In this document: piece after piece, positions 1 through 39,249 of the stretch | Layout of the letters: each line of letters opens with the position of its first letter | Numbering within the stretch: the first letter of the stretch is position 1 | IMG/VR virus record: IMGVR_UViG_2519899835_000006 | Direction: 5' to 3' (one strand) | Length of the DNA stretch: 39,249 bases | DNA from: a virus | Lineage: Duplodnaviria > Heunggongvirae > Uroviricota > Caudoviricetes | Notes under the pieces: model-generated | What the model was told of the DNA's origin: nothing | The model's input: the letters and a program-made list of their open reading frames with translations, nothing else | Databases searched by the model: none | Program-made: the position numbers and the translations under genes

Positions 1-9740: not shown

Positions 9741-11203
9741 TCCACCGTAAATTGAATGCCTGATTTTGAGGTATATGATCCGGATTGACTCTGCTGCTGT
9801 TGGGTATTTGTCGGTTGTTGGCTATTGCTCTGTTGTTGACTATTTGCAGCACTTGAAACCACCAAAGCATCATAAACGCGACCAGACTGACCACGTAATG
9901 AGTTATATTGGCCCTGCATTTTTCGCATTTTTGTTTCAGTAGCAGCCTTGGAATCACCGGGCTGAGGCAGGTACATTTTGGAATACTCCTGCATCTCTGG
10001 CAGAGTAATTGCTGCACCTGTTTCTGGGCGCAAAATTGCATACAAGGCGTCTCTCGCATTTACCATATATTGCTGCTCCGCTGGTGATAGGCTTAAATTT
10101 GCAATAGTCCCATCACCAAGAGAGCGATTTATTAATGCAACTCGCTTAGGGTCAATGCTTTTACTAAGCTGATTCATTGAGTCCATTGAATCTTTTAATC
10201 GCAAAGCAAATCCTGCCGCCTTCTTGGAACCCTCATTAGCCTTATCTATGATGCTTTGCGCTTGTGGCAAGCTAATTGGTTTAATGCCATCACCAGATAT
10301 AGGTTGGTTTAGTTTTCCGGCTTCCTCGCTGCCATCGGTGTAATACTTAGTTACCGAGCCATCAGGATTGGTTTCAACCTTAAGTAATTTCTTAGCATTG
10401 GGATTAATTCCCGCCGCTGCCGCAAATGCCGCTGCACCATCTGGATCCGCCTTTAACATTTGCGCGTACTGATTGTAATTCTGCATTGCGGCTGTTGGTG
10501 CATATGCTGACGTTAACGCATTTGCTCGGCTAATATCCTGCCCTCTCGCCTGAAGTGCTTCACCAGCCTGATTGCTGCGGATTGTCTCTGCCAGCCTGCC
10601 TCGGTCAATATCACGACCAGCCATCTTGTCCTGAACATTGAAGTAATCAATCGGACCAAGAGCAGCCATTCCAAGGTGATCAACAAACTCACCAAATCCT
10701 GAAGGATTCTGCTGATACATCTGAGCAACGCTGTTAGGGTCAACACCGACGCGAGTCAGTTCCTTGGCGTTGTTTTGCAGCCATGATTGCATTGCTTCTG
10801 GAGACGATGACGCAAGGCGTGCGCCAGCCGCTAAGGTGCCGATAGAATTGCGCTGCTCTTCATCAATGAATCCCATGCCTTTACGAACGGATTCAATCTG
10901 GTCTGGATATTGAGTAGCCAACTGACGCAAAGCACCGCGATCACCAGACGCATAAGCATTAGCGTATGCCTGCTGAAATTCTTTCTGCCGCTGAGCCTGC
11001 TTTTCCTGCTGAACCCCCCCCGCAATACCTGAAAGGCCTTGCAAAGCAGTCAGCCCAACATTGTTAGCGCCTGAACGCTCAATATCATTGTTCTGCCTGA
11101 TAAGCTGAAGCGTATTGCCGATGTCATTTACGCTCGGAGCGTTTGAGTTGACGCCGCCGATACCAGCCAACAATCCGCCATTTGATCCTTGCCAAGTAGC
11201 CAT
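9737..11203 (-). CDS. Ejection protein, P22 gp20-like
   Basis: 488 aa, Gln/Ala-rich; synteny gp7-gp20-gp16. Confidence 0.8.
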
Positions 11204-11212
11204 GATTACCCC

Positions 11213-11905
11213 TTAAAACAACGAACCAAGCAATCCGATACCAGCACCAATGCCAGCGCCCCAAGGTGTTGATGTTCCCAAAAGGCTGGCAAGACCTGCA
11301 CCGGCAATCGCACCAGACGTTCCGCCACTAATTGCTGTCTGAAGACTTGATGGTTTGTTGGCATTAGCAGCGGCAAGAGCTGCGCTTTGCTGTGCAATGC
11401 TGCTCATGTTGTTGGCGTACGTCTGCCCGGCGTTTGCCTGACCTTGCAGAGCACCAAGCCCAACGTTTGCCAGATTGTTGTAATTGCTCATCTGATTTGA
11501 TAACCAAGACTGACCGAGTGTCGGCGCGATCGTAGCCAGTTGATTGCTTGTGGCTGTCGAACCAAGTCCACCCGTCGCCTCCGCAGCAGCAAGACTCTGG
11601 TAACGCGCCTGACCTGCAAGGTCTTTATACTGCTGAGAGTTGTAATACTGATTAAGTGCCTGCCCCTGACCTTCTAAACTGGAAAGATTCTGAAGCTGGT
11701 TAACATACTGCTCCGCAAGCGGCGTGAACGGAGCAAGGTTTTTCATGATCGTCTGCCACTGCTGATTTTGCAGGTCTGCGGCATACTTCTGAGCTTCTGC
11801 TGCATACTTTGCGCTTTTATCAGAGCTGCCACCTTTCCCGCCTTTTTCAGGGCAATAAGGTTCCTCGCCGCGCAGTTTTCTGCCCAGCTTAAATGCATAT
11901 AACAT
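11213..11905 (-). CDS. Ejection protein, P22 gp7-like
   Basis: 230 aa, Gly/Ala/Gln-rich low-complexity C-terminal half; synteny. Confidence 0.75.
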   Translation of the reverse strand: MLYAFKLGRKLRGEEPYCPEKGGKGGSSDKSAKYAAEAQKYAADLQNQQWQTIMKNLAPFTPLAEQYVNQLQNLSSLEGQGQALNQYYNSQQYKDLAGQARYQSLAAAEATGGLGSTATSNQLATIAPTLGQSWLSNQMSNYNNLANVGLGALQGQANAGQTYANNMSSIAQQSAALAAANANKPSSLQTAISGGTSGAIAGAGLASLLGTSTPWGAGIGAGIGLLGSLF

Positions 11906-11907
11906 AG

Positions 11908-12363
11908 CTATCTCCCGTGATTCAGGAAGTCGATTAGTTCTTCGCGTGTGGCGCTGTAAAACGTCACGTCATCCACGCCTTTGAAGTATTTCTTGATGGT
12001 TCCTACACGCTTAAGGCCAATCATTGCGCAGTACATCTGACCGTGGCGGAATTTGCGCGCAGCGAACGATGTGACGCACTGAACGGTGGTGTTAGTCAGA
12101 ATGTATCGCCAGAACGCCAGCCCGATTTCCTTGCTGAAGCCGCGAATCTCTGACAGGTACATGGCGTGGCAATCGAATGTCAGCGGCTGAATCTCCTGAT
12201 AGTAAACAATGCCGCCAAACTGACCGTGCACGTTAACCTCAAAGTAACGGCATTCAGGCTTGTAATCGTATCCATCACCATTGTTGCTTCCGGCAATAAT
12301 GTCAGGGTGATTTCCGACTGCTTCGATCAGGTCGATGTTTCGCGTTGGTTTGAACTGAATCAT
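11908..12363 (-). CDS. P22 gp14-like virion/head assembly protein
   Basis: 151 aa; position between tail needle and ejection proteins. Confidence 0.7.
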   Translation of the reverse strand: MIQFKPTRNIDLIEAVGNHPDIIAGSNNGDGYDYKPECRYFEVNVHGQFGGIVYYQEIQPLTFDCHAMYLSEIRGFSKEIGLAFWRYILTNTTVQCVTSFAARKFRHGQMYCAMIGLKRVGTIKKYFKGVDDVTFYSATREELIDFLNHGR

Positions 12364-13211
12364 TACTGCTCCGCGATTATCTTGATGGTTGTGGCAGTAA
12401 ACGCCGCACCATTTGACTGAATGGTTAACGTGCTGCCATTTGTGGCAAGAAAGCCGTCTTTATCCACGCTGAAGAACGTAGCTAACAAGATGTTGTCGGT
12501 TGTTGTCACCGCATTACGACTGCTAACCAACGTGTCAGGAACAGAACCGGAAAATGTTAGCTGCATTGACCTGTTGGCGGTTCCGCTGGGCCACGTCCCG
12601 ACAATCGACAGCTTGAAGAACAGGGTTTTGTTCTCGTTGAACACAACCATCTTGTTGTTAACAGTGTCGAAGAATGGTGCCAACGTGCCGGATGACGGCG
12701 TGAGCGTTTTCAGCAGGCTAACAAGGTTGGTCGGCGCTGTCGGGATGGTTACTGATACGCCAGAGTAAACAACCTCTGACTTCTTGCGAGTAGTGGCATA
12801 CTCCAGAGCATCGATGCGCGATTCATGGTCTGAAACCTGCGACTCCAGCGACTGAACTCTGGTATCAAGCGACGCAATATCGCTTTCATTCTGAGCGATT
12901 CGCGTTTCATGTTCCTGAAGAGTTGATTCTGCCTGGCTGATTCTCTCCTCATGATTAACAAGCGTTGCTTCCGCAGCAGAAATTCGCTGCTCATGGTCAG
13001 CGAGAATCACATCCTGCTCATCGTTCCTGACTTGTGCGTCATAAGCGCCCTGTCCGGCCTCGTTGGCCTTGTTAGCCACGTTACCAACATCAGTACCCTG
13101 TGCGATAACGTACAGCAGATATGACTGCGAAAAGATATTGCGTGGAAGGACTGATGTGTCGAGCCGTGTAGCCTGAATGATTACCGGCACATTGAGATTC
13201 GAATCCGCCAT
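12363..13211 (-). CDS. Tail needle protein (P22 gp26-like N-terminus and coiled coil, Sf6-type C-terminal knob)
   Basis: 282 aa; N-terminus [43 protein letters not shown] matches gp26; central repeated HExRI coiled-coil motifs; C-terminal approx 120 aa extra domain. Confidence 0.9.
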
Positions 13212-14629
13212 TACTCAATCCTTATCTGGCAGCCAGACAGAGTGACAGGTGACTTCGTGATAACGCGCAATTTGAATCCGACATTTTTCCTTATTCGCCC
13301 GACACGCTTCCACAAAACGCGTTTGTCGTAAACGAACGGTTCATTCTGCTCAATTATCTGCTCACGCCCGTAATTGATGCCGTCAGTGGTTGCAGAGAGA
13401 AAAAGGCGGTCAGCATACTGCGCAACTCCAGTTGAAGATTCAACTTCAAGGTCGAAAACTCTGGCGTTATCTGCTTTGAACAACGGAGTAAACAGCAGGT
13501 GTTCCTGTTGAAGCCCATACTGGCTGCTGATATCGAACTGCAATTTGCCGGTAACCGATTCCAGCTTATCGCCGCACGTTATCTGATTGCCTTCGTAAAT
13601 GAAGTCGATAGCGCGGTACACATCGTCATACAAGCCAGTTTTCAACACACACCATTGCGGACCATTGGCGCTTGAAGATGCGTCGTACACGAGAACATGG
13701 CGCGGAAGGTGGATAATCAGCAACTCATGAGCATCAAATCTCAGCGATTCCATCACACCATCAGCCAGTTCATCAGCAGTGTAGGAGCGGAGGATTTTCT
13801 CAATGCTCGCGCTGGCGATTGGTGAAACCTGACCGGATCCGATGATGTATACAGACGGAGCACCTGTTGCCGGATTGCTGATGAACGCATAAGAATCAGC
13901 GAATGGCGTTTTGCAGTAAGTCCCGGCGATGCCTTTTTGCACCATCAGTGATGGCTGTGCGACATACAAAGCGGCACCAACGGTGGTTGCGCCAGTCAGG
14001 GAAAAATACTCAATCGTCGATGAACCAAAGCAGACGATGAAGTCTCGCCATGTTCCGATTCCGATGATGCCGTCAGGCTGCGACTCGGCACGATATTGTG
14101 CGCTGTAGCGGTCAGGATGCGATTCGTCTTCAAGGTCAGTGATAAACCATGAATCAGTGCCGTCTTTTGACCACGCATAACGCCCGCGTAAGCGCGTAAT
14201 GTCACGAACAGAACCTAACTCATACTGCGTAAACCCGCTGTCTGCAGGCCAGTTTGAGACGGTTTTAACCGTGCCATCATAGCGATACTCGACCAGTTGA
14301 CCATTAACGCCTACAGCCTGAGATGTCCGACCATGTGCCATTGATACGCGACCACTTCCAGCGACGTCACCGACTTCGCTTTCGCCTTTGTAGAGCTTCC
14401 CACCACACACGCGATAAACAGCATTCTGCGCCATGTTGTACTCGACACCGCGCGATACACCATTCACATCAGAACGTTTGGCAATGCCAGGGAATGAGCG
14501 AAGATATCCGCTGCTGTTGAGTATTTCTTTGGGTGTAGCCAACATATTCACTGGCAGATAGTCGATATAGTCGGCGTTTCGAAAGTCTTTGCCGACACCT
14601 TTCATAAGCGGAAGTTGCTGAATCGGCAT
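13211..14629 (-). CDS. Tail hub protein, P22 gp10-like
   Basis: 472 aa; synteny gp4-gp10-gp26. Confidence 0.8.
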
Positions 14630-14637
14630 TTATTCAC

Positions 14638-15120
14638 CTATGCGTTTGGGATATCGCCATCAATCAGAGGGAGATCGCCTGGATAATATCGGTCAGATGT
14701 AAACACGTCATATTTATTACCCTGTCCTACAGGAAAATCTCCACGTCGTCGCATTGAAGGAACAACCAGAGTGTCGGTCATCAAGGCATCATATGAGCGT
14801 TTGGCGTTACTGAGAACTTGCGGAGTTGGTTCAAGGCTGTAATCAGATAGCATTCTCAGCAATAACTGATAGCCTACTGCGTGTTTGTATTTTCTTGGAA
14901 GACCTGACTCATCATCTGGTAATGGCTGCTCATCTCCAGTTGCGAAAGCGTAACCAATGTCGCCGGGGTTAATCATCCACTCGGACATCATATCTTCCAG
15001 ATCATTTACACCATCTTCAATTGATTGCGGCTCAACATCAGTCAGCGATGCATTAGAAGCAATAGCAAACTTACGAAGCGCAAAAAGGACGATCTCACCC
15101 TTTGTCAGTACTGTTGCCAT
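14638..15120 (-). CDS. Tail adaptor / head completion protein, P22 gp4-like
   Basis: 160 aa; synteny downstream of coat. Confidence 0.75.
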   Translation of the reverse strand: MATVLTKGEIVLFALRKFAIASNASLTDVEPQSIEDGVNDLEDMMSEWMINPGDIGYAFATGDEQPLPDDESGLPRKYKHAVGYQLLLRMLSDYSLEPTPQVLSNAKRSYDALMTDTLVVPSMRRRGDFPVGQGNKYDVFTSDRYYPGDLPLIDGDIPNA

Positions 15121-15280
15121 TGTCTGCCGCCTTACGACCTCGCTTACTGGTCGGTTTCAATTCATCAACTGAGGCAACAAAGCCCAACTTTTCGAAAAAC
15201 TGGAAGTCTTTTTCTGCGATAACGGCCTGTACATGTCCGGATTCGTTATCTGCGGCAAGGAATACACTCATGCGATCCAT
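15095..15280 (-). CDS. Small hypothetical protein between coat and gp4-like genes
   Basis: 61 aa; ATG at 15280 preceded by AAGGAAA RBS; overlaps gp4-like start. Confidence 0.4.
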   Translation of the reverse strand: MDRMSVFLAADNESGHVQAVIAEKDFQFFEKLGFVASVDELKPTSKRGRKAADNGNSTDKG

Positions 15281-15290
15281 ATTGTTTCCT

Positions 15291-15316
15291 TAAAACATAA
15301 AAGGGGCGGAAGCCCC
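15291..15316 (-). terminator. Rho-independent (probably partial) terminator immediately after the coat gene
   Basis: - strand GGGGC-TTCC-GCCCC hairpin followed by TTTTATGTTTT. Confidence 0.5.
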
Positions 15317-15322
15317 TTGTTA

Positions 15323-16594
15323 TTACGGATTACCGAAGAACTGACCGCCCATGTGAGGGTTAAAGCACACATATGCAGGCAGTAAGTCAAAGCGCATTTT
15401 TTGCACGTTGGCATCGCCATCTGCGTATTTATGTACGCGGATGGAGAAACCTTCATATGTTGCAACAGCAGAATCAATACTGTGCAGTTTCGGCAGTGGG
15501 ATAGAGCCAAGTCCACAGAAGAACTTGTTATAGAACAGGTTTGGCTTCATTGTCTGGCTAGCAGTGCCTACTACAGATACGGCATCGCCTGCCGCTACCT
15601 GACGACTTACAGAGTTGTACTGCGGGTTTGTAGTGTCATAAATCGGAACACCAGAAAGCGTAACCGTCACATCGCCACTGCTGTCTGAATTAGCATCAGC
15701 AGTAACCGTTGCAGTGAAGCTAATTGGTGTGGCTCCGTTATACAACGCCTGTTTGGTCTGCTGTTGCAGCCAGTAGGTATTGGTGAATTTAACCTGATCA
15801 CCAGCTTTCAGAAAACCTGTAACGCTGGCTGTCGCTCCGGTCAATGTTACAGTGAACTGGTATGAGTCTTTAACTGCGTTATAGGTAACAGTTGGCTGTG
15901 TTTTGACTGTCAGTGTTCCGCCAAATGCCCCCTGCGTACGAGAGGCAAGCCCATTAGACATCAGTGCGCGAATGCCGCCAAAATTGGTTGGAATCTGCGC
16001 ATTCTCCCATGCAGTACGAACCAATTGATCTGAAGCGTGCAAACCAGTCTGCGCATCAGCAAGTCGCTGTGCAGACCATGGATCCATTACAGCATAGTTT
16101 TCACCTTCATTAACGCCGAGGTCTTTCAGGAAAGATGCCGTCTGCGCAACATCAGACCATTTGGTGATTGGAGTATTGGGGCTACCAAGTGACAACGCAC
16201 CGTTATTCATCATGAAGTGAGCAAGCTCTGTTTCAAGGTCGGTAACGATTCGCTGGCGAACCGGCGCGAGAATTTCTTCCAGTTGGTTAAGCTTGATCGC
16301 TTCCTCCAGTTGCTGATATTCAACAGCAACAGTGATGTAGTTACCTACACGCCCCGTAGCTTTACCTGAGTTCAGGTTGTTTTTATTTTGCCCTGAAATA
16401 TCACCAGTGGGAGTACGGAGGGATGAGAATTGATGCGGACGTTTAAAGCTAACGCTATCGCCAGTGCTGGAGTTGATTTCACCTGCCAGCAACTGACGGT
16501 CTACGGTTTTCGCCAGAACTAAATCTGACATAAAACCAGGAAGGAATTTTTTCAGAACGATTTGACTGACGTTACTGTCGAGATTGTTAGGCAT
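15323..16594 (-). CDS. Major coat (capsid) protein, Sf6 gp5-like
   Basis: 423 aa; position after scaffold; strong RBS AAGGAAA; size matches Sf6 coat. Confidence 0.85.
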   Translation of the reverse strand: MPNNLDSNVSQIVLKKFLPGFMSDLVLAKTVDRQLLAGEINSSTGDSVSFKRPHQFSSLRTPTGDISGQNKNNLNSGKATGRVGNYITVAVEYQQLEEAIKLNQLEEILAPVRQRIVTDLETELAHFMMNNGALSLGSPNTPITKWSDVAQTASFLKDLGVNEGENYAVMDPWSAQRLADAQTGLHASDQLVRTAWENAQIPTNFGGIRALMSNGLASRTQGAFGGTLTVKTQPTVTYNAVKDSYQFTVTLTGATASVTGFLKAGDQVKFTNTYWLQQQTKQALYNGATPISFTATVTADANSDSSGDVTVTLSGVPIYDTTNPQYNSVSRQVAAGDAVSVVGTASQTMKPNLFYNKFFCGLGSIPLPKLHSIDSAVATYEGFSIRVHKYADGDANVQKMRFDLLPAYVCFNPHMGGQFFGNP

Positions 16595-16605
16595 TTATCT
16601 TTTCC

Positions 16606-17490
16606 TTATTCGATTTTTGCGCCGGGGCATAATTTGTTGAATTCGTCTTGTTTCGCATCAGCACCGCCACCACGTACTTCCGGCTCTGGCTTGATGGCTT
16701 TCTTTGGTTTTGGAGCAAGGCTTACCTGTTTGCTAATCTGCCCCAAGAGGAATGCTGCGCGAATTGGATCTGTCTCAGCGGCTACACGCTGGCGTAATTG
16801 CTGGCTCTTACCTAAGCCATAGGCGAGTAGTTCAGAGCCTTCGTCTGCACAGTGAATGATGATTTCCTGCTGAATTGGTGGTAGCTCACTAAGAACAATG
16901 GCTTCCATTTCCTGATAATCTTTCACAGGAAGTTTGGCTGCCCGTTGTTTATGCGCTTCTACCCTTTGCTGGAAACGCTGCTGGTATTCCTGTTGCTGAC
17001 GTAGTTTTTGTTGCTGCTGCTGTTCGACACGGCCTTTTTTCTCATGCCAATCAGTCAATGCCTGTTCAAACGCCTGTTCGTCATAATCACACGACTCAAG
17101 AGTCGGTTTTGGTGGAATAGCGTCTGGTTGTGGTTGCTGATGTTCCGCAGGCTTGGCTAATGCTTCCTCAAGCTGGCGTCGCAACTCACGGTTTTCTTTC
17201 TGTGTTTCTTTGAAGACTTTGCGAAGATCTTTCACCCATTGCGGTGCAGGTTGCCCGTCAATGTGATCATCATCGTCAGCGTTAAGCTGAATTTCTTCAT
17301 CACCAATACGCAAGGCGTAATCTTCTGGTGTCTCTTCGGTTTTTTCAGGATCAGTTGCCATCTCTTTTCCGTTGTCATCCTGGCTTTCATTCTCAGGCTG
17401 TGACTCTGTTTGGATGATGGTTTCTTCTGCATTTTCCTGTGTTTCAGACAGGTCAATAACCTGACCGTCGATGATCAGTTCGTTTTCCAT
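16606..17490 (-). CDS. Scaffolding protein
   Basis: 294 aa, highly acidic N-terminus, Gln/Glu-rich helical protein between portal and coat. Confidence 0.8.
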   Translation of the reverse strand: MENELIIDGQVIDLSETQENAEETIIQTESQPENESQDDNGKEMATDPEKTEETPEDYALRIGDEEIQLNADDDDHIDGQPAPQWVKDLRKVFKETQKENRELRRQLEEALAKPAEHQQPQPDAIPPKPTLESCDYDEQAFEQALTDWHEKKGRVEQQQQQKLRQQQEYQQRFQQRVEAHKQRAAKLPVKDYQEMEAIVLSELPPIQQEIIIHCADEGSELLAYGLGKSQQLRQRVAAETDPIRAAFLLGQISKQVSLAPKPKKAIKPEPEVRGGGADAKQDEFNKLCPGAKIE

Positions 17491-17503
17491 TGATTACTCC
17501 TGG

Positions 17504-19630
17504 TTAACTCGGCATTAAGTCTGCCGGTGACTGTGGTGGTGACTGGAATTGCTGTTGTTGTGACTCGGCGACATCTTTCAGAAGGCGTATTGCCTCCATC
17601 ACTGCTTTGTCATCGATGTTTCTGGCTTGAGCCAGTTTATAGACAGTGTTTGCCTGACTCTCCATCGCATCCTGCTGGGCAGTAAATGCTTTGATTTGAG
17701 TTTGAGCAGTTTCGTTAGTTGCTTTTTGCGCTTCTGCCTGCGCTGCTACCATTTGCGCCTGAGCGAGAACCATTTCAGGATTTGGCTGGCTTTGTGCTGC
17801 CATTTGCGCCTGTTGAACAATCTGCTGCTCTTTCTCATTGCGTGGTTTTGCAATACCAGATATCAGCAGTTGGTTTCGGTTGTACTCTTTGAAGTCATCA
17901 AGGCCTTCGCCATCGATATTGTCCAGAATAATACCCTGAATTGCCGGGCGCATTGGGTCTGTTGGAAGCATAGAGCTAAGGACATTTGTCAGTACAGAAA
18001 CCGTTGCATCACGTCGTGCTGTGTAGCTTGGTCCAACATCAACCGTCACATCGTATCGACCGACAGAAAGGTCATTTAACGCAACAACAGCCCCTGTTTG
18101 CCTGTCAACAACCTGTGCGCTCATGACAGCGATATCATCACTTCCATCTTCGTTAACGATGCGCACTTCACGTTCTGAACCGTACACTTCACGCGCCATT
18201 GACAGCCATACTTCACCAGCGCGTTTAAGACTTTTCGCCATATTGTCCAGATAGATAAACGAAGCCATATCTGCTCTGTTCATCAAGTTGTTAACCGTTT
18301 CCTGAGCAATATTACTTGGCATCTGCTGCATGGCCTGACTGCCGCCTGTAACCTCCTGAATATCTGCACTGGTTTGCTGTAGTAATGCAGCCAATGCCTG
18401 ATTCATAACCGCAGGCTGTGTATATCCTGCCGGGGTAGCTCCAGCGATAATGTTGCCAGATTTATCTCTCACTTCGCGCAACGGCAAGAACGCTGGGCGT
18501 TTCTTGTTACGAGCCTCCCAGTGCTTCTCAAGTCCACGAATTTGCTCCATGCCAACTATAGGGATCTGACCGGGGTCTTGCGCTGCAGTATCAGCCAGCA
18601 TTGATACCTGAAGGTTATACAAACGCTGTGGATCCATTGCTTTTGCAATGTGCCCTTCGACACGCTCAATGTCATCAATGAACCAGCGTTTTCCATAAAC
18701 CGGGATGAGGGGGATATGTTCACCAGGAATACGTCGAGGTTTCTCAAGGAAACCATCACCATCCACTACGGATACATACACACGACGGCGCTTCACTGAG
18801 CGCCTTGCCACTTCATGAAATCCAGCTATTGCCAGTTCATCTTCAATATCTTCAACCTGATCACTGTCGTATGTTGCAATCTCTCCAGTGATTGGATGTC
18901 GATAACTGATGACGTCAACAGACTCTTTACGAACTTCGTAATACTTCGCTATGTAAATAACATCTGCATCAAACCAGTCATATTCCCAACTGGTCATAGA
19001 CGTTACGTCCAGAGAAGCAGGAGGTTTCTTTCCGTATTCAGTCTCATATTTTTCAGGTGACAACGAATACATGCAGAACGCCCACAACGCGTCAGATTTG
19101 TCGTACTTCTTAGCGTCAGGGTCAAACCACACAGAGCGCGACGGGTCGTATATTGGTTCAATAGCAATACGCTGACGATCGTCCATGGGGTCGAATTCAT
19201 TGACCAGCATCGACGTCAAACGGAAGCAACCGAAACCACCGGTAGCAGCGTCGTCAAATGCATTATCGCAAGCCTCACCGCCATCAGTTTCTTCGTAGTC
19301 AGCACGGAACAGACCATTTAATTTATTGGCTAACTCTTCGCTTGCCTCTCTGTCACCAGGGCGAAACTTAACAGTGATTCTGTTATTGCGGTATTCTGCA
19401 ATGATGCGGTTAAGTTCAGTTGCTACCTTATTGATTTCAAACTTAGGATACTTCTCGAACTGCTCATCAAGCTTAGTTCCAGCCGCCGTTGCTCCTTCCC
19501 ATTGACCTCCGGGGACACGAGCAAACCTCGTAGCTTCAATGCACTTTTCGCGCACTTCCTGCTGTGGAGAATAGGCGCGGTCAAACCTGAGCATGATCCG
19601 CTCATGTTTTTTCTCTAATGTCTCTGCCAT
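17504..19630 (-). CDS. Portal protein (P22 gp1-like); track start 19702 would overlap TerL by 70 nt, ATG 19630 preferred
   Basis: About 708 aa; conserved portal motifs such as KRRRVY and GEHIPLIPVYG aligning to P22 gp1. Confidence 0.88.
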   Translation of the reverse strand: MAETLEKKHERIMLRFDRAYSPQQEVREKCIEATRFARVPGGQWEGATAAGTKLDEQFEKYPKFEINKVATELNRIIAEYRNNRITVKFRPGDREASEELANKLNGLFRADYEETDGGEACDNAFDDAATGGFGCFRLTSMLVNEFDPMDDRQRIAIEPIYDPSRSVWFDPDAKKYDKSDALWAFCMYSLSPEKYETEYGKKPPASLDVTSMTSWEYDWFDADVIYIAKYYEVRKESVDVISYRHPITGEIATYDSDQVEDIEDELAIAGFHEVARRSVKRRRVYVSVVDGDGFLEKPRRIPGEHIPLIPVYGKRWFIDDIERVEGHIAKAMDPQRLYNLQVSMLADTAAQDPGQIPIVGMEQIRGLEKHWEARNKKRPAFLPLREVRDKSGNIIAGATPAGYTQPAVMNQALAALLQQTSADIQEVTGGSQAMQQMPSNIAQETVNNLMNRADMASFIYLDNMAKSLKRAGEVWLSMAREVYGSEREVRIVNEDGSDDIAVMSAQVVDRQTGAVVALNDLSVGRYDVTVDVGPSYTARRDATVSVLTNVLSSMLPTDPMRPAIQGIILDNIDGEGLDDFKEYNRNQLLISGIAKPRNEKEQQIVQQAQMAAQSQPNPEMVLAQAQMVAAQAEAQKATNETAQTQIKAFTAQQDAMESQANTVYKLAQARNIDDKAVMEAIRLLKDVAESQQQQFQSPPQSPADLMPS

Positions 19631-19632
19631 GT

Positions 19633-21045
19633 TTACCAACCGGAGGATGAGGGAACGTATATTTCTGTTTCTTCGCGGACCAATGCCGGGCAATGCATAC
19701 ACATCATCAGCGCATCAGCCAGGTTAGGAGATGGGATACCGAGCTTCTGCTTCATTTCGACCTTAGTCATAAGCTCCAGCTTCCCGTTGTTATTGAATTT
19801 GCGCTGAATCTGCGTAAGTTCTGCAAACAGCTTCTCCAGCATCTTCTCGCCTATCGCTTCTTTGTCGAAACTCAGCATGTCGTCGGGGTCTGCATACTCA
19901 CCGTAGACAACCGCCCGATATGTCAGATACAGCCTGTCAGCCAGCGCGTAATAGAATTGCGCTCTCTTATTGCGGAACACATCACCAATAGTGCGAACGT
20001 TGTCGCCCTGTACGACTTCATCAGCCCATGCTCCGGCCTGATACGGTGCATCTTCATCGAATGGCGATTCGCTGCCCTTGAACATCGTGGCGGTGATTTT
20101 CTTGCCGGAGAACGCTTCCGTTGTCTGTCTGCGTAGCCCAGCACCAACACCATCACCATCCCACAGGTAATGGTCAGCGCCGTCTTCAATCGCCAGCGAA
20201 GTAGCCCAGTCAGCACCCTCGTTGATGTCCATCAGCAGACCTTCGGCAATGCGCTTAACCACCGAACCGTGACGCGATGCGTAACCTTTAGCATCTGGCC
20301 CTGTATCTGACGGGTCATGTGCAGAAACAACCGCGCCTTTCGCTTTCCATCCGAGTTTCTTGTGCGCATCGGTTGCGGCTTCAAGCCATTCACGTTTGAT
20401 GATTGCCATATCACTTGCGCTTACTGGCTCACCAAGCCAGATGTGACGATACAGTGTCGGATTTCTGCGTTTGCACTCTTCCATCTCCAGACGGAGAACT
20501 TCAGGAAAGTGCGGATTGTCGGTGTAGTTCACCGTCAGCAGGCAAATATCATCTGGAGGATTTACGACGAATCGCTGATAGGTATCGTCGAGTATGTTTT
20601 TCGGGTTAAAGCTCACCCATATTTCGGAAAACGGCTTGCGGATGGTTGGTATCAGGATATCCCATGATTCCTTCGTTACCGCTTCCGCTTCTTCCACCCA
20701 GCAGATATCAATGCCTTCGAGCGATTTAATCTTCGTCGGGTTGTTTTTTATGCCGTAGAACATGAATTCAGCATTCGTTCCGAGATGACGAATCATTGAA
20801 CGCTGAATTTCAAACTCAGCCGAATACCCTTCCCGCTCTATGGTGTCTTCAAGCAACCGGATTACCGAATCGCTGATACTGTTTTGCAGTTCACGAGCAC
20901 AGAGGATGCGCACCGGCTGCCGACGCGCCGCTTCAACAAGCAGCCTTGCGATTGCCCATGACTTACCGCTACCTCGACCGCCTTTGGCGACTTTGTAGCG
21001 ATGCGCCTCAATGAACGGTTCAAAGATAGGATTAATCGAGGTCAT
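19633..21045 (-). CDS. terL: Terminase large subunit (TerL)
   Basis: 470 aa; Walker A KGGRGSGKS near N-terminus; ATPase plus nuclease domain size; same length as Sf6 gp2. Confidence 0.9.
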   Translation of the reverse strand: MTSINPIFEPFIEAHRYKVAKGGRGSGKSWAIARLLVEAARRQPVRILCARELQNSISDSVIRLLEDTIEREGYSAEFEIQRSMIRHLGTNAEFMFYGIKNNPTKIKSLEGIDICWVEEAEAVTKESWDILIPTIRKPFSEIWVSFNPKNILDDTYQRFVVNPPDDICLLTVNYTDNPHFPEVLRLEMEECKRRNPTLYRHIWLGEPVSASDMAIIKREWLEAATDAHKKLGWKAKGAVVSAHDPSDTGPDAKGYASRHGSVVKRIAEGLLMDINEGADWATSLAIEDGADHYLWDGDGVGAGLRRQTTEAFSGKKITATMFKGSESPFDEDAPYQAGAWADEVVQGDNVRTIGDVFRNKRAQFYYALADRLYLTYRAVVYGEYADPDDMLSFDKEAIGEKMLEKLFAELTQIQRKFNNNGKLELMTKVEMKQKLGIPSPNLADALMMCMHCPALVREETEIYVPSSSGW

Positions 21046-21482
21046 TTTCCGAATAGAGTGCTCATCGGTGATGTTTCAATCTGGATTGCGCCGCCGTCTT
21101 TGCCTGTTAGCTCGTGATCAACCTTGTCGCGCCATTTATCCTTCTGTCGATTCTTAAGCCAGAAGATGGCAGCTGTTGTATCAGGCGGGTAATACTTCTC
21201 AAGCGGAGTTTCGACAATTCTGTTTTCAATAACACGAATATCGATGTCTGGAGCCACGAAGCCCATAGCGCGTTGATAAAGACGATCACTAACTTCTGCA
21301 TCAGCGACGGCCTTACCCTTTTTTATGGACTCCGAAAACTTAGGATAATCAAGCTTCCACTTGTTAATAGTTGACTCACTGACTTCAAAGAAATCAGCAA
21401 GTTCTGCATCGGTGTAGCCCAGCAAGCACAGTTTGCGTGCCTGTTCGGCATACGCCTCTTGATACTTTGTTGGGCGCGCCAT
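21042..21482 (-). CDS. terS: Terminase small subunit (TerS)
   Basis: 146 aa immediately upstream of TerL with ATGA overlap; N-terminal HTH-like region. Confidence 0.8.
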   Translation of the reverse strand: MARPTKYQEAYAEQARKLCLLGYTDAELADFFEVSESTINKWKLDYPKFSESIKKGKAVADAEVSDRLYQRAMGFVAPDIDIRVIENRIVETPLEKYYPPDTTAAIFWLKNRQKDKWRDKVDHELTGKDGGAIQIETSPMSTLFGK

Positions 21483-21484
21483 GT

Positions 21485-21727
21485 TTATGCTCCTGTAGTG
21501 AACAGGTCTAACGCTTCCTTCGATTTACGCACCGCTTCGATAGTGCGGGTCGTGATATCTGAATTAGCGCCACCTGACTGGAAGTGAATTTTGAATAGCT
21601 CAAGCTTCAGCTCGTCAGTGCCAATGAATTGAAATGCTTCTTCTGCGGCTGCGTTCTGGTTCATGACCAGTTTGTAAATCTCTAACTGGAATTTCTGTTC
21701 TTCAGTCATGGGAATAATCTCTGCCAT
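21485..21727 (-). CDS. Hypothetical small protein upstream of TerS
   Basis: 80-aa ORF, tightly packed with terS. Confidence 0.45.
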   Translation of the reverse strand: MAEIIPMTEEQKFQLEIYKLVMNQNAAAEEAFQFIGTDELKLELFKIHFQSGGANSDITTRTIEAVRKSKEALDLFTTGA

Positions 21728-21837
21728 TATTGGCTCCGTTTATCCGTTAAAAGGGATATCAGTTAAGTTATCCCGTGTAGGGTATAAGCCATTATCAAAG
21801 CCACTCTGTAGGGAATGGCTTTTGTGATGGCAATAAA

Positions 21838-21859
21838 AAAGGCCGCCTGAGCGACCTTT
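21838..21859. terminator. Palindromic hairpin flanked by A-run and T-run (bidirectional terminator-like)
   Basis: AAAGGCCGC-CTGA-GCGACCTTT with AATAAAAAA upstream and CATTTTTC downstream. Confidence 0.45.
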
Positions 21860-21874
21860 CATTTTTCATCCGTT

Positions 21875-22093
21875 TTAATCATCTGGGTAATTAAGCGGCA
21901 TCCAGTGTGTAACCTTGCTTGCTCCTGAATCGATGAATTCCTTGGTTCTCTGCCAGTAAGAGCCCATACATGATAGTTTGAACACGTCACCAGTATCAGT
22001 AAGAGCTATAACCTCTTTAGACCACATCCCTTCTTTGCTTTCTGGTAGCCGGTGTTCAACATTGATCCATTGGTTTCCGTTATCATCCATCAC
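21875..22093 (-). CDS. Small DUF551-like protein
   Basis: 72 aa ending ...VTHWMPLNYPDD, sharing the C-terminal motif of the 213-aa protein at 38093-38734 (VTHWMPLPEPP). Confidence 0.55.
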   Translation of the reverse strand: MMDDNGNQWINVEHRLPESKEGMWSKEVIALTDTGDVFKLSCMGSYWQRTKEFIDSGASKVTHWMPLNYPDD

Positions 22094-22529
22094 AACCTCG
22101 TCTAGTTGTTCGTCATAGATTCAGTGGCTGGCGGTGACGATTCCGCTTTTCGGGAGCTACCCTAGCCACTGTTTTATTCTATCCGATGTCTTTCCATCAG
22201 TCCGCCACCACAAAGAATCTTTTTTGCCATAAGGCAGGAGGTTCATCTTTCAGTGGCTGCCAGTGTTATTTCCCCACTTACTGGCTTGGGTTGTTTCGCT
22301 GTACTGCCGTAACTGGTTGCCCAGAATAAATTCCGGTTTCATTATCAAGCCCACCCGTAGATAGGCTTTGTAATGAACTGGCTCTTATCTCAACGCAGCC
22401 CCTTACCGCGCGCCAGATGCTCAACTTCAAGCATCAGCAATGAGATGTTTAATCTGGATTCACTCCAGAAGTGATCACCACCCTGTCTACAGAGCCAGAT
22501 GTGAAGGATGATAAGTAAAATTATCGCTA

Positions 22530-22997
22530 TCATCGAAGGCATTGCGTCCTGATGTATTCCTGAAGCGTTCTCAGTGCTGTCTGGTCTCTGATGATTCCGT
22601 CCCGGATACCGAGAACGTTTCGTCCAGCAACTGGAGAGAGTTCGACGGTGGCATCATTGCCCATGCCGGAGGCGCTGGAGGTTTCGGCTGAGGATGGCAC
22701 AGGGCATTTTCCTTTGACGAGCACCCTGCCACCATTATCAAGCTTGCGCCGAAGAGCATCATTTTCAGCTTTCGCATCAGCTAACTCCTTCGTGTATTTA
22801 GCATCGAGTACATCAGCAGCACGCTGGCGTTGCTGCATGTCAGTAATGGTGGCGGTCGCCTGCTTCAGCTCACTGACTTTTTTATCTCGCTGCTCTTTGT
22901 AGGCGATGGCGTTATCACGGTAATGATTAACAGCCCATAACAGGCAGACGATGATGCAGATAACCAGAGCGGAGATAATCGCGGTGACTCTGCTCAT
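22530..22997 (-). CDS. Rz: Rz i-spanin
   Basis: 155 aa, N-terminal TM anchor, coiled-coil periplasmic domain, directly downstream of endolysin. Confidence 0.85.
22571..22777 (-). CDS. Rz1: Rz1 o-spanin lipoprotein, embedded in Rz in the +1 frame
   Basis: Embedded ORF with lipobox (MVAGC) and proline-rich PPAPPAW segment typical of Rz1. Confidence 0.75.
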
Positions 22998-23470
22998 ACC
23001 TCAATCTCTCTGACCGTTCCGCCAGCCTCTTTGAATTTTGCAATCAGGCTGTCAGCCTTATGCTCGAACTGACCATAACCAGCGCCCGGCAGTGAAGCCC
23101 AGATATTGCTGCAACGGTCGATAGCCTGACGGATATCACCGCGATCAATCATCGGTAAAGCGCCACGCTCTTTAATCTGCTGCAATGCCACAGCGTCCTG
23201 GCTTTTGGGAGAGAAATCTTTCAGGCCAAGCTGCTTACGATAGGCATCCCACCAACGGGAAAGAAGCTGGTAACGTCCGGCGGCTGTTGATTTGAGTTTG
23301 GGGTTTAGCGTGACAAGTTTGCGAGGGTGATCAGAGTAATCAGTGAATAGCTCTCCGCCTACAATGACGTCATAACCATGATTTCTGGTTTTCTGTCGTC
23401 CGTTATCAGTCCCCTCTGACCACGCCAGCATATCGAGGAACGCCTTACGTTGATTATTGATTTCCACCAT
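22994..23470 (-). CDS. R: Endolysin R (lambda-type lytic transglycosylase)
   Basis: 158 aa, [39 protein letters not shown]... essentially matches lambda R. Confidence 0.92.
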
Positions 23471-23777
23471 CTTCTACTCCGGCTTTTTTAGCAGCGACGC
23501 GTTTGATAAGCGAACCAATCGAGTCAGTGCCGATGTAGCCGATGAACACGCTCGTTATATAAGCGAGATTGCTACTTAGTCCGGCGAAGTCGAGAAGGTC
23601 ACGAATGAACCAGGCGATAATGGCGCACATCGTTGCGTCGATTACTGTTTTTGTAAACGCACCGCCATTATATCTGCCGCGAAGGTACGCCATTGCAAAC
23701 GCAAGGATTGCCCCGATGCCTTGTTCCTTTGCCGCGAGAATGGCGGCTAACAGGTCATGTTTTTCTGGCATCTTCAT
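23454..23777 (-). CDS. S: Holin S (lambda-type class I holin with dual-start MKM motif)
   Basis: 107 aa, [35 protein letters not shown]... essentially matches lambda S; overlaps R start. Confidence 0.92.
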
Positions 23778-24019
23778 GTCTTACCCCCAATAAGGGGATT
23801 TGCTCTATTTAATTAGGAATAAGGTCGATTACTGATAGAACAAATCCAGGCTACTGTGTTTAGTAATCAGATTTGTTCGTGACCGATATGCACGAGCAAA
23901 ACGGCATGAGGTTGTTAGCGCAGCCTCTTGCCACCCGCTTTCACGAAGGTCATGTTTAGAAGGCCGCAGCGTAACTATCACTGATGAATTCAGGATAGCC
24001 AGTGGCTACGGCTCAGTTA

Positions 24020-24095
24020 TGGTGCTGGTTAACGGACTTGAACCGCTACCCATTCGCTTACAAGGCGACTGCTCTACCATTGGAGCTAAACCAGC
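24020..24095 (-). tRNA. tRNA-Thr (anticodon UGU), CCA encoded
   Basis: Hand-folded cloverleaf: 7-bp acceptor stem GCTGGTT/AACCAGC, D-arm GCTC-CAATGGTA-GAGC, anticodon loop CTTGTAA, T-arm AGCGG-TTCAAGT-CCGTT, discriminator A + CCA. Confidence 0.65.
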
Positions 24096-24100
24096 ATGTT

Positions 24101-24175
24101 TGGCGGGACAGCGTGGACTCGAACCACGATAAGAAGGTTAACAGCCTTCCGTAATGACCTTTATACGACTGACCC
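24101..24175 (-). tRNA. tRNA-Asn (anticodon GUU), CCA encoded
   Basis: Hand-folded cloverleaf: anticodon stem GAAGG/CCTTC with loop CTGTTAA, T-arm CGTGG-TTCGAGT-CCACG, acceptor with one U-U mismatch, discriminator G + CCA. Confidence 0.7.
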
Positions 24176-24176
24176 A

Positions 24177-24220
24177 AATAAAAAAGCCACCGTTGCAACT
24201 TAAGAGTCACTAACGGCAGC
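24177..24220 (-). terminator. Hairpin plus U-tract between Q-like gene and the tRNAs (tR'-like terminator candidate)
   Basis: - strand GCUGCCGUU...AACGGUGGC 9-bp stem (two G-U) followed by UUUUUUAUUU. Confidence 0.45.
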
Positions 24221-24237
24221 TTACCTGCTAATTATGG

Positions 24238-24756
24238 CTAAATGGCTAATTGCATGTCAAGGCTTTTAACAGCAACATGCTTAACTTTCTCAACACGTTT
24301 ACGCATTTTGAAAGCATTTTGCATTGGCTGGTACAAAACAAATAACGACGCTTTCAGGATGTCGTCAATTTCGTTTCTACAGGTTGCCAGTGAAGGTTTT
24401 CTCCATCCCTCGCCACCACGTCCACACATCTTGCGTGGCTTTGCAGTCGCGTGATAGTAGGATGCAATTGCTCGCTTAGATGAACCATGAGCGTAGTAGC
24501 TGAGGAGGATGCCAAAGGCTTTCTTGTCAATGTACATGACGGAATCGACGACCTGAGAAATCAACATTCCATCATCATCATTACACATTGGCCTTGTCAT
24601 AATTCTTCCCGGCTCTACGCTCTCCATGAACTTCGCTATTACGCTGCTCATGCGCTTTTCCAGACGACCTGAATAAACCCATGCGCCCCACAGTTCAAGC
24701 CAGCCATTCAGCCACTCATGCTGTTCTTTGGTGAGGTTTAGTTCTCTTATGCCCAT
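24238..24756 (-). CDS. Q: Late-gene antiterminator Q-like protein (phage 82 / QuuD family)
   Basis: 172 aa with LELWGAW and [11 protein letters not shown] motifs resembling QuuD/82-type Q; located between nin region and lysis genes. Confidence 0.7.
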
Positions 24757-25418
24757 GCGCCTTCTCCCTGTACCTGAATCAATGTGAGGTTTCCGCAGAA
24801 CACTGCTCCGGTATCGATATACATTTGGTTGGCAAATTTAAGTGGTTTCACTGCTGGCGTATGACCAAAGATGAACGTGTCCGCGCCTTTGATTTCTTTC
24901 ACGATCCCGTCTTGTGAGTTGCTGATTCGTTCGCGGTTCCAGATTACCTGCTGATGATCAACTGGCTTTCCAAACTCGTATTCGTCACAAGGATAATCGG
25001 CGTGGCAGATGACATATTTTTTACCTTCGCTCACCAGTTCGATGATTAACGGAAGTTCATCTGCTTTATGAGCAAGAGCTTTAGCCAGAATTTCTTTGTC
25101 GTAATCGAGATTAAAGAACCAGCCACCGCCATTAAGCATCCAGTGATTGACGTTTCCGCGCTCTGATAAGCCATCAATCATCATTTGCTCATGGTTTCCA
25201 CGTACAGCTCGGAACCAGGGGAATGTGATTAATTCCAGACATTCGACGTTCTCTGTACCGCGATCGACCAAATCGCCAACCGAGATAAGCAGGTCTTTTT
25301 TGGTGTCGAATCCTATCGTCTCCAGTTTTTTCATCAGGTTCGTGTAGCATCCGTGCAGATCGCCAACTACCCAAATATTTCGGTATTTGCTGCCATCAAT
25401 TTTTTCGTAATAGCGCAT
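24747..25418 (-). CDS. ninI: Ser/Thr protein phosphatase NinI (lambda PPase); true start MRYYEKIDG inside the longer track ORF
   Basis: Metallophosphatase motifs GDLHGC, GDLVDRG, GNHE; sequence nearly identical to lambda phosphatase as recalled. Confidence 0.9.
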
Positions 25419-25602
25419 CTCTTTCACTCCATCCGCGATGAACCATGAGAACGTCGTTGACGATGGCGTGCATTTTCCCGTCTTTATCATCAACGTATTT
25501 TCTGACCGTACCGCGACTACATTTCAGTCTGCGTGCTACTTCTGTCTGGTTTCCGTATGCTTCAACGAGCATGTCTGGAATGGTTTTTACTGAGAACGTC
25601 AT
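25396..25602 (-). CDS. ninH: NinH
   Basis: 68 aa [37 protein letters not shown]... matches lambda NinH; HTH-like. Confidence 0.88.
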
Positions 25603-26210
25603 GCGGCCTCACTTCTGCTATTTCGCAGGTCTTTGAGTTTCTGCTGATACTCCGCCTTGATGGCCCTGCACTCTTCGACAGTCCAGCGATGGCGGTTATG
25701 GTTTGATTCGATTTCGTCTACTGCTTCCTGCCCGATGCGATTAATCAGTTCGACGCGATACGGAACGAGATTTCCGCTTTTGTGCTGGTTGCACACCACG
25801 CATTGCTTGTGAATATTGCGTTCATCAAATCGGAGTTGAGGTGCCGCAGCAGTTGTCCGGTAATGTCCGGCATCCCACTGAGCAGACGTGAGCGTTCCGC
25901 ACGAGATACATGGTAAGTCGCGGTCTCTTTCTCTGATGAAGGCGTTTACGGCTTGTTGGGCTTGTTTAATCCAGTAACTGCGGGGCTTTAAGGCGAGTTT
26001 TCGAATCTTAAGTTTATCTTTCTGTTTCTGCTCCTCTCGTCGTCGTTTCTTCTCTGCTGCTTTTTCCGCTTTTTCGCGTTCTTTGCTTCGTCGTTCGAGT
26101 GCTATCTTGGTTCCACACTCTGGAGAGCACCACCACTGATTAGCGAATGCAGGGTGAAACCATTCCCGACATTCATCGTTTTTACATCGTCTTCGCGCTG
26201 GTTTAGCCAT
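25599..26210 (-). CDS. ninG: NinG (Rap) recombination-associated protein
   Basis: 203 aa, Cys-rich N-terminus [18 protein letters not shown]..., lambda NinG-like. Confidence 0.88.
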
Positions 26211-26379
26211 CGTCTTCTTCCTCGTACATTGAGCTATTCGGATCGCTCATCAGTTCTGCGCAGCAGTGCTCACACACGTGAACTTCCAGCACATGCAGCT
26301 TCTGGCCGCAGTTAGCGCACGTTAAAGCCCGCTCGACGCTTTCTTTCTGGTATTGAAGGGATTGGGATGGGCTAAGCAT
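26203..26379 (-). CDS. ninF: NinF (58 aa; below ORF-track cutoff)
   Basis: Hand-translated [58 protein letters not shown]; CxxC...CxxC zinc-ribbon-like; lambda NinF-like. Confidence 0.75.
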
Positions 26380-26833
26380 TATTGGCGTCCTGCATCATGA
26401 GAAAGACAATCATGGCGGCGCGGAGTGGAGATTCACCGCAGAAGTAGTAGCCAGGAATATTTTCCCATTCCCAACAACCTTCCTCTAAATCACCTCCTGA
26501 CCATGCGCACCATTCTTTTTCCGCTGTCATCCACATAGTGCTGATTTTGCTTTCAGTGATTATTGGCCACGCATATTCAGGATTATTGCAAGGATTGAAG
26601 CAATTTCCGTTTGAAGAACGGAAGCCATTAATATCCCTTTTTTGCGTCTGCCAAATAGGACCTCTTTCGTCAGTGGGGATCTCAGAATCGAAGTCTGCTT
26701 CGTCATCAGGTATGAAGAAATGCTCCTCCATATCTAAAGCCTCACATACTCGTCTGTTAATTTCAAAATCACTTAACTGTGAATAATCCATTGTCATTTC
26801 CTCGCACGATGTCTTAGCCACCGGATATCCCAC
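26372..26833 (-). CDS. Hypothetical nin-region protein (NinX-like by position)
   Basis: 153-aa ORF between ninE and ninF, the position occupied by ninX in P22-like phages. Confidence 0.5.
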
Positions 26834-26970
26834 AGGTGAGCCGTGTAGTTGAAGGTTTTTACGTCAGATTCTTTTGGGATTGGCTTGCGTTTATTTCTGG
26901 AGCGTTTCGTTGGAAGGTATTTGCAGTTTTCGCAGATGATGTCGGTGAAACTTCGTCGCTGTCGTCTCAT
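26794..26970 (-). CDS. ninE: NinE; true start [10 protein letters not shown] inside the longer track ORF
   Basis: [58 protein letters not shown] matches lambda NinE. Confidence 0.85.
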
Positions 26971-27377
26971 TCGTACCTCCTGTCGGTAAATCTGACACCC
27001 TGACCAATAGCCCATGCTGTCGTGTACTCAATCAGACTTGCCATACGCTTCACGCTCATCTGCGCGCTGCTTTCGCGAATGTTGACGTATTCGCCTTCAA
27101 GGCCGGGCAAAACATCAGCTTCCTGTTTTGTTGCCACTGCATGACCGCTAATCAACAAAACCTTCCATTGTTCCGGTTTTAACCATTTGCCGCACCATTG
27201 AACCTGACGAGCGATATCCGCCAGCATCGCGTGAAATTTTGCGTTCTGGTCAAGGTTGCGCTTGTAGTCAGTAATGCGGATGGTGACTGGCTTGTCTTTA
27301 TCGAGTGGTGTTGCGAGGATGGCGTTGATTGCGGCTTGCTGTTGTTGCTTACTTCGGAGGAAGATTGTTTGCTTCAC
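26967..27377 (-). CDS. ninB: NinB recombination protein
   Basis: 136 aa with [27 protein letters not shown] aligning to lambda NinB. Confidence 0.85.
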
Positions 27378-27388
27378 TGAACACTCCT

Positions 27389-27580
27389 TTATTTTTTATG
27401 CCTGTAACCCCATTCTTCCAGCAACCTTGCGGCGTACCACCCAAGAAACAAAGGAAAGAACATTACAATGAGATATGCCACGCCACGGTCAATGTTCGAA
27501 ATTGACCAGATTACGATGTAACCAGTGCAGGACAGGAATATTACAAACCCCAAAAAGCTACTTCGTCGACTCATGCTCAC
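27389..27580 (-). CDS. Small membrane protein, unknown function
   Basis: 63 aa with two hydrophobic helices. Confidence 0.4.
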   Translation of the reverse strand: MSMSRRSSFLGFVIFLSCTGYIVIWSISNIDRGVAYLIVMFFPLFLGWYAARLLEEWGYRHKK

Positions 27581-27861
27581 TCCTTCACTTTGATTCCAGC
27601 GGCGCGGATGGATTCATCGATATCGTCACGGTCGTACACAGCAATAGCATCACTGACAAACCATACAGGCAACTCAATTTCAATAGCTGCTCGCGATGCC
27701 TGCCACGTTTGCCAGTGGCCTTGAACATCGTCCATCACGTATTGACCACCAATATCACCACTGCCAATTTCATGGTGATTTTCAGGGTAACGGATAAGGT
27801 CTGATGATTCGCCTCCACGTCGCAACCAACTTTCTTCAAACTGCTTTCTTGATTCGTCCAT
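27577..27861 (-). CDS. Hypothetical acidic protein
   Basis: 94-aa ORF in operon context between helicase and ninB (the ren/ninA position). Confidence 0.45.
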   Translation of the reverse strand: MDESRKQFEESWLRRGGESSDLIRYPENHHEIGSGDIGGQYVMDDVQGHWQTWQASRAAIEIELPVWFVSDAIAVYDRDDIDESIRAAGIKVKE

Positions 27862-27878
27862 CGATACTTACCCTCAGT

Positions 27879-28085
27879 TCAACTCACAAAACGCCACGCC
27901 ATTTTTGCTACGACAACAGGCATAACACCGATAATCACCCAGACAAATGCAGCGCCAAACAACGTATACCATGGGTCTTTACCGTCATTCACAAGACGAA
28001 TGTAGCTATGCAGAACAATAAAAAACGTCAGAAGAATCCATCCAACGCCAACGCATTTGAATGCGACGAGCATAAACTCAGCCAC
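27879..28085 (-). CDS. Small membrane protein, unknown function
   Basis: 68 aa with two hydrophobic helices. Confidence 0.4.
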   Translation of the reverse strand: MAEFMLVAFKCVGVGWILLTFFIVLHSYIRLVNDGKDPWYTLFGAAFVWVIIGVMPVVVAKMAWRFVS

Positions 28086-28157
28086 GATTTACTCTCCCCC
28101 AAATAAAAAGGCCTGCGATTACCAGCAGGCCTGTTATTAGCTCAGTGATGTAGATGG

Positions 28158-29534
28158 TCATACGTCAGCCCCTTGTGCATATCGTCTGCCACGCGCAGCA
28201 GGTGCATTTGATGCTGTGCAAATCTGTCTGGCTTCATCCTGGTCACATGCAACAAAGTGTCCGTTACAGAACCGCTGGTAAACCGTACCAAGCGAGCCAA
28301 AACGGTTTTTCGTCACAATGATTTCAGCAAATGGCGCGGCGCTACTGTTCTCGTCATATACCGCTTCCCGATAGAGCATGATGATTGAGTCTGCGTCCTG
28401 TTCAATGCTTCCTGAATCACGCAAATCTGCGTTTGTCGGGCGTTTGTTTGGTCGCTTCTCAACATCGCGCGAAAGCTGACTTAGGGAGATAACAGGCGTT
28501 TTCAGGTCTTTCGCCATCGCCTTAAGGCTTCCGGAGATGTGAGCAATTGCGAGGTCGTTGCGATCTGCTTTCGGCTTCTCAATCAGGCCAAGATAATCCG
28601 CCATGATGAGTGACAGGTTTGGATTTTCCTGTTTGTGCCGTTCTGCGATTGAGCGTATTTCTTCGACCGATAACCGCGAGGCATCGACTACCCATACATC
28701 CAAATCTGCAAGCTGACTCATGCCGTTAGCAACACGCGCCCAGCCTTCGTCATCCATCGATGCAGGATTTCGCAGCACGCTAACCGACATCCTCCCGGCG
28801 TTGGCAATGCTTCGCTCTGCAATCTGCAATGCGCTCATTTCCATTGAGAAAATCAACACTCCGCGCCGGACGTCAGAACCAGGAATAACGCGGCTTGCAA
28901 CGCCTTCGGCAATCTTCAGCGCCAGTTCGGTTTTCCCCATACCAGGACGAGCAGCGATTATCACCAGGTCTTCTGCGTTCATCCCTCCGGTGATGGCGTC
29001 AAGTTCTTCGATTCCGGTCTTCAGGGTATCTGACTCTTCTCCGTTCCTCAGACGCCTGTCAAGCGTGTCAGTGTAGTCAGTGATGATTTCCCCTAACCGT
29101 ACAGGTTTAACCTCGTCACGGGGCTTTCTGATAGCTGAAAGACGCTTCACAAGCTCATCCATCGCCTGACTCGATGCGTCGATGGTTCCGCTCTGAATTG
29201 GTTCACGCATTTCATCCATGATTTCCAGCACCAGACGGCGGTGATAGTTATCCGCGACCATTCCGGCATATCCCTTCAGGTTTGCGGCACTCGGGCAGTT
29301 TTTGCTGGTCATCAGGATTGACGTGAAATGCTCCTCTCCGCACGCCTCGGCAACCATCAGCGCGTCGATTAGGTTTCTGTTTCGCGCCTGCTTGCGGATA
29401 ACCTCGAAGGCTTTCCGGTAGAGCGGAATTGAAAACGCTTCCGGCTCCAGCGTTGCCAGAACGTCGCTGGCGGTTGGTGTTAATCCACCAATCAGCAGGC
29501 CACCGATAACGCTCGCTTCGATATCCTGTTTCAT
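28158..29534 (-). CDS. Replicative DNA helicase, DnaB-like (P22 gene 12-like)
   Basis: 458 aa; Walker A ARPGMGKT, DnaB-type motifs; downstream of O-like initiator. Confidence 0.9.
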
Positions 29535-30478
29535 GCAATCCCCCTGTCTGCAAACTTCCCTTCCCGAACTCCCGTTAACGAATCTTCCCTCAGCAGGTAA
29601 TCAAAATCGGCCGTCCAGCCAGTGTCGTTGTCTCCGAAGTAAAACGGCTTGGCCTGATGTACAAACGCCCTGACATACGCTCTGAAACCGTCCACGTTTG
29701 GCGTTTTCAGTTGCGGGATGATTTTCTTCAGGCGGCGTTTGCGTTTCTCGTTGACCGCAACAGCGTGTGGCAGTCTGTCACCGACTTCGGTGTTGTAGGC
29801 GTTCAGGAAGGATTCGTAGTCGATTCGTTCTGCCTTGCGACGTTCAGGTTTAACCTGCCCATCGCCGCCCCCATTGGGGGGTAGGGGGGTATTATTTATA
29901 TTCTTGTTAATACCTTCTTGTTCATGATGTGCGGTTGTTTGTGCGGCTTCATGTGCGCTTTCATGTGCGGCATGTACTCTGAAAGCCGCGCCATTGCTGG
30001 CTTCGTCATGTGCGGCATCATGTGCGGTTGTTTGTGCGGCTTCATGTGCGGGTGAATTGTCCATTTTTTGAGCGTATTCATGGTAATTTGTGATGGTGAT
30101 CACACGACCTTTTTGCTTCTCTCCATCAATGGAGATCATCCCCTCTTTCACAAAAACCTGAAGCATCCGCTCAACCTGATCACGGCTTGCTGGCTTGCCA
30201 TGTCTGTCGCATAACTGAAGACCTAAATCAGCTGCTGTCACAACCAGTTGACCGGGTTGCAGATGCCATTCATGACCTTTGAAATTCGCTTTGTATGGCT
30301 TTCTGGCGGCATTCAGGAGAAGGTTTTCCCACAGGGTGCGAAGATAAACATCTTTCGCCCATGACTGTTTCAGAATGCTCCGGTACAACGGAATGTAACC
30401 AGTTTTCTGGTTCTCCATCCTGTTGCTCCTGCGCTCGTGTGCGGCGCTGAAATCGTAGATTTTTGCTGTATTGCTCAT
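29531..30478 (-). CDS. Replication initiator, lambda O-like (N-terminal iteron-binding domain) with internal repeat region
   Basis: 315 aa; N-terminus [10 protein letters not shown] resembles lambda O MTNTAKILNF; contains the iteron repeats encoding [14 protein letters not shown] repeats; ATGA overlap with helicase. Confidence 0.8.
29927..30051. repeat. Origin-of-replication iterons: 8 copies of (CA)TGTGCGG spaced about 12 bp, in two clusters of four, inside the O-like gene
   Basis: Direct reading; motif copies at about 29927, 29940, 29950, 29961, 30007, 30019, 30033, 30043. Confidence 0.7.
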
Positions 30479-30480
30479 AA

Positions 30481-30753
30481 CTACCTGCCTTGACGAAAGA
30501 CATTAAGAACATCGTTAAACTGACTTACGGATATGTCTTCTTTGAGAAGCTTTTCCAGAAATGTGTTTGGAATGAACGTATATCCCTCCTCTTTTGGTAG
30601 AGACGGGAGCAACGCCCTCGCCTCAGCCTTCAGAAGCTCAGTTCTGGCAACTTTCACAAAAGAGATTTGAGTTCTTTCATCAATGGAACGAAGGAAGCGC
30701 AAACGCTTAGCTTCTTTGTGTGTATCAGGTGGATTAAAGCCTTTGTTTCGCAT
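30481..30753 (-). CDS. Hypothetical 90-aa protein between cII and O-like gene
   Basis: Portion of track ORF 30481..31026 downstream of the cII stop, from internal ATG; alternative frame upstream overlaps cII and is rejected. Confidence 0.4.
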   Translation of the reverse strand: MRNKGFNPPDTHKEAKRLRFLRSIDERTQISFVKVARTELLKAEARALLPSLPKEEGYTFIPNTFLEKLLKEDISVSQFNDVLNVFRQGR

Positions 30754-30775
30754 ATAATTACCTCGTTGGATGTTG

Positions 30776-31069
30776 TTAAAATTCCATTTGTATTTGATCA
30801 GAACGCTCGGTTGCCGCCGGGCGTTTTTTATTGGTGAGAATCGAAGCAACTTGTCGTGCCAATCGAGCCATGTCGTCGTCAACGACGCCCCATTCAAGAA
30901 CAGCAAGCAGCATTGAGAACTTTGGAATCCAGTCCCTCTTCCACCTGCTGATCTGCGACTTATCAACTCCCACAGCTTCCGCTGTCTTCTCAGTTCCAAG
31001 CATTGCGATTTTGTTAAGCAACGCACTCTCGATTCTTAGAGCCTCGTTGCGTTTGTTTGCACGAACCAT
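30776..31069 (-). CDS. cII: Transcriptional activator CII (lambda-type); true start MVRANKRNEAL
   Basis: 97 aa MVRANKRNEALRIESALLNKIAMLGTEKTAEAVGVDKSQISRWKRDWIPKFSMLLAVLEWGVVDDDMARLARQVA... essentially lambda CII. Confidence 0.92.
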   Translation of the reverse strand: MVRANKRNEALRIESALLNKIAMLGTEKTAEAVGVDKSQISRWKRDWIPKFSMLLAVLEWGVVDDDMARLARQVASILTNKKRPAATERSDQIQMEF

Positions 31070-31120
31070 ATGTAAGTATTTCCTTAACAAATAAGAAGTT
31101 ATGCGCATCAACTTATGCGC

Positions 31121-31171
31121 GTTGTATTCCCGCATTTCGGCGGGAATGAGGACCATGACTGTTAAAGAGCA
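31121..31171 (-). promoter_or_regulatory. nutR-like site (boxA GCTCTTTAACAG and boxB hairpin TCCCGCCGAAATGCGGGA on - strand)
   Basis: Same boxA/boxB sequences as the nutL candidate at 32259-32298; located between cro and cII. Confidence 0.55.
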
Positions 31172-31177
31172 ATTTGC

Positions 31178-31363
31178 TTATGCCGCTTTGCGGTAAGCGC
31201 TTTCTTGATACTTCAGGGCGCCAGCTGTAACGACTTCCAGTCGATAGGCGTCTTTCTCTGGGATGACTTCCTTCCACTGAGAGACTGCTGCGTCGCTAAT
31301 GCCTAACGCTTTAGCTACAGCACGCTGGGTTCCGAAGTGGTCGATAACATCTTTCTTGTACAT
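31178..31363 (-). CDS. cro: Cro repressor (P22-type)
   Basis: 61 aa MYKKDVIDHFGTQRAVAKALGISDAAVSQWKEVIPEKDAYRLEVVTAGALKYQE... matches P22 Cro. Confidence 0.92.
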   Translation of the reverse strand: MYKKDVIDHFGTQRAVAKALGISDAAVSQWKEVIPEKDAYRLEVVTAGALKYQESAYRKAA

Positions 31364-31377
31364 AGACTCGCTCCGAA

Positions 31378-31444
31378 ATTAAAGAACACTTAAATTATCC
31401 ACTAAAGGAATCTTAAGTCAAGTTTATTTAAGATGTCTTAACTA
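31378..31444. promoter_or_regulatory. OR operator region with three P22-type operators and divergent PR/PRM
   Basis: ATTAAAGAACACTTAAAT (31378-31395), ACTAAAGGAATCTTAAGT (31401-31418), ATTTAAGATGTCTTAACT (31427-31444), each an imperfect 18-bp palindrome of the P22 operator type. Confidence 0.75.
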
Positions 31445-32094
31445 TGAAAACTCAATTGATGGGAGAGCGCATTCGCGCTCGGAGAAAAGAACTCAAGATC
31501 AGGCAGGCCGCACTTGGAAAGATGGTCGGCGTGTCTAATGTTGCCATATCTCAGTGGGAACGCTCTGAGACAGAGCCAAATGGAGAGAATCTTCTCGCCC
31601 TGGCTAATGCGTTGAAGTGTTCCCCTGACTATCTGATGAAAGGAGAGGAAAGTCTTTCAAACATTGCCTATCACAGTAGGCATGATCCAAGAGGGTCATA
31701 CCCTCTGATTAGCTGGGTGAGCGCAGGATGCTGGATGGAAGCTGTAGAACCATATCATAAGCGTGCAATAGATAACTGGTACGATACAACCGTAGACTGT
31801 TCAGAAGATTCGTTTTGGTTGGACGTGAAGGGAGACTCAATGACGGCTCCGGCCGGTCTCAGTATCCCTGAAGGAATGATAATACTCGTCGATCCTGAAG
31901 TAGAGCCGCGTAACGGGAAACTGGTAGTTGCAAAGCTCGAAGGAGAAAACGAGGCAACTTTCAAGAAGTTAGTTATTGATGCAGGCAGGAAGTTTCTAAA
32001 ACCACTTAACCCACAATATCCGATGATCGAGATCAACGGAAACTGCAAAATCATCGGCGTAGTTGTCGATGCAAAACTAGCAAACCTTCCATAA
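31444..32094 (+). CDS. c2: C2 repressor (P22-type, LexA-like autocleaving repressor)
   Basis: 216 aa; near-identical to P22 C2 (MKTQLMGERIRARRKELKIRQAALGKMVGVSNVAISQWERSETEPNGENLLAL...); C-terminal S24 peptidase-like domain. Confidence 0.95.
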   Translation: MKTQLMGERIRARRKELKIRQAALGKMVGVSNVAISQWERSETEPNGENLLALANALKCSPDYLMKGEESLSNIAYHSRHDPRGSYPLISWVSAGCWMEAVEPYHKRAIDNWYDTTVDCSEDSFWLDVKGDSMTAPAGLSIPEGMIILVDPEVEPRNGKLVVAKLEGENEATFKKLVIDAGRKFLKPLNPQYPMIEINGNCKIIGVVVDAKLANLP

Positions 32095-32119
32095 GGGGGC
32101 ATTCGCCCCTTTTTTATTT
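32095..32119 (+). terminator. Rho-independent terminator after c2
   Basis: GGGGC-ATTC-GCCCC hairpin followed by TTTTTTATTT immediately after the c2 stop. Confidence 0.65.
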
Positions 32120-32139
32120 CCTTTAAAAATCAAAGCCAA

Positions 32140-32215
32140 ACTTAAGTTACGAAAGAAAATTTAAGTTTTCTTCAAAAATACTCTTGACCATTAATTAAAG
32201 AGATCTTAAATTTAA
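32140..32215 (+). promoter_or_regulatory. OL/PL region: P22-type operator ATTAAAGAGATCTTAAAT (32194-32211) overlapping a TTGACC -35 (32184-32189)
   Basis: Operator half-sites matching those at OR; TTGACC then 17 bp then TAAATT; oriented toward N-like gene. Confidence 0.55.
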
Positions 32216-32258
32216 GCCATCAGCAGGACGCTGGTAGCCAAACGGAACAGATTGGCAG

Positions 32259-32298
32259 GCTCTTTAACATTGATGGGATTGTCCCGCCGAAATGCGGG
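32259..32298 (+). promoter_or_regulatory. nutL-like site (boxA GCTCTTTAACA, boxB CCCGCCGAAATGCGGG)
   Basis: boxA-like sequence followed 13 nt later by a short GC stem-loop; same elements found on the - strand downstream of cro. Confidence 0.55.
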
Positions 32299-32612
32299 AA
32301 CCAAAGAGTAGTTGGCTTTGGGGTGACGTGAAGTGCAGCTGCACGACGGCAACCGGAAGATAAGCACCCGGCGCGTCACCGCCAAAGTCAATTCCATAGG
32401 CGTTATGCAGCCGCCACCATATTCAAGAAAGCTGCACAAGAGGTAGGAGGATTTATGTGAATACTTACATTCAATTGAGAGATTAATTAAATAGAACTGA
32501 TCGAGCAGAGTCCATGAAGGCTCATAAATGCTCTTCCATCCCCGTCTAATTGGCGGGGAAGGAAACCACTTTGTAATAAAAAAATTCCAAAGTTGTTTCA
32601 TCGGAGGTCAAC

Positions 32613-32918
32613 ATGACAGTAGTCATTACATATCTGGCTGACGATAACGCCAGAAATCGCCGCAGAGCACGCAGACAGGCTCAACGTGAACAGGAAATGC
32701 AAGAGCAGCGACTGGCGCGAAAAATTGCGCTAAAGCTCTCTGGTTGCGTCAGAGCAGATAAAGCAGCATCACTCGGAAGCCTTCGCTGTAAGAAAGCAGA
32801 TGAAGTCGAGCTTAAACAGAACTGTATTTACTACCGCAAGCCACGCAGTGAAATGGGTGTGACCTGTTCAGGCCGCCAGAAGCAACGCGGAAAATCAATT
32901 CCAGCTTATTACGATTGA
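32613..32918 (+). CDS. N: N-like transcription antiterminator
   Basis: 101 aa; N-terminal arginine-rich motif DNARNRRRARRQAQREQ; C-terminus YRKPRSEMGVTCSGRQKQRGKSIP resembles lambda N C-terminus; first gene after PL/nutL. Confidence 0.7.
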   Translation: MTVVITYLADDNARNRRRARRQAQREQEMQEQRLARKIALKLSGCVRADKAASLGSLRCKKADEVELKQNCIYYRKPRSEMGVTCSGRQKQRGKSIPAYYD

Positions 32919-32926
32919 GGTGAGAT

Positions 32927-33376
32927 ATGGAAGAACAAGCAAACAAGATTCTCGTAGAACTACTGCAAAAAGCCAGCAATGGAATAGACGCGGCTGTTTC
33001 ATTCAGCCAAGCGCAGATTCCTGATGTTGTTCATCAGTTGCTGCTATGGAATATGGTTGACAGTCTGATTAAAACATTAATAGCCATTCTAACAATCCCA
33101 CTGGTTTTCTGGTTTATGAAGAAGCAGTGCCAAAGAGTTGAGACAGGTAAAATCGGTGATGAAGGATACTCATGGGAGAGGGGAAATCCCAAATACAGGC
33201 CGACAATGGTTTGGGATAGCAAAGGAGATATTAACCTTCTTATCATGCCATTGGTTGGAGTTTTGACTCTGTGGGGGATTTTTATTATTGGTGTAGTAAC
33301 CAATATGACTTGGTTAAAAATTTGGCTGGCCCCAAAGCTTTACCTTATCGAATATGCAGCATCATTGGTTAAGTAA
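32927..33376 (+). CDS. Membrane protein (SieB-like superinfection-exclusion candidate by position)
   Basis: 149 aa with two predicted TM helices; located just downstream of N as sieB is in lambda/P22. Confidence 0.45.
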   Translation: MEEQANKILVELLQKASNGIDAAVSFSQAQIPDVVHQLLLWNMVDSLIKTLIAILTIPLVFWFMKKQCQRVETGKIGDEGYSWERGNPKYRPTMVWDSKGDINLLIMPLVGVLTLWGIFIIGVVTNMTWLKIWLAPKLYLIEYAASLVK

Positions 33377-33564
33377 TTTCAGGCCGCATAGTCGGCCTTT
33401 ATTTTTGGCATAAACAACAGAATAAACACTGCACTGTGTATTCATTCCAACGAGTGAATACACGGAGCAATGTCGCTCGTAACTAAACAGGAGCCGACTT
33501 GTTCTGATTATTGGAAATCTTCTTTGCCCTCCAGTGTGAGGGCAATTTTTTTGATGGAGGATAT

Positions 33565-34533
33565 ATGAGTGAAGTAACAGATTTAGTTGTTATTGAAAAA
33601 GCAAATGCAATGACTGTATTTCAGTCTGCCGACCAGATTGAAGAAATCCTTCAAAAGGTTGAACGTGAAGTTATGTCCTTTGTGCCTGATATCACAACGG
33701 CAAAGGGCAGAAAGGAGATCGCTTCTCTGGCGTATAAAGTTGCGCAGACGAAAACATATCTCGATGGTCTTGGCAAAGACCTTGTTGCTGAACTGAAGGA
33801 AATTCCAAAGCTAATTGATGCCAACCGCAAGACAGTGCGCGATCGCCTTGATGAACTAAAAGCCAAGGCGCGCCAGCCTCTAACTGATTATGAGGAGGAG
33901 CAGGCACGGATTAAAGCCGAAGAAGAAGCTAAGGCAGCAGCTGAAGCTCTCGCAAAGCAAATTGAGTCTGACCATGAAATAGCGATTTTGATGGATCGCG
34001 AATTTGACCGCCAAAGAGAAGAGGCAAGACTCAAAGCGGAGCAGGAAAAGCGAGAGCATGAAGAACGCTTAAAAAGAGAGGCTGAAGAGAAAGCCAGAGC
34101 TGAAGCCGAAGCAAAGGCAAAAGCCGAAATTGAAGCAGCAGCAAGGCGAGAAGCAGAAGCTAAGGCAGCAGCGGAACGTGCAGAGCGTGAACGTATTGAA
34201 GCCGAGCAACGAGCACAGCGCGAAGCAAAAGAGGCAGCAGAACGAGCTGAAAGAGAAAAGCAGGCAGCAATTGAAGCAGAACGCAGAAAAGCACAGGAGG
34301 AGGCTGAACGAATCCGTCGCGAGGCTGAAGCAAAAGAGCAAGCCAGAATAGCAGAAGAAAAAAGAATCAAGGACGAAGAAGAGCGTAGAGCAAAGGATAA
34401 AGCTCACCGGAAAGAAGTAAATAACAAAATACTTGCTGACCTTATCAAGGTTGGTGCATCAGAAGATGTTGCTAAAAATATCATAACAGCCATCGTAAAA
34501 GGCGAAGTATTCGCAACAAAAATAACCTACTAA
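33565..34533 (+). CDS. Hypothetical protein with about 200-aa E/R/K/A-rich helical (ER/K single-alpha-helix or coiled-coil-like) central region; track ORF starts 33511, ATG 33565 with GGAGGA RBS preferred
   Basis: 322 aa from MSEVTDLVVIEKANAMTVF...; central region is repeats such as EARLKAEQEKREHEERLKREAEEKARAEAEAKAKAEIEAAARREAEAKAAAERAERERIEAEQRAQREAKEAAERAEREKQ. Confidence 0.6.
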   Translation: MSEVTDLVVIEKANAMTVFQSADQIEEILQKVEREVMSFVPDITTAKGRKEIASLAYKVAQTKTYLDGLGKDLVAELKEIPKLIDANRKTVRDRLDELKAKARQPLTDYEEEQARIKAEEEAKAAAEALAKQIESDHEIAILMDREFDRQREEARLKAEQEKREHEERLKREAEEKARAEAEAKAKAEIEAAARREAEAKAAAERAERERIEAEQRAQREAKEAAERAEREKQAAIEAERRKAQEEAERIRREAEAKEQARIAEEKRIKDEEERRAKDKAHRKEVNNKILADLIKVGASEDVAKNIITAIVKGEVFATKITY

Positions 34534-34557
34534 TAAAACCAACATAAGGAACCACCC

Positions 34558-34689
34558 ATGATTTACGCAATCGCGGGAGGCGCTCGCATGGGTGCCTTCC
34601 AATTAAATGAATCTTTACTTGAACGAATCACCCGTAAATTACGTGACGGATGGAAAAGAGTTGAGGTCTTATTATGCGCAATGAAATAG
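34558..34689 (+). CDS. cIII: CIII (FtsH inhibitor) homolog (43 aa; below track cutoff)
   Basis: Hand-translated MIYAIAGGARMGAFQLNESLLERITRKLRDGWKRVEVLLCAMK; core ESLLERITRKLRDGWKR matches lambda CIII. Confidence 0.85.
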   Translation: MIYAIAGGARMGAFQLNESLLERITRKLRDGWKRVEVLLCAMK

Positions 34690-34826
34690 CCATCAATCAC
34701 CAGATGCTTCGTGCTGCACAGAACAAAGCAGTAATAGCCAGATTTATTGGTGATTCAAAAATGTGGCTTGAAGCAAATAAAGCGATGAAATCAGCTATCA
34801 ACCTTCCATGGTATCGCAGGAAATGA
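34674..34826 (+). CDS. kil: Kil-like small protein (50 aa; below track cutoff)
   Basis: Hand-translated MRNEIAINHQMLRAAQNKAVIARFIGDSKMWLEANKAMKSAINLPWYRRK; FIGD.KM motif and position after cIII as lambda kil. Confidence 0.5.
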   Translation: MRNEIAINHQMLRAAQNKAVIARFIGDSKMWLEANKAMKSAINLPWYRRK

Positions 34827-34993
34827 GCTTTACAGATAACTGGTCAGACGAAGAATTCATTCGTCAGATGAAAGAATTATTCGGTAACGAAGGAGATATT
34901 CATGTCACTTGCAACCACCGTGAAGGAGAGCAAGTTACAGAGACGCATGTACACGCAGCAGGCGTTAATGTATCGCCAGAAGGGAGATCGTGA
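34823..34993 (+). CDS. Small hypothetical protein (56 aa)
   Basis: ATG overlapping the kil-like stop (ATGA); MSFTDNWSDEEFIRQMKELFGNEGDIHVTCNHREGEQ... Confidence 0.3.
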   Translation: MSFTDNWSDEEFIRQMKELFGNEGDIHVTCNHREGEQVTETHVHAAGVNVSPEGRS

Positions 34994-35082
34994 AGGTGTT
35001 CGCGTCTTTTTAAATGCGGCAAAGACTGAAGTATTAAATCAGCGTTATTTCCTTGGGCCATGCCCATTCTGAGAACAAACAT

Positions 35083-35688
35083 ATGAGCAAAGAATTTTAC
35101 GCAAGACTGGCAGCTATTCAGGAGAACTTGAACGCGCCAAAGAATCAGTACAACTCATTCGGTAAATATAAATACAGAAGCTGCGAAGACATTCTTGAAG
35201 GCGTTAAGCCGTTACTGAATGGCCTGTTTTTATCAATCAGCGATGAAGTTGTGTTGATTGGTGATCGGTATTACGTGAAAGCCACGGCAACTATTACCGA
35301 TGGCGAAAACAGTCATACGGCAACCGCTCTTGCACGAGAGGAAGAAAGCAAGAAAGGAATGGATTCTGCACAAGTTACGGGAGCTACAAGCTCTTATGCA
35401 CGCAAGTATTGCCTCAATGGTTTGTTCGGCATTGATGATGCGAAAGATGCAGATACCGACGAGCATAAACATCAGCAGAACGCAGCAGCAAAGCAATCAA
35501 AACCATCACCTACACCTGAACAGGTTCTAAAAGCATTCACTGACGCAGCATTGCAGAAAAACACCGTGGAAGAGCTTAAACAGGCGTTCGCCAAAGCGTG
35601 GAAGATGCTCGAAGGCACACCGGAGCAGCACAAAGCGCAGGACGTTTACAACATCAGACGAGACGAATTAGAAGGAGCTGCTGCTTAA
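35083..35688 (+). CDS. erf: Erf-family single-strand annealing recombinase; track ORF begins at TTG 35053
   Basis: About 201 aa from MSKEFYARLAAIQENLNAPKNQYNSFGKYKYRSCEDILEGVKPLL...; ERF-family features; recombination-module position. Confidence 0.75.
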   Translation: MSKEFYARLAAIQENLNAPKNQYNSFGKYKYRSCEDILEGVKPLLNGLFLSISDEVVLIGDRYYVKATATITDGENSHTATALAREEESKKGMDSAQVTGATSSYARKYCLNGLFGIDDAKDADTDEHKHQQNAAAKQSKPSPTPEQVLKAFTDAALQKNTVEELKQAFAKAWKMLEGTPEQHKAQDVYNIRRDELEGAAA

Positions 35689-36071
35689 TGGCACATTCGA
35701 TTACTGTAAGACTAAACAAGCCCGCAAGAGAGTTTCAGGCCGGGGAAAATATCGGATTCAACATCCGTGCTGGCGTTCAGTATTACGATCGCCAGACAAA
35801 AAAGAAAGAATGGACAAACTACAGCACCGTTGTATTTGCCAAGCCGGGAGCGCAAGCGGATTACTACCGTAGTGTTCTTGTTGAAGGTGGCATTGTGGAA
35901 ATTACCGGAGAAAACATCAGGGTTGATGTTTATCAGGGGCAAAATGGTCAATCCATCACTCTTGAATTACTGAATGCAAAGATTGGATTTGCAACTTCAG
36001 GAAACAGCCCGCAGCAGCAAAGTAGTAACCAGCAGAACACTCCTGTATACGACGATTCCATCCCATTCTGA
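35688..36071 (+). CDS. ssb: SSB-like single-stranded DNA-binding protein with acidic C-terminal tail; TAATG overlap with erf
   Basis: 127 aa from MAHSITVRLNKPAREF...; OB-fold-like pattern; C-terminus ...NTPVYDDSIPF resembles the SSB DDDIPF tail. Confidence 0.65.
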   Translation: MAHSITVRLNKPAREFQAGENIGFNIRAGVQYYDRQTKKKEWTNYSTVVFAKPGAQADYYRSVLVEGGIVEITGENIRVDVYQGQNGQSITLELLNAKIGFATSGNSPQQQSSNQQNTPVYDDSIPF

Positions 36072-36094
36072 TTTAGAAAAATAAGGATTTAATT

Positions 36095-36391
36095 ATGCCA
36101 GCGCCTCTGTATGGTGCGGATGACCCGCGCCGCTGTTCCGGCAATTCCGTATCGGAGGTGCTGGATAAATTCAGGAAAAACTACGACCTGATAATGTCGC
36201 TACCGCAGGAAACGAAAGAGGAAAAGGAATTTCGCCATTGTATATGGCTTGCAGAGAAAGAAGAACGCGAGCGAATTTACCAGACATCAATCCGACCATT
36301 CCGCAAAGCCACATACACCCACTTCCCTGAATATATCGACCCGCGCCTGCGTAATTACCGCTCACGCTATGGCGCTATCAGTAATGACTGA
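36095..36391 (+). CDS. Hypothetical protein (possible Abc2-like anti-RecBCD by position; unverified)
   Basis: 98-aa ORF immediately downstream of erf/ssb. Confidence 0.4.
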   Translation: MPAPLYGADDPRRCSGNSVSEVLDKFRKNYDLIMSLPQETKEEKEFRHCIWLAEKEERERIYQTSIRPFRKATYTHFPEYIDPRLRNYRSRYGAISND

Positions 36392-36401
36392 GGAATTAAC
36401 A

Positions 36402-36692
36402 ATGAAAACAATGAAGCTAAACATCGACCTCGGAAAATACGTTATTACCGGAACAAAACACGATCTGATTCTTAGCGAAAGAGGAATTATCAAAGAAGAC
36501 GAGAATGCAGGGAAAGAAACACTAAGTCGTATCGGTTATTACAGCAAGTTTGAGCATCTGGTTAAAGAGTTATGCAACCGTGAAATCCTGTTATCTCAGG
36601 CGCAGACGCTACAGGATATTCAGCAGCATATCGAGACTTTAGGTGTGTCACTTAGCATGGCTATTGACCAGTTCGTGGAGAGTAAATCATGA
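36402..36692 (+). CDS. Hypothetical protein (96 aa)
   Basis: ATG at 36402 with [47 protein letters not shown]... Confidence 0.45.
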
Positions 36693-36852
36693 GAGGACTT
36701 GCATACAATCCCGGCATTCTTCCGGCAGAAATGATTATTCGCCAGCGCGTAAAGCCAATGCCATCGAGAGAGGAATTGCTTAAGAGAAATTCTTTTCCAT
36801 CAGTGAATCAAAACAAATATCTGAATGCGATGTGGCGTAAAGGAGGCAACCA

Positions 36853-37524
36853 GTGAGCAAGATTGACTATCAGGCACTGCGTGAGTTAGCAAAACAGGCA
36901 ACACAGGGCGAATGGGTCGCATTCATTTCGCCGGGCACTGATACATATGCGGTGCATACGCCGGGGGATGAACGTTGCGGAGACATTATCAAATGGCCTG
37001 GCTTTGACGGCCAGAAAAATGCAGAGAACAACGCAGAATTTATCGCAGCTTTCAACCCTAAAGTAGTGCAGGCACTGCTGGATGAACGGGAAAGAAACCA
37101 GCAATATATCAAACGCCGCGACCAGGAGAACGAGGACATTGCGCTAACGGTAGGGAAGCTGCGTGTTGAGCTTGAGGAGACAAAATCAAAACTCAACGAG
37201 CAGCGTAAGTATTACGAAGGTGTTATCTCGGATGGAAGTAAGCGCATAGCAGAACTGGAAGCACGGGAAATAAAACCAGCCAAAGGTGAAGTTCTTGTCG
37301 TTGTTTCTGGTTTTACTGGTTGCGGAAAAAGCGCCATTGCCGGGGAAATAGAAATCGCGATGAAGGCTATTGGTGTACCGGTTCAGTGGACTAATGGCGA
37401 TGCGGAAAAGCGCATGACAGGAGCTGACTGGCTGACAGCGATTGAGATGTACAAACCAACAGTGCGCATCGTGGAAGTTAATGTGCCACGCGCCGCAGGC
37501 ATTCGCATCAAAGAGGGTGAGTAG
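36853..37524 (+). CDS. Ead/Ea22-like prophage protein (GTG start)
   Basis: 223 aa [21 protein letters not shown]...; central coiled-coil; family common in lambdoid early-left regions. Confidence 0.55.
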
Positions 37525-37696
37525 TGCGTGTGGCATGTATCGGCTTGTTACCGTACCCGACTCGTTTTTGGGCTTCTGCGCTAATTGCAAAGCCACATGT
37601 CCTGATAGCTGACAACATCATCCCGGCACCAAAGCGCCGCCATACCGGTATTGCAGCGGCACGACGAGCAGCAAAGAGACGCAGGAGAGCAAAACG

Positions 37697-37885
37697 ATGA
37701 AAAACCGTAAAGCAAAGATTCTGTTAGCTCGCAGAAACGGTGTTGGGGTCTGGCGATGGGTGAGGATTAGTAACAGACGAGTGAGGTTGATGGGGTGTTG
37801 CGGGGTGATGGGTCACAGTTGTTGCAAAAAGCCCAGCGCGGCGCAAAACCGCTGGAAAAACTACTTGCGGACTAAAGGAGAGTGA
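37697..37885 (+). CDS. Small basic Cys-rich hypothetical protein
   Basis: 62-aa ORF, CCGVMGHSCC motif. Confidence 0.3.
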   Translation: MKNRKAKILLARRNGVGVWRWVRISNRRVRLMGCCGVMGHSCCKKPSAAQNRWKNYLRTKGE

Positions 37886-37886
37886 T

Positions 37887-38096
37887 ATGGCTATCGCTGC
37901 AAGTTACACCATGCATCTCTATTGTGATTGTCGCCAGTGTACGGAAGGTGTATATCCAGTGCCAGACTTCGGTGAGTATATCGGTACGTCATGGTCTGGT
38001 TGTGCAAAAGAGGCCCGTAAAGACGGGTGGCGAATAAGCAAAGACAAAACACGTACTTTTGCGCCCGGGCATAAAGTTTTGAGGATTAACACATGA
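37887..38096 (+). CDS. Small Cys-rich hypothetical protein
   Basis: 69-aa ORF with CDCRQC and C-x14-C pattern. Confidence 0.35.
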   Translation: MAIAASYTMHLYCDCRQCTEGVYPVPDFGEYIGTSWSGCAKEARKDGWRISKDKTRTFAPGHKVLRINT

Positions 38097-38734
38097 CCAC
38101 TATTACCAAAGAACGTATTGAATTGTTCATTAAAAATCCGCTTGAAAACGGGCTTACTCGTGGCGAACAAATGGAACTGGCACGAATTGCACTGGCATCA
38201 CTGGAACGCGAACAGATTCGCCACGAGCATGCCAAATGGTCTGACTCCACATTTGGCTGCGTTGGCCCCATTGGTCCACTGAAACACCTCTCAAAAGAGG
38301 CACTGGAAGCCGCAGCCGAACCAGACGATCTTAGCGAGTGGGCTGATATGCAGTTCCTGTTGTGGGATGCACAGCGCCGTGCTGGTATCAGTGATGCTGA
38401 AATTACCGCTGCTATGGAAAATAAATTGAAGATCAACATGGAACGCCAGTGGCCTGAACCAAAAGATGGTGAGCCTCGCTTGCACATTAAAGAACGCGGC
38501 AACTCTCCGGTAACTCCGGGTGGTTGGATAAGCTGTAGTGATCGAATGCCGGAAGACACCAAAATGTTACTGGCATTTAGTCAAGGTGAAATCGTGGCCG
38601 CATATTGGAACTGGGTTGTAAATCCAATTGATTACAAAAAATATAGAGCTTTCACGTATTTATCAGGAAATATCTTGGATGACGTAACTCACTGGATGCC
38701 GCTACCAGAACCGCCGAAGGAGGTACGCCAATGA
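38093..38734 (+). CDS. DUF550/DUF551-type prophage protein (MazG-like nucleotide pyrophosphohydrolase-like N-domain + DUF551 C-domain)
   Basis: 213 aa; C-terminal ...DDVTHWMPLPEPP DUF551-like motif; N-terminal helical domain with acidic patches. Confidence 0.6.
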   Translation: MTTITKERIELFIKNPLENGLTRGEQMELARIALASLEREQIRHEHAKWSDSTFGCVGPIGPLKHLSKEALEAAAEPDDLSEWADMQFLLWDAQRRAGISDAEITAAMENKLKINMERQWPEPKDGEPRLHIKERGNSPVTPGGWISCSDRMPEDTKMLLAFSQGEIVAAYWNWVVNPIDYKKYRAFTYLSGNILDDVTHWMPLPEPPKEVRQ

Positions 38735-38820
38735 CCTAGCCTGAAGCATTTGCAATTGTAGTGGCTGCCATTTCGATCGCACTGATTGTTTTTGCGATTT
38801 GCCGCTGGGGGTAAAATAGT

Positions 38821-39012
38821 TCACCTGCATGGAGATTTGATGCCGGGGAATTGTGGGGGAGCATTCAAACCTCTCCCCTTCCCGGTTAAAGACTCCATTG
38901 CTTTGCGGTCAGAGAGATACATCAGCTTCATCAGCTTAATGAAACGCATAGATCCGCCATGCTTTTTCAGCAAATACGCTGCCATTTGCGCAACTTTTTC
39001 TTCATTAAACAT
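38821..39012 (-). pseudogene. Truncated GepA/Panacea (DUF4065)-like gene fragment
   Basis: 63-aa ORF whose N-terminus MFNEEKVAQMAAYLLKKHGGSMRFIKLMKLMYLSDR fits the DUF4065 N-terminal pattern but then terminates; a further open frame continues to about 38737 in another phase. Confidence 0.4.
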
Positions 39013-39105
39013 AAATCGGCTCTCTGTCTCACATGAAATACTCTTTCTGACTATATGTTAATAGCTCCGGTTATTACAGGTTAATGTGTGTTTATTTCTT
39101 AATCA

Positions 39106-39127
39106 GCCCCGCACTTCCGTACGGGGC
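39106..39127. other. GC-rich hairpin downstream of the truncated right-end ORF
   Basis: GCCCCGCAC-TTCC-GTACGGGGC (9-bp stem, one mismatch). Confidence 0.35.
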
Positions 39128-39135
39128 CATTTCTG

Positions 39136-39249
39136 TTAATCCACTCCCACTTTTTTGTTGTACTCGCGGTTAAACCGATCCACGGCAACCTTCATATCCC
39201 GCTCTACCGATTTCACCATCGCCGCCTGCTGCGCCAGACTGAGAGAACT
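39136..39249 (-). CDS. 3' end of a - strand ORF whose start lies beyond the window (unknown product)
   Basis: Open frame reading ...SLSLAQQAAMVKSVERDMKVAVDRFNREYNKKVGVD with stop at 39136-39138. Confidence 0.3.
   Translation of the reverse strand, partial: SSLSLAQQAAMVKSVERDMKVAVDRFNREYNKKVGVD

Follow-up and report, generated by a model that had tools for sequence, protein, structure and literature searches.

A tRNA-Asn(GUU)/tRNA-Thr(UGU) pair at the head of the late operon of a P22-like Escherichia coli prophage: probable spare decoders resistant to Toprim nucleases

The effector protein in P2-lambda interference is P2 Old, which severs the anticodon arm of the host tRNA-ThrU(UGU) (Govande et al., NAR 2025, PMC12445682). 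It cuts after C28 and C40 in a paired CNG motif, and Lys(UUU), Asn(GUU), and Val(UAC) tRNAs are slower substrates than ThrU (PMC12445682). Asn is absent from the list of tRNAs depleted more than twofold by Old that is given in a preprint (bioRxiv 10.64898/2026.07.10.737580). The tRNA-Thr of phage 21, in which the anticodon stem is shortened and the base pairs close to either cut site are altered (tested substitution C28U/G42A), protected cells from P2-OLD, resisted cleavage in vitro, and restored ACA decoding in vivo (PMC12445682). Similarly, phages HK97, HK542, and Bas34, which are OLD-sensitive, regain plating when the Thr(UGU) tRNA of HK446 is supplied, and a viral Thr(UGU) tRNA alone rescued neither lambda nor recB-lacking cells (bioRxiv 10.64898/2026.07.10.737580). 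In the rescue experiments, the tRNAs were expressed from plasmids and rescue was partial. Overexpression of the host tRNA-ThrU did not rescue from Old whereas the phage Thr version did, and therefore the sequence differences between the two tRNAs matter. Old can reportedly be triggered by a phage protein, Gp33 of HK75 being sufficient for this (bioRxiv 10.64898/2026.07.10.737580). In the same preprint, HK446 was described as a single-tRNA phage that also encodes an inhibitor protein, Oad2; according to the authors, the tRNA possibly serves another purpose. When we inspected the HK446 genome, we found both an Asn and a Thr gene, and it seems that the Asn gene was overlooked in the 2026 study.

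AriB, the nuclease of PARIS, cuts host tRNAs at U36AAUC|A41, with Lys(UUU) as primary target, followed by Thr(UGU) and then by Asn(GUU) (PMC11464382, PMC12409363). Substitution of U39 alone abolishes AriB cleavage of tRNA-Lys, and neutralization of PARIS requires resistant Lys(UUU), Thr(UGU), and Asn(GUU) tRNAs together (PMC12409363). A cassette consisting of an Asn(GUU) and a Thr(UGU) gene is already known, since it is annotated in the records of Sf6, phage 21, and SfI and is also present in HK446. Work from 2025-26 has characterized its Thr member as a replacement tRNA that withstands nuclease cleavage.

Here, we analyzed a stretch of viral DNA of 39,249 nucleotides (the window), which is a P22-like prophage of E. 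coli that combines, as a mosaic, segments of Sf6, HK620, and related phages; positions 20000-38553 share 100% identity with a prophage in E. coli NCCP15648. The features of the tRNA locus and two context genes are summarized in Table 1. We consider it probable that the tRNA pair consists of functional genes, which lead the Q-dependent late transcript and supply spare decoders resistant to Toprim nucleases.

Table 1. Features of the tRNA cassette, of its late-operon surroundings, and of two context genes (window coordinates)
Feature	Position	Strand	Characteristics and evidence
Holin/antiholin, lambda S family, first late gene	23454..23777	-	Pfam Phage_holin_3_1, E = 5e-30; Sf6 annotation
Conserved structured 242-nt leader between tRNAs and holin start	23778..24019	-	Alignment and folding
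tRNA-Thr(UGU)	24020..24095	-	76 nt, CCA encoded; ARAGORN and Rfam (61.5 bits)
5-nt spacer AAACA between tRNA-Asn and tRNA-Thr	24096..24100	-	Sequence
tRNA-Asn(GUU)	24101..24175	-	75 nt, CCA encoded; ARAGORN and Rfam (55.3 bits)
Late leader RNA, 50 nt, qut region and tR' intrinsic terminator (hairpin plus UUUUUUAUUU)	24176..24225	-	Folding; Sf6 annotation tR'/qut
PR' late promoter, TTGACA-18 nt-CATAAT, overlaps Q 3' end	24231..24260	-	Promoter scan, 11/12 matches
Q-like late antiterminator gene, phage 21 type	24238..24756	-	172 aa; Pfam Phage_antitermQ, E = 1.6e-25
Gp33 homologue (context)	34823..34993	+	tblastn vs HK75 Gp33: 56/56 aa, 96.4%, E = 9.5e-35
Abc2 anti-RecBCD protein (context)	36095..36391	+	PHROG 656 'abc2 anti-RecBCD', E = 1.2e-56

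ARAGORN called tRNA-Thr(tgt) and tRNA-Asn(gtt) and no other tRNA in the window. Both matched the Rfam family RF00005 with scores far above its gathering score of 29 bits (E-values of 4e-11 for tRNA-Thr and 2e-9 for tRNA-Asn), and these matches are not due to chance. A preliminary description of this DNA, which had been made from the letters alone and had proposed such a predictor run, placed a Thr-UGU and an Asn-GUU tRNA at 24020-24175, and the coordinates of both programs agree with it. The 5-nt gap and the encoded CCA ends that it reported can be seen in the sequence, and the late-transcript strand to which it assigned the pair corresponds to the minus strand of the window, which the tRNAs share with the Q-like gene and the holin.

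The anticodon loops of the two tRNAs (CUUGUAA in Thr, CUGUUAA in Asn) comprise seven nucleotides with U33 and a purine at position 37. The T-arms (GGUUCAAGUCC and GGUUCGAGUCC) follow the T-loop pattern GGUUCRANUCC, and both D-loops contain the GG that corresponds to G18G19. The identity elements of E. coli ThrRS are G1-C72, C2-G71, G35, and U36, and those of AsnRS are G34, U35, U36, and G73. All of them were found in the Thr and Asn sequences, respectively, including G1-C72 and C2-G71 of tRNA-Thr, which were invariant among six phage Thr tRNAs, and the G73 discriminator of tRNA-Asn. On the other hand, the U8-A14 tertiary pair, which is otherwise conserved, and complete pairing of the stems were not consistently present. 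In tRNA-Thr, position 14 is a C where the consensus has an A, and a G27·A43 mismatch tops an anticodon arm that continues with U28-A42, C29-G41, G30-C40, and C31-G39. tRNA-Asn has a U4·U69 mismatch in the acceptor stem, a U13·U22 mismatch, and a 4-nt variable loop. G27·A43 and U4·U69 are the G-A and U-U mismatches that had been noticed before.

When we compared the two tRNAs with the corresponding host genes, we observed identities of 72% for Thr (thrU) and 63% for Asn (asnT). The anticodon stem reads ACUGA/UCAGU in host thrU and GUCGC/GCGAA in the window Thr gene; for Asn, the host stem is GCGGA/UCCGU and that of the window GAAGG/CCUUC. At the site of the CNG motif, host thrU carries CUG/CAG and the window Thr UCG/CGA, while host asn carries CGG/CCG and the window Asn AAG/CUU. 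tRNA-Thr of the window thus shows the sequence traits of Old resistance, namely a UGU anticodon, an altered CNG motif at 28-30/40-42, and a stem shortened at 27-43. The G27·A43 mismatch, which had been flagged as a possible defect, is therefore the source of the shortened stem that has been linked to Old resistance. For tRNA-Asn, the missing CNG motif predicts resistance to Old but does not demonstrate selection for it, since we estimate that chance alone leaves about 15 of 16 random stems without this motif; loss of CNG in phage Asn tRNAs was thus rejected as evidence for selection. The Asn tRNA of Klebsiella phage Mulock retains a paired CNG (CAG/CUG) and that of P1 retains the AriB-preferred UAAUCA, and judged from these motifs both should be sensitive to the respective nuclease. 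The AriB motif is UAAUCA in host thrU and UAAUCC in host asn, but UAAGCG in the window Thr and UAACCU in the window Asn. From these substitutions, both window tRNAs are predicted to resist AriB. However, the window lacks a tRNA-Lys, so that the full anti-PARIS tRNA set is incomplete. Since tRNA-Lys(UUU) is the primary target of AriB, the pair alone should not defeat B185 PARIS.

The most serious alternative is pure codon supplementation, according to which the tRNAs speed up translation of phage genes rich in ACA and AAC/AAU and have no link to defense. We consider this explanation rather unlikely, but several data speak for it. ACA accounts for 31% of the Thr codons of the window (16.5 per 1000) and for 28% of those of the late genes, compared with 19% (12.3 per 1000) in a host sample of 38 E. 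coli K-12 genes (1.65-fold for window vs host sample, Fisher p = 1e-7), and thrU is a single-copy gene in the host. The same ACA bias was reported for SfI (2013), and in the coat gene of phage L 24 of the 25 Asn codons are AAC according to the phage L paper. However, more detailed inspection of codon usage indicated that all eight four-fold codon families are enriched in A-ending codons by 1.41- to 1.78-fold. The ACA enrichment is real but does not exceed this general bias, so that it appears compositional and not ACA-specific, and it leaves the choice of a Thr(UGU) tRNA unexplained. For Asn codons, the difference between window and host sample (49 vs 45 per 1000) was not significant (p = 0.12), and four identical Asn tRNA genes are present in the sampled host region alone. 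The SfI authors did not find a bias for Asn either and called the significance of the Asn tRNA unclear. Finally, supplementation does not account for the failure of overexpressed host ThrU against Old under conditions in which the phage Thr tRNA works.

Of the earlier suggestion that the tRNAs serve over-used codons, the enrichment of ACA thus holds, but this enrichment is a general one and that of the Asn codons lacks significance. A second suggestion, supply of codons for AT-rich morons, appears unlikely. The acyltransferase moron of the prophage (1387-3297) is AT-rich (GC 34%) and contains many ACA and AAU codons, but this serotype-conversion gene is probably expressed in the lysogen, where tR' should keep the tRNAs largely off. 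We regard codon supplementation as a weakly supported secondary benefit at most. Topping-up of a scarce host tRNA (single-copy thrU) in a phage biased toward A-ending codons is compatible, as such a secondary benefit, with the supply of nuclease-resistant decoders.

To return to the late operon, the order of elements on the sense strand is Q, PR', tR', Asn, Thr, and holin. The Q-like gene shares 98.7% DNA identity with gene 59 of Sf6, which is annotated as similar to phage 21 Q, and the position of PR' corresponds to an Sf6 feature annotated as near-identical to the late promoter of phage 21. Folding of the late leader yielded -20.2 kcal/mol (z = -4.3), and none of 200 shuffled sequences was as stable. 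tRNA-Asn begins at the base directly following the U-run of tR'. This arrangement agrees with the phage 21 record, in which an annotated 50-nt 'aRNA' ends one base before tRNA-Asn, and with the Sf6 RefSeq record, in which PR', qut, and tR' are followed by tRNA-Asn and tRNA-Thr annotated as resembling phage 21. All constituents of a lambdoid late control region were found: a Q-family gene, a strong sigma-70 promoter at the 3' end of Q, a short leader ended by an intrinsic terminator, and lysis genes. A consensus-only promoter scan of positions 23400-24900 gave no strong site other than PR', and we therefore ruled out an independent tRNA promoter at this level of analysis. Because no promoter of its own was found, expression of the cassette should depend on Q-mediated readthrough of tR', as judged from the architecture of the locus and from lambda-type late operons.

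When lambda, HK75, HK446, and the window were aligned, a replaceable slot became apparent, which extends from the tR' U-run on the left to AACTGAGCCGTAGCC on the right. This slot contains unrelated fillers of about 160 nt in lambda and about 200 nt in HK75 but the 156-nt tRNA pair in the window, phage 21, Sf6, and HK446. Downstream of it, the 242-nt leader is near-invariant in the four aligned sequences and folds with -84 kcal/mol (z = -5.4). The tRNA pair is located behind a 21-type tR' in the window and behind a lambda-type tR' in HK446, and it therefore behaves as a portable module without promoter or terminator of its own. Such a position might also suggest a role in RNA processing, in which RNase P would cut the lysis mRNA off from the Q-loading leader and thereby set the 5' end and the stability of this mRNA, decoding being a by-product. 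The facts that the cassette exactly abuts tR', precedes the conserved structured leader, and has neither promoter nor terminator are in line with this idea. However, lambda and HK75 have the same leader and holin with unrelated slot fillers, and the relatives have conserved both anticodons and identity elements, for which punctuation alone would have no use. We therefore consider punctuation of the late transcript to be very unlikely.

The prophage encodes, in addition to the Gp33 homologue and Abc2, the Erf protein, and a tblastn search of the prophage did not reveal a homologue of the OLD inhibitor Oad2 of HK446. From this gene content (Gp33 homologue, Abc2, no detectable Oad2), we infer that the prophage would need a tRNA of this kind. 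What speaks against a benefit is that a tRNA expressed late may arrive only after early genes have triggered Old.

tRNA genes are integration sites for many temperate phages, and the pair might thus compensate for a host tRNA gene that is broken by prophage integration. This possibility, which has been raised for HK446 (bioRxiv 10.64898/2026.07.10.737580), deserves hardly any credence for the window. The junction between integrase and acyltransferase (window 1150-1395, 100% identical) adjoins a tRNA-Arg gene in related prophages and not a Thr(UGU) or Asn gene, and the position of the IntS-type integrase next to tRNA-Arg led us to rule out compensation. The record names tRNA-Arg only, and our assignment of the integration site to argW is based on reading of the yfdC/intS neighborhood. 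Moreover, the tRNA pair is separated from the integrase by 23 kb and lies behind tR', so that it should be largely silent in the lysogen, and the two genes share only 72% and 63% identity with their host counterparts.

To define the distribution of the cassette, we searched phage records and bacterial genomes. A 166-nt region covering the cassette was identical with phage 21 at 166 of 166 nucleotides, and the identity of the phage 21 tRNA-Thr was established from GenBank AJ237660. About 42 phage records, among them those of Sf6, SfI, HK446, S135, SPN9CC, and Oslo, contain the same region with 98-100% identity. In HK446, both tRNAs are identical to those of the window, and the spacer (AAATA instead of AAACA) is the only difference in the cassette; the tRNA-Asn sequence is shared without change by phage L as well as by phage 21 and HK446. 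Among 5426 complete E. coli genomes, BLAST detected the cassette in 361 (coverage of at least 80%). A total of 1043 of these genomes gave any match, and the host thrU and asn genes were absent from the matches. This absence, together with the low identity to thrU and asnT, rules out recent capture from the host.

tRNA-Thr is a member of a family of phage Thr(UGU) tRNAs, its identity being 88% with N4, 83% with P1, and 82-89% with SSU5-like phage-plasmids, and tRNA-Asn groups in another phage lineage with Klebsiella phage Mulock, a Mosigvirus, an Erwinia jumbo phage, and Klebsiella phage KP13-16. The order Asn then Thr recurs in P1, N4, SSU5-like phage-plasmids, and Mulock. In phage L, the second tRNA is degenerate: it was not called by ARAGORN, scored 42 bits with Rfam, and has a shortened anticodon loop.

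Covariation was quantified separately for the two lineages. In the Asn lineage, 94.3% of the cells were paired and double changes occurred in 9 of the 21 pairs; the corresponding values for the Thr lineage were 97.6% and 6 of 21. Slid controls gave 37-48% paired cells in the Asn lineage and 17-49% over both lineages, and in either lineage none of 500 shuffles reached a covariation score as high as the observed one. The unpaired cells were confined to U4·U69, position 13-22, and G27·A43. At 4-69, a U·G pair is present in the three other members of the Asn lineage, and G27·A43 occurs in three of the six Thr genes. Mulock shares both odd mismatches and shows compensatory changes at other pairs. 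These data support the conclusion that the cloverleaves of both tRNAs have been maintained by compensatory substitution among the relatives. The departures from the tRNA consensus in Thr and Asn are tolerated deviations, as indicated by the compensatory changes in the relatives and by the activity of the identical Thr tRNA in vivo, and the doubts about function that the preliminary description had attached to the mismatches were not confirmed. The idea that the genes are decaying relics carried along in a mosaic junction, which could draw on the non-canonical U4·U69, U13·U22, G27·A43, and C14 and on the truly degenerate second tRNA of phage L, is highly improbable and was ruled out, as both Rfam scores are well over threshold, phages that are otherwise mosaic carry identical sequences, relatives with the same mismatches show compensatory changes, and the identical Thr tRNA restored ACA decoding in vivo. 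A charged mature form has effectively been shown for Thr. Taken together, these data indicate, on sequence grounds, that the pair consists of real, functional phage tRNA genes, whose charging and native expression are predicted.

The supply of nuclease-resistant spare decoders could then proceed as follows. Transcription from PR' would normally halt at tR', ending one base before tRNA-Asn, and the Q-dependent late transcript would open with the 156 nt of the tRNA pair. The CCA-bearing tRNAs would be freed by RNase P and 3' trimming enzymes of the host, and host ThrRS and AsnRS would charge them, as suggested by the presence of the identity elements. The likeliest benefit would be a stock of spare decoders, the anticodon stems of which are unlike those of the host at the cut sites of Toprim anticodon-arm nucleases. 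Late proteins with ACA and AAY codons might thus remain translatable after loss of host tRNA-ThrU and, to a lesser extent, of host tRNA-Asn. Plasmid-based experiments with the identical sequence have shown this replacement mechanism for Thr; we infer it for the Asn tRNA and for the native context of the late transcript.

More tentatively, Asn(GUU)-Thr(UGU) may represent a minimal promoterless counter-defense module that is spreading among temperate (lambdoid, P22-like, P1, SSU5-like) and some virulent (N4) enterobacterial phages; although conceivable, this broader reading appears to us somewhat doubtful. The module would spread because one widespread class of Toprim nucleases (Old, PARIS-like) hits both host tRNAs. 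If this is true, Asn would be needed beside Thr for the late phase of a prophage that bears Gp33 and lacks Oad2 in nuclease-carrying hosts. If the Asn tRNA is resistant to cleavage as well, the pair would constitute a two-tRNA counter-defense unit present in about 7% of the complete E. coli genomes, and this would help to explain which lambdoid prophages are inducible in P2 old or PARIS hosts. The locus as such is a clean natural example of a temperate phage that deploys nuclease-resistant spare tRNAs.

The locus can be compared with several known systems. As had been pointed out from the sequence, the slot is that of Stx-type phages: ileZ-argN-argO of the Stx phage 933W lies between Q/PR' and stx2/S, with Q, PR', and terminators on one side and late genes on the other. 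However, the codons served by the 933W cluster are rare ones for Ile and Arg, its record annotates extra terminators and a putative promoter for the tRNAs alone, and stx and other genes lie between its tRNAs and the holin. The trnA(Asn)-trnT(Thr) pair of P1 and the arrays of N4 and SSU5-like phage-plasmids carry the same two anticodons in identical order, next to each other or almost so, and their Thr genes are 82-89% identical to that of the window. In contrast, their Asn genes are of a different lineage (59-65% identity to the window Asn). Moreover, the P1 pair is located downstream of C1-controlled ban promoters and not behind a Q-dependent terminator, and P1 Thr, unlike the window Thr, retains a full 5-bp stem and CUG/CAG. 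Compared with the tRNA-Lys/Thr/Asn variants of T5 that act against AriB (PMC11464382, PMC12409363), the window pair supplies two of the three specificities and has no tRNA-Lys(UUU). Both window tRNAs carry substitutions on either side of the 40|41 cut, at positions 39 and 41.

The Old-resistant Thr(UGU) tRNAs described so far (tRNA-Thr6 and tRNA-Thr21, PMC12445682; those of T4, Bas32, Bas33, and HK446, bioRxiv 10.64898/2026.07.10.737580) have the UGU anticodon, the 27-43 mismatch, and the loss of C28 in common with tRNA-Thr of the window, and the window sequence is that of two of the tested tRNAs (phage 21, HK446). The tested tRNAs were plasmid-borne, whereas the window gene is in its native position behind tR', in a prophage with a Gp33 homologue and no detectable Oad2. 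The closest relative is the cassette of phage 21, Sf6, SfI, and HK446, which occupies the same position after tR' in the same order (100% identity to phage 21, 98-99% to Sf6 and SfI) and from which the window cassette does not differ in substance. The surrounding mosaic is a different one, since in the window a 21-type Q occurs together with virion genes of the HK620/Sf6 type and with another tailspike and acyltransferase.

When we compared the tRNA pair of the window with that of other phages, we found that tRNA-Asn(GUU) is followed by tRNA-Thr(UGU), either adjoining or one tRNA apart, in P1, N4, SSU5-like plasmids and Mulock, which belong to unrelated phage families. Because the pair recurs in these families even though its Asn genes fall into two distinct sequence lineages, the data point to a selection common to these phages that acts specifically on the Asn(GUU)-Thr(UGU) pair. 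Both genes are also present in HK446 (L008, 706-861), the RefSeq record of which annotates neither of them. The tRNA-Asn of Salmonella phage L is identical in sequence to that of the window. The second tRNA gene of this phage is annotated as tRNA-Leu(TAA), but it scored only 42 bits in Rfam, its anticodon loop is shortened and ARAGORN did not call it. It appears to derive from the Thr gene by degeneration and not to be a functioning Leu tRNA.

In HK75, the tRNA slot (the replaceable segment between the tR' U-run and the conserved holin leader) is occupied by some 200 nt unrelated to the tRNA pair, and CUS-3 and other phages with 86-87% coverage of the same query probably carry a similar filler. 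The minimum-energy fold of the HK75 segment has a 7-bp stem resembling an acceptor stem; its D-arm reads AGCUC...GAGCU, its T-arm (GCCGGUUCGAUUCCGGC) is canonical, and two additional hairpins take the position of the anticodon arm. ARAGORN called no tRNA in this segment and its sole Rfam match was a sub-threshold hit to tmRNA (20 bits). The segment may represent a tRNA-like RNA that is degenerate or unusual.

The leader separating tRNA-Thr from the holin gene is nearly invariant in the alignment of the window, lambda, HK75 and HK446. Its predicted folding energy (-84 kcal/mol, z = -5.4) is far better than that of shuffled controls. This leader is known for the dual-start control of S, the holin gene.

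Features of the window and of the comparison sequences
Feature	Sequence	Position	Strand	Remarks
Acyltransferase, 636 aa	window	1387-3297	+	AT3 and SGNH domains; integrase on one side, tailspike on the other
Ant-like antirepressor gene	window	5448-6326	-	Bro-N and P22_AR_C domains
sar antisense RNA	window	6328-6393	+	63.7 bits
int-alpA RNA match	window	22110-22172	-	Rfam, 42 bits vs gathering score 35.8
Leader, 242 nt	window	23778-24019	-	tRNA-Thr upstream, holin downstream
Gp33 homologue, 56-aa ORF	window	34823-34993	+	96% identity to HK75 Gp33
Erf	window	35083-35688		near Gp33 homologue
Abc2	window	36095-36391		near Gp33 homologue
tRNA site	phage L (L003)	886-957		tRNA-Asn/second tRNA gene
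Slot segment	HK75 (L005)	about 821-1000	-	equivalent to window 24020-24175
Asn/Thr tRNA locus	P1 (L011)	1425-1578
Asn/Thr tRNA locus	N4 (L012)	437-686
Asn/Thr tRNA locus	Mulock (L004)	801-1038
Asn/Thr tRNA loci	SSU5-like plasmids (L013, L014)

HK75 Gp33, a homologue of which is encoded in the window, has been reported to be sufficient to trigger the toxicity of the tRNA-cutting defence nuclease P2 Old (bioRxiv 10.64898/2026.07.10.737580). No homologue of the Old inhibitor Oad2 (HK446 gp27) was detected in the window.

The sar RNA directly adjoins the Ant-like antirepressor gene and therefore, the prophage carries a P22-type immI region. The int-alpA RNA match has the lysis genes on one side and the small terminase region on the other, where an RNA whose name refers to integrase/AlpA loci would not be expected.

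The acyltransferase gene is AT-rich (GC 34%) and probably represents an O-antigen acetylase moron. ACA accounts for 19 of the 29 Thr codons in this gene and AAU for 27 of the 37 Asn codons. The gene product is roughly double the size of Sf6 Oac.

Follow-up and report, generated by a model that had tools for sequence, protein, structure and literature searches.

The three small genes that separate the replicative helicase gene from ninB in this prophage, here called orf68, orf94 and orf61, are ordinary members of the known, uncharacterised pool of nin-region accessory genes and not a new system. Two of them have already been catalogued, orf68 and orf94 in PHROGs and orf94 also in Pfam. The best explanation of the locus as a whole, which we put forward tentatively and rate somewhat short of an even chance, is that these are independent accessory genes of the nin region, expressed in an N-dependent manner, two of which encode membrane hairpins with a role in competition between phages. 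The three genes would be non-essential and would occupy the very start of the nin region, each behaving as a separate cassette that is swapped by recombination at conserved gene ends.

The DNA analysed here (the window; 39,249 nucleotides, IMG/VR record IMGVR_UViG_2519899835_000006) is an essentially complete P22-like (Lederbergvirus) prophage of E. coli. Over positions 27300-28200 (901 nt), it matches a chromosomal locus of E. coli NCCP15648 at 100% identity and phage vB_EcoP-611R6 at 99.1%. The early-right operon runs along the minus strand and encodes Cro, CII, an O-like replication protein (29531-30478), a DnaB-type replicative helicase that is the analogue of P22 gene 12 (28158-29534; Pfam DnaB_C, E 9.5e-78, and DnaB, E 4e-13), the three small proteins and NinB, a recombination mediator of the Orf family (26967-27377; Pfam NinB, E 1.1e-55). 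After ninB, the same operon continues in the order NinE, NinX, NinF, NinG, NinH, Ser/Thr phosphatase and Q. The helicase gene, whose product PGAP names 'replicative DNA helicase' in the NCCP15648 locus, forms the upstream boundary of the slot, and ninB (PGAP name 'recombination protein NinB') forms the downstream one. An earlier note on this DNA, made without database searches, had placed three small minus-strand genes between these two, and we find them exactly there, with both flanking genes identified by Pfam. The small genes are spaced 2-17 nt apart, and the Shine-Dalgarno sequence (SD) of ninB, AAGGAG, directly follows the stop codon of orf61. Antisense ORFs of 100 and 109 aa are present on the plus strand.

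The first of the three, orf68 (27879-28085, minus strand), encodes 68 aa from a GTG start with the SD GGGGGAGAG 8 nt upstream (WP_000807325.1; UniProt B7LBP1_ECO55). The protein belongs to PHROG 1165 (phrog_1165, E 1.6e-38, residues 1-68 against positions 1-68 of a 68-position profile), a family in the category 'unknown function'. Its 43 protein clusters all come from Escherichia or Salmonella, and a length of exactly 68 codons is kept even where identity falls to 50%. The gene is found in 107 phage records, which belong to Escherichia, Salmonella and Stx phages and number HK022, HK620, mEp213 and H-19B among them. It is also present on 261 IMG/VR stretches and, over all or nearly all of its length, in 228 complete E. 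coli genomes; HK620 carries it at 95.6% identity and without annotation. Against HK022, the sense frame gives a pN/pS of 0.50 (p 5e-4). The frame antisense to orf68 is open in relatives, yet it evolves neutrally, at 0.92, and was rejected as a gene.

Downstream lies orf94 (27577-27861, minus strand), which encodes 94 aa from an ATG start with the SD GAGGGT (WP_000344553.1); the identical protein carries the PGAP name 'phiTE_015 family protein'. orf94 is acidic and hydrophilic; its pI is 4.58, and those of the hydrophobic pair are 9.0 and 9.7. The label PF26207.1 (Phage_phiTE_015) is attached to its 99%-identical cluster representative, P0001, and to nearly all of the 120 relatives listed, out of more than 300 relatives overall; this membership comes from precomputed tables, and the Pfam scan run here did not return the model. 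In PHROGs, orf94 belongs to PHROG 343 (phrog_343, E 1.2e-27, residues 1-94 against profile positions 36-125 of 135), again of category 'unknown function'. The earlier note had recognised none of the three proteins; orf94 and orf68 do fall into named families, PF26207/PHROG 343 and PHROG 1165, respectively, and both families are indeed uncharacterised. Members of the orf94 family share the conserved blocks MDESRKQFEE, WxxWQASRAAIEIELP and IRAAGIKVKE with unrelated sequence between them, and some carry an N-terminal CxxC...CxC extension that the copy in the window lacks. orf94 is one of many mosaic variants of a soluble, acidic PF26207 protein. A function for it could not be derived from structure: the AlphaFold2 (AF2) model consists of three helices at low confidence (pLDDT 66.8), Foldseek against the PDB returned nothing at E < 0.5, a PDB sequence search gave no match, and the BFVD matches are all uncharacterised phage proteins. 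According to BFVD, PF26207-like folds are also present in unrelated virulent phages.

The third gene was read in the earlier note as encoding 63 aa, which corresponds to a GTG start (27389-27580). It almost certainly begins instead at the ATG at 27574 and encodes 61 aa (orf61, 27389-27574, minus strand), because the SD AAGGAG, which the final codons of orf94 form, stands 5 nt before the ATG yet directly abuts the GTG, and because independent calls agree, the 61-aa form having been called in vB_EcoP-611R6 and by metagenome gene callers as well. The remainder of that description, two hydrophobic proteins flanking an acidic one of 94 aa, stands. orf61 is a narrow orphan family of four protein clusters at 74% identity or above. 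It occurs in 4 phage records, at 62 IMG/VR loci, none of them below 93% identity, and in ~3.6% of the complete E. coli genomes (195 of 5426), among them LF82 and EHEC strains; no RefSeq feature corresponds to it at the NCCP15648 locus or among the E. coli genome matches listed. A profile search for distant relatives gave 0 matches and also missed the orf61 family itself. The most informative relative is a 74%-identical copy on two metagenomic contigs, which has exactly 61 codons and a strong SD. Comparison with this copy gives a pS of 0.56 and a pN of 0.16 (Fisher p 4e-6; dN/dS 0.17). The other five frames contain stops, with pN/pS values of 0.6-1.8, leaving the called frame as the only one both open and constrained; antisense frames over orf61 were rejected as genes for want of purifying constraint.

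Several other readings of orf61 were considered and set aside. The sequence IFLS|C fits a lipobox, but the -1 residue is V in one related cluster (P0165) and I in another (P0167), so the lipobox is not conserved, and the hydrophobic stretch runs on beyond the cysteine. A holin-like dual-start motif was also rejected, the GTG having no usable SD and the arrangement differing in the divergent copy. orf61 and orf68 are not paralogues by profile comparison (hhalign probability 0.5%).

On sequence evidence, there is little doubt that the three ORFs are real genes, because purifying selection on orf61 and orf68 is seen in the called frames only and because ORF length is conserved. The idea that one or more of them is passenger sequence, left by illegitimate recombination and without function, would accommodate the dropping of orf61 by RefSeq, the patchwork nature of orf94 and the moderate constraint on orf68, whose pN/pS ranges over 0.50-0.65. 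The selection is nevertheless significant and frame-specific, ORF lengths and SD sequences have been maintained, and the genes occur on hundreds to thousands of contigs, making a passenger origin the least probable of the alternatives that we weighed.

The products of orf68 and orf61 are very likely membrane hairpins, as far as prediction can tell. The earlier note had described both as two-helix membrane peptides and had suggested transmembrane and structure prediction as a check, and the predictions agree with it: each protein has two insertion-competent segments, and AF2 gives a hairpin for orf68. In orf68 (pI 9.0, GRAVY 1.23), these segments are residues 5-25 and 42-60, with summed Hessa insertion energies of -0.7 and 0.0 kcal/mol, and in orf61 (pI 9.7) they are residues 7-23 and 32-48, at -0.8 and +0.9 kcal/mol. 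The AF2 model of orf68 (mean pLDDT 88.8) pairs helices 2-33 and 38-67 around a turn at G35-K-D, which is invariant in the family alignment. The second helix is nearly invariant (W49, I52, G53, P56, V57, A60-K-M-A-W64 and F66), and the first varies across the family. With two K/R residues in the loop against two or three at the termini, the charge distribution of orf68 leaves its predicted topology ambiguous, and that of orf61, with an N-terminal Arg pair and a C-terminal RHKK, favours a topology in which both ends would be cytoplasmic. In both cases, the predicted product is a two-helix hairpin lodged in the inner membrane. The orf68 model, confident as it is, did not yield a function, since its PDB matches are not significant (best E 2.8).

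Searches against families of known function were likewise negative. Pfam and NCBIfam models gave no match to orf68 or orf61 beyond weak compositional ones at E <= 1, and no PADLOC family matched any of the three proteins at E <= 1. The proteins are named 'hypothetical' in every source, and we found no functional study of orf68, orf94 or orf61 in the literature searched.

An intrinsic terminator of the tR2 type stands directly after the helicase stop codon (28099-28132, minus strand; terminator scan). Its hairpin (28109-28132) has an 8-bp GC-rich stem, AGGCCUGC...GCAGGCCU, which is followed by the U-run UUUUUAUUU and then directly by the SD of orf68; the RNA folds at -16.7 kcal/mol (z -2.7). 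The identical sequence is annotated as 'terminator tR2' in HK620 and as 'terminator' in P22. The window, HK022, SPN9CC and HK620 do not differ over the ~40 nt from the hairpin to the SD, although the gene that precedes this stretch in HK022 is a different one; the terminator and orf68 therefore travel together. A 27-aa ORF annotated as ninA in P22, HK620 and SPN9CC (28078-28161, minus strand) shares an ATGA overlap with the helicase stop, crosses the terminator hairpin and ends with a stop codon that overlaps the start of orf68. HK022 has the hairpin and orf68 without the 5' part of this ORF, and it is doubtful that the ORF is coding. The possibility that orf68 is itself NinA was raised by tblastn overlaps with 'ninA' features in HK620 and HK630 and was rejected, as the records place ninA at the ORF of 26-27 aa over the terminator.

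In established lambda and P22 biology, the nin region is N-dependent and non-essential, and its closely packed genes come from a pool numbering 30-50 (PMC8022706; PMC5630979). By analogy, N-dependent, delayed-early expression of the three genes is probable. A crude consensus search for sigma-70-like promoters over 26800-28700, which a weak promoter or one of another sigma class might escape, found none on either strand, against 2.3 expected, and in the same region the only strong terminator-like site outside coding sequence is the one upstream of the three genes. Because no promoter of their own was found and because they sit behind the conserved tR2, the genes appear to be transcribed only through the pR delayed-early operon. 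An N-type antiterminator would let polymerase through tR2, so that the genes would be transcribed during infection or induction and not in the quiescent lysogen. They would share one polycistronic delayed-early mRNA, with each gene translated from its own SD; all three have one, that of orf61 being inside the last orf94 codons.

This arrangement bears on whether the membrane peptides could act from the prophage. The earlier note had suggested toxin, holin-like or exclusion roles, for which the anatomy offers no support: there is no promoter-like site, a terminator lies upstream, the lysis cassette is elsewhere and no family matches were returned. Small membrane proteins with exclusion roles do occur in prophages, and that precedent, together with the two-TM size and high hydrophobicity of the peptides and the hypervariable accessory slot in which they are found, would suit toxins or lysogen-protecting exclusion factors expressed in the manner of morons such as HK97 gp15 and P22 SieA. 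A moron has its own promoter upstream and its own terminator downstream, however, and the consensus scan of 26800-28700 found neither arrangement here; a strong, invariant terminator stands directly upstream instead, and the genes run straight into ninB. PADLOC, Pfam and NCBIfam returned no match to families of defence, superinfection immunity or type I toxins (Hok/Gef, Ldr, TisB, Ibs and ShoB), and no Rfam family, antisense RNAs included, was found in the region. We consider expression from the prophage in such a role improbable, and transcription from pR during infection or induction remains the reading that we prefer.

The three genes are found in different combinations across ~140 related loci, and we regard it as likely, with good confidence, that they are independent modules. 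Among the 80 IMG/VR loci that carry orf68 at 90% identity or above, a PF26207 gene is present in 69, orf61 in 24, and orf68 leads directly into ninB in 11; the replication gene upstream comes in three types, and ninB is represented by several divergent ones. The helicase gene and orf61 occur without orf68 at about 15 of 63 orf61 loci, and the 74%-identical orf61 directly follows the helicase gene, with neither orf68 nor a PF26207 gene. In relatives, the slot also holds other families, including a 60-aa two-TM ORF and the 108-aa phrog_5903, which are unrelated and hydrophobic, as well as an FlbD-like protein and several small uncharacterised proteins elsewhere. The occurrence of these two further hydrophobic families is a hint of action at the membrane. 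These comparisons show the slot, the one that holds ren in lambda, to be variable.

Only the linkage of orf61 to a PF26207 gene is constant. All 63 close copies of orf61 start 2 nt after the stop of a PF26207 gene, with their SD in that gene's last codons, and among the 80 orf68 loci a PF26207 gene is likewise present in each of the 24 that carry orf61. One might propose from this that orf94 and orf61, or all three genes, form a single module in which a soluble protein works with one or more membrane partners. The close orf61 copies are all at least 93% identical, however, and a single young clade may simply carry its joint along, while the only divergent copy, at 74%, follows the helicase gene with no PF26207 gene. 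The middle and C-terminal parts of the PF26207 protein vary to ~40% identity beside a near-identical orf61, and PF26207 genes are far more widespread without orf61 than with it. Furthermore, the same conserved PF26207 3' end directly precedes ninB at other loci and supplies the SD for whichever gene follows, and we therefore read the linkage as a shared joint for recombination and translation and not as a two-protein system. A dedicated module seems to us a poor prospect, and the independence of the three genes is the reading that we carry forward.

What the membrane peptides do is the least secure part of the account. It is possible, though on balance doubtful, that they act early in lytic growth on inner-membrane processes in competition between phages, a role drawn entirely from analogy, with Ren in the slot and with T4 Imm, and from timing. 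The peptides may block the membrane-acting exclusion or abortive-infection systems of resident prophages, making them functional analogues of Ren, or they might instead exclude superinfecting phages, as T4 Imm does. A stronger claim would be that in lambdoid phages the slot between tR2 and ninB is a dedicated hotspot for small inner-membrane peptides of at least four unrelated families that antagonise RexAB-like or SieB-like exclusion or abortive infection. We hold this to be a long shot; if it were true, the slot peptides would constitute a new anti-defence class doing at the membrane what Ren does for lambda.

As an alternative to a role in competition, the peptides might tune host inner-membrane physiology for the phage's own development, for example by acting through FtsH/HflKC on CII and the lysis-lysogeny decision, by inhibiting division or transport, or by anchoring the replication complex, as p16.7 does at the membrane in phi29. 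Delayed-early timing, a position right after the replication genes in an operon shared with cII, and the hairpin predictions would all agree with such a function. On the other hand, the genes are missing from many similar phages with the same helicase, including P22, so no core developmental step can depend on them; orf61 is absent from 56 of the 80 close orf68 loci, and there is no similarity to known modulators. A developmental role is unlikely, although in our estimation somewhat less so than action from the prophage.

A part in lysis timing, as holin, antiholin or pinholin-like regulators, has even less to recommend it. With about 60-70 aa and two transmembrane helices, both class II holins and S21-68, the phage 21 pinholin of 68 aa, have a size and layout that orf68 and orf61 resemble; orf61 also ends in a short charged tail (EEWGYRHKK) and has M-S-M in its start region. 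Yet the prophage has a complete lambda-type lysis cassette after Q (22530-23777), with an S holin (PF05106, E 5e-30), a 158-aa ORF that sits in the endolysin position and has no Pfam match, and Rz, while the small genes belong to the early operon. The GTG of orf61 lacks a usable SD and the dual-start spacing is not kept in the divergent copy, orf68 has no charged tail, and neither protein matches a holin family. We regard a lysis function as very improbable, and early action in competition between phages remains the role that we would tentatively propose.

The practical gains, should this working model hold, are modest. orf61 seems to have been left out of RefSeq annotation and ought to be put back, and in HK620, a well-used model phage, the gene for the 68-aa membrane protein beside tR2 lacks annotation. 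A slot that repeatedly hosts small membrane proteins would offer a compact, genetically tractable set, produced early in lambdoid infection, for anti-exclusion and superinfection-exclusion screens. The current view of lambdoid genome organisation is unchallenged by these genes.

Comparison with known systems places the three genes in familiar surroundings. The earlier note had assigned them to the slot of ren in lambda and ninA in P22, which is correct for the general slot of lambda ren; ninA is a separate ORF, at 28078-28161, and none of the genes resembles Ren. The NinA of P22 and HK620 takes the first position after the helicase gene, and the same 27-aa ORF is present in the window. It is, however, an ORF of 26-27 aa that begins with an ATGA at the helicase stop and runs across tR2, features that orf68, orf94 and orf61 all lack. 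Ren protects lambda from Rex exclusion. Like the genes described here, ren belongs to the pR operon, with the replication genes on one side and ninB on the other; its product is non-essential and is made by the infecting or induced phage, and at 96 aa it is close in size to the 94 aa of orf94. Unlike the predicted hairpins of orf68 and orf61, Ren is not a membrane protein, and it has no sequence or profile similarity to orf94, whose candidacy as a Ren homologue was rejected on two negative results: BLASTP of orf94 against lambda Ren gave no alignment at E <= 100, and hhalign of the PF26207 alignment against Ren gave a probability of 0.07%. The family scans of orf68 and orf61 returned nothing named Ren. 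The two loci also differ in their relation to the terminator. The lambda ren gene overlaps the 3' end of P, and a gap of 73 nt separates it from ninB; tR2 lies in that gap, after ren, whereas the three genes in the window are downstream of tR2.

For the membrane peptides, the likeness to class II holins and S21-68 in size and in two predicted TM segments is generic and does not discriminate, and they differ from these proteins in belonging to an early operon, in accompanying a complete lysis cassette located elsewhere and in matching no holin family. T4 Imm is a small inner-membrane protein made early in lytic growth. Proteins of this type, small, early and located in the inner membrane, differ from orf68 and orf61 in that the latter match no Pfam superinfection-immunity or PADLOC model, and we propose them as a functional analogy. 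For orf94, the nearest known relatives are those of PF26207 and PHROG 343, with which it has N-terminal, central WxxWQASR and C-terminal blocks in common.

The smallest of the three genes, orf61, which encodes a predicted membrane hairpin of 61 aa (27389-27574, - strand), lacks a RefSeq/PGAP feature in each of the 12 genomes listed among the 195 that carry it. In E. coli NCCP15648, whose locus is identical, the unannotated copy lies at 2968669-2968854 of NZ_CP009050.1, and the locus tags leave a gap there, running from RS15940 to RS15930. The gene is nonetheless called in GenBank submitters' annotation and in phage records, and it is clearly under purifying selection. It is probably a small gene that is systematically dropped from annotation. 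Among GTDB species representatives, the sole match to orf61 was on a 10-kb contig labeled "MAG: Bacillota bacterium" (L092, JAEZIN010000021.1). This contig contains E. coli-phage sequence, with orf61 at 97% and the 3' end of a PF26207 gene before it, and is probably a phage contig mis-binned into a Bacillota MAG.

The gene for the predicted two-helix membrane protein, orf68, also has an unannotated copy: in phage HK620 (L010), positions 12378-12581 of NC_002730.1, between "ninA" and ninB, hold a copy with 95.6% identity, and the reference record has no annotated CDS there. Among the phages compared in one alignment (A3), a near-identical block takes in the final ~60 nt of orf68, the opening ~30 nt of the acidic-protein gene orf94, and the 17 nt that separate them (27879-27941 and 27832-27861 in the window, - strand), while the 5' two-thirds of orf68 are only about 60% identical. 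In many E. coli genomes, nt 145-207 are the sole part of orf68 that matches. The junction looks like either a mosaic joint within the gene or a conserved linker favoring cassette exchange.

Some relatives of orf94 in PF26207 (P0024, P0002) have an additional Cys-rich N-terminal segment, CQKCNNTG...CDC, resembling a zinc ribbon and joined to the MDESR... core. Our orf94 lacks this segment because of an in-frame TAA 9 nt upstream of its ATG. On the + strand, two antisense ORFs overlie the three genes, at 27804-28106 (100 aa) and 27475-27804 (109 aa). The one over orf68 is open in HK022 and SPN9CC as well, and its pN/pS of 0.92 is neutral; it is therefore a by-product of sense-strand composition.

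Elsewhere in the prophage are two tRNA genes, Thr-TGT and Asn-GTT, between Q and the holin gene (24020-24175, - strand), and Rfam matches to sar RNA, the antisense RNA that regulates ant in P22 immI (6328-6393, + strand, 63.7 bits), and to int-alpA RNA (22110-22172, - strand, 42 bits).

In related prophages, the interval between the tR2 terminator and ninB holds two further small hydrophobic ORFs from mutually unrelated families. They are a 60-aa two-TM ORF without PHROG or Pfam matches (L085, from position 3733) and a 108-aa phrog_5903 protein with an N-terminal TM helix (L031, from position 2436). Membrane proteins make up about four of the nine families found in this slot. Over tR2 itself lies a 27-aa ninA-like ORF (28078-28161, - strand), which begins in an ATGA overlap with the helicase stop and overlaps the orf68 GTG at its 3' end. 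The hairpin sits inside its reading frame, and its hydrophobic stretch, GLLVIAGLFIW, is simply the tR2 hairpin and U-run read as codons. Translation of this ORF could in principle influence hairpin formation or bring ribosomes to orf68. In HK022, the 5' part of the ninA-like ORF is absent, and both the tR2 hairpin and orf68 are retained.

Follow-up and report, generated by a model that had tools for sequence, protein, structure and literature searches.

Direct repeats inside a lambda-O-like initiator gene as the probable replication origin of a P22-like coliphage

Results

The window, the whole stretch of 39,249 nucleotides analysed here (IMG/VR record IMGVR_UViG_2519899835_000006), belongs to a P22-like (Lederbergvirus) coliphage and is ~98% identical to CUS-3 in the replication region. 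On its minus strand lies a lambda-O-like initiator gene (29531..30478, 315 aa) that contains the putative origin, and it sits upstream of a gene for a DnaB-type replicative helicase on the same strand (28158..29534), which overlaps the initiator stop codon. An earlier note, made from the letters of the window, had taken the repeat-bearing ORF for an O-like initiator, and this is borne out by matches to Pfam PF04492 Phage_rep_O (aa 20-132; E = 3.3e-15; score 56.8 bits, cut-off 28.7) and to PHROG 345, 'replication initiation O-like'; an NCBIfam search gave no match. The helicase gene matches Pfam DnaB_C (E = 9.5e-78), the DnaB N-terminal domain (E = 4e-13) and PHROG 19. The 948-bp initiator gene has 98.5% DNA identity to gene O of CUS-3 and is 98-99% identical to its counterparts in CUS-3, HF4s, Kapi1 and many Stx2a-converting phages. 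Another near-identical relative, IMG/VR contig L064, has an N-terminal domain identical to that of the window and few base differences in the origin region.

The AlphaFold2 model of the initiator, for which only a shallow alignment was available, has a mean pLDDT of 57 and is moderately confident in the N-terminal domain. This domain (aa 1-140; 30059..30478, minus strand), presumably the winged helix that binds the iterons, is modelled with helices at 44-58, 82-88 and 99-112 and a hairpin at 115-129 in a winged-helix topology, at pLDDT 70-86. Foldseek searches against the PDB returned weak matches (best E = 0.017), of which nearly all the top ones were winged-helix DNA binders, CRP, CodY, ArsR/SmtB and MarR among them, and a sequence search of solved structures found nothing at E up to 1. 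Residues 138-216 are predicted to be unstructured (pLDDT below 50) and separate two folded domains, the second being a C-terminal helical domain (aa 217-315; 29534..29830, minus strand; predicted helices within 221-305) that we presume to be the helicase-recruiting module.

Several further features of the surrounding region were recorded. An Rfam search of 27500-32500 found nothing at E up to 0.1, and a promoter scan of 29400-31200 found no sigma-70-like site. An AGGAG box lies 7 nt upstream of an internal ATG (Met21, codon 21; within 30400-30430, minus strand), and of seven loci inspected six retain the sequence GCGCAGGAGCAACAGGATGGA, with L005 having AGGAGTTCACGGATGGA instead. Many database entries start the initiator at Met21 (295 aa), while the start of the long form resembles that of lambda O, MTNTAKILNF; two initiator isoforms, one long and one started at Met21, are possible. 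The L005 record (OR850084.1, 'Staphylococcus phage SA 1298 Kay', 2692 bp) holds an enterobacterial-type initiator that is 62.5% identical overall to that of the window and matches it closely in the C-terminal part; it is flagged UNVERIFIED_ORG, and its organism label seems wrong. On the plus strand at 30800-30836 there is a strong terminator-like hairpin, a 12-bp stem followed by a T run, which is antisense to the 3' end of a cII-like gene (30776..31156, minus strand) and has the position of the lambda oop RNA terminator.

Within the initiator gene the earlier note had described eight TGTGCGG-type repeats at roughly 12-bp phasing in two clusters of four. A pattern scan recovers them as seven exact copies of TGTGCGG on the plus strand (29928, 29940, 29964, 30009, 30021, 30033 and 30045) and a single variant, TGTGCGC, at 29952, and the phasing within each cluster is exactly 12 bp. 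On the gene strand the core reads CCGCACA. Cluster I (30009..30051, minus strand) comprises four such cores, at plus-strand 30045-51, 30033-39, 30021-27 and 30009-15, which occupy equivalent positions in 36 genome loci. Cluster II (29928..29970, minus strand) comprises those at plus-strand 29964-70, 29952-58 (the variant, GCGCACA), 29940-46 and 29928-34, and the last core of one cluster is separated from the first of the next by 45 bp, start to start. The cores are 7-8 bp long, direct and without internal dyad symmetry. TGTGCGG occurs 11 times in the whole window and seven of these occurrences fall within 124 bp, where ~0.008 would be expected on one strand (Poisson P ~4e-19).

All eight cores lie in frame inside the initiator ORF, as had also been claimed, and in a single codon phase (xCC GCA CAx), so that they encode AHEA-type (Ala-His tetrapeptide) repeats at aa 143-184, inside the segment predicted to be unstructured. 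The residue that precedes each core varies (P, A, T, S) and the last two bases of its codon are constantly CC. The His/Met/Lys/Pro-rich ORF that the earlier note saw across the repeats does exist (29896..30081), although on the same minus strand as the initiator, in another frame, and not on the opposite strand as stated; the ORF truly opposite the initiator (plus strand, 29918..30055) is rich in Cys, Met, Phe and Gly. An extra core near the start of the gene (30438-30444, codon 12) was considered as an autoregulatory site and is probably a coding coincidence, because relatives of other core classes keep the peptide SAAH there without a core matching their class.

A tandem-repeat scan of the window found no comparable second repeat array in or near the replication module; its other tandem repeats are at 1145-1188, 1516-1550, 9798-9846, 11775-11816 and 34033-34883. 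The array at 1145-1188, 5.5 perfect copies of GTTTAATA, sits where the integrase ORF (1..1158) ends. A 640-aa ORF, acyltransferase-like by look alone, follows ~190 bp downstream, and the array might be a phase-variable tract.

Past the iterons, reading in the direction of the gene, lie an AT-rich region and then an inverted repeat. The AT-rich region, the presumed DNA-unwinding element, extends over 38 bp just downstream of the repeats (29890..29927, minus strand), where the earlier note had suggested looking for one; its GC content is 21% against 46% for the whole window, and GAACAAGAAGGTAATAACAAGAATA within it is kept across all iteron classes. The inverted repeat, CCCCC-AAT-GGGGG (29868-29881, gene strand), is preceded by a direct CCCCCC copy (29884-29889), and the combined sequence CCCCCC-TA-CCCCC-AAT-GGGGG (29868-29889), which could form a small hairpin, is the counterpart of the lambda ori palindrome. 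Other loci have CCCAC-GAA-GTGGG or CCCGC-GAG-GCGGG at this position.

A short inverted repeat was seen ~10-20 nt past the AT-rich region in most of the loci L004-L041 and in P22 (L123), HK97 (L124) and phage L (L125), and no perfect 5-bp inverted repeat was found past this region in several lambda-type loci. The arm pairs are diverse (CCCCC/GGGGG, CCCAC/GTGGG, CCCGC/GCGGG, GAATTC/GAATTC, GACATTC/GAATGTC, ATCTAATAA/TTATTAGAT and AGTCAAC/GTTGACT), and in some cases loci differ in both arms such that the bases still pair, although the amino acids encoded there are not the same. These comparisons suggest a conserved hairpin or cruciform element in the origins compared.

The comparison set consisted of 80 near-identical viral contigs together with 36 loci of other Enterobacterales genomes, contigs and loci alike being chosen by homology of the N-terminal domain alone, with the repeats not used as a criterion. 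The CCGCRCA class comprises 32 diverse loci with an N-terminal domain at least 65% identical to that of the window, and in 29 of them in-register cores are found at the same offset, arranged as 3+3 (26 loci) or 4+4 (3 loci) with the 45-bp gap. The three exceptions, L008, L039 and L021, are reduced or truncated. In L021 the automatic count was stopped by one non-matching unit, and L039 (a Symbiopectobacterium MAG) has one cluster of three cores without the spacer. L008 (Xenorhabdus ehlersii) loses similarity to the other loci right past the spacer, and its initiator gene seems truncated or rearranged; it is probably a decayed prophage.

Over the 188 units of the 32 diverse loci, the third codon positions of the core carry 2.0, 1.94 and 1.40 bits, against 0.30 bits at the first codon position before the core and 0.3-0.6 bits at the bases between cores (core position 6, a C, was fixed by the search pattern and its invariance is uninformative, while positions 2 and 5 were free to vary). 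Pairs of units within a cluster are 92% identical in the core and 49% identical between cores. In a set of 63 distinct alleles, each of 948 nt, the cores have a nucleotide diversity of 0.0086, the bases between them 0.042 and the spacer 0.063, with third-position diversities of 0.023 and 0.049 in the two folded domains. A block of 39 sites (gene nt 557-595, ~29884-29922), which overlaps most of the AT-rich stretch at 29890-29927, has zero polymorphic sites in these alleles. The bases between cores and the residues they encode thus drift while the third positions of the cores are nearly invariant, the reverse of what protein constraint would be expected to leave. Constraint, as read from aligned loci, is thereby shown to act on the DNA of the cores and not on the encoded peptide.

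The inter-cluster spacer (29971..30008, minus strand) carries a loosely conserved motif, CCAG(T/C)AATGGCGCGGCTT, which is seen again in phage L and, whatever the iteron class examined, in most of the loci, L041 being unclear. Its third codon positions are conserved at ~1.3 bits, and the 45-bp cluster-to-cluster distance is constant in two-cluster loci of the CCGCRCA class. We nevertheless rejected the central spacer as a clear functional site, as it is the most polymorphic part among close alleles and is missing from the common single-cluster alleles.

The number of cores differs widely even among near-identical proteins in public genomes, from 3 to 18. One-cluster alleles have 3, 4 or 5 cores, two-cluster alleles are 4+4 (as in the window) or 10+4, and three- and four-cluster alleles are arranged as 4+5+4 and 4+5+5+4, respectively. 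Single-cluster alleles with three cores and no spacer are common, so the two-cluster layout is not required for the protein. Judged by these alleles, the second cluster and the spacer are dispensable for an intact protein, and the linker tolerates large in-frame changes in length.

The cores fall into two classes, CGCACA in 23 loci and CG(C/A)GCA in 9, and the wobble base of the Ala codon is uniform within a locus in 187 of the 188 units. Homogenisation by concerted evolution was rejected as the source of this uniformity, given that the bases separating the cores are hardly more alike between the two clusters of a locus (identity 0.59) than they are from locus to locus (0.56). The two classes are split perfectly by two protein columns, A82/S and D100/H, with CGCACA going with Asp100 and CGCGCA with His100, although the loci may share ancestry and a mere 130-190 bp lie between the cores and the codons of the two residues, so that linkage may contribute and could yield the covariation without direct base contact. 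We therefore treat the covariation as supportive and not as proof of contact. Residue 82 is at the start of predicted helix 2, and residue 100 is in predicted helix 3, the presumed recognition helix.

Loci with N-terminal domains 47-52% identical to that of the window have unrelated cores (CCGATGAA-type, GAGGTAAC-type, GTCGAA/GACGAG and CCGATACAC) and keep the 12-bp phasing, the two-cluster layout (3+3) and nearly the same AT-rich sequence. The peptides encoded by their repeats are wholly different (PDEPCDKPSD, VEGSDEPP, EVTN), with phasing and layout unchanged. Relatives at least 65% identical in the N-terminal domain keep the core and its place even where the C-terminal domain and the helicase partner differ. 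A core that is kept at 65% identity or more and differs at 52% or less bears out the distinct replication specificity that the earlier note had proposed.

The initiator is a composite of two modules. Residues 190-315 are 97.6% identical to HK97 gp54 and 60.5% identical to P22 gp18, both encoded beside DnaB-type helicase genes. Residues 3-195, iterons included, are 74-77% identical to the initiators of Klebsiella and Yersinia phages that have the same iterons, a lambda-type C-terminal domain and a lambda-P-type partner. The junction of the modules lies in or just past the AT-rich region. Alignment of these relatives shows the N-terminal domain and the iterons as inherited together, and the C-terminal domain as travelling with the helicase or loader gene. 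In lambda O the labour is divided between an N-terminal part that binds the origin and a C-terminal part that binds the partner (PMC2629481, PMC8022706).

The earlier note likened the locus to lambda, whose origin lies in gene O, and the arrangement does correspond. Both initiators belong to PF04492 and begin alike, in both cases the part of the initiator gene that joins the N- and C-terminal domains contains the origin, and the order of iterons, AT-rich region and inverted repeat is the same. The likeness does not extend to the anatomy of the sites, since the iterons of lambda are four in number, 18 bp long and dyad-symmetric, with a spacing of 20-24 bp, whereas the window has eight direct cores of 7-8 bp at 12 bp; the further statement that the iteron sequence differs from that of lambda holds. 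In a pairwise comparison, similarity to lambda O is confined to approximately the first 65 residues of the window initiator. Lambda O recruits the P loader and host DnaB, whereas the window initiator is paired with a phage DnaB-type helicase.

P22 (gp18/gp12) and HK97 (gp54/gp55) share with the window the type of C-terminal domain, the DnaB-type partner and the position of the AT-rich region, while their N-terminal domains are unrelated to that of the window by BLAST. The AT-rich sequence is ACAAAAGACAATA, repeated twice, in P22 and HK97 and GAACAAGAAGG...AACAAGAATA in the window, and their inverted repeat, CCCCC-TAA(A/C)-GGGGG, is in the same place as the CCCCC-AAT-GGGGG of the window. Unlike the direct repeats of the window, the iterons of P22 are four dyad-symmetric sites (TTTACC..GGTAAA), as are those of HK97 (TTAGC..GCTAA). 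In lambda, P22 and HK97 alike, the four sites are dyad-symmetric, ~18 bp long and spaced at 20-24 bp, and past them come an AT-rich region and an inverted repeat (the lambda iterons are annotated in the record, the P22 record annotates a rep_origin and the HK97 sites were read from the sequence), and the cores of the window are not of this type of four dyad-symmetric iterons of ~18-19 bp. In the plasmid systems F RepE, pPS10 RepA and R6K pi, direct repeats presumably bound by winged-helix initiators adjoin an AT-rich region, as here, although the iterons of plasmids, unlike the cores of the window, measure 17-22 bp and recur about every two helical turns. As in the window, oriL of SPP1, the origin of G38P, lies inside the initiator gene, gene 38.

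Gene 18 of phage L / ST64T (rep_origin in MW013503) has a layout like that of the window, with three direct repeats, a CCAGTAATG(A/G)CGCGGCT spacer and three more repeats, and past these an AT-rich stretch followed by an inverted repeat. Read from the sequence, the phage L array consists of three TGTCCAACGGA units, a CCAGTAATGACGCGGCT spacer and three more units; this core is phased at 11 bp and read in three frames, whereas CCGCACA in the window is phased at 12 bp, in one frame and as 4+4. The phage L initiator is 22% identical to that of the window over the full length (E = 6e-11), and its region was already annotated as a putative origin by its authors (PMC8022706). The layout of two direct-repeat clusters at 11-12 bp around a CCAGTAATGnCGCGGCT spacer, with an AT-rich stretch and an inverted repeat, is present in the window and in most of the 36 genome loci, with two equal clusters in 29 of the 32 loci of the CCGCRCA class. 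The two-cluster direct-repeat layout is hence known from phage L, and the core of the window and its specificity class are newly described here. Of the 60 matching records listed, none carries an origin annotation at this locus. Literature searches on this core, and on the iterons of HK620, CUS-3 or Stx phages that have a helicase partner, turned up no description of the allele, and the work on Stx-phage origins that we did find concerns lambda-type iterons (PMC7466680). The literature searched held no experiment on binding, unwinding or origin firing for the window allele or a close relative.

Discussion

The eight repeats, the AT-rich stretch and the inverted repeat very probably constitute the replication origin of this phage, situated inside its initiator gene. 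Homology to lambda O and the covariation between core and protein suggest that the N-terminal winged-helix domain of the initiator would use its recognition helix to read each core, residue 100 lying close to base 5 of the core. Several initiator copies would bind side by side, and the geometry of direct repeats about one helical turn apart points to binding head to tail; the common 3+3 layout argues against obligate pairs within a cluster. The bound copies may distort the DNA and so open the adjoining AT-rich stretch, and the C-terminal domain would bring the phage's own DnaB-type helicase, encoded just downstream, as the joint inheritance of these modules suggests. The AHEA-type linker peptide would then be a by-product of the DNA sites.

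The origin would lie elsewhere if the repeats were no more than a low-complexity Ala-His linker made by slippage, with no role as DNA sites. The region is indeed predicted to be disordered, and the spread of 3 to 18 copies among near-identical proteins is what a slippage-prone linker would show. Such a linker does not account for third codon positions that are more conserved than first ones, for a residue before the core that varies while its last two bases stay CC, or for relatives whose peptides are wholly different and whose phasing and layout are the same. The phage L units are moreover read in three frames, and the replication module and its vicinity contain no second array of comparable kind, all of which leaves the linker only a slim chance of being the whole explanation. 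The repeats could also be real initiator sites that serve control, through autoregulation, titration, origin pairing or a block to transcription, with unwinding elsewhere. Direct repeats of the initiator site serve copy control in many plasmids, which gives this reading a precedent, and the natural variation in copy number is in keeping with it. We nonetheless hold it to be quite improbable, as an AT-rich stretch with invariant DNA and an inverted repeat directly adjoin the cores and the arrangement is collinear with the lambda and P22 origins; the extra core at 30438, near the gene start, is unlinked to iteron class in relatives, which argues against an operator.

Still less credible is the reading that the cores are weak sites, set in an array, to which a host protein, for instance DnaA, binds. 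The GCACA tail of the core looks like the DnaA box (TTWTNCACA) in its 3' half, and the phasing is near-helical; in E. coli oriC, arrays of four weak sites have 11-bp phasing. Only the NCACA half of the box fits, its 5' half being absent (by eye, the core with its 5' flank reads (A/C)(G/C)CCGCACA), and the core changes with the helix-turn-helix of the phage initiator, with unrelated cores in relatives that share the host group. Host DnaA is unlikely because a conserved host protein would not give this pattern of covariation between core and initiator.

If the locus is an origin, as we favour, the class formed by the window, its Enterobacterales relatives and phage L may use a mode of recognition unlike the binding of lambda O dimers to dyad-symmetric iterons. 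We put this forward tentatively, as a possibility that we rate somewhat below even. Single winged-helix domains would line up head to tail on cores of 7-8 bp, forming a short filament on each cluster, and core base 5, A or G, would be read by one residue, Asp100 or His100, where the recognition helix begins. If this is true, a single amino-acid change, along with synonymous substitutions in the codons of the linker, could reprogramme specificity.

These findings leave the established view of how lambdoid phages replicate as it was. The initiator-and-origin module is present in at least 55 full-length phage records, including 48 Stx2a-converting phages and CUS-3-type K1 coliphages, and knowing the origin and its specificity determinants would help to predict cross-activation or interference between the replication of co-resident prophages. 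A known origin also helps annotators to avoid spurious ORF calls across the repeats. The locus and its relatives are also a natural set in which to study the evolution of initiator specificity where sites and protein share the same DNA, with A- and G-class cores matched to D100 and H100 and with alleles that carry from 3 to 18 cores.
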